Below are positions 1 through 47,621 of a stretch of DNA of 47,621 nucleotides, in pieces. Every line of letters begins with the position of its first letter. Positions within the stretch are counted from its first letter, which is position 1. This DNA comes from a virus. Under the pieces are notes generated by a model. That model saw nothing but the letters and a program-made list of their open reading frames with translations. It was not told the DNA's origin and did no database searches. The translations under genes were made by a program, and so were the position numbers. The stretch spans positions 1-47,621 of IMG/VR virus record IMGVR_UViG_3300038379_000272; one strand, written 5' to 3'.

Positions 1-48
1 CCCCCCACGTCGAAAGCAACATTGTTGCTCGCGATGTTCGACGGGGGG
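1..48. other. Nested GC-clamped stem-loop (CCCCCC-A-CGTCGAA-AGCAAC-att-GTTGCT-cgcgatg-TTCGACG-GGGGG)
   Basis: Inverted repeats read directly: 8..14 pairs with 37..43, 15..20 with 24..29, and C-run 1..6 with G-run 44..48. Confidence 0.5.
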
Positions 49-106
49 TCGGCGGGGTCGCGAGGCTCGCGGCGGGGGGTCGGCGGTCCCGGCGGCGGGG
101 GTCGGC
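44..106 (+). repeat. Three direct copies of GGGGGTCGGC (44..53, 75..84, 97..106)
   Basis: Read directly. Spacing is 31 and 22 nt. The copies lie in the non-coding region upstream of the packaging genes. Confidence 0.85.
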
Positions 107-153
107 CTGGCGGTCTCGCCTCACCCTACCCCGCCCGCCTCCCCCGGTCACCT

Positions 154-165
154 CCCCCCGGGGGG
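154..165. repeat. Perfect 12-bp palindrome CCCCCCGGGGGG
   Basis: Read directly in the non-coding region between the two divergent arms. Confidence 0.9.
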
Positions 166-318
166 TATCTAAGTGCCCACACGAAATAAGCACGGTGTAG
201 GATACAACTCCCCGATCTTCCCCCGGAAGAAGGGGGCGTTCCGCCCCCACCTCCTACTGACCCGCCGGTGAACCGGGGCGTTTCGCTACATCTACCGCCC
301 CGCCGCCCGCGTTTTCGC

Positions 319-347
319 TTGACACCTTAACCGCCGCCCCCCATGTT
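319..347 (+). promoter_or_regulatory. Candidate sigma70-like promoter for the + (packaging/structural) arm: TTGACA-N17-CATGTT
   Basis: TTGACA at 319..324 with a weak -10 CATGTT at 342..347. The extended box TTGACACCTTAAC is identical to the one in the minus-strand promoter at 39127..39156. Confidence 0.4.
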
Positions 348-406
348 GGGGGAGACGCGGCGGATCGCCGCCGAGCGAGGCGAAAGGCCTCAAGGGTAGG
401 TGCGTT

Positions 407-931
407 ATGGCTTGGGAGCCCCAAAAGCTTCAGCTCTGGTACGAGGTCCTCATGGACTTCTATGTGCTGAATCCCACTGCGACGGAGGAGGAGGCGGCCG
501 CGGCGCTCAACGTCCACCCGCACACTGTCCACCTCGTGAAGAACAGCGATCTCTGGCAGGCTCGCTTCGCGCAGCGTCGCGAGGCCTTCATCAATAAGGC
601 CGACGCCCTCAGTCTCGAGCGCCTTCAAGGGAAGGTCCTCAAGCTCGCCGAGACCGGCGTCGATGTGCTGACGCAGCGGATCGAAGCGGAGCGGGTGAAC
701 CTGGGCCTAACCTGCGAAGGCGTTCGGGAGACCACCGATATGGCGCTCAAGGCCCTCGGCTATGGTGTCAAGGCGCCGCCGGCAAAGGTCGTGAACAACA
801 CGCAAAACATCGTGATCTCCTCGGGCGAACTCGCCGAGGCTCGCCGCCGGATGCGGCTACAGATGGAGCATGAGCATGGAGAGCGACTCGTCGAGGTCAC
901 TCCCGCTCTTTCGGCCGCCGCAGGGCTTTAG
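407..931 (+). CDS. Putative terminase small subunit / DNA-binding packaging protein
   Basis: ATG at 407, 174 aa. HTH-like segment TEEEAAAALNVHPHTVHLVKN. First gene of the + arm, upstream of terL. Called by position and motif only. Confidence 0.5.
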   Translation: MAWEPQKLQLWYEVLMDFYVLNPTATEEEAAAALNVHPHTVHLVKNSDLWQARFAQRREAFINKADALSLERLQGKVLKLAETGVDVLTQRIEAERVNLGLTCEGVRETTDMALKALGYGVKAPPAKVVNNTQNIVISSGELAEARRRMRLQMEHEHGERLVEVTPALSAAAGL

Positions 932-1427
932 GCCGGCCGAGGACGTTATATGGGCCGAGTTCGCACTCCAAGGTCCCATTCGCGGTCCGAGCCGCCCAAC
1001 GGGCGCTCGCGCGGCCGGGATGCGCTACGAGCGCAAGGCGCACTCGCGCTTTCTCGAACGCTTCTCGCCGGAGCGAGAAGGCGCCCTCTATGCTCCTGCT
1101 CAGTGGATACACTTCCTCGTTCGAGGCGAGTCGAAGGCTCGCTGGTGTCAGCCCGACGGGCTGCTGCTCGACTTCGAGCATTCTCGCATTACGATCATCG
1201 AGATGAAGCTTCACCATACGCAGAACGCCTGGTGGGCGCTGCGGCGGCTCTACGAGCCGGCGGTGAGGGCGATCTTCGGCTCTCGATGGTCCTACGCCGT
1301 CTGCGAGGTCGTCCGTTGGCACGATCCCTCGGTGCTTTGGCCCGAGCCGCTCATCATGACTCCCGACCCCACGAGGCTGCCCCTGAACAGCTTCGGGGTT
1401 CACTTGTGGGACCCTTCCCGCGGCTGA
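870..1427 (+). CDS. Hypothetical protein with PD-(D/E)xK-like nuclease motif
   Basis: 185-aa ORF with a D..E-x-K pattern in QPDGLLLDFEHSRITIIEMKL. The start is uncertain: ATG 870 overlaps the upstream ORF by 62 nt and the next in-frame ATG is 1020. Confidence 0.45.
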   Translation: MSMESDSSRSLPLFRPPQGFRPAEDVIWAEFALQGPIRGPSRPTGARAAGMRYERKAHSRFLERFSPEREGALYAPAQWIHFLVRGESKARWCQPDGLLLDFEHSRITIIEMKLHHTQNAWWALRRLYEPAVRAIFGSRWSYAVCEVVRWHDPSVLWPEPLIMTPDPTRLPLNSFGVHLWDPSRG

Positions 1428-1467
1428 GGCGAAACCTTCCTAGCGAAACCTCTCGCCTCAGCTTTTT
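1423..1467 (+). terminator. Rho-independent-type terminator or attenuator
   Basis: Perfect 10-bp stem GCTGAGGCGA (1423..1432) / TCGCCTCAGC (1453..1462), 20-nt loop, then TTTTT (1463..1467). The 5' arm covers the stop codon of 870..1427. Confidence 0.55.
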
Positions 1468-1564
1468 CCAGGGAGCGACCTAATGGCCCACCTCGACCCC
1501 CTAGGCTTCGCCCTCTTCATGCTCCTAGGGGCTCTCGTCCTTGGCTTAGCAGAGCTGTACGATC

Positions 1565-3157
1565 ATGCTCGACGCAACTGGTAGTCACCTGACCTCCCCC
1601 GCGACGGAGCTCGGCGGCGGGGCCGCCTCCGAGCAGACTACCGTTTCCGAGCTCGTGCAGCTCTGCGCCCTGGACTCGAGGCTCTTCAACAAGACGTTCT
1701 TCCCTAAGGCGTTCCGCCAGGAACCTCCGCTCTTCGACGAGGCGCTTTCGAGGTTCCTCGAAGGTCCCGGAAGGTTGAAGATGTGCCATATCTTCCGCGG
1801 TGGGATGAAAACCACCCGGCTTCGGGCGCTAACCGCAAAGAGGATTGCCTATGGGGTCTCTCGCACTGTCCTCTATATCGGAAAATCCGAGGGACACGCC
1901 ATCCGGTCAGTTGGATGGCTTCGCTCTCAGGTGGAACATAATCGCAACTTCGCCGACACTTTCGGCCTTAGGCCGGGTGTTAAGTGGCAGGACCATGAGG
2001 CTCAAATCCACCACGGCGTGGACGAGGTGCCGATTTGGGTTGTGGGAATGGGCGTTCATGGAAGCGTGCGCGGCATCAACCTCGACGATTACCGCCCCGA
2101 TCTCATTATCCTCGATGATATCATCAGCGAGGAGAACAGTGGTACGCCGGAGCAGCGAGAAAAGATTAACGATCTGGTTTACGGAGCTCTCCTTGAGTCT
2201 CTGGCCCCCGCCAGCGAGGCTCCCGACGCAATGATCGCCGGCCTTCAGACGCCTATCGCGAACGACGACTACTCGATGAAGGCGAAGAGTGATCCGAGCT
2301 GGAAGTACTTTCGCGCGGGATGCTGGACGCCCGAGACCGAGGAGCTACCGCTCCACCAGAGGGAGTCGGTGTGGCCGGCCCGCTGGAGTAGCGAAACCCT
2401 TCGGCAAGAGAAGCTCGACGCCATCGCCCGCAACAAGCTCTCCGCCTTCGTCCGAGAGAAGGAGTGCAAGCTCATTACCCCCGAGACCTCGGCGTTCTTG
2501 CCCTCCTGGGTTCAGCGCTGGCAAGAACTCCCACAAAGCCTCTCGCACATCATGGTGATTGACCCAGTTCCGCCGCCCTCCCCTGCGGCGATCGCCAAGG
2601 GCATGGATAAGAAGGACTTCGAGGCAATCTCGGTCTTGGGCCGCGGCCCAAAGGGTCAGATTTACGTTCGGGAAATCTCCGTCAGCAAGGGCCATGAGCC
2701 CTCGTGGACGCTGATGGAGTTCTTCCGCCTTGCGCGAAAGTACCGTATTCGTAAGGTGGTCGTCGAAAGTGTAGCGTATCAGCGCACTCTCGCCTGGCTC
2801 CTGCGCCAGGCGATGATGACGGAGCGTCTCTATTTCGTCATCGAGGAGTTCGACGACCGGAGGTCGAAGCACAACCGCATACTGGACGGCATCAGCGGGC
2901 CGGCCTCGCAGCACATGCTCTTCCTTCCCCCTTTGCATCTGCCTGAGGCGAACAGCGAGGGCATCCAGATGTTTCTGCAGCAATTCGCCGAGTACCCCAA
3001 CGTCTCTCACGACGATGCTCTCGAGACGGTTGCGATCGGCTGCATGAAGCTTCAGGGCCTGCTCTTCGGCGATAGCGAGGATGACGTTCTCCCGGACGAG
3101 GATGACGAGTACGCCAAGGCGCCCAAGGGCGAAATCGGAAGGACCCTTTCGCCATGA
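1565..3157 (+). CDS. terL: Terminase large subunit
   Basis: 530 aa. P-loop-like FRGGMKTTR and Walker-B-like DLIILDDII, with a C-terminal nuclease-sized domain. ATGA overlap with the following portal-sized gene. Confidence 0.85.
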   Translation: MLDATGSHLTSPATELGGGAASEQTTVSELVQLCALDSRLFNKTFFPKAFRQEPPLFDEALSRFLEGPGRLKMCHIFRGGMKTTRLRALTAKRIAYGVSRTVLYIGKSEGHAIRSVGWLRSQVEHNRNFADTFGLRPGVKWQDHEAQIHHGVDEVPIWVVGMGVHGSVRGINLDDYRPDLIILDDIISEENSGTPEQREKINDLVYGALLESLAPASEAPDAMIAGLQTPIANDDYSMKAKSDPSWKYFRAGCWTPETEELPLHQRESVWPARWSSETLRQEKLDAIARNKLSAFVREKECKLITPETSAFLPSWVQRWQELPQSLSHIMVIDPVPPPSPAAIAKGMDKKDFEAISVLGRGPKGQIYVREISVSKGHEPSWTLMEFFRLARKYRIRKVVVESVAYQRTLAWLLRQAMMTERLYFVIEEFDDRRSKHNRILDGISGPASQHMLFLPPLHLPEANSEGIQMFLQQFAEYPNVSHDDALETVAIGCMKLQGLLFGDSEDDVLPDEDDEYAKAPKGEIGRTLSP

Positions 3158-5115
3158 GTGGGCAGAGTGTTAAACTCGACCCGAAGGGGCCTCTTCACGC
3201 CAGGGTGAAGCAGCAGCTGAACCGGCGCTATAGCCTCTCGGCCCGCCGCATGTGGCGCTTGCATGAGCAGTGGCGGAAGAACGAAGAGCAGTTCATCGCC
3301 TACATGCCGGAGCGAAACGCCGACGCTTTGCGTCGCGACGCTCGCGAGATTGATGGGAAGCCCCAGTACACCACCATCGTCCTACCGTACACTTACGCGA
3401 TGCTCATGAGCGCGCACTCCTACTGGACGACGGTGTTTCTCGGCCGCGCCCCGATCATGCAATTCAGCGGGCGGCATGGCGAGACTGAGCAGCAGATCAT
3501 GGCCGTCGAGGCCCTCATCGACTATCAGATGCAGGTCGGCGAGATGCTCGTTCCCCTTTACTTCTGGCTCCTCGACGCGGGAAAGTACGGGATTGGGGTT
3601 ATCACGAACTACTGGCTGAACGAAGTTAAGTCCATCAGCCGCGTGGTTGAGAAGCCTCAGATGCTCTACGGCATGGAAATCGGCGGGCCTCCGACGAGTG
3701 AGATCGAGACGGTCGAGGTGCCGGGGTATCAGGGCAATAAGCTCTGGAACATCCGGCCCTATGATTACTATCCTGATCCTAGGGTACCACTCCACAGCCC
3801 TCAGCGCGGGGAGTTCGTGGGCTTCCACTCCGAGGTAGGGCTGACGGAAATCCTCAAGCGTACACGCGCGGGAGGCTATATCAACACGCGGGCCGAGCTG
3901 TTAGCTCAGTTCGGCGGCCGCGGCGCAACGGGGCGCGAGCAGGGCTCGGCGCAGGTGCCCTTGCCGAACGACGAAAGCTTCAACGTCAGCTCGGACGAGC
4001 TGGCCGACACCGGGCCTTACGGCCTCATCACCATGTTCGTTGACCTCGTGCCGGCGGAGTGGGGGCTGAGCAAGATCGAGCATCGCGAAAAGTGGGCCTT
4101 CACCGCCGTGGTTCGGGGCAGAGGTGTGACGGAAGGCCAGCTCGGCAACCTCGAGCTGATCATCGAAGCCCGCCCTTTGGGCTGCCTCGTCGATAAGTTC
4201 CCCATCAATGTGCTCGAAATGGAGCCAGAGGGCTATGGTATCACCGCTCGCGGTATGCCGGAGATCCTCCGCCCCCTCCAGAACACGATGGACTGGCTGA
4301 TCAACAGCCATATGTACAACGTCCGCAAGACGATGAACAACCAGTGGCTGGTGGACCCCAGTCGCATCGTCATGAACGACTTCAATGAGCCGATGGCGGG
4401 CGGTGCCATTCGCGCTCGCGCGGCCGCCTACGGGAGTGACCTTCGCACGGCGATCGCACAGCTACCTGTGGTGGACGTAACGAGGGGGCATCTGAGCGAC
4501 ATTATGTTCGTGCATGACTTCGCTCAGCGAGCGGTGGGCGTGAATGATCAGATCATGGGGCTGATCAATCAAGGTGGGCGGAAAACCGCCCAGGAGGTGC
4601 GGAGTTCCTCGACCTTCGGCGTGAACCGCCAGAAAACGATCAGCGAGTTCTATTCCGCAATGGGCTTCGGCCCCCTCGCTTCCCAGCTTGTCGGCTATTC
4701 GCAGCAGTATTACGACGGCCAGATGAAGATGCGGATCGTCGGCGATCTTATGCTCGAGGCCGGGCCGCAGTTCCTTCAGGTCGATCCGCAAAGTATTGCG
4801 GGTAGCTACGACTTCGTGCCAGTGGATGGTACGATGCCGGCCGATCGCTTCGCGCAAGCGAATATGTGGAAAGAGCTTTTGATGGGCATGTCGAAGGTCC
4901 CACAGGTCATGATGCAATATGACCTCGGAAGGATTTTCGGTTGGGTCGCTCAGCTCGGCGGGCTGAAGAACATCTACAAGTTCAGGGTTCAAGTCATGCC
5001 GGACCAGGCGGCCGCGATGGCGGCTCAGGCCGGCAACGTCGTGCCGATGCGCTCGCGCGATCCGAGCGTGGTGGCGGGGCCGAAACAGATACCTCAGATG
5101 GGAACGCCGGGATGA
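3154..5115 (+). CDS. Portal protein
   Basis: 653 aa, translationally coupled (ATGA) to terL. Size and position are canonical for a portal. Confidence 0.75.
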   Translation: MSGQSVKLDPKGPLHARVKQQLNRRYSLSARRMWRLHEQWRKNEEQFIAYMPERNADALRRDAREIDGKPQYTTIVLPYTYAMLMSAHSYWTTVFLGRAPIMQFSGRHGETEQQIMAVEALIDYQMQVGEMLVPLYFWLLDAGKYGIGVITNYWLNEVKSISRVVEKPQMLYGMEIGGPPTSEIETVEVPGYQGNKLWNIRPYDYYPDPRVPLHSPQRGEFVGFHSEVGLTEILKRTRAGGYINTRAELLAQFGGRGATGREQGSAQVPLPNDESFNVSSDELADTGPYGLITMFVDLVPAEWGLSKIEHREKWAFTAVVRGRGVTEGQLGNLELIIEARPLGCLVDKFPINVLEMEPEGYGITARGMPEILRPLQNTMDWLINSHMYNVRKTMNNQWLVDPSRIVMNDFNEPMAGGAIRARAAAYGSDLRTAIAQLPVVDVTRGHLSDIMFVHDFAQRAVGVNDQIMGLINQGGRKTAQEVRSSSTFGVNRQKTISEFYSAMGFGPLASQLVGYSQQYYDGQMKMRIVGDLMLEAGPQFLQVDPQSIAGSYDFVPVDGTMPADRFAQANMWKELLMGMSKVPQVMMQYDLGRIFGWVAQLGGLKNIYKFRVQVMPDQAAAMAAQAGNVVPMRSRDPSVVAGPKQIPQMGTPG

Positions 5116-5549
5116 GAGAGGACCTCGATATTCGGGTAATGGGGCGAGCGGAGCTTGAGGTTCTCGCTGAGGACGACCGCAACGATATGGTACTCCTCAG
5201 GGGGCTTCTCGCCCATGCCGGCTGGCCGAAGTTCGTCGAGCTGGTGGAGCACAACGCCCATCACGCTCAGGTCGCCAACGGCGGGAGAGTTCTTCCCACC
5301 CTTGATGATGCTCTCGAGCATAACCGCCAGGTTGGCGTCGTTCAGGGGCTGCAACGCAGCCTTTCACTCCCGGAGGCCTTTACAGAAGCGCTGGCCTCTC
5401 GCATTGACCTTATCAACGCGCGCATAAAGGAGCTAGACGATGCCGCTACCCAAGATCCTCCGCCAGACGGCGGAACCGAGCGGGGGGACCCCGACTCCGA
5501 GTTCGACACCTTCACCAACTCCGGAGGCGACGCCGGCCTCAGCCCCTGA
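5112..5549 (+). CDS. Hypothetical protein (head module)
   Basis: Internal ATG 5112 of listed ORF 4941..5549 forms an ATGA overlap with the portal stop. 145 aa. The last 110 nt overlap the next gene out of frame. Confidence 0.5.
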   Translation: MREDLDIRVMGRAELEVLAEDDRNDMVLLRGLLAHAGWPKFVELVEHNAHHAQVANGGRVLPTLDDALEHNRQVGVVQGLQRSLSLPEAFTEALASRIDLINARIKELDDAATQDPPPDGGTERGDPDSEFDTFTNSGGDAGLSP

Positions 5550-6393
5550 GAGTCAGGTTCTCGAGAGCCTCCCTAGCGACGAGGTCGATGAGGACTTCGG
5601 CCCTGACGTCGATTTGGGCTTCATGGACGGCGGGCCGGCGCCAGCCGAAGGCACTCCAAGTGTAGCGCCAGCTGCACCTCAGGGCGATAGCGCGCAAGCT
5701 CCGGCTCCGGCCGCGGCGGCGGCGGCTCCACCGGCGGTCCCGGCGGCGGCCCCCGCTCCCGCACCGGCGGCGGCACCTGCAGCTTCGCCACCCGTGGCAC
5801 CCGCGGCAGCTCCCGCGGCACCGCCACAGCCTGCGCAGCCTCAGGCAACCTACGGCGATTGGCGGAGACAGGCGGAAGCCGCGCTCGCCAAGACCCACTT
5901 CGCATTGACGAAGGAAGAACTCGAGCTAGTCGAGACCAACCCGGCCGAGGCGATCCCGCGGATCGCGGCCAAGGTGTACTTCGACGCGGTGGAGGCGGCG
6001 ACTGCCGCGGTTCACCAATATCTGCCTGGAATGATCCAGCAACAGACGGCAAGGATCGCTCAAATCGGCAAAAACGAGGAGGAGTTCTTCTCGTCATGGC
6101 CGGCTTTGGTCGATAAGAAATCTGAAGTGGAGCGCATTGGTCTGGTGTATCGGCAAGCAAATCCGCAAGCGAGCAAAGAGGATTTCATCAAACACGTTGG
6201 CCTGATGGCCAGCAACATCCTCGGTGTTCCGTTGCCGACACCCAAGGCGCCGGCCGCGGCGAGAGCTGCGGCGGCTCCGGCCTTTGTACCGGCGGTGGGC
6301 GCTGTCCCTGCCGGTGGGGCTCCTAAAGGAAAGAAGAACGTCTTTGCTGAGCTCACTGAGCTCGATAGCCGAGACGATAGTGACGAGGACTAG
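5440..6393 (+). CDS. Putative scaffolding protein
   Basis: AAGGAG lies 7 nt upstream of ATG 5440. 317 aa with a long Pro/Ala low-complexity tract and a helical C-half. Located between portal and major capsid. Confidence 0.6.
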   Translation: MPLPKILRQTAEPSGGTPTPSSTPSPTPEATPASAPESQVLESLPSDEVDEDFGPDVDLGFMDGGPAPAEGTPSVAPAAPQGDSAQAPAPAAAAAAPPAVPAAAPAPAPAAAPAASPPVAPAAAPAAPPQPAQPQATYGDWRRQAEAALAKTHFALTKEELELVETNPAEAIPRIAAKVYFDAVEAATAAVHQYLPGMIQQQTARIAQIGKNEEEFFSSWPALVDKKSEVERIGLVYRQANPQASKEDFIKHVGLMASNILGVPLPTPKAPAAARAAAAPAFVPAVGAVPAGGAPKGKKNVFAELTELDSRDDSDED

Positions 6394-6396
6394 CAA

Positions 6397-7647
6397 ATGG
6401 CTGCAGTAGCTGGTGTTCGCGGAACAGGTGATTGGGGCACCGACGAGCGCCCTAAGAACTTCCGCGAGTATATCCTCTGGAGGAACCCGAACGGTGGCTT
6501 GCCCATCCTCGGCCTCATGGGGAAAACGGGAAAAGAGACTACGGATGACCCGGAGTTCTCTTGGTGGGATGAGCCGGTGGATTTGATCCGGCTTCAGGCC
6601 AACGGCGCCCATGCCTCGGGCGACACGCTGATCAATGTCGATTCAGCCGACCCGAGCATCAGCGCTCCTGGTAATCTGTGGGGAGTGGCGACACACCTCA
6701 CGCCGGGTGATGTTCTGATGGTGGAGCCAGCGGCCGACGCCGCGAGCTTCACGCCGGAATACATCGAAGTGACGCAGGTGCTCTCTGAGACTCAGTTCAC
6801 CGCACGGCGCGGTGTGGCCGGCTCGACAGCGGGCTCGATCTCGGACAATGCTTTTCTGCTGAAGATCGGTACGACCTTCTCAGAAGGCACGTCAGAGCCG
6901 AAGGCGACTTCGCGCAACCCGATCAAGTACAGCAACTTCACGCAGATCTTCAAAACGACCTATGACGTGACGGGCACGGCGAGCGAGACGAAGGCCCGCA
7001 CAGGGGACATTCTGAAGAACGAGCGGAAGCGGCGAGCGCTCGATCACGGCAAGGACCAGGAACTCGCGTTCCTGTTCGGGCGGAAGAGCGAGGTCACCGG
7101 CGAGAACGGTAAGCCGAAACGGACGTTCGACGGTATCCGTCGCTTCATCCCAACGGTCAATACGACGGTCTTTACGGCTGCCGTTACCTTCACCGGCGCC
7201 ACCAACAACTTCCTCGACTCCGTCTACAAGGTCTTCGACTACGAGACCGAGGCCGGCGACGAGCGTATGGCGATCTGCGGAAACGCAGCGCTGAACGAAC
7301 TGAACAAGATCGTGGCGAAAGACACGAACAGCGAAATTCAGTTCGGCGAGGTGATCAAGATGTACGGGATGAACCTTCGGGAGCTGATCCTCCCGCAGGG
7401 GCGCCTGTACCTCCGCACGCATCCGCTTCTCAACCGCCATCCGACGCTGTATGGCAAGTCGATGTGGTTGCTCGACTTCACGGCCCTCAAACTTCGGCCG
7501 ATGAAGGGCAGAGACACGAAGTTCCAGGACAACATCCAGCAGAAGGGCGAGGATAGTGTTCGGGGCCAGTGGATCGGCGAGCTTGGGCTGGAAGTCCGCT
7601 ACGGCGGGCTGACCTGCGGCTATCTCGGCAACATCAGCGCGACGTAA
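6397..7647 (+). CDS. Major capsid protein
   Basis: 416 aa with a GAGGA RBS. Follows the scaffold gene directly. Size fits HK97-fold capsid proteins. Confidence 0.8.
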   Translation: MAAVAGVRGTGDWGTDERPKNFREYILWRNPNGGLPILGLMGKTGKETTDDPEFSWWDEPVDLIRLQANGAHASGDTLINVDSADPSISAPGNLWGVATHLTPGDVLMVEPAADAASFTPEYIEVTQVLSETQFTARRGVAGSTAGSISDNAFLLKIGTTFSEGTSEPKATSRNPIKYSNFTQIFKTTYDVTGTASETKARTGDILKNERKRRALDHGKDQELAFLFGRKSEVTGENGKPKRTFDGIRRFIPTVNTTVFTAAVTFTGATNNFLDSVYKVFDYETEAGDERMAICGNAALNELNKIVAKDTNSEIQFGEVIKMYGMNLRELILPQGRLYLRTHPLLNRHPTLYGKSMWLLDFTALKLRPMKGRDTKFQDNIQQKGEDSVRGQWIGELGLEVRYGGLTCGYLGNISAT

Positions 7648-7657
7648 GGAGGCGAAA

Positions 7658-8020
7658 ATGTCGAGTGATCGCAGAGACTTTGGAGACTTTGAGCGGCTGA
7701 AGAGCCGGCAGACTGTCAACGACTACTTCCGTCAGGCGACGGGGATCGTGGACAACTTTCCGGTGCCTTCGGCTGGGCCGTCTACCCTCTTTCTGAGGGC
7801 GACGACAGCCCGTGACGTTCTACTGCCTTTCGTCAATTCTGACATGGACGGCAGGGTGCTCACCATCTACAACGAGGGAACCGGCGTGATTACGCTGAAA
7901 ACCTCGAGCGATGCGGCTCTTTCGCCGGCGCGGACCATCAGCGGCAATGCCTCGATGGTCGTACAGGCGGTGAACGGCCTCGCGCAGACAGCGGCCTGGA
8001 AGGCCCTGTCGGTGACGTAA
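7658..8020 (+). CDS. Hypothetical virion protein (possible head decoration)
   Basis: 120 aa. GGAGG RBS directly after the capsid stop. Beta-rich sequence, followed by the stem-loop at 8028..8054. Confidence 0.5.
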   Translation: MSSDRRDFGDFERLKSRQTVNDYFRQATGIVDNFPVPSAGPSTLFLRATTARDVLLPFVNSDMDGRVLTIYNEGTGVITLKTSSDAALSPARTISGNASMVVQAVNGLAQTAAWKALSVT

Positions 8021-8027
8021 GCGAAGT

Positions 8028-8054
8028 GAGGGTGGGAGGGCAACCTCCCCCCTC
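8028..8054 (+). other. Stem-loop with GCAA tetraloop after the capsid genes (no U-tract)
   Basis: GAGGG-t-GGGAGG gcaa CCTCCC-CCCTC gives 11 bp with one bulge. It could attenuate transcription or stabilise the mRNA. Confidence 0.35.
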
Positions 8055-8072
8055 TACTCCAGGGAGACTCAT

Positions 8073-8786
8073 ATGAAGATCCTTATAGTGGGTTCGGGGC
8101 CGGAGTGGGACAAGGCTCCCTTTTCGGATGAGAGCTATCACATCTGGACTTACGGCCTGATCGCCCACCTTTTGCCTCGGGTTAACGTAGTGTTCGAGAT
8201 GCACCGCAGGGACCTCTGGCGGAACTTTCAGTGGGAGACCACTGAGGCGGAGTATGTGGCGAGGCTAAACGGCTTCAACGTGCCCGTTATGATGTGCGAA
8301 GAGCAGTCGGACATTCCGAAGTCGCAGAAGTACCCCTTGAAGGAGATCAGCGAGCTCGTTGGGCCGTACTTTGCCTCGACGATTTCGTATCAGCTCGCCC
8401 TCGCGTGCCTTATTCAGCAGAAGCACGGCGGCGTGAACGAGATTTCGCTCTATGGGTTCGACCTGAAGCATTGGGAGGAGTGGGCGTATCAGCGCCCAAA
8501 TGTAAACCGTCTTATCGGCTTCGCCCAGGGGCTCGGAATTCCCGTGAAGGTGGCGTCGCAGAGTCTGATTGGCATCCCCTGGCTGTACGGCTATGAGGTT
8601 GATCGGGAGCAGGTAAGGGTCAGTACGGCCCTTCTCGAAGAGGATTACGCCCAGCTCGCTGCCCTGATGAACCGGATTGGGGAACATCAGCTCGCGATGG
8701 CGTATGCGAAGGATAAGGCGAAAGAGGAAAAGCGGGGAACTCTTCCCCCGGATCACGTCCCCGATTTACGGAGTGCAGCAGAATGA
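8073..8786 (+). CDS. Hypothetical Rossmann-like protein (DUF115 / sialyltransferase-like pattern)
   Basis: 237 aa, AGGGAG RBS. N-terminal MKILIVGSGPEW, and later ASTISYQLALACL...VNEISLYGFDL. This resembles the xxGNGPS ... G-x-D layout of DUF115/Cst-II-like enzymes. The function call is weak. Confidence 0.3.
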   Translation: MKILIVGSGPEWDKAPFSDESYHIWTYGLIAHLLPRVNVVFEMHRRDLWRNFQWETTEAEYVARLNGFNVPVMMCEEQSDIPKSQKYPLKEISELVGPYFASTISYQLALACLIQQKHGGVNEISLYGFDLKHWEEWAYQRPNVNRLIGFAQGLGIPVKVASQSLIGIPWLYGYEVDREQVRVSTALLEEDYAQLAALMNRIGEHQLAMAYAKDKAKEEKRGTLPPDHVPDLRSAAE

Positions 8787-9046
8787 AAGAGCGGATGCAC
8801 ATTGACTGCGATCCAAAGAAGCTGAGGGAGTACGCCCTTGGGGATGAGGTGACGATCCTCGTCAAGGGTAAGATCGTCGAGCTTCGTGATGGGAAGGACC
8901 CTGAGGTGCCGGAAAAGAAAACGAAAGCCGGCACTATCGGAGAGTATCAGCCTAACGCCTCGATTTCGCTCGAAGTCGAGGAAAAGTCCATTCAGCCCGG
9001 CGGCGCGTTCGCAAAGCTCGTGAGTGACGAGGACGAGGACGACTGA
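8783..9046 (+). CDS. Hypothetical protein with acidic C-terminus
   Basis: 87 aa. ATGA overlap with the upstream gene. Ends SDEDEDD. Confidence 0.55.
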   Translation: MKERMHIDCDPKKLREYALGDEVTILVKGKIVELRDGKDPEVPEKKTKAGTIGEYQPNASISLEVEEKSIQPGGAFAKLVSDEDEDD

Positions 9047-9047
9047 G

Positions 9048-10355
9048 ATGCCTCTTTCGAGAATGGAGAGCCTTCGACAGCAGCGACGGAAGCGACGGCG
9101 CTATGGGGGTAGCGGCTCGGGAAGTCTTAGTCCGACGTTATTGCTCGACCTCACCGGCGGCCCCCTCGATCCGAGGATTACATTTACGAGAGGGTCCACT
9201 GCCTATCGAGTGAACTCCTCTGGACTCCTGGAGAGCGTGGCGAACGACGTGCCACGCTTCGACTATAACCCGACGACGCTCGCGCCGCGTGGGTTGCTGA
9301 TTGAAGAGAGTCGGACGAACTTCGCGCTGCGGAGCGAGGAATTCGATAACGGCTCATGGGCGCAGAATGGCCTCAACACGATCACTCCTAATGTCGCTGT
9401 TGCACCCGATAATACTACCACAGCGGACAAGCTTGTTGAAAACACAAGCAACGTCAATCATTTCGCTATCCAGGGATACACCAAGGCTGCGTCAGCTTTA
9501 GCTTATACATTTAGTTGTTGGGTAAAAGCTGCCGAACGCAACTTCATAAGGCTTTCGATCACAGACGATGGTGGAAATTCAGGCGTTTTTGTTAATTTCA
9601 ACCTATCTACGGGGGCTATACTAACCCAGGGGACTTTTGGTAGCGGATGGTCTGCACAGTCATCTCGTATCGAGCAGTACCCTAACGGTTGGTGGCGTTG
9701 CGTCTTACGCGGGACCTCTCAGGCGCTCACAAATTTGAATACTGCCCTTCGGATTTCTAACGATGGCAGCGGAGGAGCTTATCTGGGCGATGGGGTTTCC
9801 GGGGTTTTCGTGTGGGGCGCGCAACTCGAACAGGCCGAGTTCGAGACGAGTTACATTCCGACGACGAGTGGAAGTGCGTCGAGGAGTGCTGATAATGCGT
9901 TGATTACGGGAGGGGGATTCTCGGGGTTTTTCAATGCGGCGGCGGGGACCATCCTTGTTGTTGGCACTTCGGCACCACTATTCGTAGCCAATCAAGACGC
10001 CTTGCTGGTTGACGATAACACGACAAATGAGGCGTACTTTTCTCGCCGCGTTGCCGGACCTGGACCGTTATTTCAGGTTAATGACGGCGGCGTTACTCAA
10101 GCAGCAATTGGAGCAGGCTCCTGGGGGAATTTAACAAGGGGTAGTATGGCGTCCGCCTACGCTGCCAATGATTTCGCAACCAGTTTTAATGGGGGTGCTG
10201 TGCAGACAGACGCCTCTGGCACATTACCAACAGTTACACAGATGCAAATTGGGCGCCAAGGTGTTGGAGCAAACTATTGGAACGGCTGGATCGAGCGCAT
10301 CCAGTATTGGAACACGCGGCTGACGAACGCGCAACTACAGCAGCTTACGGCGTGA
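9048..10355 (+). CDS. Fibre / spike protein with LamG(concanavalin)-like domain
   Basis: ATG 9048 follows the upstream stop; the listed ORF starts at GTG 9024 inside the upstream gene. The pattern ITFTRGSTAYRVNSSGLLESVANDVPRFDYNP...GLLIEESRTNFALRSEEF is typical of phage fibre or head-spike proteins. Confidence 0.6.
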   Translation: MPLSRMESLRQQRRKRRRYGGSGSGSLSPTLLLDLTGGPLDPRITFTRGSTAYRVNSSGLLESVANDVPRFDYNPTTLAPRGLLIEESRTNFALRSEEFDNGSWAQNGLNTITPNVAVAPDNTTTADKLVENTSNVNHFAIQGYTKAASALAYTFSCWVKAAERNFIRLSITDDGGNSGVFVNFNLSTGAILTQGTFGSGWSAQSSRIEQYPNGWWRCVLRGTSQALTNLNTALRISNDGSGGAYLGDGVSGVFVWGAQLEQAEFETSYIPTTSGSASRSADNALITGGGFSGFFNAAAGTILVVGTSAPLFVANQDALLVDDNTTNEAYFSRRVAGPGPLFQVNDGGVTQAAIGAGSWGNLTRGSMASAYAANDFATSFNGGAVQTDASGTLPTVTQMQIGRQGVGANYWNGWIERIQYWNTRLTNAQLQQLTA

Positions 10356-10362
10356 GGGCACA

Positions 10363-10872
10363 ATGGGCCTCGTAACGATTGACGTTGATCCAGGGATAGG
10401 GGCGGGGCGGAAGCCCATTGGCTTTGATGAGCTCTCAGCGGTCAATTACCAGATCGTTAAGCTTCTGATCGGCGCGGCCGGGAACTTCCAGCTTCTGGAT
10501 AAGGACGACCCCGCGACTCCGATACCTGTGAGACTTACGAATGGGGCCGCGTTTTACACCGCGAGCGGGGGTGGGGGCTCGACAGCCTCGACTGATACCG
10601 TCCAGACCACGCCGACGATGGGGACTTCGAGCGCACAAATTCTCGCTGCGAACGCAAATCGCCTGGCTGCGGTGGTGTTCAACCCACTCTCAGTGGATTT
10701 GGTTATTAACCTGAAGGACGCGGCGGCTATCGCCGAAGGCGTCATTCGGATCGGACCGCGGGCTTACTGGTGCACGCCGCGAGATACGGGAGGGGTCCTC
10801 TTTACAGGGGTTATTAACGGCATCCTCGCCAGTGGTTCGGGCGATGTGACTGCGACGGAGTTGATCGCATGA
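10363..10872 (+). CDS. Hypothetical structural protein
   Basis: 169 aa. Its C-terminal segment (SSAQILAANANRLAAVVFNP...) resembles the C-terminus of the next protein (SSTAIVAARVTRRSLMIQNH...). Confidence 0.55.
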   Translation: MGLVTIDVDPGIGAGRKPIGFDELSAVNYQIVKLLIGAAGNFQLLDKDDPATPIPVRLTNGAAFYTASGGGGSTASTDTVQTTPTMGTSSAQILAANANRLAAVVFNPLSVDLVINLKDAAAIAEGVIRIGPRAYWCTPRDTGGVLFTGVINGILASGSGDVTATELIA

Positions 10873-12443
10873 GGAAACTACTTTTCGCTCTCGGTCTGTT
10901 GCTGGCATTTCCAGCTTTTGCCGATGAGAATGTCATCATCAAGACGCCGGCCGGCGACTCGGCAATGGACGAGACGAACGATGCTGTGAGGGTAAATTGC
11001 GTCGTCGGCTGCGGAGGCTCTGGTGGAACATCCTCTACGGATGATGGCGCCTTTACGGCAGGTTCCGGGTCCGGCACGCCAGCAATGGGCTTCGTGACTA
11101 CTGACGACGTAGACTCCGGTGACGTTGGCGTTGTGGGCATGACTGATGATCGTGCCATGCATACCAACCTTCGCGACGATCAGGGCGACAGCGCGATGGA
11201 TGATGCGAACAATGCAGTTCGCGTCAATATCATCGCAGGGGCAGGTTCGGGTGGGACGGCCGCGGCGGATGATAGCGCCTTCACCATCGCCTCGACGCAA
11301 GTTACCGTTGCGGGCTGCATCGAAGCCACTGATAGTATGGACGCGGGCGATCTCGGTGGCATGAAGTGCGGGGCCGACCGTGAGCTTGATGTTGACGTAG
11401 CGTCGCTTCCAAGCGTCACCATTGGCACCTTTCCTGATAATGAGCCCTTTAATGTGGCTCAGATCAATGGCGTGACGCCTTTGATGGGGAATGGTGTAAC
11501 GGGAACTGGCAGCCTTCGAGTTACGGTAGCGAGTGATAATACGGCCTTCACAGTTAATGCAGCGCAGAGCGGAACGTGGAACATCAACAACATCAGTGGT
11601 ACGGTGTCGTTGCCGACAGGCGCTGCGACCTCTGCTAATCAGAGTACAGAGATCACCGCACTTCAACTAATTGATAATCTGCCCCTAGCAGATGATGCAG
11701 CTTTCACAGTTGCTACCACGAACGTAGTGGCAATAGGTTGTATCGAAGCGACCGACACTATGGACGCTGGTGACGTAGGGGCGGTGAAGTGCGGTAATGA
11801 TCGTGAGTTGGACGTTGATGTGGCTTCGCTTCCGTCTGTGACGATCGGAACTTTCCCCGACAACGAGCCCTTTAACGTCGCGCAGATTAACGGCGTTACG
11901 CCCCTTATGGGCAACGGCGTGACGGGAACTGGTAGCCTTCGCGTCACGGTCGCGAGCGACAACACGGCCTTTACGGTGAATGCGGCGCAAGCGACGGCCG
12001 CGAACCTGAACGCCGAGGTCCAGGGCGATGCGGCGGCGGACGCCACGGTGTCGGGAAACCCTCTCTACATGGGCGGGAGGTCGAGTGAAGCCCGTCCTAC
12101 TGAGGTTACTGCAGATGGTGAAGCGGTCGGTATCTGGTCCACTCGTAGTGGAGCGCAAGTCGTCGCTCCTTACGGAACAGAGGTTGTAGCAACAGGCCAG
12201 GTGAGCGTAGGAACCAGCTCTACCGCCATCGTAGCAGCGCGAGTGACCCGGCGTAGCCTGATGATCCAGAACCACGGCACAACGCCGGCTTTCTGTATGA
12301 CCGGCACGGCGACCACTGGTTCTGGGTTTCGCCTCCCTGGCGTCGATGGTGCGAGCATTACGTTTCCGACGGCGGACGATGTAGCTTGCATCGTGGCGTC
12401 AGGATCGCAAACCGTCTCATTTGTGGAAGTGTACGAACAATGA
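10869..12443 (+). CDS. Repeat-containing fibre-like protein with N-terminal Sec-type signal peptide
   Basis: 524 aa. N-terminus MRKLLFALGLLLAFPAFA|DE. Internal ~100-aa duplication. ATGA overlaps at both ends. Confidence 0.65.
   Translation: MRKLLFALGLLLAFPAFADENVIIKTPAGDSAMDETNDAVRVNCVVGCGGSGGTSSTDDGAFTAGSGSGTPAMGFVTTDDVDSGDVGVVGMTDDRAMHTNLRDDQGDSAMDDANNAVRVNIIAGAGSGGTAAADDSAFTIASTQVTVAGCIEATDSMDAGDLGGMKCGADRELDVDVASLPSVTIGTFPDNEPFNVAQINGVTPLMGNGVTGTGSLRVTVASDNTAFTVNAAQSGTWNINNISGTVSLPTGAATSANQSTEITALQLIDNLPLADDAAFTVATTNVVAIGCIEATDTMDAGDVGAVKCGNDRELDVDVASLPSVTIGTFPDNEPFNVAQINGVTPLMGNGVTGTGSLRVTVASDNTAFTVNAAQATAANLNAEVQGDAAADATVSGNPLYMGGRSSEARPTEVTADGEAVGIWSTRSGAQVVAPYGTEVVATGQVSVGTSSTAIVAARVTRRSLMIQNHGTTPAFCMTGTATTGSGFRLPGVDGASITFPTADDVACIVASGSQTVSFVEVYEQ
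11268..11567 (+). repeat. Coding repeat unit 1 (aa 134-233) of the 10869..12443 protein
   Basis: DDSAFTIASTQVTVAGCIEATDSMDAGD...NTAFTVNAAQ. The last 63 aa are identical to unit 2. Confidence 0.9.
11691..11990 (+). repeat. Coding repeat unit 2 (aa 275-374)
   Basis: DDAAFTVATTNVVAIGCIEATDTMDAGD...NTAFTVNAAQ. Offset from unit 1 is 423 nt. Confidence 0.9.
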
Positions 12444-14164
12444 TCCGTTGGCTTCGCAACCTTCTTCTCGCGGTCGTCCTAGCTTGCGGCCTGACACCGA
12501 GCGCGCAGGCGCAAGACCTCTGGATGAATGTCCCAGGGGGCAGCGGCGGTGCGCCGGAGTCTTTGGGAAGCTGGATCTATCTCGGGTCTCAGACCGCGAG
12601 TGCGTCAGCCACGCTCGATTTCCCCCTAACGAGCTACAGCGGCTACACGCATTTCGTCTTTGTTCTGCATCATCTTACACCAGCGACGGACGCGACCAAT
12701 CTCTGGATACGAACCTCCTCTGATGGGGGGAGTACCTACGATAGCGCCGCGAGCAATTATCGCTGGGCAACACACGCCTTTACAACATCGGCGGGCAATG
12801 CGGCACAAGGCTCAGCCGCCGCGACCGAGATCATCCTGAATGATAACGGCAACACTATCGGAAACCTTTCCGGTGAAGGGTTCACTGGCGAAGTGTGGTT
12901 GGTGCGCCCCTCGGCGGCGCTGGAAACGCGACTTGATTGGAGGGGGCAGTATCGACGTGCCTCTGATAGCCTCTACTTTGGCATCAGCGGTAGCGGGATG
13001 CGCGCGGCATCTGCCGATGTTGATGCTGTGCGCTTTTTGGCTTCGACCGGCAATCTTGGGTCTGGGACCATCGACCTCTACGGCCTTTCGCTGACCAGCA
13101 CTCCGGGCCCTAACGAGCAGATCACCAAGCTGCACGTCAATCAGATCACCGCCACGCCATCGACCGATCAGAATGATTTCAACCCGAGCGGCTGGGACGG
13201 CACCGAGCCCGACAAGGCGACTCATATCCGCATCGGCAACACGGCGAGCATCCGCATCACCGGCCTTGCTGGCGGCACCGAGGGGCGCATTGCCATCCTG
13301 ACGAACGTAACCAGCGGCACGTCCGGCGAGCTACTTATTCTTGAGGACGAGAATGCCTCTTCGACGGCCGCCAATCGCTTCGCTTTTTCCGATGGTATGG
13401 CCCGGTTCCTTATGCCGGGGGCGAGTATTCAGCTCATTTACGACAGCACATCGAGCCGCTGGCGGCAGTCGGCGGGGACGCGAGGGGAAGATCGCTTCGA
13501 CGTGTGGGAGGACCTGAATGGTACGGGCGTCGAAACGGGCACGGCCGTCAGTGGTACGGGCGCGAGCTGTCAAACCGGCACGTTCCTGGCGACCGATACG
13601 ACTGACGCGCCGTTAGGTGTGCTGCAGTGTGATAGCGGGACGACAGCAACTGGCCGCGCCCACGTCGGCAACGCCTCGACGGATAATATCCAGCCCGCTA
13701 AAGGTCCAGCGTTATTTTTAACCAGGGCTACAGTAGAAACGCTCTCCGTCAATGCCAGCGAGGAGTTTCAGGTTTGGGCCGGCTGGCATGATGCAGTGGG
13801 CAAGACTAGCCCGACCGATGGCGTCTACTGGCAGTATGATGTGGATGTTGACACCACTTGGCGCCCCTGTACCGAGGATACCTCGACGCAGGTTTGCAGC
13901 ACCACGGACGGCCCCACGGTGTCGGTGTCGGAGTATCATTGGCTCGGCATCTTCTGTCCGAGCGATTGGATCGGCTGCACGTTCTTCCATAGTACCACTG
14001 GAGCGTCATGGACCATCAGCGGTACAGTGGCCAGCGAGAACCCTCCTGAGGTAGGCGATGAGGTAGGGCTCGGTGTGACTATCAACAAGACTACTGGAAC
14101 GACGCAGCGAAACCTTTCGGTTGATCTGCTTGCTTATCGCTACGACTATGATCGGGGCAGCTAA
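12440..14164 (+). CDS. Large structural-region protein with signal peptide or lipobox-like N-terminus
   Basis: ATG 12440 forms an ATGA overlap with the upstream stop; the listed ORF starts earlier at 12386. 574 aa. N-terminus MIRWLRNLLLAVVLACGLTPSAQA|QD. Confidence 0.6.
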   Translation: MIRWLRNLLLAVVLACGLTPSAQAQDLWMNVPGGSGGAPESLGSWIYLGSQTASASATLDFPLTSYSGYTHFVFVLHHLTPATDATNLWIRTSSDGGSTYDSAASNYRWATHAFTTSAGNAAQGSAAATEIILNDNGNTIGNLSGEGFTGEVWLVRPSAALETRLDWRGQYRRASDSLYFGISGSGMRAASADVDAVRFLASTGNLGSGTIDLYGLSLTSTPGPNEQITKLHVNQITATPSTDQNDFNPSGWDGTEPDKATHIRIGNTASIRITGLAGGTEGRIAILTNVTSGTSGELLILEDENASSTAANRFAFSDGMARFLMPGASIQLIYDSTSSRWRQSAGTRGEDRFDVWEDLNGTGVETGTAVSGTGASCQTGTFLATDTTDAPLGVLQCDSGTTATGRAHVGNASTDNIQPAKGPALFLTRATVETLSVNASEEFQVWAGWHDAVGKTSPTDGVYWQYDVDVDTTWRPCTEDTSTQVCSTTDGPTVSVSEYHWLGIFCPSDWIGCTFFHSTTGASWTISGTVASENPPEVGDEVGLGVTINKTTGTTQRNLSVDLLAYRYDYDRGS

Positions 14165-14400
14165 TGGCGATGGGCGGGCTGATATTTCTATGGCAGGGAG
14201 GAGCTGTTGAACCGTGCTTCGCGCCGAGTGATACACCGCTTGTTGGGGCATGGGTGGCAGAGGCCGCAGCCAGTGGGAGTTTCGTGCCCGAAGGACCTCT
14301 CGCCCCAGGATGGGGAAAAGAGTCTGCCCTTGGTGGGGGGTGGGGTAAGCAGTCCTCACTACCTTCCGGTTGGGGAAAACAGGAGCCAAGAGAATGCTGA
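14164..14400 (+). CDS. Small ORF with three GWGK(E/Q) repeats
   Basis: 78 aa. The start overlaps the upstream stop (TAATG) and the stop overlaps the next start. Repeat PGWGKES..GGWGKQS..SGWGKQE lies at about 14305..14388. Confidence 0.35.
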   Translation: MAMGGLIFLWQGGAVEPCFAPSDTPLVGAWVAEAAASGSFVPEGPLAPGWGKESALGGGWGKQSSLPSGWGKQEPREC

Positions 14401-15059
14401 AGAGTGAAGCAATCGCTACCATCAAGAGGCGTCTCGGCTTTCGAAGCGACCAGGACTCGAACATTACGTTTGAGCTTCAGCAAGCGCAGATCAGGCTCGA
14501 AAAGGGCATACTGCTGCCGAACGGCCGCGGAACCTTCCTCCCCTGGTTCCTCGTGAGCGAGATAAGTGACGCTACGACAACGGCAGGGGAGGAGCGGGTT
14601 CCGGTGCCCTCGGACTTCTTGGCAGAGTACGAGGACAGCGCGCTCTTTTACTACGACGGAACGGCAGCGGATGGCGAACGGTGGCTCGAGCTGGCGAAAG
14701 ACGCTGAGGACTTTCTTCGAGCGCAAAAACTCCCGACAGGTGCGCCGCAGGCGTATTCGCTCAGTGGGGGGTATTTCCGCCTGGCTCCCGTACCGGACGA
14801 CGTGTACACGCTGAAAATCATCTACTACGCCAAAGGAGCGACGATCTCTTCGAGCCTCGATGAGGAGCCGATTTGGCTGCTCGAAGCTGCCGATATGCTG
14901 ATCGCTGAGGCCGGCCGGCGGATGGCAATTCCGCTGCGGGATACGATGGCGAAAGACGACTTCGAGAAGGACCTTGCGCGAGAGACAGCGCGACTGTATG
15001 CCCGCAATGAGGAGCGCATACATGACAACAGACGCTATGTAATGGGCGGAGCTGACTGA
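14394..15059 (+). CDS. Putative head-tail adaptor / virion structural protein
   Basis: AGGAG lies 8 nt upstream of ATG 14394. 221 aa. N-terminus MLKSEAIATIKRRLGFRSD... Precedes the tail fibre. Confidence 0.45.
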   Translation: MLKSEAIATIKRRLGFRSDQDSNITFELQQAQIRLEKGILLPNGRGTFLPWFLVSEISDATTTAGEERVPVPSDFLAEYEDSALFYYDGTAADGERWLELAKDAEDFLRAQKLPTGAPQAYSLSGGYFRLAPVPDDVYTLKIIYYAKGATISSSLDEEPIWLLEAADMLIAEAGRRMAIPLRDTMAKDDFEKDLARETARLYARNEERIHDNRRYVMGGAD

Positions 15060-16612
15060 TGACGATTGAAAGCGCAACATTCCTAAGCCAACTCGTCACG
15101 GCTAACCCTAGCGGCGGCGATGCGAAGGCTGAGGGTGACAACCACATTCGTCTCATCAAGACGGTGTTGCAGAATACCTTTCCGGGGCTTTCGGCGGCCG
15201 TTTCGTTTGGAGGCTGGCACGGAAAAACTGACGCCCTCGACACCAAGACGGGGAACTATACAGCAGTTGCAGGTGACGATGGCAAGGCCCTCTTCTTCAA
15301 CCTTTCGGGGGCAGCGACGCTGACGCTTTTGGCCGCGGCGACAGCCGGCAATGGCTATGCCCTCTTCATCGTTAAGGGTCCAAGTCTCGATCTGCTGACG
15401 ATCGACCCGGCAAGCTCCGAGACGGTGAACGGCCAGACAACGATCACAGTCGGGCCAAATGAGGGCGGCTTCCTGATTTGCAACGGCACCTCGTGGCAGT
15501 TCATCGGCCTCTCATCGCTCTTCACGGGAGAGCGGAGTATCAAGCGTACGGAGAACAACGCCAACGCACAGACGGGCGTGAGGCTCATCCGCGAGCGGAC
15601 GGGTTCGGCGGCGGCCAATGATCTCGGCGTGACGATCGAAGCGCAGCATAAGGATAGTGCCGGCAACCTCGATGTTGTGGGGCGCATCGGCTGGGCGATG
15701 ACCTCGATCACCAATGGGGCGGAGAGCTTAGCGTGGTACATCGAGTCGATCGTCGCCGGGGCGATTGCGACAGCAGATCGTATTTGGAAGGGGCAGGGGC
15801 TGTACGCTGATGGTTTGCTCGATCCTGGCAGGGGGAAGAGTAACTTCCTCGACGTTCAGCGCAACAATGTTTCGCTCTTTCCCGACAATCACATCTTTGG
15901 CTTTCAGTGCGCGAACAACGGCACTGATGCTGCGAACGATCTCGACATTGGTGCAGGCGTAGCGGCCGACGACACCAATGCAGTGATGATCCGCACTGCG
16001 GCTTTGACGAAGCGGCTCGATGCGAATTGGGCGGTGGGAACGAACCAGGGCGGGCTGGATACGGGGGTGGAAGCTAACTCGACGTGGTATTATGTCTGGG
16101 CGATCCGGCGGCCGGACACTGGCGTAACGGACATCCTGTTCAGTGCGAGCGCAACCTCTCCGACGATGCCAGCGAACTATACGCAGAAGCGCCTCGTCTG
16201 GGCCTTCTTCAATGACTCGGCCGGGGCTATTGAGCCTTTCGTGCAGAGGGGGGATGAGTGCATCTGGAGTGATACGCCGGCGGCAGCGAGTGGGACGGCG
16301 AACACGACGACGACGCTGGCGGCACTTGTGCCAGCGATCAATGGGGTGATCGGTCACTTCCGTGGAACGATCGACGGCGGAGGTGGTACGCGCGAGGCTG
16401 TGTGGAGCTCGCTTCACGAGGCGGACGTTGCACCCTCCACTACGGCGGCGCCGCTGGAGACGATGAGGGTGAATGTGAATATCAGTGTCATGGCAGGGGA
16501 GTTTACTCTCATGCTCAGTAATTCACAGACGGTGCGAGTGAGGGCGACAGCCTCGACGGGAGTGGCGCTCTATACCAAGGGTTGGCGCTGGCACCGGGGG
16601 CGTGAAGCCTAG
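15059..16612 (+). CDS. Tail fibre protein
   Basis: 517 aa. The N-terminal motif FLSQLVTANPSGGDAKAEGDNHIRLIKTVLQNTFPGL is typical of podovirus tail-fibre N-termini. Confidence 0.65.
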   Translation: MTIESATFLSQLVTANPSGGDAKAEGDNHIRLIKTVLQNTFPGLSAAVSFGGWHGKTDALDTKTGNYTAVAGDDGKALFFNLSGAATLTLLAAATAGNGYALFIVKGPSLDLLTIDPASSETVNGQTTITVGPNEGGFLICNGTSWQFIGLSSLFTGERSIKRTENNANAQTGVRLIRERTGSAAANDLGVTIEAQHKDSAGNLDVVGRIGWAMTSITNGAESLAWYIESIVAGAIATADRIWKGQGLYADGLLDPGRGKSNFLDVQRNNVSLFPDNHIFGFQCANNGTDAANDLDIGAGVAADDTNAVMIRTAALTKRLDANWAVGTNQGGLDTGVEANSTWYYVWAIRRPDTGVTDILFSASATSPTMPANYTQKRLVWAFFNDSAGAIEPFVQRGDECIWSDTPAAASGTANTTTTLAALVPAINGVIGHFRGTIDGGGGTREAVWSSLHEADVAPSTTAAPLETMRVNVNISVMAGEFTLMLSNSQTVRVRATASTGVALYTKGWRWHRGREA

Positions 16613-16621
16613 AGGTGGTAC

Positions 16622-16870
16622 ATGAAGCTCGCGGCAATAGTTCTACTGGCTGGAATGGCTGGGCCTTCGATCTGCGAAGATAAGGCGATCTGGGCCTCGT
16701 GGCTTCAGCGAGAGTTTAACCAGTATTATGCATTTTCGCTCACGAGCAACAACTATCAGATCGAGGTTTGGATCGACCCAGTCGAGGGTGACTGGACCTT
16801 TCTTGGTGATACTGGCACGCAGTATTGCCTTGTAGTGGCAGGAAATGCTTGGCCAGAGGACCGGCGATGA
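16622..16870 (+). CDS. Small secreted protein (signal peptide)
   Basis: 82 aa. N-terminus MKLAAIVLLAGMAGPSICEDK, with no canonical lipobox. RBS AGAGGTGG. Confidence 0.5.
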   Translation: MKLAAIVLLAGMAGPSICEDKAIWASWLQREFNQYYAFSLTSNNYQIEVWIDPVEGDWTFLGDTGTQYCLVVAGNAWPEDRR

Positions 16871-17226
16871 GTCTCTTTAACTGGGAAAACAAGTTTGGTT
16901 GGCCGCAGCTAATTCAGATCGGCTTGATTGGTGCGGCGATCGTTGGCTTTGGCTTCAAGTTCTATTACGACACCGAGGCGGAACGGCTGAAGCAGGGCGA
17001 ACTTAAACGGACTGTCGATCAGCTTACCACTACGGCACAGCAGCTCGAGGGTCAGGTCAATACGGTGTCGGACGCTTTGATGCTTGTGCCTTCGCAGATT
17101 ACCGTTGCGCTCGAGAGCGTTAAGACGGACCTCAACCTGCTTCGCATTGAGGTGGTGAAAACCACCGGAGAAGTGCAGGGGCTCCGACGCGACGTGGATC
17201 GGCTCGAAGATGGAGGAGCGCGATGA
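16867..17226 (+). CDS. N-terminal TM plus coiled-coil protein (lysis accessory, antiholin- or spanin-like)
   Basis: ATG 16867 forms an ATGA overlap. 119 aa. TM segment LIQIGLIGAAIVGFGFKFYY followed by a heptad-like helix. Confidence 0.5.
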   Translation: MSLFNWENKFGWPQLIQIGLIGAAIVGFGFKFYYDTEAERLKQGELKRTVDQLTTTAQQLEGQVNTVSDALMLVPSQITVALESVKTDLNLLRIEVVKTTGEVQGLRRDVDRLEDGGAR

Positions 17227-17609
17227 GCTTCGAATTGAGCCAGAAGTCGAAGGATTTGCTCGAAAAGGTGAGGCCGGAGCTTCGGCGCGTGATCCTCCGA
17301 GCCGCCGCGATTTCGAGCCTCAGGTTCGTCGTTACCGAGGGTATTCGCTCCTTGGCGCGACAGCAGCAGCTTGTCGCAATGGGGGCGAGCCGAACGATGA
17401 ACAGCCGACACCTCACGGGTCATGCCGTAGACCTCGCAGTTCAGGACGAGAACGGCAAGATCCGTTGGGATTGGCCCCTCTACCATAAGCTCGCGGCGGT
17501 GGTGAAACAAGCCGCTGGCGAGTGTGCCACGCCGATCGAGTGGGGCGGTGACTGGCGAAGCTTCAAGGATGGTCCCCACTTTCAACTACCTCGAAAGGAG
17601 TTTCCCTGA
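17223..17609 (+). CDS. Endolysin, peptidase M15 (VanY / L-Ala-D-Glu peptidase type)
   Basis: 128 aa. Zinc-binding motifs SRHLTGHAVDL and DGPHFQL. Confidence 0.85.
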   Translation: MSFELSQKSKDLLEKVRPELRRVILRAAAISSLRFVVTEGIRSLARQQQLVAMGASRTMNSRHLTGHAVDLAVQDENGKIRWDWPLYHKLAAVVKQAAGECATPIEWGGDWRSFKDGPHFQLPRKEFP

Positions 17610-17788
17610 TGGAAAAGAAGTCATTTTGGAAGTCGAAAACCTTCTGGGTCAATGCGATCAGCCTTGTAGCGATCGGACTCCAGACTCAGTTCGGCTTCGT
17701 GATCGACGCCGAGTATCAGGCAATGGCGCTTGCCGGCATTAACTGGGTTCTGCGCCTGATCACCAAGCAGGCCGTGACGTTGACCTAA
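17609..17788 (+). CDS. Holin (class II-like, two TM segments); not in the supplied ORF track
   Basis: 59 aa: MEKKSFWKSKTFWVNAISLVAIGLQTQFGFVIDAEYQAMALAGINWVLRLITKQAVTLT. AAAGGAG lies 8 nt upstream. TGATG overlap with the endolysin stop. Confidence 0.6.
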   Translation: MEKKSFWKSKTFWVNAISLVAIGLQTQFGFVIDAEYQAMALAGINWVLRLITKQAVTLT

Positions 17789-17789
17789 G

Positions 17790-18002
17790 ATGGCTTACGT
17801 CATCGGCGGCATTGTGCTTGCGCTCCTTATCGGAAGTATTGTCCTGTACTTTGCAGGGCGGCGTTCTGGTAAGGACAGCGTACTGAAGGGTGTCGCGACA
17901 GCTGAAGCGGAGAAACGTCGTGAAGATGATAAGATCGACACGCTTCCTCTCGACGCAAGCAAAGCGAGCGACATTGCTCGTAAGCTTGCTAAGCGTAAGT
18001 AG
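17790..18002 (+). CDS. i-spanin-like protein (N-terminal TM, charged periplasmic tail)
   Basis: 70 aa. N-terminus MAYVIGGIVLALLIGSIVLYFAG followed by a charged helix. Short for an i-spanin. Confidence 0.45.
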   Translation: MAYVIGGIVLALLIGSIVLYFAGRRSGKDSVLKGVATAEAEKRREDDKIDTLPLDASKASDIARKLAKRK

Positions 18003-18177
18003 CTGTGGCTACGACGTTGTTGCTGACCCTGCCTTCCCTCGGATGAACGAGGCGCAGGTGGAGGTTATGGCAACTGTCGTAACGGTACAGCCAGTCATGG
18101 CGTCTTGGTGGGTCAACTACATCAAGGCGTGGTGTAAGGCGGACGGTAAGACGGCTGAAGAGTGTGAAGCGGAGTAA
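17926..18177 (+). CDS. o-spanin-like lipoprotein overlapping the previous gene in another frame
   Basis: ATG 17926 lies within listed ORF 17890..18177. MIRSTRFLSTQAKRATLLVSLLSVSS|C has a lipobox-like VSSC. Overlapped architecture as in Rz/Rz1 systems. Confidence 0.5.
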   Translation: MIRSTRFLSTQAKRATLLVSLLSVSSCGYDVVADPAFPRMNEAQVEVMATVVTVQPVMASWWVNYIKAWCKADGKTAEECEAE

Positions 18178-18180
18178 GCC

Positions 18181-19761
18181 ATGCGGGTTCCAGTTAAGAA
18201 TATCGCAGCGACGGGAGTGGTGACGGACCAGCGAGACTATATGCTGGAGCCGAATGCCTGGACTGGAGCCCGCAACGTCCGCTTTGCAGATGGGATGCTG
18301 ATGAGGGGTCTCGGCTCGCAGTATGTACTCGATCCCCCCTCTGTAGCGCCTTACTGGCTTCTGCACTGTTTCGACAGCTCTCGAAGCCCTCACTGGCTCT
18401 ACGCCGGTTTGGGGAAGGTCTATACGTTTACCTCGGGAAGTCATACCGACATCACCAAGGCTGCCACGACCTACGGGGCGACGGCAGATGGGCTCTGGAA
18501 CGGCGGCGTTCTGGGCAACATTCCAGTTATCAACAACGGCGTCGATAAGCCGCAGGCTTGGAGTCCCGTGAGTGCCTCACAGCTTTTGGTCGATCTGCCC
18601 AACTGGCCGGCGACCCATACAGCGAAGATCATTCGGGCCTTTAAGAACTTCCTTTTCGCCCTCGACATTACTGAGGGCTCGAACCGCTTTCCGCACCGAG
18701 TGAGGGTAAGTCACCCGGCTGCGCCAGGCGCCCTACCTTCATCATGGGATGACACTGATGCCACGAAGGACGTTTTTACCCTCGACCTTTCTGACGTAGG
18801 AGCGGGCGGCTTGCTCGATGCGGTTGGCCTTCGTGACATTATGGTACTGTATAAAGAACGCTCGACATTCGGTATGCAGTTCATTGGCGGGCGGGATAAG
18901 TGGAGAGTGTTTCAAATCTTTGAGCAGAGTGGCTTACTTGGAGATCATTGTGCTGTCGCTTTTAACGAAGGCACCAAGCATTTTGTAGCGACCGGCGAAG
19001 ATGTGATTGTGCACAATGGGCAGCAGAGGCAGAGCATTGTTACGAAGCGGCTGCAACGGTGGTTGCAGGCGAACATTAGCTCGACGAATTACCATCGGAG
19101 TTTCTGCACCGTCGATGTGGGGAATAGCGAGTGTCTCTTTTGCTTCCCCCTCGAAGGCGATGCATTCCCAACTCTTGCGATGGTTTGGCACTGGCATGAT
19201 AACACTGTGACGTTTCGAGAGTTAACGCCTACTTCGTTCATTGCGCCTGGGCAAATTCCCTCAGTGGCAGGGAGCACGAGTTGGGACTCCGACCCGGCAA
19301 GTTGGGACTCGGATACCGAGACGTGGGACGTGCTGGTGAATGCAAGCTTCGTTAACCGCCTCGTTTCGGCCATTCCGGGTTCGACGAAGCTCGAACATCT
19401 CGACCTGCTGAACCAGCGAATTGGATCGAATTACACCGCTTACGTCGAGCGGACGGGTCTCGACCTCATGGGCCTCGACCGCTATGGGAACCTCATTCGT
19501 GATAAGGGTCAGCATAAGCTCATTCGAGGCATTTGGCTCTATGCCAGTGGCGCGCCGTTTCAGGTGGAGCTTGCGACGCAACAAGAGATTGATGGCGCAG
19601 TTACTTGGACGGCCCCTCAGACGTTCACCCCTGGTGTGGATGAGAAGGTGGACTTTGCAGAACATTGTCGCCTCTATGGCGTGAGGTTTTCGAGCACAGC
19701 TGATGCCTATTGGGAGATCAGCGGCTATGAAATAGATGTTGAACCCTTGGGGCTTTTCTGA
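18181..19761 (+). CDS. Virion structural protein (tail tube / nozzle-like)
   Basis: 526 aa. N-terminus GVVTDQRDYMLEPNAWTGARNVRFADG resembles podovirus tail structural proteins. The specific function is uncertain. Confidence 0.5.
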   Translation: MRVPVKNIAATGVVTDQRDYMLEPNAWTGARNVRFADGMLMRGLGSQYVLDPPSVAPYWLLHCFDSSRSPHWLYAGLGKVYTFTSGSHTDITKAATTYGATADGLWNGGVLGNIPVINNGVDKPQAWSPVSASQLLVDLPNWPATHTAKIIRAFKNFLFALDITEGSNRFPHRVRVSHPAAPGALPSSWDDTDATKDVFTLDLSDVGAGGLLDAVGLRDIMVLYKERSTFGMQFIGGRDKWRVFQIFEQSGLLGDHCAVAFNEGTKHFVATGEDVIVHNGQQRQSIVTKRLQRWLQANISSTNYHRSFCTVDVGNSECLFCFPLEGDAFPTLAMVWHWHDNTVTFRELTPTSFIAPGQIPSVAGSTSWDSDPASWDSDTETWDVLVNASFVNRLVSAIPGSTKLEHLDLLNQRIGSNYTAYVERTGLDLMGLDRYGNLIRDKGQHKLIRGIWLYASGAPFQVELATQQEIDGAVTWTAPQTFTPGVDEKVDFAEHCRLYGVRFSSTADAYWEISGYEIDVEPLGLF

Positions 19762-20012
19762 TGCCATACGTCCCGGAACCGTTTGTTAAACTGGAGTCGC
19801 TCGAAGAGTTGCAGGAGTATCTTTACCGAGCGCTTGCGCAGATTTCGGCCGGGGTTACTGTGGCAGAGAGCCTCCAACTCGAGGAGCTTCATGTCGAGCC
19901 GTCGAAGCGTAACCCAGGGATGATCGTCTGGGCAGACGGGACAGATTGGAACCCCGGCAGCGGCGCCGGCCTCTATTGGTGGAACGGATCAGCTTGGGTG
20001 TTCATCGCATGA
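19761..20012 (+). CDS. Hypothetical small virion-module protein
   Basis: 83 aa. C-terminal motif WADGTDWNPGSGAGLYWWNGSAW, common in small phage tail-module proteins. Confidence 0.5.
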   Translation: MPYVPEPFVKLESLEELQEYLYRALAQISAGVTVAESLQLEELHVEPSKRNPGMIVWADGTDWNPGSGAGLYWWNGSAWVFIA

Positions 20013-20440
20013 GAAAAGCAACGGTCTTTCAGGTCGCTCCAGTCCTTATGCCCTCGATGAGGAGTGAGTTCGAGCGGCTGATGAAGGGCGTTCAGTTTAA
20101 TTCGCCGATCCTGTACTCCCTTGAAGATATGTATAAGCAGATCATGTTGGGGAAGATGCAGCTTTGGCTCGCTATGTTTGATGGAGAGCGGCCGCATCTC
20201 TGCATGGTTACGAGACTGGTCGAGCATGACCAGGGTAAGGTACTCTACATCGTCTGCCTCGCCGGGGCGCATATTCGCAGCGTAATGCATCTGCGGAAGG
20301 ACCTCGAGCAGTGGGCGATGATGCAAGGGTGTCAGTATATTTCGGCGGATATGCGGCCGAAGCTTCAGCGGATGCTTCGACGCTTTGGCTATCATGCGAC
20401 GGCAGTTACCGTCTATAAATCACTCGTTTCAATGCACTGA
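20009..20440 (+). CDS. Hypothetical protein
   Basis: ATG 20009 forms an ATGA overlap with the upstream stop; the listed ORF starts at 19946. 143 aa. Confidence 0.55.
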   Translation: MRKATVFQVAPVLMPSMRSEFERLMKGVQFNSPILYSLEDMYKQIMLGKMQLWLAMFDGERPHLCMVTRLVEHDQGKVLYIVCLAGAHIRSVMHLRKDLEQWAMMQGCQYISADMRPKLQRMLRRFGYHATAVTVYKSLVSMH

Positions 20441-20447
20441 GGATAAC

Positions 20448-21320
20448 ATGGCTGGAAGTGGTGGCGGCGGTACGACGACGACGACGCAAAACTTGTCGCC
20501 GGAGCAAAAGCGTCTGCTCGGCTTCGTGATGCCGGTGGCGGAGGGGTACTTCGACGGGAGTGGGGGAGTGAACGCGGCCTCTTACCCCGGCCCGAGGATT
20601 GCGGGCCAAGACCCCCTCGAAAGCCTCGGTGGAATGATGGCGCTGGAGAGTGCCTTCGGCAACGTGGGACAGGCGAGCAACTCGGCCCTAGGAGGGCTGG
20701 GTTTCTTGGCCTCGGGCGATGTGCTGGATGTGAACCGGAACCCCAACCTCGCTGGGGCCATCAACGCCGCCGTGAGGCCTCTGACTGAGGCGTTTACCGA
20801 GCAGACTCTTCCGGAGATTCGCAGCAGCGGCGTACTTACTGGAGGTTACGGGTCTAATCGGACTGAGATCAATACGAGACTTGCTGCTCGAGATTACGAG
20901 CGGCAGGTGGCAGATACCTCTGCGGCTATGGCAAACCAGGCGTATCAGTCTGGACTCGACGCAATGGGCAAGGCGCTCTATGCGGCACCGAGTGTCCTTC
21001 AGTCGGGCCTCTTGCCGGCGACGACTGTGGCCGGAGTGGGGGCGCAACAGAGGGGGTTCGAGCAGGCGGGGATAGACGCTTCGCTCGCGAAGTTCTACGA
21101 GGATCAGTTCTTACCCCTAATGATCGCCCAAGAGATCGCAGGACTCGCCTTCGGCGTTCCGGCTGGGTCTACGACAAGCATGGCGCAAGGCGGAGGGAAC
21201 GCCCTCGGTAGTGCCCTCGGCGGAGCGGCCAGCGGCGCCAGTCTCGGCTCGATGATTATGCCGGGATGGGGTACGGCTATTGGTGGCTTACTTGGCGCTC
21301 TCGGCGGCGCCTTCGCATAA
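20448..21320 (+). CDS. Gly-rich internal virion (ejection) protein candidate
   Basis: GAGGA RBS with ATG 20448. 290 aa. C-terminal glycine-zipper TM segment GSMIMPGWGTAIGGLLGALGGAFA. Confidence 0.5.
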   Translation: MAGSGGGGTTTTTQNLSPEQKRLLGFVMPVAEGYFDGSGGVNAASYPGPRIAGQDPLESLGGMMALESAFGNVGQASNSALGGLGFLASGDVLDVNRNPNLAGAINAAVRPLTEAFTEQTLPEIRSSGVLTGGYGSNRTEINTRLAARDYERQVADTSAAMANQAYQSGLDAMGKALYAAPSVLQSGLLPATTVAGVGAQQRGFEQAGIDASLAKFYEDQFLPLMIAQEIAGLAFGVPAGSTTSMAQGGGNALGSALGGAASGASLGSMIMPGWGTAIGGLLGALGGAFA

Positions 21321-21330
21321 GGAGGATGAG

Positions 21331-21696
21331 ATGTTTGGACTTGGCGACCCGGATGGACCAGGAAGAGCTTCGATGGCGGGCGGATCGCATCAGGGGCAGG
21401 GTGGTGGCGTTGGCGGGAGTGGAGAGGGCTGGCGAGGACGCCCATTACCTCAAATAGCGCCACGACCTGCTCCAACCATAGGTGCTCCGCGGCCGATACC
21501 GCAAGTGACGCCTCCGGCGCAGTTGGTGAGTGGTGGAGGACAGATGCCCTTCATGGCCTCGCCGATGATCCAGGCATTGCTGCAGCGCTACTTCGGTGGC
21601 GGCGGCGCGATGCCGATGCAGCTACCGCAGCTTGGTGGTTTGATGGCGCCGCAAGGTGGGCCGAGTCTTCCACCTGAACAGAGAGGAGTCGTGTGA
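21331..21696 (+). CDS. Gly/Pro/Met-rich low-complexity protein
   Basis: AAGGAGGA RBS with ATG 21331. 121 aa. Confidence 0.45.
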   Translation: MFGLGDPDGPGRASMAGGSHQGQGGGVGGSGEGWRGRPLPQIAPRPAPTIGAPRPIPQVTPPAQLVSGGGQMPFMASPMIQALLQRYFGGGGAMPMQLPQLGGLMAPQGGPSLPPEQRGVV

Positions 21697-22289
21697 TGTT
21701 GCCTCCAATGGACCCCCAGACGCTACAGCGCATGATGGCGATGATGGCACTGAAGAACCCCGAGATGCTGGCGCAGCGAGCCGCCGCGGCGGGCCTACGG
21801 CCTCCTCAGCTACCACCGGCGGCGACGCCAGTGAGTTTGCCGGCTGGTGCTCCGACGGCGGGGCCGCAGCCAGCACCGCCAGTGCAGTCTGCTGGAGTTT
21901 CGATGCAAGACTATGTGCAGCGGGGCTTCGATCCGATGGAGTTCATCGGCGACCATATGATGCCTGACCCGAACGCTCAGTATCGCGGTCCGATAGGGGC
22001 GGCGGGCTTGCCAAGCCACACGGGGGCGGCAGGGCCTGCGGGAGTGCCGGCTGTCCCGGCCCCTATCGTTGCACCAGAGCCGGGACCAGGTAACGACCTC
22101 GCGAGTGCGATCTCAGCAATGGGGGCGATCGGAGCGCCGAGCGCTGCGGCGATGGGCCAGTTTCCGCAGGCTCCCGCACCTCGCGTAGGGGGTGGGATGA
22201 ACCCGCAGCTGCTGGCGATCATGCAGGCGATGATTGGTGGGGCGAGGACAGCGCCGCCGCCGACTCTAGGCTCTTTGATGGGAGGCTAA
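21696..22289 (+). CDS. Pro/Ala/Met-rich low-complexity protein
   Basis: GAGAGGAG lies 7 nt upstream of ATG 21696; the listed start 21693 is a GTG. TGATG overlap. Confidence 0.5.
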   Translation: MLPPMDPQTLQRMMAMMALKNPEMLAQRAAAAGLRPPQLPPAATPVSLPAGAPTAGPQPAPPVQSAGVSMQDYVQRGFDPMEFIGDHMMPDPNAQYRGPIGAAGLPSHTGAAGPAGVPAVPAPIVAPEPGPGNDLASAISAMGAIGAPSAAAMGQFPQAPAPRVGGGMNPQLLAIMQAMIGGARTAPPPTLGSLMGG

Positions 22290-22290
22290 A

Positions 22291-23253
22291 ATGGCACTTG
22301 GCGCAATGATGGGAGGACCGGGAGTGACACCGGCAGCGCCGATGGCGGCTCCGATGCAGCCGACGACGCAGGAGAGGCGGCAAGCACTCACGCCGCCGTC
22401 TAGTCCGGAGGAGCACGACCTTCTGCGAGGGGAGTGGATGAACTTCTTCGCGAGGCCAGAGGTTCAGGCGGGCCTGCTCCAGTTCGGCATCGGGATGCTT
22501 CAGCCGATCGGCTGGGGGCAGAGCCAGACGGGGAACGTGGGTCTGGCGCTCGGTGATGCGGCGGGAGCCGTAGGCCGGGTAAACGAACAGCGGTTGGCCG
22601 ATCGGGACTTCGCCCAAAAGCAGGCGAATGAGGAGACGGAACAGGACCTCGAAAACCGCCGAGTTGGAGCGGTGGAGCAAGAGGGAGCTCGAAGAGCCGC
22701 GGATGACGCGGCGAATAGGGCGCTGGAGGAGCGAAAGCTTGAGGAGTATCTCATTCCGAGCTTGACGTCGAGAGGTAGGGGTGGAGGTGGCGTTAGTCCC
22801 GACTCGACTCGAAACGCAATGATGAAGAGCCTCATGACCCAGGCGCTGAAAGCCCAGGCGGATGCTGCGGCGGTGGGAGATGAGTTCGATATGGACGCCT
22901 ATATTGATGCTGGTATGGCGGCCATGAACCGAATGCTGGGGACGACAGCGCCAGAGGGTGGGCCAACTGCAGCTACGCCTACTGCAAACCTGCCCGACAT
23001 TTCGACTGTCTCTGATGAGGACATTATCGACCTCTATGCGAATGGGACGGCGGAAGAGCAAGCCGCGGCCGAGGCGTATTACGGCGAGGCACTGCTTGTC
23101 CGTAAGGGCCAGCTCGTTAAGGGCGACCTTTCGAAGAAAGAAGACGAGGCTCGCTCGTTCCGCGATGAAAAAGCTGCAGCTACTTCGAAGGCGAAAACCA
23201 TCGAAGAGAAGCGGCAAGCGCCACTTGAGAACTTCCTTTTCCAGGGGCAGTAA
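22291..23253 (+). CDS. Coiled-coil internal virion protein candidate
   Basis: 320 aa, GGGAGG RBS. Charged helical repeats. Immediately precedes the giant protein. Confidence 0.5.
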   Translation: MALGAMMGGPGVTPAAPMAAPMQPTTQERRQALTPPSSPEEHDLLRGEWMNFFARPEVQAGLLQFGIGMLQPIGWGQSQTGNVGLALGDAAGAVGRVNEQRLADRDFAQKQANEETEQDLENRRVGAVEQEGARRAADDAANRALEERKLEEYLIPSLTSRGRGGGGVSPDSTRNAMMKSLMTQALKAQADAAAVGDEFDMDAYIDAGMAAMNRMLGTTAPEGGPTAATPTANLPDISTVSDEDIIDLYANGTAEEQAAAEAYYGEALLVRKGQLVKGDLSKKEDEARSFRDEKAAATSKAKTIEEKRQAPLENFLFQGQ

Positions 23254-26200
23254 ATGGGCCAGTTGCTTGAAGCACTTCGGAAAGATCAGCCGGCGGCATC
23301 TGCGGAGACACCGGCGCCTGCGGTACAGGGCTCTTTGCTCGAGAGGCTTCGAGGCGAAAAGCCTACGGAACCTGACGAGCGAGGCGCCCTGCGTCGAGGT
23401 CTTTCATCTGGGTGGGAGAACCTTAAAGGTACGGGGTTGCAGATAAAGGCGCTGGCAAAGTCACTCTACGGAGATGATGAGGGGGCGGCGGCAGACTTCG
23501 AACGAAGCCTCTTCCGTAACATGAAGGCCGGAAAGCTCGCGCCAAAATACTCGAAGATCGAGGACGTGTTGTCGAAGGGAGACTTCGGCGACTTTATGTC
23601 CTATGCCGGCTTTACGCTTGGCGAGCAGATGCCGAACCTTTTGGGAAGTATTGGTACGGCGGGGCTTGGTGGTTTCGCTGGACGTAAGATCGGCGAGATG
23701 AAGGCGAGGCAGCTCCTTACGGATGAGCTTGCTGAGAGGCTCGTGAAGAAATACGCAAGTCGTGGGGCTATTACCGGCGCGGCAGCAGCGAGTGGCGCGA
23801 TCGAAACGGGCGCTTCAGGGCAGGAACTCTTCGAGGCGACGGGGAAGCCGCAACCGGGGCTTGCGTTAGCGGCTGGGGCGGCAAAAACTGTGCTGGATAT
23901 TGTGACGCCGACAGCGCTTGCGAAACGCTTTGGTCTCGCGCCAGATGTAGCGAGCCGCTTACATGATGCCCTGTTTAATCGCCTAAAAGGTAAGGGGGCA
24001 ATTCGTCGTGCCCTCGGTGGTGCGCTTGGGGCGGGCCTAGCGGAGACGGGCACTGAAGGGCTGCAGGAGCTAATTGACGTAACGACGAGAAGCTTCGTAG
24101 ATGAGAACACGAAAATCCTCTCGAAAGAGACAGCGAGTAGAATGCTCAATGCGGGAGCCGCGGCCTTTATTGTGGCGTCGCCGATTGGCGCTGCGGCTGG
24201 CGTTGCGGGTGGACGCGAGCAAGGGCCGGATCAGACTGGTGGACTCGAGAAGCTGATCGGTCAGCAGCCCCAGCCCGTCGTTCCGCCGGTTCCGCCGCAG
24301 CCAGGGCAAATCGAGCTACCTCTGCCGCCACCTCCACCGAAACCCCTGCCACCTGTGGTTCAGCCGCCGGTGGTTCAGCCCAAACCGCCGGTGGTACAGC
24401 CTCCTGTGGTTCCGCCGAAACCCGTTCAGCCGCAGGTGCAGCAAAAACTCCCCGGACTTCCCCTGGAAAAACACCCCGTTTATACCACGGGAGCTGGGCC
24501 CTACCTCATCACGGATACGAGCGGGGTTGCGCCGGCCGGGAGAGTAGAGCTGCTGAACAACCAGCGGGCCATTGAGCGGATGTCTCGAGGAGAGCGGCGA
24601 AACATGCGGATCTTCCGGGTCCCGACGGGGAAGAAGTCCTCTGCGGACTTTACCGCAGGACTCGATGCTTTGCCGACCTATGCAAGCGAAGTGACGGACG
24701 GCCTACTGGGACTCTCGAAGGGGCAGACCGGGGCGATAGCTCTCGTAAGGCGAGCGATCTTGGAGCGGAACACCCAACTTCGCAAAGCTCTGCTTACCGA
24801 AAGTGGAGTGCCTGACCTTACCGAAGCGAACCGCCTCTATGAGGAGGCCATTAAGCTCGGCTTCAGGTTCCAGCCCTCACGGCCGAATGCAAGCTTGCTC
24901 TATGTAGGCGCGAAGCCTCTCGAAACCTCTCAGCTCGAAGAAATCGGCACGGTGACGCCGCACTATGAACTCAGCGGCTCGGTAGCCCTTGCGAATGAGA
25001 TTGGAGATAAGCCGAACTCGATCACGTCGTTTACGACAAGTAAGGCATCCATTAAGAACAAGGTAAGTGCGACGAACTCAGGCTACGAGCTCGATCTCTA
25101 TGCCGTGGACCCCTCGATACTGTCTGCAGGAGATGTGGCAATTCAGACTCTGTTGCCGCTAACTTCGGCGGAAAAGCAGGCGAAGATGGCGCAGTACCTT
25201 AAGGTACTGCCTCACGTTGCGTCGAGCGTAGCGGCGACGCTGAAGCAGCGCTTTTACGACGAGGTACTTAATATTGCTACTCCGAACGATAAGCGAAAGC
25301 TCATCTACCAGGAGCTGATGAAGCAGGGGCTTCGCTATCAGCCGAATAGCGCCGACTTCTTCGTAGTGGGACCAGTTCCACCGGCGGCGTTGAAGCGAAC
25401 GGTGGCGCCGGCGCTCAGCTTTTGGCAGACACACATGATGGGGCTTTCTCGCAGCTTTGGGGTGGAGTACCTCGATCGGTTTATTGGCCTTAGAGATCAG
25501 ACGACCGGAAAGCCTTACGATCCGAAAACCCATCAGCCTGGCACGGTGGCCGTTTTCGGTAAGTCCGGTGGAGTCTGGACTCCTTCGGAGATGAAGCGCT
25601 TTGCGAAGTTCACTGAACTGATTACGAAGCGCATGATGCCGAACGCGAAGCTTGTGCTGTCGTTTGAGACGAGCGTTGAGGCTTCGACCTATCATCCGAT
25701 AAGGAATGGTTTCGGCGTCATTACGATGAGAGTTGGGGCGGTCGAGAAGATGGATCGAGCGTCCTCGACCCTTACGCATGAGCTGGGGCATGCCCTGGCC
25801 CATCACGAGCTCTCAAATGTGGACTCGAATGTTCTGGGCTCCCTCTATTCAGCGTTCCAGCGTGATATGGCCCGCGCAGGACGGGAGACCGCCTCGGATT
25901 GGATGCAATACTTCTTCCGAGGGTATGATCTTGCGATGAACTACTGGGGGAAGGACACTCGGCCGGCCGCGACGTTCATTCAAAAGAACTTCTACGAGTG
26001 GCCCTATAGCTTCGACGAATGGATTGCGGAGCAGACAGCTCGGTGGTTCACCGGAAGTCAGCAGCCTATGCGGGTGATGGACAAATTCTTCAGCCGACTC
26101 GCTAGGAAGTTGAAAGAGATATTCTCCCTCTCGAGGCGGACGTTTCCGACGGCAGAGATCGAGGTCGAAACCTGGCTCAATTCACTCTACGCTCGGCGGC

Positions 26201-29052
26201 AGATGCCGATGGCTGCGCCAGCGATTAGTCCGGTCGCTATGACGGACGTGACGACTGAGGGGGTAGTGGAGAATGCAAAAGCTGACCCCCTCGAAGCCGT
26301 GCCGCGGACGGCGGGGGGCGACTACTTGAAGGCGATGCCCTTCGAGAGTCCGGAGGTTCGGGGGCAGGTGGTTCAGCAAGCTGACAAGTTCAACAAGTGG
26401 ATAGATGCCACTTGGCAGCTTTTGCAGATCGCAGACAAAAACCTTCACATCTTAGGGTTGCAGCGTTACGTCGGCTTTACAAGATCTTGGCACATTTCGA
26501 AGATGCATCTCGTGAGTCGGGCAGAAGGGCGGCTGAAGCAATGGAGGCGGCTCGGCAAGGAGATGGCCTCGAACCTCTCGAACTTCATGTTCGATATTGA
26601 TAAGATGGTTTATCTGCAGCCGGGAGAGAATGCTCGCCATCCGAACAATGCAGAGCTGCTCGCTCTAGCGAAAAAGCACAACCTGAACCAGGCGGCCTTT
26701 CAGACCTACCTTGACATTAAGGGCGACTTTTTGCACGTCTTGGATAAGGTCGAGGCAGCTGCAGTGAAGGATGCTACTAAAAGCATTACTGATCCGGCCA
26801 GCCTCTCGCTCGCCCTCATCAACATCAAATCCGAGATGCGACAGCTTCGCTCGAAGCCCTACTTCCCTCACGAGAGGTTTGGGGACTGGACAGTTGCGGT
26901 TCGGGACGCGGCAGGAGAGCTGGTGTTCTACCAGCAGTTCGAGTCGAAACGAGCGGCCCTACGGGCGGAGAGGAGCCTTCACCTTCAGTTCCCCAATCAC
27001 GCCATCCGTTCGGGGAAGCTGCCGGCGGAACTTCGGCAGTTCCAGGGCATACCGCCCACGATCCTGAAGGGGTTGGCGAATAAGCTTCAGCTAACGCAAG
27101 CTCAACGCGACCATCTAGACGAATTGATCTTCGATCTCTCGCCAGCGAATAGCTTCACGAAACACTTCAAGAAGCGCAGCGGGATCGAGGGCTATAGCCT
27201 CGATGGGATGAGAGCTTATGCGAGCTACTTTATGCATGCAGGTAGTCACGTGGCTCGGCTGGAGTGGCGACAGGACCTCGAGGACAGCATCAAGGCTGTG
27301 GAGCTGAGTGCTCGTGCCATCAATATGCCTGAAGCTGCGGGCGAAGTGGCGAAGCGCCAGGGCATTGCCGATTGGTTGAAGCAGCATCTCGAATACATCA
27401 TGAACCCTCCGAATGAGTGGAGTGGGCTGAGAAGCCTTGCGTTCCAGTGGTACCTCGGCTTTGCGGTGGACAGTGCACTGATCAATCTGACGCAAATCCC
27501 AATGGTGGCAGCGCCTTACCTTGCGTCGAGGTTCGGCGATGCGAAGGCCCTGGCCGCCCTCACGAAGGCTTCGCTCGATTTGAGGAAGGGCTATAGGCTC
27601 ACGGCCTCGTTGCCGAAAGACGAGCAGGACGCCATCGCAAAGGGCGTCGAGCAGGGCTTCCTTGACGAAAGCCAGGCTGCGGAACTTGCCGCGACGGCTC
27701 AGGGAGGGAACATGGCGAGGTTCCTTCCTGGGACGGAAGTGCAGCGTACGCTCATGTGGTTGGCAGACAAGTCTGCGTGGATGTTCCAGCAGGTGGAGAA
27801 GCTCAACCGCCGCGTCGTGTTTCGGGCCGCTTATCGGTTGGCGAAAGCCCAGCCTGGCACCCAGTACCTGAACCAGCTGGTGGCGTCGAACCAGATGCTC
27901 TACCAAGACCTCTTGGGATTGGGCTGGAAGCCAGAAAACGCGGCGGCCTTCATCGCCGGCCGTGATGCTGTCGAGCGAAGTCAGTTCGAATACGCTTCTT
28001 GGGCAAGGCCGAAGTTTATGCGAGGCAAAAAGGGCGTGCTCTTTACGTTCTTTATGTTTCAGCAGAACATGCTCTGGATGTTTAAGAACTCACCGGGTGG
28101 GACGAGGGCGCTCTTTGCCATGCTGGCTGCCGCGGGTCTGATGGGCCTACCGGGAGCTGACGACCTTGATCAGTTCATCAAGTACGCTGCGGCGAAGCTC
28201 TTCGGCCGGCACTTTAGCCCGGAGCACGAACTTCGCAAGCTACTGACCGAGATCACCGATCGGCCTGACCTGATATTGCACGGCTTGGGGCGAGAAAGCT
28301 TTGGCCTAACGGCCTTGGGCAATCAGCTTGGAATGAATGTTCCGGGGTTCGACTTTTCGTCCCGGCTAGGCATGGGGCGCCTGGTGCCGGGAGCGCAGCC
28401 GCTTTTCGATCCTTCGCTTACCTACGAGGAGAAATTCACCAAAGTCGCTGAGGACGTTCTCGGAGCGAGTTACGCGATACCACTCCGCATGGTGCGGGCC
28501 TTGGAAAGCGGCGACCCGGATGTGTTTAAGCAATGGGAACGTATGCTCCCAAGGGCCCTGAAGAATGTGATGAGGGGAATTCGCGTTGGACTCCGGGGCG
28601 AGGAGACCTCGCGCAGCGGAGCGGCGATAGCCGACTTCGATGTGACGAATACCGCAGATACGCTGGAGCTCGCGGGCTACATGCTCGGCTTCACCCCAAC
28701 GAAGCTGACCGAGAAGTGGGACCTGATTGCGGCGCAACGAGAGGCGATCGGCTTTTGGGCGCTGCAGAGACAGGTGCTTTTCGACCAGTTCTACTCCGCT
28801 CGAAAGGGCAAGGATCGTGAGGCCCTGGCGGATGTGCGGGAGGCAATTGATCGTTTCAACTCTCAGGTACCAAACGCGAAACTTCGGATCAGCACGAAAA
28901 GCTTGCTCCAGAGCATCAAGTCCCGACAGTCGAAAGAGAAGAAACTCGAAAGCGGAGACGCTACCTCGAAAACCTATCAGGGCCTTGCCGAGGACGTGAA
29001 GAGGTATTATCCCGAAGTGGATTTTGGCTCCGTAGGAACGGCCTCGCCCTGA
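23254..29052 (+). CDS. Giant polyvalent virion protein with zincin metallopeptidase motif and PLxRFG-like motif
   Basis: 1932 aa. Gly-zipper-like hydrophobic N-region, Pro-rich linker, HELGH (nt 25777..25791), YFPHERFG, and a hydrophobic C-terminal region. Confidence 0.7.
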   Translation: MGQLLEALRKDQPAASAETPAPAVQGSLLERLRGEKPTEPDERGALRRGLSSGWENLKGTGLQIKALAKSLYGDDEGAAADFERSLFRNMKAGKLAPKYSKIEDVLSKGDFGDFMSYAGFTLGEQMPNLLGSIGTAGLGGFAGRKIGEMKARQLLTDELAERLVKKYASRGAITGAAAASGAIETGASGQELFEATGKPQPGLALAAGAAKTVLDIVTPTALAKRFGLAPDVASRLHDALFNRLKGKGAIRRALGGALGAGLAETGTEGLQELIDVTTRSFVDENTKILSKETASRMLNAGAAAFIVASPIGAAAGVAGGREQGPDQTGGLEKLIGQQPQPVVPPVPPQPGQIELPLPPPPPKPLPPVVQPPVVQPKPPVVQPPVVPPKPVQPQVQQKLPGLPLEKHPVYTTGAGPYLITDTSGVAPAGRVELLNNQRAIERMSRGERRNMRIFRVPTGKKSSADFTAGLDALPTYASEVTDGLLGLSKGQTGAIALVRRAILERNTQLRKALLTESGVPDLTEANRLYEEAIKLGFRFQPSRPNASLLYVGAKPLETSQLEEIGTVTPHYELSGSVALANEIGDKPNSITSFTTSKASIKNKVSATNSGYELDLYAVDPSILSAGDVAIQTLLPLTSAEKQAKMAQYLKVLPHVASSVAATLKQRFYDEVLNIATPNDKRKLIYQELMKQGLRYQPNSADFFVVGPVPPAALKRTVAPALSFWQTHMMGLSRSFGVEYLDRFIGLRDQTTGKPYDPKTHQPGTVAVFGKSGGVWTPSEMKRFAKFTELITKRMMPNAKLVLSFETSVEASTYHPIRNGFGVITMRVGAVEKMDRASSTLTHELGHALAHHELSNVDSNVLGSLYSAFQRDMARAGRETASDWMQYFFRGYDLAMNYWGKDTRPAATFIQKNFYEWPYSFDEWIAEQTARWFTGSQQPMRVMDKFFSRLARKLKEIFSLSRRTFPTAEIEVETWLNSLYARRQMPMAAPAISPVAMTDVTTEGVVENAKADPLEAVPRTAGGDYLKAMPFESPEVRGQVVQQADKFNKWIDATWQLLQIADKNLHILGLQRYVGFTRSWHISKMHLVSRAEGRLKQWRRLGKEMASNLSNFMFDIDKMVYLQPGENARHPNNAELLALAKKHNLNQAAFQTYLDIKGDFLHVLDKVEAAAVKDATKSITDPASLSLALINIKSEMRQLRSKPYFPHERFGDWTVAVRDAAGELVFYQQFESKRAALRAERSLHLQFPNHAIRSGKLPAELRQFQGIPPTILKGLANKLQLTQAQRDHLDELIFDLSPANSFTKHFKKRSGIEGYSLDGMRAYASYFMHAGSHVARLEWRQDLEDSIKAVELSARAINMPEAAGEVAKRQGIADWLKQHLEYIMNPPNEWSGLRSLAFQWYLGFAVDSALINLTQIPMVAAPYLASRFGDAKALAALTKASLDLRKGYRLTASLPKDEQDAIAKGVEQGFLDESQAAELAATAQGGNMARFLPGTEVQRTLMWLADKSAWMFQQVEKLNRRVVFRAAYRLAKAQPGTQYLNQLVASNQMLYQDLLGLGWKPENAAAFIAGRDAVERSQFEYASWARPKFMRGKKGVLFTFFMFQQNMLWMFKNSPGGTRALFAMLAAAGLMGLPGADDLDQFIKYAAAKLFGRHFSPEHELRKLLTEITDRPDLILHGLGRESFGLTALGNQLGMNVPGFDFSSRLGMGRLVPGAQPLFDPSLTYEEKFTKVAEDVLGASYAIPLRMVRALESGDPDVFKQWERMLPRALKNVMRGIRVGLRGEETSRSGAAIADFDVTNTADTLELAGYMLGFTPTKLTEKWDLIAAQREAIGFWALQRQVLFDQFYSARKGKDREALADVREAIDRFNSQVPNAKLRISTKSLLQSIKSRQSKEKKLESGDATSKTYQGLAEDVKRYYPEVDFGSVGTASP
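24262..24444 (+). repeat. Pro-rich tandem tract (PPVVQ-type repeats) inside the giant protein
   Basis: QPQPVVPPVPPQPGQIELPLPPPPPKPLPPVVQPPVVQPKPPVVQPPVVPPKPVQPQVQQ. Confidence 0.9.
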
Positions 29053-30263
29053 TACTCGTAGCCGAGAGAGTTGTTGATTAGCGCGAGCTTGATCGTCCCC
29101 ATTGAGAGAAGGTTCGAGATCGCGGCATCGAACCGCTTGCGGTCGATGAACTTCGATACCATGATGAGGAGGTCTTTTTGGCTGCTGAAGCCTCCCGCTC
29201 CCCGTAGGGCCGCCACAACCTCGGTTTCGTCCTTCGACTGATCCGTCGCCCCTATGGTGTTGAAAACCTTCTGAAGGTCTACCTCCTGGGCGGAGACGAG
29301 GCGCTCTGCTGCCGTCAAGTCCTCGACTGTGATGAGCCTCGTGTTTCGCTGAGCCGCCGCGATCACCATCGCGAGCTTGTGCATGTGCGTCTGCTTGCGA
29401 GCCACGTACCCGCCGTAGCGATCGGAGGTTAGGTGCTTGGGTCGATTGGTCCAGTGGCGTATGTACCATGAGGTCCCCCATTCGATTGCCTCGCGCGAGA
29501 GTTCGTACTCTCCCGCAATGGCCGCGATTTGCTTAAGGTCCTCGACGAGCATGGAGGCCATAGCTTTGTGCTCTTTGCTCTCGATGGCCTCGGAAAGGTA
29601 AGCCGTGAACTGTCGCTTGGCGTCGCCATAGACGAAGATGCAACGGGAGGTGAGGCCGCCCTCGATCATATAAGCCGGGAAGTTGGCTCGAAGCCAGGCG
29701 GGAGTAGTGCAGCCGATGATGTTCATCCAGGGGTTGACGATCCGGGTCGAAGGCTTGTCGCCGGTCTTTACACGATGCTCCCAGGTTCGGATTTGCCCAT
29801 CCCAGAGGTCTACCATTACGTCGATTAGCTCAGTGTCCTTGGGCTTGAGGAAAGTGCCTAGCTCGCTAATGCTGATCGTCAAGCAGCTCATGGGAATGAG
29901 GGCATCGTCGGCCGGCATTTGAACCAGCTCGACGGCCTCTTCGAGGGCGACCGTGAGGCCCTGCCATGTGAGGCTTTGGGGCCCGAACTTGATACCATCG
30001 ACCTGCTTCAGAAGTGAGAAGCCAATGTGGGCAGAGGTAGACTTTGCGATAACGCCAGGAGGTCCGACGAATACGATATAGAAGTTAGGTGTCCACTGGA
30101 AGTGTCGCTGGTCGATCCAAACGCGGCGGCGGAGGGCTCCCGCAACGACGCTAACAGCCGTCCAGAAGTGGAAGGCGTCGGGGGCCTCGGAGTGCTTGGT
30201 GTATTCCACATAGGCTTGTAGCCAGTTGTCATAGAACCGGCTCGTTGGGGCTAATTCTGACAT
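29007..30263 (-). CDS. P-loop NTPase, putative replicative helicase / primase-associated protein (DUF3987/VirE-like)
   Basis: 418 aa. P-loop-like VGPPGVIAKST. Last gene of the replication arm. Its 3' end overlaps the giant gene by 46 nt. Confidence 0.45.
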   Translation of the reverse strand: MSELAPTSRFYDNWLQAYVEYTKHSEAPDAFHFWTAVSVVAGALRRRVWIDQRHFQWTPNFYIVFVGPPGVIAKSTSAHIGFSLLKQVDGIKFGPQSLTWQGLTVALEEAVELVQMPADDALIPMSCLTISISELGTFLKPKDTELIDVMVDLWDGQIRTWEHRVKTGDKPSTRIVNPWMNIIGCTTPAWLRANFPAYMIEGGLTSRCIFVYGDAKRQFTAYLSEAIESKEHKAMASMLVEDLKQIAAIAGEYELSREAIEWGTSWYIRHWTNRPKHLTSDRYGGYVARKQTHMHKLAMVIAAAQRNTRLITVEDLTAAERLVSAQEVDLQKVFNTIGATDQSKDETEVVAALRGAGGFSSQKDLLIMVSKFIDRKRFDAAISNLLSMGTIKLALINNSLGYEYQGEAVPTEPKSTSG

Positions 30264-30594
30264 TGAGGTGATCCATCGTTACATAGCCAATGGGGAGCTT
30301 AAGCTGCCGAGCAATCTCGAACTCGCGAGTAAGGCCGATGGACGTTCGCCAGCCAGGGATGCAGAGGGCGTAGAACTCCTTGGCCGCTTCAAGAAAGTCG
30401 CGGTTAATGCGCTCCCAAAAGGCGGCGTCGGTCGGGAGGCCGAACCGAAGGGCGAGGTCGTGGCAATGGGCGATGGGGCTATAGATCACTAGGCCGCGGC
30501 GGATAAGTGAAGCAGTCGCGACGAGTGTTAGATGCACTCGCTCATTTACCACAGCGGGATTGACGTCACTGTAGGGTGTGCCGAAATAGATCAT
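30229..30594 (-). CDS. DUF1937-like (nucleoside 2-deoxyribosyltransferase-fold) protein
   Basis: 121 aa. Pattern YSPIAHCHDL...FWERINRDFLEAAKEFYALCIPGWRTSIGLTREFEIARQLKLPI. Confidence 0.55.
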   Translation of the reverse strand: MIYFGTPYSDVNPAVVNERVHLTLVATASLIRRGLVIYSPIAHCHDLALRFGLPTDAAFWERINRDFLEAAKEFYALCIPGWRTSIGLTREFEIARQLKLPIGYVTMDHLNVRISPNEPVL

Positions 30595-30603
30595 ACTCGA
30601 ACC

Positions 30604-31362
30604 TCATACGTAAAATACCTCGCGAGGGTTCTCTACGTCGAAAGGCTGAACAGCCCCCCAAGACTTGATGGAGGCCTTCACTCCCCACGGAATGTGGAGC
30701 GGGTCGGGATAGGGGACGGGGATGCGGCTTATGCGGGCCTTAAGTTCCTTCACCCTATGGAGGTCCTTGAACTGGATCTGCGGGATGATCGAGTCGTGGA
30801 CCTGGAGTAGGAGTTCCGCCCAAGGGAACTCGCGAAGTATGATGGCGCAAGCGCGTTGCGTCACAATGGCGATGGTGCTCTGCGGCTTCCAGGCGAGAGC
30901 CTCGGGGAGGAGGGCCTCGGGCCGGTCGAAGTAGTGGATGCGATAGCCGAAGGGGTTGAAGATCTCCCGTTTGGTCATGAGCTGCAAGTCGGTTTTGCGA
31001 TGATACTCTCGAATTTCGGGGTAGCGAGTGAAGAAGTATTGTTGGAACTTACTGACCAGTGCTTCGGGGATCGAGGCGGCCGCGCCGATACCTCGCGGCT
31101 TACCCCCATAGATGGTACCATAGGCGAGGTTCTTGCACTTCGTATACTCGGGTTCGTGCTTTTCGTTGATACGATACGCCGCAGGGAAAATCACCTTCAT
31201 GGTTTCGATGTGGATTTTAACTCCGGCGAGAAAGTCCCGCTTGAAGTTCCCGCCGATCTCCCAGGCGATGAGCATTGCCTCGGCTCCGACGAGGTCGAAG
31301 TCGAAAATAGCGTAGCCTCTGTCGGGGATGAAGATGTCACGAATATTAGGCATTTGAAGCAT
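30604..31362 (-). CDS. Family A DNA polymerase, C-terminal half (palm and fingers)
   Basis: 252 aa. Motif A FDFDLVGAEAMLIA, motif B KCKNLAYGTIYGG, motif C LLQVHDSII. Begins MLQMPNIRDIF. Confidence 0.8.
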   Translation of the reverse strand: MLQMPNIRDIFIPDRGYAIFDFDLVGAEAMLIAWEIGGNFKRDFLAGVKIHIETMKVIFPAAYRINEKHEPEYTKCKNLAYGTIYGGKPRGIGAAASIPEALVSKFQQYFFTRYPEIREYHRKTDLQLMTKREIFNPFGYRIHYFDRPEALLPEALAWKPQSTIAIVTQRACAIILREFPWAELLLQVHDSIIPQIQFKDLHRVKELKARISRIPVPYPDPLHIPWGVKASIKSWGAVQPFDVENPREVFYV

Positions 31363-31610
31363 CAGATACCCCCTTGCCTTACGCGACGCTCTTTACGTTT
31401 AAGGGCTTCGTCACTCTGCTTACGGTTTGCGAGGAGCGAGAGCCTGTGCTTGTGGCAGTAGACGTAGACGCTGCTGCGGCTGCGGCCGAGGACGAGAGCG
31501 ACCTCCTTGGCCGAGGCGCCGGCGGCGAGCATCGACATAAGGACCTCGATCTCCTCAGGGCGGTAGGCCGTGGGGTGATGGCCCTTGACGTTATTTGCGA
31601 GGCGTTTCAC
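31362..31610 (-). CDS. Small HTH protein (GcrA N-terminal-like or NUMOD1-like)
   Basis: 82 aa containing YRPEEIEVLMSMLAAGASAKEVALVLGRSRSSVYVYCHKHRLS. The stop overlaps the start of the pol C-half. Confidence 0.5.
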   Translation of the reverse strand: MKRLANNVKGHHPTAYRPEEIEVLMSMLAAGASAKEVALVLGRSRSSVYVYCHKHRLSLLANRKQSDEALKRKERRVRQGGI

Positions 31611-31850
31611 TTTCGTCGCTCCCCGGCTCGAGTTGCGCTTCCTCTTTGAGGAACTCCTCCATATGGGGGTCGCGGTTGAGCTCTTCGGCGTAAGCCTCTC
31701 CTACCTTCGAGCCGATGGCGTAGAGTCTAGCATGGAACTCGCAGATCACTCGCTTGTCGTCGAGGATGAAAGTACCCTGGCGGTTGCACTCTCGAAGGCA
31801 ACAGCGGGCCAGAAGGCCAAAGACTCTTCTCATTCGTCCTCTCCTTTTGA
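31363..31850 (-). mobile_element. ~0.5-kb two-ORF insertion interrupting the polymerase gene (possible degenerate homing or moron cassette)
   Basis: It lies between pol residues ...NLQNI and PNIRDIF... Mobility is inferred, not shown. Confidence 0.3.
31591..31833 (-). CDS. Small Cys/His zinc-finger-like protein
   Basis: 80 aa with CCLREC...CEFH (CX3C-X14-CX2H). ATGA overlap with the stop of the pol N-half. SD AAAGGAGAGGA. Confidence 0.5.
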   Translation of the reverse strand: MRRVFGLLARCCLRECNRQGTFILDDKRVICEFHARLYAIGSKVGEAYAEELNRDPHMEEFLKEEAQLEPGSDESETPRK

Positions 31851-33566
31851 GATGTTCTGAAGGTTGGTCCCCCGGCCGAAGGCGTTCTCGCTCGAAGAGT
31901 AGCGAAAGGTATCAGTTCCAGCGGGATTAAACGAGCACCTCATCCTTCCGTCGGGGTCGGCGGGAGCGGAGAGTATTCCGTTCCTAATGACCAGTAGGCT
32001 TCGGGTTTCCTGAAGCCGCTCGGTGATCGGCTGGAGTAAGGGGGCCTTGAGGGCAATCTTATTCAGAGCGTCGTCGTCGCAGGTGCGCCGTTTCGTCTTG
32101 CGGTCGAAAACCTCGGGCACCCCGCAGAGGTCGTAGAAGAATTTCGCCTGTTGTGTGGGGGACCTATACCACTGGCTTTTTGCTGTCTTGCCGGCGAGAA
32201 GAGGCGGAAGGTCGGGGGGCATGAGCTGTGAGAGCTCGGCGTCCCTCTTCTGGATTGCGTCGTCGAACTCGAAGTAGAGTTTGCTGCGAGCCTTCTCATC
32301 GACGCGAACGCCTCGACGCATCATGTCGAAGGCGACAGCGAGCTGCTCTAGCCGGTCGGTAAAGAGCTCTCGGAACCCGAGGGTGTCGATGAGGCGCTCT
32401 AATTCTTGCGTGATTTCCCAGGTCGTGACGGCATCGACGCAGTTGTAGCGCCAGAGCTGCTCTTCCGGCATCGTCGCGGGGTCCCAGTACCTGCCGTCCT
32501 CTTTCCAGTAGCGGTGGTAGCGGCAATAAAGCGAGGATAGATAACCGAGGTCTTTTGGAGTACCTGGCCAGCAGAGGTGGTGAGCCACCATCGTATCGTG
32601 GCTCGGTGTCGGTACTTCCCAAAGCCAATAATCGAGATACTGCATGTCATAGAGGATATTTTGATTGGACCAGCGAATATCCCGTCGCGCCAAGAGTGCT
32701 TGAAGGTGACTGCGGATTGAGGCTTCTTCATCTTGCGTCCAGTAGCCATAATCGTTCTCCACACACATGAGGGGGATGCAGACTGCATCGGTGGCGCTCC
32801 AGGCAAAACCGAGGCAGGCGATGTGGCCGAGACGGGTTTCGAGGTCGCAGGTTATCCAGCTTCCGGCGGGAAGTCGGAGGAGGAACTCCAGGGCGTCGAT
32901 GGCTTGCTCGAAGGTGGGGCGGATGGTGAAGTTGTAGTCGGGGTAGGGGACCGAGGTGCCTCGCGCCAGTGGCGCCACTCGGACTCTAAGGTCGTGGACT
33001 GCCGCGGCCCGCCAGGACCACTGGCGCATAATGGCCGCAGGGTGGTACGTGGGGACGAGGGGCGTTCGAACTTCAGGATCGTTGCCGACGTTCCATTCGA
33101 GGTAGCTGCCACGCCACTTCGTAATTCCCGTGGGAACCTTATAACCTTCGTCGTCGGCGACTCCGAAGTTACTTTCAGTAAGTGCCCACAGCGCGTAGTT
33201 GCCAAGTGGTACAATGACCCTGGGCTTGATTGCATTAAGTTCGCTATAAAGCCTTCCGATATCCCCGCGAGTCTCAGGGCTTGGACACAATCCTCGTATG
33301 AAGGTGAACCCGGCTTTTCGAGCATCTGCTGTCCTTTCGAAGAAGAACTTCATGTCGTTCGATGGTGGGCGCCTTGGGCAGACGTTGGTGAAGAACACCT
33401 CGGCGACGGGGATACCGGCGTCAGAGAGCATGTTCTCCAGTTCGCGGCCCGACAGTCCGACGAAGGGCTTTTGCGCCGCCGCCTCGTTTTCGCCCCAGGC
33501 TTCGCCGACTACGACGATTGGAGCGTTACGAGGGCCTCGCGTTCCGAAGAAGGGAGGGAGAGGCAT
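31830..33566 (-). CDS. Family A DNA polymerase, N-terminal half: UDG-like domain, 3'-5' exonuclease and thumb
   Basis: 578 aa. UDG family-4-like motifs GEAWGENE..PFVGLSG, FFTNVCPRRPP and YHPAAIMRQW. Exo motifs ITCDLETR, NQNILYDMQYL and YNCVDAVTTWE. Ends GTNLQNISKGEDE. Confidence 0.8.
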   Translation of the reverse strand: MPLPPFFGTRGPRNAPIVVVGEAWGENEAAAQKPFVGLSGRELENMLSDAGIPVAEVFFTNVCPRRPPSNDMKFFFERTADARKAGFTFIRGLCPSPETRGDIGRLYSELNAIKPRVIVPLGNYALWALTESNFGVADDEGYKVPTGITKWRGSYLEWNVGNDPEVRTPLVPTYHPAAIMRQWSWRAAAVHDLRVRVAPLARGTSVPYPDYNFTIRPTFEQAIDALEFLLRLPAGSWITCDLETRLGHIACLGFAWSATDAVCIPLMCVENDYGYWTQDEEASIRSHLQALLARRDIRWSNQNILYDMQYLDYWLWEVPTPSHDTMVAHHLCWPGTPKDLGYLSSLYCRYHRYWKEDGRYWDPATMPEEQLWRYNCVDAVTTWEITQELERLIDTLGFRELFTDRLEQLAVAFDMMRRGVRVDEKARSKLYFEFDDAIQKRDAELSQLMPPDLPPLLAGKTAKSQWYRSPTQQAKFFYDLCGVPEVFDRKTKRRTCDDDALNKIALKAPLLQPITERLQETRSLLVIRNGILSAPADPDGRMRCSFNPAGTDTFRYSSSENAFGRGTNLQNISKGEDE

Positions 33567-33571
33567 AGAGC

Positions 33572-34858
33572 CTACTCCTTCTCATACATGCGGTTGCGAG
33601 CGTGCTTGACGAACTCGGGCGAAAGCTCGATGCCAGTGGCATCAACCGCGAGAGCGCTCGCCGCGGGGAAGATGGGACCGAGACCGCAGCAGGGATCGAG
33701 GACCTTATCGCCAGCCTTACAGCTGCGGGCGATGAGGCGCTTGAAGAGCTCGACGGGCTTTGCGGCGGGGTGCAGGGCGTTAGGTTGGTTCGTCACGTCG
33801 AGGAGGTCGCCGAGGAACTGGTAGTGGGGCTTATCGCCCTTGATGCAATAGAGTAGCCATTCAGTCGTGCGGCGGAAGCCCCTCTGCGGCAGGGGGTCGT
33901 GGCCGGCGGCTCCGCCCTTGAACCAAGTGATCGGTGTGCGGAAGGCGTACCAGCCGGCAAGCTGCGCCGCTGTGCGCAAGGTGTGGAAGTGGTCAATGTC
34001 GCAGAAGAGGTAGAGGTGGGCTTGAGGCTTGGTGACCCGAAAGCCCTCGACGAGGATGGTAGTGGCGATGCCGAGGCCGAGCTCTGCCGTGTCACTATAG
34101 GTATGAGCGGCGCCGGCGGTGCCGAAAGCATCGGCTCCCATGCCGTAGGGGGGATCGGTGAGGATGAGATCGAACTGCTCATTCGCGAAGGTGGCGAGAA
34201 GCTCCTTGCAATCGCCCTCAAGCAGGACGTGCCGAGTGGTCGCCTTCGTCATCTTTACGAGGTCCTCCTTGAAGTCGGCCTCGAGCTTACGGGTTACGAT
34301 GTTGTGGGCCTCTTTTAGCGACCGCGCTTGCTTGACCTGCGGATCGTCGCGGAAGCGATCGACGAGGCGAGAGCGGGTAATCTCGGCCGAGGCCGCGTCG
34401 ATCGAGGCTCCGGTCGTGCTACTGACTTCGCGAGCGGTATCGGCCACGGTCTGAGCGGGGTTCTGCGCTTGACGCAGGGCGTGAAGCTCTGCGAAAGCAG
34501 CCGAGCGATCCTGCCAAGAAAGATCGAGACGCCTGATGTTCTCTTCAAGTTCGACCTCCTTGAGCCGAAGGGGTTCGAGTTCGCTCGTGAGGGTAACGGG
34601 AATATCGTCACCCTCCATTTCGATTTCGTCGTGAGAGAAGCGGCGGTTCTCTTCGATGAGCTTACCGATGGCGCGGAAGCGGCACTCGCCGACGACGAGC
34701 TGATAGCTACCATCAGGAAGTTCTCGCACGACTGGGGCGTGAAGCAAGCCGAAGGCCTCGATGCTATCCGCCAGGCTTGCGATATGGGAGGGCGGAACCG
34801 CCTTGCGCTGGCGGCCCTCGGGGACGACGATCGCTCCGTAGGGAATGGTTTGGGTCAT
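33572..34858 (-). CDS. ParB-like-domain-fused beta-class DNA methyltransferase (N6-A or N4-C)
   Basis: 428 aa. ParB/Srx-like GLLHAPVVRELPDGSYQLVVGECRFRA. Motif IV LILTDPPYG precedes motif I VLDPCCGLGP. Confidence 0.8.
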   Translation of the reverse strand: MTQTIPYGAIVVPEGRQRKAVPPSHIASLADSIEAFGLLHAPVVRELPDGSYQLVVGECRFRAIGKLIEENRRFSHDEIEMEGDDIPVTLTSELEPLRLKEVELEENIRRLDLSWQDRSAAFAELHALRQAQNPAQTVADTAREVSSTTGASIDAASAEITRSRLVDRFRDDPQVKQARSLKEAHNIVTRKLEADFKEDLVKMTKATTRHVLLEGDCKELLATFANEQFDLILTDPPYGMGADAFGTAGAAHTYSDTAELGLGIATTILVEGFRVTKPQAHLYLFCDIDHFHTLRTAAQLAGWYAFRTPITWFKGGAAGHDPLPQRGFRRTTEWLLYCIKGDKPHYQFLGDLLDVTNQPNALHPAAKPVELFKRLIARSCKAGDKVLDPCCGLGPIFPAASALAVDATGIELSPEFVKHARNRMYEKE

Positions 34859-35040
34859 ATGAGGCCCTTCTCTTTTGCAAGGCTTTCAGGAAGCGTGAGG
34901 GTGCCATCCTCGAACTCGCACATGGACTTTGGTACCCAAATTTTACCAGTGCCAGCATCGACGAGGATGGCCTTCTCGGTTTCGGTGATGAAGATGCAAG
35001 CGACTTCAACGAGATCACTTGCGCCAGATGAGCGAGACAT
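34855..35040 (-). CDS. Hypothetical small protein
   Basis: 61 aa. ATGA overlap with the methyltransferase start. GGAGGAG RBS. Confidence 0.6.
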   Translation of the reverse strand: MSRSSGASDLVEVACIFITETEKAILVDAGTGKIWVPKSMCEFEDGTLTLPESLAKEKGLI

Positions 35041-35205
35041 TTACTCCTCCAAGAGTTTCTTCATGTGATCGAGCTGATAAACCATCTGCTCGACCTCGGC
35101 AGGAGACTTGATGCCGTCGCCGGCAATGTGGAGTACGACGAAGGAGTGGGCTTCGCCCTCCATCGGATCGAACTCGTGCTTGGTGGTAAGGGTGATTACG
35201 AACAT
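35041..35205 (-). CDS. Hypothetical small protein (not in the ORF track)
   Basis: 54 aa: MFVITLTTKHEFDPMEGEAHSFVVLHIAGDGIKSPAEVEQMVYQLDHMKKLLEE. Its stop abuts the next ATG. No clear SD. Confidence 0.4.
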   Translation of the reverse strand: MFVITLTTKHEFDPMEGEAHSFVVLHIAGDGIKSPAEVEQMVYQLDHMKKLLEE

Positions 35206-35210
35206 GAGAT

Positions 35211-35236
35211 GAAAAGAGAGGGGCTTAACGCCCCTC
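35211..35236 (-). terminator. Rho-independent-type terminator after the SSB-like gene
   Basis: Minus strand reads GAGGGGC-gttaa-GCCCCTC followed by TCTTTTC, about 20 nt after the stop at 35256. Confidence 0.55.
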
Positions 35237-35255
35237 CCCCCTTCGAGAGTTGGAG

Positions 35256-35714
35256 TTACGCCGCGAACTTGGTGACCGCAGCCACGTCGTTATAGACGAT
35301 GGTGGGGTCCTTGTCGTCAGGGCGCTTGGTGATCTTCACCTTGGCCGGGCCAGCTCCCTGGAGCATAGCGAGCGCCCAGGGATTGACGTTGCCCTGCCCA
35401 ACCGCATCGCGGACGCGGCCGAGCTGGACGTTCTTGTTGGGGCCTTTCTCGTACCGGCCGGCCTCGTCAATGTCGAGGAAAACCGACTGCCTGACGGTGA
35501 CCTTGGGCAGACCGAGCTTGGCCTTCACGTTCTCGTCCATGATGCTCCAGCGGAGTTCCGCGACGTAGCGGATGCCGCTCTTGGTGAGGGTCTTAATGTC
35601 GATGGCGTCGATGACAGCGGGGTACTCGCCCTCGTCGATCGGCGTCACGCGGGTCTCGAAGTTCCCGCCTTCGACAGTCTGCTGCAGGAAGTGGTTGGGG
35701 TCGAATACGCTCAT
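35256..35714 (-). CDS. Putative ssDNA-binding protein (DUF669 / gp2.5-like)
   Basis: 152 aa, AGGAG RBS. Located in the recombination block and followed by a terminator. Family call is from general resemblance only. Confidence 0.45.
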   Translation of the reverse strand: MSVFDPNHFLQQTVEGGNFETRVTPIDEGEYPAVIDAIDIKTLTKSGIRYVAELRWSIMDENVKAKLGLPKVTVRQSVFLDIDEAGRYEKGPNKNVQLGRVRDAVGQGNVNPWALAMLQGAGPAKVKITKRPDDKDPTIVYNDVAAVTKFAA

Positions 35715-35737
35715 TGCAGTATGCTCCTTGCTATTTG

Positions 35738-36355
35738 CTAGTTGCTTTCGAGGGAGGTTTCGTTCGGGGCCTCCCCATTCCCCGCTGCCGTCAGGTGACG
35801 GAAGAGCTTAAGACAGCCGTGGCTGTCGGCGAGGGCGCCGTGAGCGCCTTCGAGTTTGTGGTTGCAGAGGATCTCGAGAGCCTCAGAGAGTTTGGGCCAC
35901 TTGAAGTCTCCGTACTGGCCGGAGAGCTTGCAGAGGTCAGTCGAGACTTTCATGGTGCAGAAGAGAGCTCGGTTTGCGAGACACTGCTCGAAGTCAGAAA
36001 GCTTGCCGACCCGAAAGGCCATTGTACGAAGACATCGGCGATTGAACTCAAGATTGTGAGCGACGATGACCTGGGCCCTGCGTATCAGACCGGCGATAGT
36101 GCGAAGGGCGAAGAGCGAGCCGACGCCGTGGGCCTCGATCTTCTCAGGAGTATGTCCGTGAATAGCCACCACTTCAGGTGGTAGCCGCCAAGGCCATTCG
36201 GGTTTGACGAGGAGCGAGACTTGGGAGATGATCTTCTCCTCATCCGCGAGGATGGCGGCAAGCTCGATCACGTCGGGCTGGGCCGGGTGCTCGTCGGGGA
36301 GCTTGAACTGAAGTTTCCCGGTGGTTTTGGTATCGAGGATAAGGGCGACGGTCAT
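35738..36355 (-). CDS. DnaQ-like DEDDh exonuclease homologue with substituted catalytic residues
   Basis: ATG 36355 forms an ATGA overlap with the upstream stop. 205 aa. Exo I reads ILDTKTTG (E to K), Exo II reads VAHNLEFNRR (D to N), Exo III HGALADSH is intact. Confidence 0.65.
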   Translation of the reverse strand: MTVALILDTKTTGKLQFKLPDEHPAQPDVIELAAILADEEKIISQVSLLVKPEWPWRLPPEVVAIHGHTPEKIEAHGVGSLFALRTIAGLIRRAQVIVAHNLEFNRRCLRTMAFRVGKLSDFEQCLANRALFCTMKVSTDLCKLSGQYGDFKWPKLSEALEILCNHKLEGAHGALADSHGCLKLFRHLTAAGNGEAPNETSLESN

Positions 36356-37242
36356 GCTGCCACCTTCGGGGTTTGGGTTGCGAGTCTGGCCTTCCAAGCC
36401 TCGACGATGGGCTTGAAGTGCGGTTCGATCTTTTCGCTCAGCGGCAAAACGCGGCGCTTGAGGTCGTGCATCGGGGTCGTGGTGCTCCACCAGTACTTGT
36501 CGCCTTCGCGGTAGCAGAGCACCACTTCGCTGAAGAACCTCGGGAGCTTGGGGGCGAGCTTACGGCCCAGAGCGCCTACCTGAACGGTGACGCCGCCGGT
36601 GACCTCATTCGGCTCCCGCTCGATGTGAGCGGTGAGGACGAAGAAGCACTTCAAGGCACTACACCAGGTGTTGACCAGGCGCTCTTCGTTATCCATCGCA
36701 ACGCCCCACTCGCCCTGGGCGCGGACGGGTTTCGAGCCAACCACGAGGTCCATTGCCATGAGGTTGAGGCCGGAAAGACTGTCCACTACGAAGGCTCGAT
36801 CGGAGCCCCACTGGTCGATGGGGCCGTAAGAGCGCCCCGTCCGCTCATCGACGAAGTTGGCGCAAGCGCTGAGGACTTTGATGAACTGGTTGTAGTTCTC
36901 TTTTCCGATGCCTTGCTTCATCTGAGATAGCTGCTCGAAGCTGAACTGATTGATGAGCTTCGCGCTCGCTATCATGGAGTCCCAGCTCTGGGTAAGCGGT
37001 TGGATGGTCATGTAGTGGAACTTCTCTACGTCGAGCTTACGCTCTTTGATGGCGTCCATATAGGACTCCAAGTAGCGAGGCTCCGTGCCGAGGACGAAAA
37101 CCTCTAGGCCGCAAGCGAGAAGAGTTGTGATGGAGTAGGACTTCCCCCCTCCGGGGAGTCCCATGAGAAGGGTAGCGGAGCCGTCATTGCGAGGAGGGAT
37201 GGGAGCGGCGGGTGCCGCCGAAGCTGTATTCGGTAAGGCCAT
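36352..37242 (-). CDS. AAA / RecA-like ATPase (AAA_24 / Sak4-like)
   Basis: 296 aa. Walker A GLPGGGKS and Walker B-like AFVVDSLSG. Confidence 0.6.
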   Translation of the reverse strand: MALPNTASAAPAAPIPPRNDGSATLLMGLPGGGKSYSITTLLACGLEVFVLGTEPRYLESYMDAIKERKLDVEKFHYMTIQPLTQSWDSMIASAKLINQFSFEQLSQMKQGIGKENYNQFIKVLSACANFVDERTGRSYGPIDQWGSDRAFVVDSLSGLNLMAMDLVVGSKPVRAQGEWGVAMDNEERLVNTWCSALKCFFVLTAHIEREPNEVTGGVTVQVGALGRKLAPKLPRFFSEVVLCYREGDKYWWSTTTPMHDLKRRVLPLSEKIEPHFKPIVEAWKARLATQTPKVAA

Positions 37243-37555
37243 CGTCTAAGATCCTTTCGAGATAAGGCTGATCAAATAGATCAGCAAAGTAAGGGTCGGC
37301 AGCGAGTTCAAGGTCTCGCTCAGTAGTGAGGCGGCCGCCGCCGCAAGAGGGGCAGAGGCGCTCCTCGAAGATCCACTTGTGGGCGACGGAAGGACCTTCG
37401 GGGATGAAGAGACGACGGCCCCAGCCCGCCTCTCCACAGCTCGGACAGCAATATGCCACTGAGAACTGGAAAGCGCCGGCTTGTGGAACGTACGTTCCGA
37501 AGCTCGCGGTGCCAACGTCGCTGCCGTAGAGGAGTAGAAGTCTGCGGGCATTCAC
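37184..37555 (-). CDS. Zinc-ribbon protein
   Basis: 123 aa, GTG start. CPSCGE...CPSCGG. Overlaps the ATPase start by 59 nt. Confidence 0.5.
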   Translation of the reverse strand: MNARRLLLLYGSDVGTASFGTYVPQAGAFQFSVAYCCPSCGEAGWGRRLFIPEGPSVAHKWIFEERLCPSCGGGRLTTERDLELAADPYFADLFDQPYLERILDDGLTEYSFGGTRRSHPSSQ

Positions 37556-37653
37556 TGAAGTATCCCGCTATAGAAGGCAACGAGGAGAGCTAGGCCGGAG
37601 AGCATGATGCCGGCCGCGGTGCCGAGGAGAGCGACGATGCCGAAGAGTCTCAT
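37552..37653 (-). CDS. 33-aa hydrophobic micro-ORF
   Basis: MRLFGIVALLGTAAGIMLSGLALLVAFYSGILQ. ATGA overlap with the upstream stop and GTGA overlap with the downstream start. Confidence 0.35.
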   Translation of the reverse strand: MRLFGIVALLGTAAGIMLSGLALLVAFYSGILQ

Positions 37654-38564
37654 GCTGCGACGAGCTCCTTCTCGGTGGGGTTCTTTTTCAGGGGGTTCCA
37701 GTTGCGCTCGGAATACATGCTGAACCACTCCTGCGGAGAGATGGCGCTGCAGACGGGAATGAAGGGGCAGTTGCCATAGCTGCTGCAGGTGTCGCCGAGG
37801 TTGAGGTCGAAATATCCGGAGCGAAACTGTTCCACCATACGAGCAAGGTCGCGAGTGAGCTGACTGTACCACCGCGAGATGAGGTGGTTCGGGATGGTGA
37901 CGATGGCTTGGGTGAAGTCGAGCTTGGTCTTTAGGACTGCGATACCCCTGACGAGGACGTTGGAGACGGCGAAGCCCTCTTGCTGGGCAGCCCAGGTATA
38001 GCCGATGAACTGATTACGAAGAGTCCAGGACTGCGACCAGCCGGCAGAGAACCCGCGGCCGGTGGTCTTCTCATCGACGATGTAGGGGACGCCTTCGATT
38101 TCGCCGAGCATGTCGTACCGACCCGCATAGACGAGGGGGCCTCCGTCGGGATGCTCGACCTCCAGGATGGGGTGAGCGAACGTGACCTCGACGGCGGCTT
38201 TGCTCTCGCCGAGCATGACGGCGCGAAGCGGGTCGGTGCCTAGGGGCCATTGCTGGAAGTAACCGTCCAGGGCCAGGAGGAGGGAGTTGCCGTTCTTGGC
38301 GTGCCCCTCGGGAGAGGGAAAGCCGGCCCAATACTCGAGCGCCGCGTTCATGCCGACGTTGTGGGCCTCGGCGGGGGGTAGGCCGCGAACGAAGTAGGCT
38401 TCGCGAGCGCTCTGCATCCCTTGGGCGACGGCGCCTCCGAAGTGGAGATCGACACTCCTGCCGTCAGGGGCGAGGTTCTCCGAGAACTCCAGCTCGAACT
38501 TTCGATTACAGGCCCGCCATGCGACGAGCATGGTAGAGTCGATCAGACGTGGGAAGGTGGGCAT
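37650..38564 (-). CDS. PD-(D/E)xK Cas4/RecB-like exonuclease with Cys cluster
   Basis: ATG 38564 with a GGAG RBS; the listed ORF extends to 38690. RYDMLG...YIVDEKTTG and QFIGY motifs. N-terminal Cys plus C-terminal CSSYGNCPFIPVC. Confidence 0.6.
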   Translation of the reverse strand: MPTFPRLIDSTMLVAWRACNRKFELEFSENLAPDGRSVDLHFGGAVAQGMQSAREAYFVRGLPPAEAHNVGMNAALEYWAGFPSPEGHAKNGNSLLLALDGYFQQWPLGTDPLRAVMLGESKAAVEVTFAHPILEVEHPDGGPLVYAGRYDMLGEIEGVPYIVDEKTTGRGFSAGWSQSWTLRNQFIGYTWAAQQEGFAVSNVLVRGIAVLKTKLDFTQAIVTIPNHLISRWYSQLTRDLARMVEQFRSGYFDLNLGDTCSSYGNCPFIPVCSAISPQEWFSMYSERNWNPLKKNPTEKELVAA

Positions 38565-38574
38565 GAGGGAACTC

Positions 38575-38874
38575 CTAGATGAGGTCGTTGATTGAGGGAG
38601 CGGGGCCGGTGTAGGCGCCGCTCTTCTCGGCCTTCTTAACCGCCCTCGTATCGGCCGCCTTGCGGCGGGCCTGCTCGGCCCGATCGGCACTGATCAGTGA
38701 GATGGCGTGGCGGGTCTCGTCGATGCTGAGGAAGATGCCGTGAAGCCTCATGTCGTGGTAGGTTTCGATGCGCTTCACTCTCTCCGAAGAGGCGAGGGCC
38801 GCTACGTCGGGGAGGGGTGCTTCGCGGAAAGCCTTGAAGAAGGCCTCCTTTTCAGGCGACAAGGGCACGGACAT
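38575..38874 (-). CDS. Hypothetical protein (ends PSINDLI)
   Basis: 99 aa. Confidence 0.6.
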   Translation of the reverse strand: MSVPLSPEKEAFFKAFREAPLPDVAALASSERVKRIETYHDMRLHGIFLSIDETRHAISLISADRAEQARRKAADTRAVKKAEKSGAYTGPAPSINDLI

Positions 38875-39094
38875 TGAGAAGCTCCTTTTGCTCTTCAGTG
38901 AGGGGAGGTAGGTCGGCGATGCCCTGCTCTTGCAGGAAGCGGGTCCAGAGGATGCAGGTGATGGTGCTGAAGGAGCCGTAGGCCCTCCGGCGGTTGATGG
39001 GGTCGTAGAGGACTCGCTCGATCTGCTCGTGGAGCGGTAGGGGGCATTGGACCCTCATCTCTTTCGAGGGAACTTCGCTAGGCTTGCGGGGCAT
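38852..39094 (-). CDS. Hypothetical small protein, first gene after promoter 39127..39156
   Basis: ATG 39094 with GGAG 7 nt upstream. 80 aa. Confidence 0.55.
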   Translation of the reverse strand: MPRKPSEVPSKEMRVQCPLPLHEQIERVLYDPINRRRAYGSFSTITCILWTRFLQEQGIADLPPLTEEQKELLNVRALVA

Positions 39095-39126
39095 AAGCAA
39101 CTCCGATCGGTGGGGGACAATTGCCC

Positions 39127-39156
39127 ATAATGGCATGGGTTTTGTTAAGGTGTCAA
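39127..39156 (-). promoter_or_regulatory. Sigma70-like promoter TTGACA-N18-CATTAT
   Basis: Minus strand reads TTGACAccttaacaaaacccatgcCATTAT in a 90-nt intergenic gap. GGAG and ATG lie about 30 nt downstream. Confidence 0.6.
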
Positions 39157-39184
39157 GGAAAAAGTGGGGAGTTCTTCCACCGGA

Positions 39185-39505
39185 TCACGCCGCCGGTTTT
39201 TCGAGGGCTCGCTCGACCGGGCCGAGGAGGTCCTCGTCGATGAGGCGGATCGTAACCTCGGCGGTCTGCTGATCGAGGCGCTTTGCGCCGACGTGGACCT
39301 TGGAGGCTTTGCCGTAGGCGGTGTGGCTCTCGCGCTTCATGGCGGCGCGGAGCTGGTGGAGCCTCGCTCGAAGGCGCTGGGCGGCTTTCCAAGGGTCGGC
39401 CACGTCCGAGGACGTGTAGCGGACCACGACTCGCTTGCTCTCGGTTTCGTGGGGGAGGAGGAGGAGCTTCATGAGCCGGGGCTCGAACTGAAGGACGGTG
39501 GGCAT
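39185..39505 (-). CDS. Hypothetical protein
   Basis: 106 aa. Preferred over the Arg/Pro-rich shadow ORF 39153..39704. Confidence 0.55.
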   Translation of the reverse strand: MPTVLQFEPRLMKLLLLPHETESKRVVVRYTSSDVADPWKAAQRLRARLHQLRAAMKRESHTAYGKASKVHVGAKRLDQQTAEVTIRLIDEDLLGPVERALEKPAA

Positions 39506-39508
39506 GGC

Positions 39509-39577
39509 TTACCTCATGTAGCGGAAGAGGAAGGCGAGGGTGATGGCGGCGGCGATCGCCAAGGCAATGATCCTCAT
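39509..39577 (-). CDS. 22-aa hydrophobic micro-ORF
   Basis: MRIIALAIAAAITLAFLFRYMR. ATGA overlap with the upstream stop. Its 3' end carries the GAGG SD of the next gene. Confidence 0.3.
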   Translation of the reverse strand: MRIIALAIAAAITLAFLFRYMR

Positions 39578-39783
39578 TCGCCGGCCGCCTTGGGCGGAGC
39601 GGCCGCCTCGGGGGCGGGGCGAGCCTGGGCGTAGTAGTAGGCGGTCGCCTCGGGTGGGAGACGAAGGGCTTCGAGCGAGCGGATGCATTGCTGCTCGTTC
39701 GCACATTCGAGCCGAAGGACCTCGCGGCAGCTCGGCTGGCCGTCGATGAGGATGGTGAAACAGATTGCGATGAACCAAAGCAT
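39574..39783 (-). CDS. Small Cys-containing protein with hydrophobic N-terminus
   Basis: 69 aa beginning MLWFIAICFTILIDGQPSC... Confidence 0.5.
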   Translation of the reverse strand: MLWFIAICFTILIDGQPSCREVLRLECANEQQCIRSLEALRLPPEATAYYYAQARPAPEAAAPPKAAGE

Positions 39784-39939
39784 TTAAGACTCCTTCGCGA
39801 GCAGCGCTCGCATTGCTTCGAGGAAGTTGTTGAAGACGATCCAGATGGGGACCTCTTGCTTGCAGTCAGGACAGAAGCCGTGGTAGATGCGATCGCTGTC
39901 GCGGATGATGAAGTTAAGGTGCTTGCATGTTTCGGTCAT
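39784..39939 (-). CDS. Small zinc-ribbon-like protein
   Basis: ATG 39939 forms an ATGA overlap with the upstream stop. 51 aa beginning MTETCKH...CPDC. Confidence 0.45.
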   Translation of the reverse strand: MTETCKHLNFIIRDSDRIYHGFCPDCKQEVPIWIVFNNFLEAMRALLAKES

Positions 39940-40340
39940 AGGCGCACCGGCGGAGTTGTCGGCAACGGTTGCTTGCAGTTGGGGCAATTTGCGCTGAGAA
40001 AATGCCAATTGAAATGGCAACTCGGGCATGACAGCGTGAGGTCCCCATCCCCCACCGGCCCGGCGCTCGGCAGGGCGCGGATGGCTTCACATGCTGACAG
40101 TACGCCGTTCGCATGGGCCACCGACCACAGCGTTTTGTTTTCCTGCGTCGGCTCAAAGCCGGGATGCAATTCTGGCATTGGACATTCGCTCGCCGCAATC
40201 ATCGCCCGCGCCCGCTCCGCCGCGCCGTGAGCGAGGAGGGCGGCGGTGATCTTGTCAATCAATCGTTGCCCCCTCTCTACATTGTTAAGGTCCGTAGTAC
40301 GGACAATCTCCCGCGCCGTCTCTTCTGCTGTCGCGGTCAT
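39936..40340 (-). CDS. Hypothetical protein with C-terminal zinc ribbon
   Basis: AGGAG lies 9 nt upstream of ATG 40340. 134 aa with CPSCH...CPNC. Confidence 0.55.
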   Translation of the reverse strand: MTATAEETAREIVRTTDLNNVERGQRLIDKITAALLAHGAAERARAMIAASECPMPELHPGFEPTQENKTLWSVAHANGVLSACEAIRALPSAGPVGDGDLTLSCPSCHFNWHFLSANCPNCKQPLPTTPPVRL

Positions 40341-40353
40341 GGCTTTGCGCTCC
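40336..40353. repeat. 18-bp direct repeat gtcatggctttgcgctcc, copy 1
   Basis: Identical to 40467..40484. Each copy spans a gene junction that reads ...RSAKP-stop with an overlapping ATG. Confidence 0.9.
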
Positions 40354-40471
40354 TGAATTGCAGAACTAGGCCGAAGCATGGCACGGGGAAAACATACAGT
40401 CGTCGTTTGGCCTGATCCCAAAATACGCCGATCCACAGGTCATACCACGCGAATATCGGGCGAATAGTCAT
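40337..40471 (-). CDS. 44-aa conserved-looking small protein (WYDLWIGVFWD...LYVFPVPC); not in the ORF track
   Basis: MTIRPIFAWYDLWIGVFWDQAKRRLYVFPVPCFGLVLQFRSAKP. ATGA overlaps at both ends. The motif resembles a widespread small prophage peptide family, recalled from memory. Confidence 0.55.
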   Translation of the reverse strand: MTIRPIFAWYDLWIGVFWDQAKRRLYVFPVPCFGLVLQFRSAKP

Positions 40472-40484
40472 GGCTTTGCGCTCC
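40467..40484. repeat. 18-bp direct repeat gtcatggctttgcgctcc, copy 2
   Basis: See copy 1. The two copies are 131 nt apart and bracket the 44-aa ORF. Confidence 0.9.
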
Positions 40485-40902
40485 GGGCGAGAGCTTTATC
40501 TGCAATAACTTCCACGTCCTGTGCTGGTACATCTCGGAATGTATGACCAGAATAGAAATCACGGTGTAGTGTCGCTTCTCTCGCCAAAGCGCGTAACTGC
40601 TCTAGTGCCTCCCGCATCGCATCGCGTTCGCGCTCGGCGATTTCGGCGCGTTGTAGTGCATCCTCACGCTCCTGAGCTAACTGCTTGCAATCGAATAATA
40701 CCGTAGCGATCCGGTCCTGTAGCCGTCTCACCTCCTCGCGGCTGGCGCGGACAATATACTCGCCATATTCTGATAGCTGCTCGGCAAGCCATGCCTCAGA
40801 CAATTCATCATCGGCCTGTAGACATTCAAAAGCAGCCTTAGCCCATTTGTTTGGATCGAGCGATGCAAATTCTCGCTCCGATCCTTTCTTATTCGTCGCC
40901 AT
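40468..40902 (-). CDS. Hypothetical coiled-coil protein, paralogue of 40889..41551
   Basis: 144 aa. Shares RASREEVRRL and AERERDAMREALEQL with its neighbour. Confidence 0.6.
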   Translation of the reverse strand: MATNKKGSEREFASLDPNKWAKAAFECLQADDELSEAWLAEQLSEYGEYIVRASREEVRRLQDRIATVLFDCKQLAQEREDALQRAEIAERERDAMREALEQLRALAREATLHRDFYSGHTFRDVPAQDVEVIADKALARSAKP

Positions 40903-41551
40903 TGTCGCCTCGCTCCTTCAGCCATTCCCGCAAACCATCATCGGCATCTTTGAATTTATCAACACTGAATATCTTCTCCCCACCATCCGCTTCGGGAGGG
41001 GCGGCGAGAGCTGAGCGGATCGCCGCGTCAAATTCCTTGCCAACATCGTACGTTGCTTTCTGCCACACCTTCATCTTCGGCCAGTCGTCATGGTATTCAG
41101 CCGGGCCAACAAGATCACGGGATTTGCGATATGATTTTGCTCGCTTCTGCAAGTCAACCAGCGCCTCCCGCAGCGCATCGCGGTCGCGCTCGGCGGCTTC
41201 AATCCGTTTCGATGCTTCATCAAGTATCGTGCTTTTAGATGAAAGGGCCAGTAACTGCTTGACCTCCTCGCGGCTGGCGCGGTAGGCGCTCTGTGCATCG
41301 ACAACAGTAGTACGCTGCTGCTTGACAATTTCGATCAGCCGAAACACCAAATCGGCCCATTCATCTTCATCGCATGAATGCGTTGCCATATCGTACCGAT
41401 CCAGCCGCCGCTTTGCCTCGTCAAGTAACTGCGTTCTCGTATCCGCCGCTGCGTCATGGCCCGCCGCTGGCTGGGCTGGGGTGGGGGTGTCAGTCATGGC
41501 GTCCTCGCTTTCTGGTAGGTAGCCGAAGTGTGATGCAATTTTAGCTTCCAT
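40889..41551 (-). CDS. Hypothetical coiled-coil protein, paralogue of 40468..40902
   Basis: 220 aa. AGGAG lies 7 nt upstream of the ATG. Contains RASREEVKQL and AERDRDALREALVDL. Confidence 0.6.
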   Translation of the reverse strand: MEAKIASHFGYLPESEDAMTDTPTPAQPAAGHDAAADTRTQLLDEAKRRLDRYDMATHSCDEDEWADLVFRLIEIVKQQRTTVVDAQSAYRASREEVKQLLALSSKSTILDEASKRIEAAERDRDALREALVDLQKRAKSYRKSRDLVGPAEYHDDWPKMKVWQKATYDVGKEFDAAIRSALAAPPEADGGEKIFSVDKFKDADDGLREWLKERGDNGDE

Positions 41552-41583
41552 TTCGTCTGCTCCTTTGCTGGTGTTCAGGACCT

Positions 41584-41601
41584 AGAGGGGCGAACCCCTC
41601 T
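41584..41601 (-). other. Perfect 7-bp stem-loop AGAGGGG-nnnn-CCCCTCT after the poly-Asp gene (no U-tract)
   Basis: Read directly, 12 nt after the stop at 41613. Its core resembles the hairpin at 35218..35236. Confidence 0.35.
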
Positions 41602-41612
41602 AAGCCTCAACG

Positions 41613-41876
41613 TCAGTAGGACTTGGGCTCGTGGCAGTTGCCACCGTCATCGTCGTCGTCATCATCGTCGTCGTCGTCGCCAGTGTCCCCGTCCCCGTCC
41701 CCATCTCCGTCCCCGTCCCCGCCGCGGTGGCTGGCCTGAGGCTCAGGGCGATCGTCGTTGTGGGCGGGACAGCCGGCGATAGGGTACTTGTCGCAGTCAG
41801 GAACGGCCCACGCCGCTGAGGGTGAGGTCAGTAGGAGGGTAGCGATAGCGGTCGAAGTCAGTAGAAGGCGTTTCAT
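41613..41876 (-). CDS. Secreted small protein with (GD)6 and D11 acidic tail
   Basis: GGAG lies 7 nt upstream of ATG 41876. 87 aa: MKRLLLTSTAIATLLLTSPSAAWA|VPDCDKY...GGDGDGDGDGDGDTGDDDDDDDDDDDGGNCHEPKSY. Confidence 0.6.
   Translation of the reverse strand: MKRLLLTSTAIATLLLTSPSAAWAVPDCDKYPIAGCPAHNDDRPEPQASHRGGDGDGDGDGDGDTGDDDDDDDDDDDGGNCHEPKSY
41646..41720 (-). repeat. Simple-sequence coding tract: 11 Asp codons plus 6 Gly-Asp dipeptide repeats
   Basis: Plus strand reads gtcatcgtcgtcgtcatcatcgtcgtcgtcgtc ... gtccccgtccccgtccccatctccgtccccgtcccc. Confidence 0.9.
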
Positions 41877-42045
41877 GTCGAGGCTCCAGGGCAGAAGGAA
41901 AGCTGCCACGTACCATCTCCTGCCATAGGTGGTACATGGTTTGGACTTGACGGGGTGAAACGGGGGAGTCTTCCGCCGGAAGATCGCCCCGGTTCTGGGT
42001 GCACGCACTGACCACTAGGGCCAGGACGAGTACGGTTGGCTTCAT
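41797..42045 (-). CDS. Putative lipoprotein
   Basis: 82 aa. MKPTVLVLALVVSA|C has a lipobox VSAC. Strong GGAGGAGGA SD. Its 3' 80 nt overlap the next gene out of frame. Confidence 0.5.
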   Translation of the reverse strand: MKPTVLVLALVVSACTQNRGDLPAEDSPVSPRQVQTMYHLWQEMVRGSFPSALEPRHETPSTDFDRYRYPPTDLTLSGVGRS

Positions 42046-42054
42046 TCCTCCTCC

Positions 42055-43266
42055 TCATAGAGCTTCCTCGAGACGAAGCTCGTGGGCCGAGACGAGCAGG
42101 GCGAAGAGCCTCTCCTGCATCGCTCGGGTTTCGTCACATACGCCGTACTTCAAGTGAACGTACTCTTCGAGGAGGGTCATGACGAGCTGCTTTAGCCCAA
42201 CCTCGAATGTGGAGGAGGAGATAAAGATCTCCTTCTCGTAAGCGAAGCCCATGACGGAATTGCCCAGGCTATCGGCGACGTTGATGGGATAAGCGCTTAG
42301 ATCGAAGCCGGCGGCTTTAAGGAAGGCGGTTGCCTTCTGGAGTAGGAGGGTTTCGCGAGCGTTGGGCGCTCGGACCTCGGGGCGGAACTTGCCGATGGAG
42401 TGGGTGCGCCAGTAGGTGTAGAGGGCCGGAGGCACGCTCGTTACATCGGTTTGGAGCATCTCGTGGACGACGGAGAGGAAGGTGCGGGAGGGGGCAGAGG
42501 AGCCGAGGGAGGGCCAGTCGAGGTGATACTCGTGGAAGTCTTTGCCCGCCGTGAGGATGCGCTTGAGGAGGCCGGCGTCGGAAAGGCGCCCAAGCTCAAA
42601 GGCCAGCCACATATCGGCCGAGCGATGGTCTTTGAGGGTTCTGTCCTCGGTGAGGACGAGGGCGGTGCGGAAGTTGTAGGTCATGACGCTGGGCCGGCCG
42701 TCGGCGAACACGCCAACTTGGATGTTTTTGTAGTAGATTTCGCTGCTTCGGCCGGGGTGGAAGCTGGCGTAGGCGCCCTTATGAAGGGGGTCGGTTTCGA
42801 GGAAGTACTGCGAGCGATTTGCGTGGACGTTGGCGAAGCGCGCGCCCTTGACGCAGATTTGCGTGTAGCCTGGCCGCGGTGGGGGCTCCGAGGCCGCGGT
42901 CGAAACGCTGCCATTCTCGTCGAGGCAGTTCGAGTACAGCTCGCGATAGGAGGTCCAGAACTTCCAGTTCTTGCCGAGGTCGAGGGTGAAGCCCATCGGC
43001 TGCTCGTTCATATAGACGAGGGCGAAATCTTTGCCCCGGATCGCCTCGGTTCGAGCGGAGAACTTATAGCGCTGAGCGCCGGAGTGGACGACTACCTCGC
43101 AGCTATTTCGAAGGAGGATGGCGATGGCGTACTTGAAGCCTGTGCCGAAGAAGCCGATGGGGCTATCGCCCTCCTTGACGTTCGTGCCGAAGGTGGTCAT
43201 GAGCCTGGGGTCGATTTCCCCTTGGTTCGAGAAGATTACGTAGGAGTGGGAAGGAGTGTGGGTCAT
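42055..43266 (-). CDS. Large early orphan protein (Gly-rich GFFGTGFKYA loop)
   Basis: 403 aa. ATGA overlap with the upstream gene. No confident family assignment. Confidence 0.6.
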   Translation of the reverse strand: MTHTPSHSYVIFSNQGEIDPRLMTTFGTNVKEGDSPIGFFGTGFKYAIAILLRNSCEVVVHSGAQRYKFSARTEAIRGKDFALVYMNEQPMGFTLDLGKNWKFWTSYRELYSNCLDENGSVSTAASEPPPRPGYTQICVKGARFANVHANRSQYFLETDPLHKGAYASFHPGRSSEIYYKNIQVGVFADGRPSVMTYNFRTALVLTEDRTLKDHRSADMWLAFELGRLSDAGLLKRILTAGKDFHEYHLDWPSLGSSAPSRTFLSVVHEMLQTDVTSVPPALYTYWRTHSIGKFRPEVRAPNARETLLLQKATAFLKAAGFDLSAYPINVADSLGNSVMGFAYEKEIFISSSTFEVGLKQLVMTLLEEYVHLKYGVCDETRAMQERLFALLVSAHELRLEEAL

Positions 43267-43499
43267 GTTGCTACCTCATAGCTTGCGGGATCGACAAAGT
43301 CGATGCGGGTGATGAAGCGGAGATTGAGGACCGACGGACCTGCTTCATAGTACCGGCGGGGATTGCGAGCATCGACGCGCGCTGCTCGAAGGGCGGGCAA
43401 GAGGCCCGAGGAGGGGAGAGGCATCAGCTCACTTCCTTGGTGGAGGAAGAAGCGCTGGGGTGCTTCGAGGCTTTCGAAGTAGACTTCGGCGAGCTTCAT
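43263..43499 (-). CDS. Hypothetical protein
   Basis: ATG 43499 forms an ATGA overlap with the upstream stop. 78 aa. Confidence 0.55.
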   Translation of the reverse strand: MKLAEVYFESLEAPQRFFLHQGSELMPLPSSGLLPALRAARVDARNPRRYYEAGPSVLNLRFITRIDFVDPASYEVAT

Positions 43500-43909
43500 G
43501 CGTTGCCCTCCGGGGTGCCGAGGGCGGTTTCGACGAGGCAAGAGCGAAGGGTTGCTTGCATCTCGGTTAGGATGGCGAGACACTGCTCGACGTCGGCCTT
43601 GCGGCGGAGGCCGCAGGCGGAGCTGAAGCCGTTCGCGAGGGCGGTGAAGGCCTGAATGAAGTGGATGTCGTCGCAGGTGAGGGGTTTGTGGATGGAGTGT
43701 AGATGCGCGTGGACGAGCGCCCAGGCTTCACACTCGGCCTCGCTCATAGCCTGAAGCAGCTCCTGCACCTTCTCGGGAAGGGCGAGGTAGGCCTTTGCGG
43801 CGAGGTTGTCGGCGGTCTGCCGCTCGAAGGTTTCGGCGGAGATGTAGGGCTTGTGGTCCTTTCCGAGTTTAGCGAGAAGGCCGTCGATGAGGGTAGAGAG
43901 CTTTTCCAT
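43496..43909 (-). CDS. Hypothetical protein
   Basis: 137 aa. AGGAG lies within the tail of the upstream gene. Confidence 0.6.
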   Translation of the reverse strand: MEKLSTLIDGLLAKLGKDHKPYISAETFERQTADNLAAKAYLALPEKVQELLQAMSEAECEAWALVHAHLHSIHKPLTCDDIHFIQAFTALANGFSSACGLRRKADVEQCLAILTEMQATLRSCLVETALGTPEGNA

Positions 43910-44268
43910 TAGATCAACTCCTGAAGAGAGGGTATGCGAGGAGGGGCGGCCGGGGTGGCCGGCCTGAGGATGATCGGGGCTGGGCGCTCCGGGGTGAAGG
44001 CGGCCGCCTGCTCGTAGGGGGTCAGTTCCGCGGCCGAGGACTCCCAGCAGGGGAGGCAGGCTGGGATTTCGACCTCGACGTAGCGGACAGTGCGGGTGAT
44101 GTGGTGGGCGTCCTCGGGTTTCCGGGGAACGATCGCCACCTTGCGGGGGTCACCAGCTACGCTGTGGAACATCATGTGAGTGAGGGGCGAGGGGGCAGAG
44201 GCGACGCTGCCGCACATGCGACAGCGCCTCTGCTCCATCACCAGAACGTCAGCGGTGTGGAGGAGCAT
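43909..44268 (-). CDS. Zinc-finger protein (ends PSLQELI)
   Basis: 119 aa with CRMCG...CLPC. Confidence 0.55.
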   Translation of the reverse strand: MLLHTADVLVMEQRRCRMCGSVASAPSPLTHMMFHSVAGDPRKVAIVPRKPEDAHHITRTVRYVEVEIPACLPCWESSAAELTPYEQAAAFTPERPAPIILRPATPAAPPRIPSLQELI

Positions 44269-44270
44269 CG

Positions 44271-44504
44271 TTAGCCTGCTTTCTGAAAGGTATCACGGGT
44301 GAAGGTTCCGCCGAGGGCGTCGATGAGGGCCAGGCGGTTGGAGAGCATGATTTCGATCAGCTCGTTGTCCATCGGCCCTTGCCAGACCTCGGCCCAGAAG
44401 GCGCGGAGGCGAACCTCCGCATCGTACCTCAGGGCCTCGTTGCGGTCTAGGAAGATCTTGCCGTCGCTGGCGGTGAAGATGAGCTTTTTGCTTTCGGTAA
44501 TCAT
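44271..44504 (-). CDS. Hypothetical protein
   Basis: 77 aa. ATGA overlap with the upstream stop. Confidence 0.55.
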   Translation of the reverse strand: MITESKKLIFTASDGKIFLDRNEALRYDAEVRLRAFWAEVWQGPMDNELIEIMLSNRLALIDALGGTFTRDTFQKAG

Positions 44505-44725
44505 AGCCTGGCTCCGCGGCCGAGGCGGGTGAAGCGCCAGTGGCCGAACACCACGACGCCCTTGCGGGCGAGGCGGCGGCCGAGGAGGGCGATTTCCGCC
44601 TTGGGCATTGAGTGGAAGAAGTAGGGCTTGAGGGTCCGAAGGCGCATGACGAACTCGAAACGCCAGCGAGCGCCCTGCCGGAGGCGGGAGTCGGCTCGAA
44701 CGAGCATATAGCTGTTCCGTTTCAT
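44501..44725 (-). CDS. Hypothetical basic protein
   Basis: 74 aa, Arg-rich. GAGGG SD. Confidence 0.5.
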   Translation of the reverse strand: MKRNSYMLVRADSRLRQGARWRFEFVMRLRTLKPYFFHSMPKAEIALLGRRLARKGVVVFGHWRFTRLGRGARL

Positions 44726-44729
44726 GGCG

Positions 44730-44909
44730 CTAGCCCTCGACCGTAATGGTTAGGCGTTGGGGGCGCTGGCCGGCCAGCCGGGCCTTTCGCAGGTAGAGGG
44801 TTCCGATCAGAGGGTTGTCCTTGGGGTCCTTTTCGTCAAAGACGAGGGTGCCTTTGGTTTCGCGCTCGAACTCGAAGGTTGCGGTCTGCTTTTCGAAGGA
44901 GGAGGTCAT
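44730..44909 (-). CDS. Hypothetical small protein (not in the ORF track)
   Basis: 59 aa: MTSSFEKQTATFEFERETKGTLVFDEKDPKDNPLIGTLYLRKARLAGQRPQRLTITVEG. GGAG SD and TAATG overlap. Confidence 0.55.
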   Translation of the reverse strand: MTSSFEKQTATFEFERETKGTLVFDEKDPKDNPLIGTLYLRKARLAGQRPQRLTITVEG

Positions 44910-45211
44910 TAGATCAGCTCCGTGATAGAGGGCGACCGTCGGCCGGCCCTGGAGTTAAGCCTCTTGGTGGAGAGCTTTGGGCGGACAGTCGCACCATCGG
45001 TGCTCGTATGCGCCTTGAGCCAGGTTCGGATGAGGCTGATGATCCGAGCCTTTTGCTGGTCCGCGAAGCGCTGGGCCTCGTAGGCGGTAACGAACGCCGA
45101 GGTGCCTTCGCGGGAGAGGAGGTGCTCGCGGCCATCCACGAGCAGAAGGGCGCGATAGTGCGCCATGCCCTGAGAGTTGATGAGCTGTTTGTGGGTTGCG
45201 AGGATCTGCAT
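44909..45211 (-). CDS. Hypothetical protein (ends PSITELI)
   Basis: 100 aa. Confidence 0.55.
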   Translation of the reverse strand: MQILATHKQLINSQGMAHYRALLLVDGREHLLSREGTSAFVTAYEAQRFADQQKARIISLIRTWLKAHTSTDGATVRPKLSTKRLNSRAGRRSPSITELI

Positions 45212-45579
45212 CAGATCAGGTCCGAGAGCTTCGAGTGAGGATCGACTCTAATGGCCTCTAGGCCGTGCGAGCGCTCTTGCGCTAGGAGGCGGAACGCCGG
45301 CTCGGTGTCCCGCCAGGAATAGGGGTAGGCGGCGATGAGCCACTTTAGGTTGAAGCTCATCTCCTGCGAGGTTTTAGTCCCAAAGATATGGGCCATCGCT
45401 CTGCGCTCGATGGGCAGGGCGTCGAGGCGAGCCATGAGCGGAGCGGCCACTCGAGGGCCGTACTCCGCAGGAGTGAGGCCGTTCTTCATGCGGTGTACCG
45501 GCTGCGCGGCGTGCCACGCCTCGCTCTGCGGTAGCGGCGAGAAGTCCGTACGAGGGGCCTTTCGGCGAGAAGTCCTCAT
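45211..45579 (-). CDS. Hypothetical protein (ends KLSDLI)
   Basis: 122 aa. Confidence 0.55.
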   Translation of the reverse strand: MRTSRRKAPRTDFSPLPQSEAWHAAQPVHRMKNGLTPAEYGPRVAAPLMARLDALPIERRAMAHIFGTKTSQEMSFNLKWLIAAYPYSWRDTEPAFRLLAQERSHGLEAIRVDPHSKLSDLI

Positions 45580-45743
45580 ACGATCACCTCAACGCGAGTG
45601 GTAATGACAATGCGGCCGGCTTCGCTCTCCTCGATCAGCCAGGCGGCAATGGCCTCGGGGTCCCTGAAGTCGCGAAAGCCAGCGCCTCCGCCGAGGCCAG
45701 CGTGAGGGGTTGCAATCAGGTAGTGGATACGAAAGCGTTTCAT
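45576..45743 (-). CDS. Hypothetical small protein, first gene after promoter 45821..45849 (not in the ORF track)
   Basis: 55 aa: MKRFRIHYLIATPHAGLGGGAGFRDFRDPEAIAAWLIEESEAGRIVITTRVEVIV. GGAG lies 6 nt upstream. ATGA overlap with the next gene. Confidence 0.5.
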   Translation of the reverse strand: MKRFRIHYLIATPHAGLGGGAGFRDFRDPEAIAAWLIEESEAGRIVITTRVEVIV

Positions 45744-45820
45744 CTCTTGCTCCTTTTAGCCGCCGGAGGTTCAGGTTTGCGGTAGCAGAGGCGCGGCGGG
45801 ATGCAACTCGGCCATCCCTA

Positions 45821-45849
45821 TATATGGGGTTGACGTAGGGGAATGTCAA
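45821..45849 (-). promoter_or_regulatory. Sigma70-like promoter TTGACA-N17-CATATA (or N19-TATATA)
   Basis: Minus strand reads ggtaTTGACAttcccctacgtcaaccCCATATATAggg in the 125-nt gap upstream of the early operon. Confidence 0.55.
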
Positions 45850-45868
45850 TACCTAGGGGGGATGGTTT

Positions 45869-46489
45869 TTACGTAGGGTTTTTTGCCCGCCCATGCGCGT
45901 TGGTTTCGGGGGCATCCGGGTCGCCGGATGGCGCTAGCGGCAATGGGCGGTCAATTTCCGTAGGGCCGGGGGGCATCCGTTCGGGTTCGATCCCACCGCC
46001 GTCCGGGGCGACCGGCCCGCCGGACCTTGCGGCCCGAGCGCCGCCGCTGCCGGGGGTGAAGCCGAGAGCTTCGAGGGTCTTTTCGCTCTCGGTCTTTTCG
46101 CGCTGCACGCCCTCTAGGGCGGTCAGCCCTAGTTTTGCTCGCTCGATTTCGACGCGGTGTTCGAGGTCAGCGTTCGCGGCCGATTTGGGGAGTTGCGGCT
46201 CGAAGTAGCCATAGGCTCCGATGCCTGCGGGGCCTTTCTCTGTGGTGAAGCTCAGGTCGGGGCGATGGCCTCCGGTTCCGTCGGGGTTCTGGCGCTCGCG
46301 GTCGCGGCGGCGGCGTTTTACGGCGTTGTCCTTGCACCTTAGGCTGCAGTAGAGGCCGATAGAGCTTTGTGGCATGAAGGGGGTACTGCAGTAGTAGCAG
46401 ATGCGAAGGGGCGATAGCCCCAGGTCGGCGGCTCGCTGGGATAGCATTAGGGCGGCGTCGCGAGGGGAAAGGTGGTCGTACTCGAACAT
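45869..46489 (-). CDS. Zinc-ribbon protein with disordered C-half (candidate early regulator)
   Basis: Start taken as ATG 46489; the listed start 46531 is a TTG. CYYC-x13-CSLRC followed by KRRRRDRERQ. No clear SD. Confidence 0.5.
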   Translation of the reverse strand: MFEYDHLSPRDAALMLSQRAADLGLSPLRICYYCSTPFMPQSSIGLYCSLRCKDNAVKRRRRDRERQNPDGTGGHRPDLSFTTEKGPAGIGAYGYFEPQLPKSAANADLEHRVEIERAKLGLTALEGVQREKTESEKTLEALGFTPGSGGARAARSGGPVAPDGGGIEPERMPPGPTEIDRPLPLAPSGDPDAPETNAHGRAKNPT

Positions 46490-46537
46490 GGTGGGGGGAG
46501 CCTTTCGCTTAGAGGTGAAAAACCGGGGCAATGTTCG

Positions 46538-46566
46538 ATCCTACCACGGATGGATCGGTCTGTCAA
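46538..46566 (-). promoter_or_regulatory. Sigma70-like promoter TTGACA-N17-TAGGAT
   Basis: Read on the minus strand. It is directly abutted upstream by the 24-bp inverted-repeat site 46567..46590. Confidence 0.5.
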
Positions 46567-46590
46567 CGTGATGGATGCAAGCATATTCCG
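46567..46590. repeat. 24-bp inverted repeat, left copy (cgtgatggatgcaagcatattccg)
   Basis: Its reverse complement matches 46743..46766 at 22 of 24 positions. The core ATGCWWGCAT is itself near-palindromic. Confidence 0.85.
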
Positions 46591-46623
46591 GGGTCGCGGC
46601 CCCTAGTCCTCCCCGGTTTTAGG

Positions 46624-46653
46624 TGGGGCTAAGCGCCTTGGCGCTTCAAGCCC
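46624..46653. other. Strong hairpin GGGGCT-AAGCGCC / GGCGCTT-ca-AGCCCC
   Basis: 13 bp with a 2-nt bulge, read directly. No clear U-tract on either strand. Confidence 0.5.
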
Positions 46654-46742
46654 CCTTCTTGGTTAAGTGATATATAAATTTTCAGTTTACACTTCCGGTA
46701 GCGGCTGGGTGCGATTATGGGGCGGGGGGCGGGGGGCGATGG

Positions 46743-46766
46743 CGGAACATGCTTGCATCCGTCACG
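46743..46766. repeat. 24-bp inverted repeat, right copy (cggaacatgcttgcatccgtcacg)
   Basis: See the left copy. The two copies are separated by 152 nt. Confidence 0.85.
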
Positions 46767-46832
46767 CCGATAGGCTGACAGGCGGTTCTACGTTCCGCTA
46801 CGCCAACGGGCCGCGAAACGGCCCACGAGCGG

Positions 46833-46858
46833 AAAAGCCCCCGCCTTGCGGCAGGGGC
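46833..46858 (-). terminator. Rho-independent terminator after gene 46887..47408
   Basis: Minus strand reads GCCCCTGCC-gcaa-GGCGGGGGC (9 bp including one G-U pair, GNRA loop) followed by TTTTCC. Confidence 0.6.
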
Positions 46859-46886
46859 CTCCCGTTTCGCACTAGTGCGATAGCGC

Positions 46887-47408
46887 TTAGACCAGATCGG
46901 CGGATGTACCGCCAGTTGCGCCCTTCGCCTTTTCGGCCATCTTGGCCGCGCGGGCAACCGCCGCCTCGGCACGTTTCGCCTCGTAGGCCGCCCGAACCGC
47001 CGGATTGGCGAGGGCCTTCTTCCGAGCCGGTTCGCCGTCTTTGCCGGTGTACTTCGCGATGACGGCGGCACGGTCGTACGCTACGCCGTCCGCGTCGCAA
47101 ACCGCCATGACGGCCTCGGCAACCAGGGTCGGACGCGGGCCGGCCTCGCCCTTGATGGTCCAGTCGCCAGCCCGCAGACGCTCGACGACAGCGAGCACGG
47201 CCTCGGCCGCCTCGTCGCCGCTCTTCCCGGCCGCCGCGTCGCCGATCTTCTGCAACAGACCGTGGCAAATGGCCTGTGCGCGGATTTCGTCCGAAAGGCT
47301 CGCCACGTCAATCGTGGCGGTTTCGCCGGTTTCCAGGAGTTTCACGGTGACGCTCGTGAAATCGTCTGCATAGTCTTTGTCCAATACGCGCTTACGTTCG
47401 GATGCCAT
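46887..47408 (-). CDS. Hypothetical protein; monocistronic unit next to the genome-end region
   Basis: 173 aa. AGGAG lies 9 nt upstream of the ATG. It has its own promoter (47464..47492) and terminator (46833..46858). Ends TSADLV. Confidence 0.65.
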   Translation of the reverse strand: MASERKRVLDKDYADDFTSVTVKLLETGETATIDVASLSDEIRAQAICHGLLQKIGDAAAGKSGDEAAEAVLAVVERLRAGDWTIKGEAGPRPTLVAEAVMAVCDADGVAYDRAAVIAKYTGKDGEPARKKALANPAVRAAYEAKRAEAAVARAAKMAEKAKGATGGTSADLV

Positions 47409-47463
47409 GATGGCAGTCTCCTCGTTTCAAAAGCCGGGGGCGGGATGCCCAACCGGCACATCC

Positions 47464-47492
47464 AATATGGGTGCGACTCGTCCGGTTTGCAA
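47464..47492 (-). promoter_or_regulatory. Sigma70-like promoter TTGCAA-N17-CATATT
   Basis: Minus strand reads cATTGCAAaccggacgagtcgcaccCATATTgg, about 55 nt upstream of ATG 47408. Confidence 0.45.
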
Positions 47493-47494
47493 TG

Positions 47495-47621
47495 CCCCCC
47501 ACGTCGAAAGCAACATTGTTGCTCGCGATGTTCGACGGGGGGTCGGCGGGGTCGCGAGGCTCGCGGCGGGGGGTCGGCGGTCCCGGCGGCGGGGGTCGGC
47601 CTGGCGGTCTCGCCTCACCCT
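47495..47621. repeat. Right copy of the exact 127-bp terminal direct repeat
   Basis: Identical to 1..127. Confidence 0.95.

Follow-up and report, generated by a model that had tools for sequence, protein, structure and literature searches.

A duplicated 63-residue block with identical protein sequence and saturated synonymous sites in a fibre-like protein of a metagenomic phage

Results

Gene context and organization of the 524-residue protein

The window analyzed here is the whole stretch of 47,621 nucleotides covering positions 1 to 47,621 of IMG/VR virus record IMGVR_UViG_3300038379_000272. The open reading frame at 10869-12443 (524 aa) is a real gene with homologues in the thousands, and is located in the tail gene block of the phage genome, flanked by genes for terminase, portal, an SU10-type capsid protein, tail protein phrog_5939, an SU10 adaptor and tail protein phrog_6465. 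SU10 is the phage after which the capsid and adaptor families of the window are named. Antisense open reading frames at the locus are ordinary high-GC artefacts. The features considered below are as follows.

10363..10872, plus strand: gene for a 169-aa upstream partner protein, retained directly ahead of the fibre gene by L001 (57% identity) and L003 (41% identity), the nearest relatives
10869..12443, plus strand: gene for the 524-aa modular fibre-like protein, with GGAG 8 nt upstream of the ATG and a stop codon overlapping the ATG of the next gene (ATGA)
10869..10922, plus strand: Sec-type signal-peptide-like N-terminus, MRKLLFALGLLLAFPAFA followed by DE after the putative cleavage site (Kyte-Doolittle 2.50 over residues 4-15, and inspection)
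10953..11399, plus strand: two A-type repeat units (aa 29-101 and 106-177), 46.6% identical, E=6e-18
11268..11378, plus strand: variable 37-aa opening segment of duplicated unit 1, with 12 amino acid differences from 11691-11801
11379..11567, plus strand: B1, copy 1 of the invariant 63-residue block (aa 171-233), with GC3 atypical for the genome
11568..11690, plus strand: linker SGTWNINNISGTVSLPTGAATSANQSTEITALQLIDNLPLA between the copies, with no repeat of the linker after copy 2
11691..11801, plus strand: variable 37-aa opening segment of duplicated unit 2
11802..11990, plus strand: B2, copy 2 of the invariant 63-residue block (aa 312-374), with GC3 typical for the genome
11991..12440, plus strand: C-terminal beta-rich domain (aa 375-524), also present in P0003
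12440..14164, plus strand: gene for a 574-aa downstream protein with a signal-peptide-like N-terminus, MIRWLRNLLLAVVLACGLTPSAQA followed by QD; GC3 0.68

The A-type repeats share the motif GDSAMD..N.AVRVN...G.GSGGT...DD.AFT...GD.G...DR. A weaker third unit had been reported ahead of the main duplication in the first-pass annotation; the repeat is real, although it represents this earlier A-type pair and not a third copy of the 63-residue block. Kinship between the upstream 169-aa protein and the C-terminus of the fibre-like protein was also considered and rejected, as no similarity was found.

In the N-terminus of the 524-aa protein, a basic n-region precedes a hydrophobic core of 13 residues, with A-F-A ahead of the putative cleavage site, a pattern favoured by a hydrophobicity heuristic and inspection. 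Similar N-termini were present in approximately 40% of the top 120 homologues and in many neighbouring genes. Virion fibres do not usually carry Sec-type signal peptides, so the 524-aa protein may not be a virion component, and the linked signal peptides raise the question of whether these fibre-like proteins in general are virion parts. Literature searches found nothing specific on phage fibre signal peptides, SU10 structure or synonymously diverged repeats of identical protein sequence.

Two copies of a 63-residue block differ only at synonymous sites

Translation of positions 11379-11567 and 11802-11990 produced the same 63 residues (RELDVDVASLPSVTIGTFPDNEPFNVAQINGVTPLMGNGVTGTGSLRVTVASDNTAFTVNAAQ; 63/63 identical). 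The two copies differ at 44 nucleotides across 40 codons with no amino acid change, which matches exactly the earlier hand count of about 44 synonymous differences in about 40 codons, and the repeat with identical protein and silent differences is confirmed as a real observation. Forty of the differences fall at third codon positions, three at first and one at second positions; 29 are transitions and 15 transversions, with T/C changes the commonest (23/44), and Ser switches once between AGC and TCT and Leu twice between CTT and TTG. The blocks form part of larger duplicated units comprising residues 134-234 and 275-375 (87% identical, E=6e-61), consistent with the two repeated units of approximately 100 residues described previously. 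Overall nucleotide identity of the copies is 75% over 254 nt, and perfect matches between the units reach at most 11 nt in 300 nt.

The 13 amino acid differences between the larger units are unevenly distributed, with 12 in the first 37 residues (the A part), none in the next 63 (the B part) and one directly after. The A part (12/37 differences; pN 0.21, pS 0.90) differs in this from the adjacent B part (0/63) of the same duplication (Fisher P=1.8e-6), and the constraint is therefore local. Comparison of dN and dS for the B block, in which there are no non-synonymous changes, gave an upper 95% limit of approximately 0.02 for dN and a dS that is saturated and too large to estimate, so omega can be given only as a bound. 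No date can be assigned to the duplication.

The B unit is conserved across a large family of uncultured phage proteins

The core of the B unit has the sequence GTFPDNEPFNVAQINGVTPLMGNGVTGTGSxRVTxASDNTAFxVN, with a shorter core NVAQINGVTPLMGNGVTGTGSxRVTxASDNTAF, and repeat number varies among homologues from 1 to 9 core copies per protein. The whole-protein family comprises at least 4,957 clusters at 50% identity, derived from uncultured phages and genome bins. In the closest relative (P0002), residues 529-610 are identical to residues 188-269 of the window protein at 82/82 positions with 57 nucleotide differences, and the linker and most of B1 are 100% conserved. An exact 48-aa peptide is shared with an otherwise unrelated protein (P0016), with 31-39 nucleotide differences of 144. 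All unit pairs within and between P0002 and two further homologues (P0004 and P0007) have pS of 0.6-1.0 and, except for pairs with the divergent copy 2 of P0004, 0-6 amino acid differences per 45. In loci where the remaining fibre-module proteins are just 41-75% identical, identity of the B unit reaches 93-96%. In the stretches retrieved, tblastn showed no similarity to the structural proteins of the window for most other loci. All homologues considered here were chosen by similarity to the window protein, and highly conserved units are therefore over-represented among them. The B unit was also observed on chromosome-size contigs of Saccharibacteria and Acidobacteriota, and an 84-aa query of B unit plus linker detected it in one of 50,697 GenBank phage records (MW202554).

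The proposal of extreme purifying selection on both copies is therefore upheld and applies family-wide, given amino acid identity of 82/82 and 48/48 across genomes despite scrambled codons. These data indicate that the identity of the two copies very probably results from very strong, family-wide purifying selection on an ancient and widespread module, with no special mechanism specific to this gene.

Base composition of the two copies

Copy 1 had been described as preferring A/T-ending codons and copy 2 G/C-ending codons, in agreement with GC3 values of 0.476 and 0.698, respectively. Third-position differences comprise 25 W-to-S against 11 S-to-W (P=0.029). B1 has a GC3 of 30/63 compared with 43.6±3.7 expected from genome codon usage (P=0.0004), and all six of its Asn codons are AAT, which has a 30% share in the genome; B2 is typical. 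Simple divergence in place does not account for the difference in GC3 between the copies (P=0.018), and the atypically low GC3 of copy 1 weakly suggests a mosaic origin. Under such an origin B1, the linker and the adjoining A part A3 (approximately 11379-11801, one 423-nt period) would have been imported from a relative of lower GC3 by recombination inside the conserved sequence, and the duplication would be partly a graft of a foreign unit, which is compatible with purifying selection as the explanation for protein identity. Relative to genome usage these three segments deviate in GC3 (z=-3.9, -2.4 and -3.1, respectively) and A2b and B2 do not (both z=0). The lowest-GC3 segment in a change-point scan begins exactly at 11379, and pS against the related phage L001 climbs from 0.40 in the capsid gene to 0.75 in the fibre gene, as a mosaic fibre module predicts. 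However, the scan segment does not reach significance relative to the usage of the gene itself (P=0.21), the entire 524-aa gene is GC3-poor (z=-5.5), and units of other genes also range widely in GC3, from 0.36 to 0.91. No sampled sequence exceeds approximately 81% nucleotide identity to either copy; the best matches, at 79-81% for both, lie at the floor of about 80% for near-identical proteins, and so identify no donor. Acquisition from a lower-GC relative thus finds agreement in the composition of B1 but not in the gene-wide composition, the scan or the donor search, and is considered a possible but rather doubtful origin for copy 1.

Codon identity between the copies is at the random level

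Selection against nucleotide identity had been offered as one of two alternative causes of the silent differences, whereby synonymous divergence would be actively favoured so that the direct repeat escapes homologous deletion with the protein unchanged. B1 and B2 share 23/63 identical codons and random back-translation with genome codon usage predicts 23.6±3.6 (z about -0.2); similarly, the 44 nucleotide differences compare with 44.1±4.4 expected from two random back-translations, and pS between the copies is 0.83. As codon identity is at the level of random back-translation, synonymous sites are saturated and there is no extra avoidance of nucleotide identity. A family survey of 45 genes with 78 units gave the same picture, with 461 identical codons in 48 old intragenic pairs against 440 expected (ratio 1.05) and two more protein-identical, saturated intragenic pairs in loci L007 and L030. 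Mean codon identity was 0.46 within genes, a value that includes recent nucleotide-identical copies in P0006, and 0.37 between genes.

Some observations are in keeping with avoidance of recombination. Perfect identity between the copies now extends to at most 11 nt, which is below the length for efficient RecA-type recombination. Intragenic copies in the family are mostly either identical at the nucleotide level, as are recent copies in L008, or saturated, with only a few L008 pairs intermediate, and one pair in L007 has sub-random codon identity (6/29, z=-2.3; 6/33 over the 33-aa core). This lone low pair is, however, not significant among approximately 50 tests. Moreover, units of different genomes are equally scrambled, and since intramolecular deletion is irrelevant between genomes, the claim of selection against nucleotide identity is unsupported; time and purifying selection suffice. 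Active avoidance of recombination is accordingly judged improbable.

Assembly, copy correction and overlapping reading frames

The window is a single metagenomic contig, and the assembler could in principle have created the tandem arrangement by fusing two strain variants that occurred together. This is very unlikely, because two independent assemblies, from different samples, of a relative with 66% identity (L001 and L002) have the same A-B-linker-A-B architecture, an assembler cannot collapse or confuse copies at 77% identity, and the linker and flanks are unique sequence. Programmed diversification or copy correction, either by a template and variable pair of a diversity-generating retroelement or by gene conversion, is scarcely credible and is refuted by the substitution pattern: Asn AAY codons do differ between the copies and a nearby tail protein has a weak, sub-threshold Pfam match to Mtd_2nd, but all 44 differences are synonymous and mostly T/C changes at third positions, not adenine-specific, no reverse transcriptase was found among the large open reading frames scanned, and no tract of nucleotide identity exceeds 11 nt, so there has been no recent conversion. 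Constraint from an overlapping gene was likewise ruled out, since third positions are free and saturated, which excludes constraint from another frame.

Structure prediction and database searches

Scans of Pfam, PHROGs and NCBIfam with the window protein and several of its relatives yielded no hit above threshold, and no match was found in the PDB by sequence or by unit profile. An AlphaFold2 monomer model of the full protein from a 30-row alignment (pLDDT 50.6) was extended, with the repeats almost without secondary structure. A model of one unit, produced from a 52-row unit alignment, had no secondary structure and was of similarly low confidence (pLDDT 58.6), so that structures were obtained but are unusable for the repeats. 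Foldseek analysis of the full model returned only weak jelly-roll or cupin-type matches to the C-terminal domain (best E=1e-3), a hint that aa 375-524 might possibly form a jelly-roll knob, a low-confidence assignment.

Discussion

The results are best explained by a scheme in which a podovirus whose capsid and adaptor genes are of SU10 type encodes, in the 524-aa protein, a fibre-like protein that is modular and built from repeats. The unit of approximately 100 residues was duplicated long ago, or assembled through recombination between relatives, before the lineage of the nearest sampled relative branched off. Within a unit, a moderately constrained 37-residue A part is followed by a 63-residue B part, the 33-45-residue core of which is almost frozen over a very large protein family of uncultured phages. 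The synonymous sites of both parts have become fully randomised, and non-synonymous changes have persisted in the A part but been purged from the B part, the outcome being 63/63 protein identity at a nucleotide-identity floor of approximately 77%. New copies would be born by unequal recombination and survive as their synonymous sites diverge; the present two copies, with perfect matches of at most 11 nt, would have ceased to be a substrate for homologous deletion. Beyond strong purifying selection at the protein level no further mechanism is required, and the finding of 63 identical residues with 44 silent differences provides a calibration for similar flags raised elsewhere.

Low-confidence, extended monomer predictions are compatible with an obligate oligomer, and we infer that the B unit may act as a folding or shaft module able to fold only in an oligomer, probably a trimer, its sequence being held by tight inter-chain packing or by an invariant partner and not by a host-specific receptor. 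A bolder and unlikely possibility is that the B unit is a near-invariant module across host phyla, frozen like the most conserved cellular proteins because it acts as an obligatory folding or oligomerisation nucleus or because it binds a universal target, and that its carriers are exported fibre-like proteins and not virion fibres assembled in the cytoplasm. Export is suggested by the frequency of Sec-like signal peptides among carriers and by their position beside other signal-peptide proteins; if true, a phage structural-module gene would here have a route or role outside the canonical ones.

The conservation itself is the broader result, as a module of 33-45 residues has remained 90-100% conserved while the rest of the proteins and genomes have diverged beyond recognition, and cultured phages, like every curated library of families and structures, essentially lack it. 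Definition of a domain family for the B module would improve annotation of fibre-like genes in uncultured phages, and a structure of the module would account for a level of constraint that is unusual among proteins better known for fast change.

Comparison with known systems

Tandem units of the polyubiquitin type, with identical protein sequence and many synonymous differences, were reportedly explained by strong purifying selection by Nei and co-workers in 2000. The units described here resemble polyubiquitin in being identical or nearly so in protein with synonymous sites near saturation, and in varying in copy number through birth and death of units with no homogenisation at the nucleotide level. 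Unlike polyubiquitin, they lie uncleaved inside one mature modular protein with a unique linker between them, only part of each unit is frozen, and the family is viral and of unassigned function.

The long and short tail fibres of T4 and the fibres of podoviruses have repeat-built shafts, and monomer predictions typically fail for such intertwined trimers. Similarities to these shafts include the position of the gene in a structural and tail block, a protein rich in Gly, Thr, Asn, Val and Ser, modules that are repeated and shuffled across the family in variable copy number, a C-terminal beta-rich domain and the failure of monomer predictions. The window protein differs from known fibres in having no sequence or profile match to a curated fibre family or solved structure, in its Sec-signal-like N-terminus and in a core module far more conserved than is usual for shafts.

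The closest named counterpart is a 'Glycoprotein repeat domain-containing protein' in MW202554, an uncultured podovirus from Manatee Spring, in which the B unit is 64% identical over 55 residues; it was the best of three GenBank phage records matched by the whole window protein (67% identity). This protein is 846 aa in length and of other architecture, and its name is an automatic annotation with no experimental basis, but like the window protein it is encoded in a structural block, adjoining the portal gene. The B module that the two proteins share is an ancient and widespread repeat module that still lacks a name.

Repeat units of the 524-aa protein

The 524-aa protein is the fibre-like product of one open reading frame, with the following coordinates:

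10869-12443, plus strand: ORF for the 524-aa protein (by translation)

From N- to C-terminus it consists of a signal-peptide-like N-terminus (aa 1-18), two A units (a less constrained repeat), a first 63-residue B unit (B1), a unique linker, half an A unit, a second B unit (B2) and a beta-rich C-terminal domain. This last domain is common to the related protein P0003 and gave weak jelly-roll-type fold matches only. B1 (11379-11567) and B2 (11802-11990) yielded an identical 63-residue translation from sequences differing at 44 of 189 nucleotides, spread over 40 codons, without a single amino acid change. The first-pass annotation, which had counted about 44 synonymous differences over about 40 codons at these coordinates, was therefore exact. 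Differences fell at third (40), first (3) and second (1) codon positions, comprised 29 transitions and 15 transversions, and included codon switches at one Ser (AGC versus TCT) and two Leu (CTT versus TTG). GC at third codon positions (GC3) was 0.476 in copy 1 and 0.698 in copy 2. The same annotation's duplicated units of about 100 aa correspond to residues 134-234 and 275-375 (87% identity), of whose 13 differences 12 lie within the initial 37 residues and one immediately past the following 63 residues, which are themselves free of differences. The weaker unit it placed before them was recovered as a pair, residues 29-101 and 106-177 (46.6% identity, E=6e-18), which formed earlier and belongs to the same broad class of repeat. 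In relatives, repeats of approximately 11 aa (AGTNNIGDVDV / LP...) separate, in varying number, a RELDVD motif from the FPDNEPF with which the B unit begins (P0002 residues 470-530 and 640-690; P0003 residues 150-200 and 330-380), and the window has a single degenerate copy (DVDVASLPSVTIGT).

When codons for the 63 residues were drawn at random from the window genome's own synonymous codon usage, two draws differed at 44.1±4.4 nucleotides and had 23.6±3.6 codons in common, against 44 and 23 observed. B1 and B2 thus diverge to just the extent of two independent back-translations, with neither residual nucleotide homology nor an excess of differences. The proportion of synonymous differences (pS, Nei-Gojobori counting) was 0.83, past the computable distance range, whilst the absence of amino acid differences over ~141 non-synonymous sites caps dN at roughly 0.02 (95% limit). 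The first 37 codons of the duplicated unit were equally saturated (pS 0.90) with 12 amino acid differences (proportion of non-synonymous differences 0.21). As both parts are synonymously saturated, the contrast of 12/37 with 0/63 amino acid differences (Fisher P=1.8e-6) indicates two constraint regimes within one old duplication.

Genome setting and signal-peptide-like N-termini

The window is a phage genome, with replication genes on the minus strand and the following family-profile matches:

1565-3157: terminase
3154-5115: portal
6397-7647: SU10-type capsid protein
9024-10355: tail protein (phrog_5939; GC3 0.56)
14370-15059: SU10-type adaptor
15059-16612: tail protein

Its nearest cultured capsid relatives are at most 45% identical. 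The 524-aa gene lies between the capsid and adaptor genes and its stop overlaps the start of the next gene. The tail-protein gene at 9024-10355 has no counterpart in the related phage locus L001, where little separates the homologues of 8783-9046 and 10363-10872; the fibre modules of the two thus differ by an insertion or deletion of ~1.3 kb. The tail protein at 15059-16612 gave a sub-threshold Pfam match (E=0.0078, 16.9 bits versus a cut-off of 24.6) to the second domain of Mtd, the tropism determinant of Bordetella phage; none of the window ORFs scanned showed a reverse transcriptase. Elsewhere, a single ORF (31830-33566, minus strand) carries domains of the uracil-DNA-glycosylase superfamily and of a 3'-5' exonuclease together with no more than the beginning of a family A DNA polymerase domain; the remainder of the polymerase may reside in the adjoining ORF 30604-31362 (minus strand), giving a split polymerase. 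A 1,932-aa ORF (23254-29052) had no Pfam match at E<=0.001 and may encode an internal virion or ejection protein.

The N-terminus of the 524-aa protein, MRKLLFALGLLLAFPAFA followed by DE (10869-10922), bears every hallmark of a Sec signal peptide. Such N-termini recur in only two other window proteins: the adjacent 574-aa protein (12440-12520) and an 82-aa protein at 16622-16870 (N-terminus 16622-16700). Sec-like N-termini were present in about 40% of the top 120 relatives and often in genes adjoining homologues in other phages; in genes flanking homologous fibre genes they begin at L001 5506, L003 7187, L074 7571, 9773 and 10016, and L009 5396. These predictions suggest a cluster of apparently exported proteins within the phage structural module. 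The conserved Cys pairs (GC...KC) of A units would suit a protein destined for export. Such putative export would accord poorly with a virion fibre assembled in the cytoplasm. Small ORFs at 16622-16870 and 17890-18177, with signal-peptide-like or lipobox-like N-termini (MKLAAIVLLAGMAGPSIC... and ...LLVSLLSVSSCGYD), are possible lysis or spanin-type genes within the tail block.

Distribution and conservation of the module

The 524-aa protein matched no curated family (Pfam, PHROGs, NCBIfam) and no solved structure (PDB). Word indexing found at least 2,687 homologues, and when 1.84 billion cluster representatives were searched exhaustively, 4,957 matched at E<=1e-3, of which 1,662 reached E<=1e-10. 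Among the top 120 relatives, 86 have the core NVAQINGVTPLMGNGVTGTGSxRVTxASDNTAF, in 1-9 copies per protein. Units matching that of the window at 30/33 or more positions were present in 44 of 191 retrieved relatives, a set in which the most conserved units are over-represented because retrieval was by similarity to the 524-aa protein; more divergent versions exist, e.g. NVAQMNGVAVTMGNGASGTGVQRVTIANDSTG. Of 50,697 GenBank phage records only one, an uncultured spring-water podovirus, contained the B unit.

DNA of relatives was fetched and units compared at the codon level. The closest relative, P0002 (66% overall identity), comes from a phage with a capsid protein 94% identical to that of the window. 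It contains an 82-residue stretch (FPDNEPF...LQLID) 100% identical to the window's, with 57 of 246 nucleotides different. P0016, an otherwise unrelated protein with different N- and C-terminal domains, has a 48-residue exact peptide in common (31-39 of 144 nucleotides different). All unit pairs within and between P0002, P0004 and P0007 had pS of 0.6-1.0 and, with the divergent second copy of P0004 set aside, 0-6 amino acid differences per 45 residues. Protein-identical, codon-scrambled pairs were also found in L030 and in P0008 (locus L007, copies 3-4). The pattern is therefore a property of the module and not of the window gene. The L007 units at residues 187 and 238 are adjacent (51-aa period) with identical core protein and 6/33 codons in common; no other pair hints at codon identity below random (here 6/29 over a 29-aa core, z=-2.3), and the deviation loses significance once multiple testing is allowed for.

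Recent copies in P0006 (locus L008) were nucleotide-identical, indicating that duplication is ongoing in the family. At about 7345-8100 of L008 (P0006 residues 449-700) there are three ~108-aa repeats with 0-2 differences in the 99-nt core, and the next gene (8229-9938, five units) has two more near-identical pairs (no amino acid differences, 24-25/29 codons identical); these L008 repeats are either recent tandem duplications or a collapsed or expanded assembly.

Between L001 and the window the B unit was 96% identical (copy 1, 100% over 43 aa), compared with 57% for the upstream partner, 75% for the downstream protein and 84% for the adaptor; for L003 it was 93%, with neighbours at 41-43%. 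Most other loci had, within the fetched stretches, no tblastn similarity at E<=1e-5 to any window structural protein, and many of those still carry units at least 27/33 identical. The B unit occurred on contigs binned to very different phyla, including chromosome-size carriers from Saccharibacteria (29/33 identical core) and Acidiferrales. These two have single-unit members, at L016 5569-6708 (OZ246413.1, Saccharibacteria chromosome) and L015 5440-6582 (1.37-Mb Acidiferrales contig); the Saccharibacteria gene lacks a signal peptide and is near tatC and a polysaccharide deacetylase gene. Given this spread, a host-specific receptor site is an unlikely cause of the constraint; more probably the unit serves as a nucleus for folding or oligomerisation, or has an invariant partner. 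AlphaFold2 monomer modelling of the repeats gave extended, low-confidence chains even with a 52-row unit alignment, as would be expected if the chain folded only as part of an intertwined oligomer.

Origin of identical protein with scrambled codons

Since units in different genomes, unable to delete one another intramolecularly, display the same pattern, protein-level purifying selection is a sufficient explanation. This reading, already offered by the first-pass annotation, is correct and holds across the family, with 82/82 residues in P0002 and 48/48 in P0016 retained at scrambled codons.

Import of one copy from a lower-GC relative, also proposed there, is possible but weakly supported and rather improbable. 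Copy 1 is atypical of genome codon usage (GC3 30/63, expected 43.6±3.7, P=0.0004; Asn encoded by AAT 6/6, genome share 30%) and copy 2 is typical (44/63); the low-GC3 tract of B1 (z=-3.9), linker (z=-2.4) and next A part (z=-3.1), with typical flanks (z=0), spans one repeat period, as a graft would. However, the entire gene is GC3-poor (z=-5.5), the tract falls short of significance in a scan based on the gene's own usage (P=0.21), units elsewhere range in GC3 from 0.36 to 0.91, and the best nucleotide identity of any sampled sequence to either copy was about 81%. Such a mosaic origin would leave the explanation of protein identity unchanged.

Selection against nucleotide identity, suggested as a means of avoiding recombination, is unnecessary and unsupported as a cause: codon identity in the window equals random expectation, 48 old intragenic pairs (45 genes, 78 units) had 461 codons in common at conserved residues against 440 expected by chance (ratio 1.05), and scrambling is the same between genomes, where intramolecular deletion cannot act. 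The longest perfect match between the copies was 11 nt and, given the minimal homology of RecA-type systems, matches of at most this length should leave the copies stable against homologous deletion; this stability is a consequence of saturation, possibly survivorship, and not evidence of directed recoding. An assembly artefact behind the tandem arrangement is very improbable, as the A-B-linker-A-B layout recurs in P0002, for which independent assemblies of two samples differ by one nucleotide, and an assembler cannot confuse copies only 77% identical.

The pattern seen in the window belongs to a known kind, comparable to polyubiquitin-type repeats, and arises here in an uncharacterised, very large family of phage fibre-like proteins.

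Follow-up and report, generated by a model that had tools for sequence, protein, structure and literature searches.

Known divisions of phage family A polymerases

In T7-like cyanophages resembling S-SBP1, PolA is encoded in two adjacent genes, whose products have been understood to form an enzyme of two components (Czernecki et al. 2023, PMC10201439). The AlphaFold2 model of the split exonuclease and polymerase products of S-SBP1 superposes on the model of an uninterrupted relative, with the free termini exposed to solvent (PMC10201439). The break is located at the exonuclease/polymerase boundary and originated from a 1-nt frameshift; stop and start codons overlap, and no gene lies between the two parts (PMC10201439). 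A division at a domain boundary is also present in the LUZ24-like Pseudomonas phages, in which 'DNA polymerase part I' (a 171-aa exonuclease only) and 'part II' (the whole 546-aa polymerase domain) have some 2 kb of small genes between them, showing that the parts of a phage polymerase can be distant cistrons (PMC3890496). In the OM43 phages MEP401 and MEP402 (Zobellviridae), the exonuclease and the first part of DNA_pol_A map to an N-terminal ORF and the rest to a C-terminal ORF, with one small ORF of unknown function between the halves, a split common to most related metagenomic genomes (PMC10580990). The family A polymerases of N4-like, SPO1-like and SP15-like phages, which carry an N-terminal fusion to a family-4 UDG-like domain, have all been described as single chains (PMC10201439, bioRxiv 10.1101/2025.03.26.645540).

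Here we analysed a 47,621-nt stretch of viral DNA (the window; IMG/VR record IMGVR_UViG_3300038379_000272) from a phage of roughly 47.5 kb, in which the DNA-copying enzyme is encoded by two separate genes with two small genes between them. The locus is best read as encoding a two-chain polymerase, a new variant among the known phage polymerase gene fissions. It has the same UDG-like fusion as the N4-like, SPO1-like and SP15-like enzymes but, unlike them, is divided; the SPO1-group polymerases are detectable relatives, with which the window protein shares 20-27% identity. In contrast to the S-SBP1 and LUZ24-like splits, the break falls within the polymerase domain, separating the thumb from the palm and fingers (at about position 133-140 of 381 in the domain model). 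Splits of the window type, found in several lineages, always have at least one gene between the halves, which in the window itself are two genes in 467 nt. The distribution of domains in MEP401 and MEP402 is like that of the window, but their polymerases belong to a different PolA lineage without a UDG domain, and they are interrupted some 12-15 residues beyond the point of the window break, following ...NLQNFDGEIKTLFLSRYGE and directly ahead of the motif A strand (MILNADAKALEW). Their inserted ORF (77 aa) lacks cysteine or histidine ligands, and is therefore different from the first small gene of the window, here named ORF-A.

Organization of the polymerase locus

The locus contains four ORFs on the minus strand, and the coordinates and strand given for them in a preliminary description of this DNA were confirmed. 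The polymerase N-chain (578 aa, 31830..33566) comprises UDG-like, 3'-5' exonuclease and thumb regions, as detected with Pfam and NCBIfam, and ends in NLQNI-SKGEDE-stop. Its UDG-like domain (aa 11-189, 33000..33536), with the motifs GEAWGENE and YHPAA, matched Pfam PF03167 (E=2.8e-20, 73.3 bits against a cut-off of 24.3) and also TIGR00758 of NCBIfam, with 77 bits, under the full-length cut-off. The domain also matches family-4 UDGs of known structure, among them 1ui0 and 4zbx, the alignment showing GEAWGENE and HPAA, and the presence of UDG superfamily motifs A and B identifies the N-terminus as a predicted family-4 UDG-like domain. The exonuclease domain (aa 234-393, 32388..32867; PF01612, DNA_pol_A_exo1) contains the motifs Exo I (CDLETR), Exo II (NQNILYD) and Exo III (YNCVD). 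Residues D241, E243, N303, Y374 and D378 were invariant, and D307 nearly so, in an alignment of 46 sequences, in which the window was compared with 39 intact homologues and six further split proteins related to it. The thumb-side polymerase part (aa 468-574, 31845..32165; PF00476) has the NLQNI motif at its end.

The polymerase C-chain (252 aa, 30604..31362; PF00476) encodes the palm and fingers, with motifs A (DFDLVGAE), B (KCKNLAYGTIYGG) and C (QVHDS), and aligns to positions 365-574 of the Klenow chain and 593-823 of Taq. In the 46-sequence alignment the motif B lysine was invariant, and the motif A and motif C residues were invariant or nearly so, in split and intact proteins alike; in seven split C-halves the catalytic residues, including the motif B tyrosines, were invariant. 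Profiles and alignment bear out the earlier assignment of the UDG, exonuclease and thumb to one ORF and of motifs A, B and C to the other. The occurrence of Exo I-III plus motifs A, B and C in canonical order, over two polypeptides, marks the predicted product as a family A polymerase.

All four genes form a single, closely linked operon. The N-chain and ORF-A (31591..31833, minus strand) are coupled by an ATGA stop/start overlap at 31830..31833, which is also present in the relatives L011, L012 and L014, and the Shine-Dalgarno of ORF-A (AAGGAG) sits within the native loop codons KGEDE. ORF-A overlaps the second small gene, ORF-B (31362..31610, minus strand, with a GTG start at 31610), by 20 nt (31591..31610), while ORF-B and the C-chain overlap in TGATG (31360..31364, minus strand), with AAGGGGG upstream. 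All three junctions read as previously described, and stop, Shine-Dalgarno and start signals are kept at each of them; no promoter- or terminator-like sites were found on the coding strand between 29000 and 35200. The gap is indeed occupied by two ORFs, but its length, from the N-half stop to the C-half start, is 467 nt and not about 490.

Purifying selection acts on both polymerase halves and on ORF-A, with dN/dS of about 0.1. Against a relative with 85% N-half identity the values were 0.10 for the N-half, 0.11 for the C-half and 0.08 for ORF-A, comparable to the neighbouring DUF3987 and DUF1937 genes, although synonymous sites are near saturation (dS >1) and these figures are approximate. 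An independent assembly (Logan, run SRR12687280) was 100% identical over 12.8 kb around the locus. Relatives at 85%, 72%, 57% and 55% N-half identity showed the same split, which together with the identical assembly excludes an assembly or indel artefact.

Position of the break

The two halves abut cleanly in HMM alignments, their ends being 7-9 model positions apart with no segment missing or duplicated. In Pfam DNA_pol_A (PF00476), the N-half covers positions 33-133 and the C-half 140-355 of 381; in PHROG 17, the N-half ends at 988 and the C-half begins at 996; and in NCBIfam Pol I, the N-half extends to 640 and the C-half starts from 649, of 889. This agrees with the clean split in the NLQNIP region that had been proposed.

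Intact homologues carry a variable acidic loop at the break (NLQNIPKG-x6-35-LPNVRxLF), in the context NLQNIPKG-(acidic loop)-LELPNVRxLFIPD, and this loop is native and variable in more than 90 of them. Placing the N-tail of the window (NLQNISKGEDE) before its C-head (MLQMPNIRDIF) gives a loop of normal length compared with these homologues; the SKGEDE tail and the MLQMPNIR head are the two ends of the native loop. The tail had been regarded as an extra sequence that encodes a Shine-Dalgarno; it does encode one, but it is native loop sequence in intact homologues. The LQNI-like strings on both sides, formerly read as a duplicated or rebuilt target site, likewise belong to a native loop of normal length, without flanking repeats. 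In the alignment with Taq, the head of the C-half begins at residue 593; in Taq Pol I numbering, this places the break in the loop after NLQNIP. The gene is thus cut in this variable acidic surface loop, just before the beta-strand leading into motif A.

Relatives and recurrence of the split

Among the best 120 matches to the N-half, 23 were N-halves of 567-593 aa with 49-85% identity, all of which stop in the same loop and form one clade; the intact polymerases among these 120 matches were at most 43% identical to the window N-half. Inspection of eight relatives' loci revealed the same split with different gap contents, and a metagenome scan detected 37 further loci cut at this loop, whose N-halves end in tails such as NLQNIPKGEERD-stop and whose gaps span 396-2617 nt. 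In bootstrap trees, the clade with ORF-A was entirely split (8/8, support 100), and so were all 15 members of a second clade (support 92). Two split loci nested among intact genes (support 77), and a split Vibrio phage was placed outside a clade with support 100; these are neighbour-joining trees of moderately divergent proteins, and the count of independent fissions could instead reflect re-fusions. The split is old and inherited, being shared throughout a clade of uncultured phages.

The Vibrio phage, vB_VspS_VS-ABTNL-3 (MF497422; PVS_29, PVS_28 and PVS_27), is the sole cultured phage found with this split, and is cut in the same loop as the window. Its N-ORF contains UDG, exonuclease and thumb and ends in NLQNLPKGDG-stop, and its palm-fingers ORF starts shortly before LPNIKKLF. 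This N-ORF has only 29% identity to the N-half of the window and falls outside the split clades, so the loop was cut independently in the Vibrio phage lineage. The intervening ORF (184 aa) is unrelated and has no Pfam match, and ORF-A was not found anywhere in the genome. One or two further independent cuts at this loop probably occurred in the metagenome loci. The loop is thus a recurrent break point, and a weaker form of the hot-spot idea survives because the Vibrio phage, and probably two metagenome loci, were cut there independently. The original idea of a classic homing hot-spot was not supported: where group I introns have been published in family A polymerase genes of phages, they occupy other sites, such as the fingers subdomain (PMC3428280).

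The gap as a gene slot

The gap ranges from 0.2 to 2.6 kb across split loci and its content is variable, including dUTPase, ribonucleotide reductase, RNase T, dNMP kinase and HTH proteins, among others. A census of 65 gap ORFs gave 18 dUTPase matches, together with matches to TSCPD, ribonucleotide reductase, cold-shock domain, Trans_reg_C, RNase_T, SNase, DUF1937 and NrdR-type zinc ribbon families. No homing or splicing families were detected in this census, and no HNH, GIY-YIG, LAGLIDADG, intein or transposase families in about 75 gap ORFs of related split loci. The insert of the window has the same GC and GC3 as its flanks, with no direct or inverted repeats flanking it.

No split locus without an intervening gene was found among about 45 loci, and it is solely because no empty split site was seen among them that we infer an insertion origin. 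A foreign gene would have entered a loop that tolerates free ends, and selection would then have kept the stop codon, the Shine-Dalgarno and the restart, with all cistrons being translated from one message.

A probable two-chain polymerase and its alternatives

We consider it likely that this phage has as its replicase a family A DNA polymerase synthesized in two polypeptides, with an inherited cut and a gap that serves as a gene slot. Chain 1 would supply the UDG, the 3'-5' exonuclease and the thumb, whereas the palm, the fingers and motifs A-C would come from chain 2, and the two would reassemble non-covalently into the normal fold; their physical association and activity are inferred, with the superposing S-SBP1 models as a precedent.

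The preliminary description had offered either two chains or some form of rejoining, of which the former is the most probable. Rejoining of the halves into a one-chain enzyme, whether through a self-splicing intron or a split intein ('fractured gene'), through translational bypass or by excision of DNA, is very improbable, even though phage family A polymerase genes commonly hold group I introns (PMC3428280), genes fractured by a split intein can have another gene between their parts (PMC2677866) and the authors of the OM43 phage study raised an intron as a possibility in their case (PMC10580990). Rfam 15 gave no match at E<=10 on either strand of 30300..33800, and the gap is fully coding, under selection and non-homologous between relatives, where it reaches 2.6 kb with whole genes for ribonucleotide reductase or dUTPase. 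The adjacent model positions of the halves leave no room for intein parts, and neither Pfam nor NCBIfam detected an intein family in them. A C-extein is expected to start with Cys, Ser or Thr as the nucleophile, whereas the C-chain begins with MLQMPN. The conserved stop, Shine-Dalgarno and start signals at each junction, and a gap without a recombinase, also argue against rejoining. A split inside the catalytic domain would often inactivate an enzyme, which could indicate a dead or dying polymerase, or an assembly error, in a phage that is replicated by another enzyme. Hardly any weight can be given to this explanation, since the locus reads identically in two independent assemblies, both halves are retained in dozens of diverged relatives, with motifs intact and dN/dS of about 0.1, and no other polymerase match was found among the flanking genes within the 12.8-kb stretch.

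The gap had also been interpreted as a domesticated or decayed mobile cassette in a homing hot-spot. On this view a free-standing homing endonuclease would have entered the NLQNIP codons, and ORF-A and ORF-B would be its remnants (a zinc-binding piece of an HNH-type nuclease and its HTH domain). Free-standing endonuclease genes can split phage genes, and the CX4C...CX2H metal site of ORF-A is superficially like the zinc sites in some HNH enzymes. An arrangement of a related kind is described in PMC2677866. Furthermore, ORF-B encodes an HTH of the HTH_7/HTH_38 type with a weak match to a PHROG 'DNA invertase', and the break adjoins a DNA stretch that ranks among the most conserved in the gene, at the site of the independent cut of the Vibrio phage and, probably, those of the two metagenome loci. 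However, no nuclease domain of the HNH, GIY-YIG, LAGLIDADG, PD-(D/E)XK or EDxHD type was found in ORF-A, in ORF-B (Pfam, PHROGs, NCBIfam) or in the 75 or so gap ORFs of related split loci, in which no mobile family was detected either. When compared with the PDB, the ORF-A fold showed no beta-beta-alpha-metal nuclease match and the ORF-B model no nuclease fold, and there is no conserved catalytic His, Asn or Asp between the ORF-A ligands. ORF-A is vertically inherited with low dN/dS and is very rare outside its clade, ORF-B has no close relatives elsewhere, and the insert shows no flanking repeats and a composition like its flanks. Sporadic presence or an empty near-identical allele, as expected of a homing gene, was not observed, ORF-A being present in 9/9 subclade loci; ORF-B does vary among relatives, by exchange for other HTH genes. 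A homing origin is therefore considered unlikely, and the two-chain enzyme with a gene slot is preferred.

The small genes between the halves

ORF-B (82 aa) consists of an HTH followed by a long basic helix. Its Pfam matches are weak (HTH_38, HTH_7, GerE and GcrA), PHROG 664 'DNA binding protein' was matched at 7.9e-9, and its model fold is a generic three-helix HTH. It is 44% identical to its counterpart in the 85% relative, with a dN/dS of 0.47, and in other relatives it is absent or an XRE-type HTH is found in its place. ORF-B is a fast-evolving, replaceable accessory gene, and its small HTH DNA-binding product is probably a dispensable regulator.

ORF-A encodes a small zinc-finger protein (80 aa) with the pattern CX4C-X14-CX2H, two helices and an acidic tail. 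The CX3C spacing previously given for it was not sustained: the pattern conserved in 28 homologues is CX4C...CX2H, with C11, C16, C31 and H34 invariant and no conservation of a catalytic His, Asn or Asp type between them. The gene was found in all the distinct loci of its subclade, but is missing from two complete genomes outside it (an intact-polymerase phage and the Vibrio phage) and from all other related loci, including the larger sister split clade. Since this sister clade lacks it, ORF-A is not generally required for the split enzyme. About 27 small homologues were found in 1.84 billion representative proteins. The AlphaFold2 model (pLDDT 86.6) had no fold match in the PDB at E<1, the best being B-box, RING and LIM fingers at E>1. 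ORF-A is inherited vertically under purifying selection, and its predicted product defines a small zinc-finger family (CX4C...CX2H) that is new and restricted to this subclade.

Under a more speculative proposal, which we think rather doubtful, the loop would repeatedly have served UDG-fused phage polymerases as a selectable docking slot, and the genes in it, ORF-A here and dUTPase or ribonucleotide reductase in sister clades, would be co-translated with both chains. In this subclade ORF-A, with its acidic aromatic tail, would then be a genuine third subunit, or an assembly factor, of a replicase in three pieces. If true, this would be a heteromeric family A polymerase in which the catalytic domain itself is divided, and not only the exonuclease/polymerase junction.

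The ligand pattern CX4C-X14-16-CX2H is common to ORF-A, the EsV-1-7 cysteine-rich motif (PF19114) and WRKY19-type zinc fingers. Matches to PF19114 were weak and far below Pfam thresholds, being obtained for two of the 28 ORF-A family members (best E=0.0016) and not for the ORF-A of the window itself. ORF-A differs from the EsV-1-7 motif in that it occurs in phages and consists of one unit standing alone, to which helices and an acidic tail are added.

Four chained ORFs encode the divided polymerase

The polymerase locus comprises four open reading frames, all on the minus strand and all at the coordinates proposed in the preliminary description. The N-half (31830..33566, 578 aa) carries the UDG, 3'-5' exonuclease and thumb regions, and the C-half (30604..31362, 252 aa) carries the palm and fingers with motifs A, B and C. 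Between them are a small zinc-finger ORF, here named ORF-A (31591..31833, 80 aa), and a helix-turn-helix (HTH) ORF with a GTG start, here named ORF-B (31362..31610, 82 aa). Inspection of the sequence showed that the four are chained through ATGA, a 20-nt overlap and TGATG, as had been described. The gap between the halves is also real, but measures 467 nt rather than about 490 nt, and the ligands conserved in ORF-A follow the pattern CX4C...CX2H instead of CX3C...CX2H. A search of the coding strand from 29000 to 35200 revealed neither a promoter-like nor a terminator-like site.

Domain searches with Pfam, PHROG and NCBIfam gave concordant results. In Pfam, the N-half matched UDG (E=2.8e-20), a 3'-5' exonuclease and positions 33-133 of the 381 in DNA_pol_A, while the C-half matched positions 140-355 of the same model. 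In PHROG 17 the N-half reaches 988 and the C-half starts from 996; the corresponding positions in the NCBIfam Pol I model are 640 and 649 of 889. The agreement of the three libraries indicates a clean split, with the halves at adjacent model positions, nothing lost and nothing duplicated. Alignments with both split and intact relatives show that the catalytic residues cited for Exo I-III and motifs A-C are conserved. An assembly or indel error is excluded by an independent Logan assembly (run SRR12687280) identical to the window across 12.8 kb. The split of the polymerase gene is real.

The break falls in a native loop

The alignment of the C-half to Klenow and Taq begins at the RIRQAF/RIRRAF strand (Taq 593). 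The NLQNIP motif corresponds to residues 580-585 of Taq Pol I, which places the break in the short loop between the two. Uninterrupted homologues of the same UDG-fused lineage (more than 90) contain NLQNIPKG, followed by 6-35 mostly acidic residues and (L)PN(I/V)RxLFIPD. Joining the tail and head of the window's halves (NLQNISKGEDE followed by MLQMPNIRDIF) gives a loop of ordinary length. Since intact homologues have the same loop and the joined length is normal, both the SKGEDE tail and the LQNI-like strings are native. The tail does contain a Shine-Dalgarno sequence, as noted earlier, but it is not an extra segment: native loop sequence at the junction doubles as the carrier of the Shine-Dalgarno and start codon.

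The occurrence of an LQNI-like string on both sides of the break had been read as a duplicated or rebuilt target site, but the same sequence is seen in intact homologues. A repeat search found no direct or inverted repeats bracketing the insert (31362..31833), and a target-site duplication or terminal repeats around it are rejected. The GC and GC3 of the insert are those of its flanks.

Age and spread of the split

The split is inherited and occurs in many relatives. When the joined halves were used as the query, 23 of the 120 best matches were proteins of N-half size (567-593 aa, 49-85% identical); the full-length homologues among the matches listed were at most 43% identical. At E<=1e-20 the split and intact UDG-PolA genes number about 760 homologues. 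In the tree, these 23 N-halves formed one clade with no intact member within it. The order N-half, gap, C-half was found in 8/8 relatives' loci examined. A metagenome scan with the C-half alignment yielded 80 further loci, many from soil-type samples. Wherever a split locus could be resolved (37/37) the N-half ended in the same loop, for example as NLQNIPKGEER[DE]-stop, and seven loci were intact, L077 among them with a clean uninterrupted junction. The upstream sequence of the remaining loci was too short to resolve; their C-half ORFs start within 0-78 codons of the match. The same alignment found no match in the GTDB species-representative genomes, which thus offered no prophage or host clue.

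A bootstrapped neighbour-joining tree was built from both halves (791 columns). The window's subclade was entirely split (8/8, support 100), as was a second clade (15/15, support 92), and two further split loci, L069 and L102, were nested among intact genes (support 77). Vibrio phage VS-ABTNL-3 (MF497422), whose UDG-polymerase is split at the same loop, fell outside a 37-taxon clade with support 100. On this placement the Vibrio phage fission is independent, and that of the L069/L102 lineage probably is as well, unless some lineages re-fused. In all, one or two lineages besides that of the Vibrio phage were probably cut separately at this loop.

In Caulobacter phage Kuura (L003, 2971-6375), a related UDG-polymerase is broken elsewhere, between Exo II and Exo III, and the two small ORFs in that break (98 and 102 aa) have no family matches.

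The gap as a gene slot

The content of the gap differs from locus to locus. The window's gap holds ORF-A and ORF-B, and that of L011, a relative with 85% N-half identity, holds ORF-A and an ORF-B counterpart (44% identical). ORF-A is accompanied by an XRE-type HTH protein in L013 and by a dNMP kinase in L017. In L018, L019 and L023 it is found with HTH proteins, RNase T and others, in gaps of up to 1.9 kb. It stands alone in L015 and in L014, where it was overlooked by the gene caller (L014:5770-6072, overlapping the C-half start by ~75 nt); small slot genes are easily missed.

Sister split clades hold other genes, and the split loci seen included none whose halves abut with nothing between them. 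Of 65 gap ORFs surveyed in 32 loci, 18 matched dUTPase, and further matches were to class II ribonucleotide reductase, TSCPD, cold-shock domain, OmpR-type winged helix, NrdR-type zinc ribbon, SNase, DUF1937 and DUF3310. HNH, GIY-YIG, LAGLIDADG, intein and transposase families were absent from the scanned gap ORFs. The earlier view of the insert as a domesticated or decayed mobile cassette in a homing hot-spot is not supported. The slot in the replicase operon repeatedly captures nucleotide-pool enzymes, such as dUTPase, beside a UDG-bearing polymerase, and also holds one new family of small zinc-finger proteins.

dUTPase is the commonest gap occupant in the sister split clade (18/65 gap ORFs), present in L029, L040, L041, L057, L064, L070, L079, L085, L088, L095, L097 and others; the DPDYTGE motif typical of the enzyme is missing from the copies in L084, L090 and L092. 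Here an enzyme that excludes uracil is lodged inside the gene for a polymerase that bears a UDG.

RNase T and DUF1937 flank the polymerase in the window, yet sit within the gap in relatives, and these arrangements suggest that genes of the replication module enter and leave the slot. DUF1937 (window 30229-30594) is in the gap of L042, and RNase T in those of L018, L019 and L023. A 61-aa ORF upstream of the methyltransferase gene (34855-35040, minus strand; ...AILVD...WVPKS...LAKEKGLI) resembles, by eye, a 72-aa ORF in the gap of L053 (L053:5094-5312). Across clades the slot repeatedly contains small proteins that are Cys-rich or of HTH type: in L029, L040 and L097, for example, a CxxC motif occurs together with a winged helix, and a second, unrelated zinc-ribbon ORF (L019:4734-4973, 79 aa, CSECG...CHRC) lies ahead of ORF-A in L019.

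ORF-A and ORF-B

ORF-A was found in 9/9 distinct loci of the window's subclade, and in neither the flanks of intact-polymerase loci nor other split clades. An hmmsearch of the whole genomes of MW202489, a phage with an intact polymerase, and of the independently split Vibrio phage also gave no match. When 1.84 billion representative proteins were searched exhaustively by HMM, 30 matched at E<=1e-3, about 27 of them of 52-106 aa. With the ORF-A alignment as query, a word-indexed protein search recovered only the members already in that alignment, and none of the 345 stretches matched in a metagenome scan was confirmed. Residues C11, C16, C31 and H34 are invariant, and dN/dS was 0.08 against the 85% relative. 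In the AlphaFold2 model (pLDDT 86.6), a hairpin forming a zinc knuckle is followed by two helices, the first of them long, and by an acidic tail. A PDB fold search with this model gave generic B-box, RING or LIM resemblance, all at E>1, and Pfam gave weak EsV-1-7/WRKY19-type finger matches in 2/28 members. These comparisons indicate that ORF-A represents a new, selected, lineage-restricted family of small zinc-finger proteins; it is not a recognisable nuclease.

ORF-A is not an in-frame domain of longer intact polymerases, as the loops inspected in intact homologues are of 6-35 aa and contain no zinc finger. Nor is it a universal partner of the split: it is missing from the larger sister split clade and so is not generally required for the split enzyme. 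The acidic tail of the family (its C-terminal third) often has an acid-flanked aromatic residue, as in ..PDF.., ..FDLDALGELDE.. and ..EEFLKEE... Phage SSB and helicase proteins bind polymerases via acidic aromatic tails, which the ORF-A tail recalls by analogy.

ORF-B had weak HTH_38, HTH_7, GerE and GcrA matches in Pfam and a match to PHROG 664. It folds as a generic HTH of three helices with a long basic helix after them; fold searches with ORF-B and ORF-A gave generic HTH and zinc-finger resemblances, with E above 0.1. The homologue search with ORF-B returned only itself. It evolves fast (dN/dS 0.47; identity is 44%, against 78-85% for the polymerase halves) and is swapped for other genes or missing in other clade members.

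A probable two-chain enzyme and its likely origin

Purifying selection on both halves is as strong as on the neighbouring replication genes (dN/dS 0.10 for the N-half and 0.11 for the C-half, against 0.09-0.13). Both halves keep all catalytic motifs and persist across deep divergence while the intervening DNA turns over. The preliminary description had left a choice between a two-chain enzyme and halves rejoined by some mechanism. Rejoining is rejected, as the gaps carry whole unrelated enzyme genes. There is neither room nor a signature for intein halves, and a ribozyme or a group I or group II intron found no Rfam match at E<=10. The two-chain reading has good support from the comparative evidence. 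The enzyme would assemble from one chain with UDG, exonuclease and thumb and another with palm and fingers, and translational coupling through ATGA, the 20-nt overlap and TGATG would help to keep the products in proportion. Such an assembly would parallel the AlphaFold2-based proposal for the exo/pol fission of the T7-like phage S-SBP1 (PMC10201439).

Every split gap contains at least one gene, and independent lineages contain unrelated genes, so the split most likely arose when a gene entered a permissive loop, rather than by a simple frameshift as in S-SBP1.

If the chains could be reconstituted, with or without ORF-A, they would provide a direct test of thumb-palm communication. For the engineering of two-piece Pol I-type enzymes, the loop offers a split site already validated in nature. 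Such phages will be misread by gene callers and by surveys that use polymerase markers, which will call the polymerase truncated or count it twice.

Comparison with known split polymerases

Family A polymerases are textbook single-chain enzymes. In the most comprehensive survey of recent years, the exo/pol gene fission of S-SBP1 was presented as the first split in the family (PMC10201439, Czernecki et al. 2023). In LUZ24-like phages the exonuclease and pol parts are 2 kb apart. The OM43 phages MEP401 and MEP402 resemble the window in that the pol domain is broken internally and one small ORF separates the parts; however, their break is ~15 residues downstream, just before motif A, and the ORF in it has no relationship to ORF-A. 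The annotation of Vibrio phage VS-ABTNL-3 lists two polymerase ORFs, split at exactly the window's loop; no paper discussing this split was found. The group I intron sites published for phage PolA genes are at other positions, such as in the fingers, and the UDG-fused PolAs described to date are single chains, unlike the two ORFs of the window.

Fission of a phage polymerase gene with intervening genes is thus of a kind already known. What distinguishes this case is that the catalytic domain itself is divided, with the thumb on one chain and the palm and fingers on the other, and that selection maintains this division in a sizeable group of phages that are uncultured and in many cases come from soil. 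In addition, at least two lineages, and probably more, are cut independently at the same loop, and the gap behaves as a gene slot holding a new zinc-finger family.

Other features of the genome

Bases 1-127 of the window are identical to 47495-47621, and this 127-bp terminal repeat indicates a circularly closed phage genome of ~47.5 kb. No tRNA genes were found in the window. The structural arm is on the plus strand (~1565-29052) and the replication arm on the minus strand (29007 to ~47400). A giant ORF of 1932 aa (23254-29052, plus strand) converges on a DUF3987 helicase/primase-like gene (29007-30263, minus strand) with a 46-nt 3' overlap, and a comparable protein of ~1900 aa occupies this position in relatives. 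Directly upstream of the N-half, a gene fusing a ParB N-terminal domain to an N6/N4 DNA methyltransferase (33572-34858, minus strand) is kept in most relatives.
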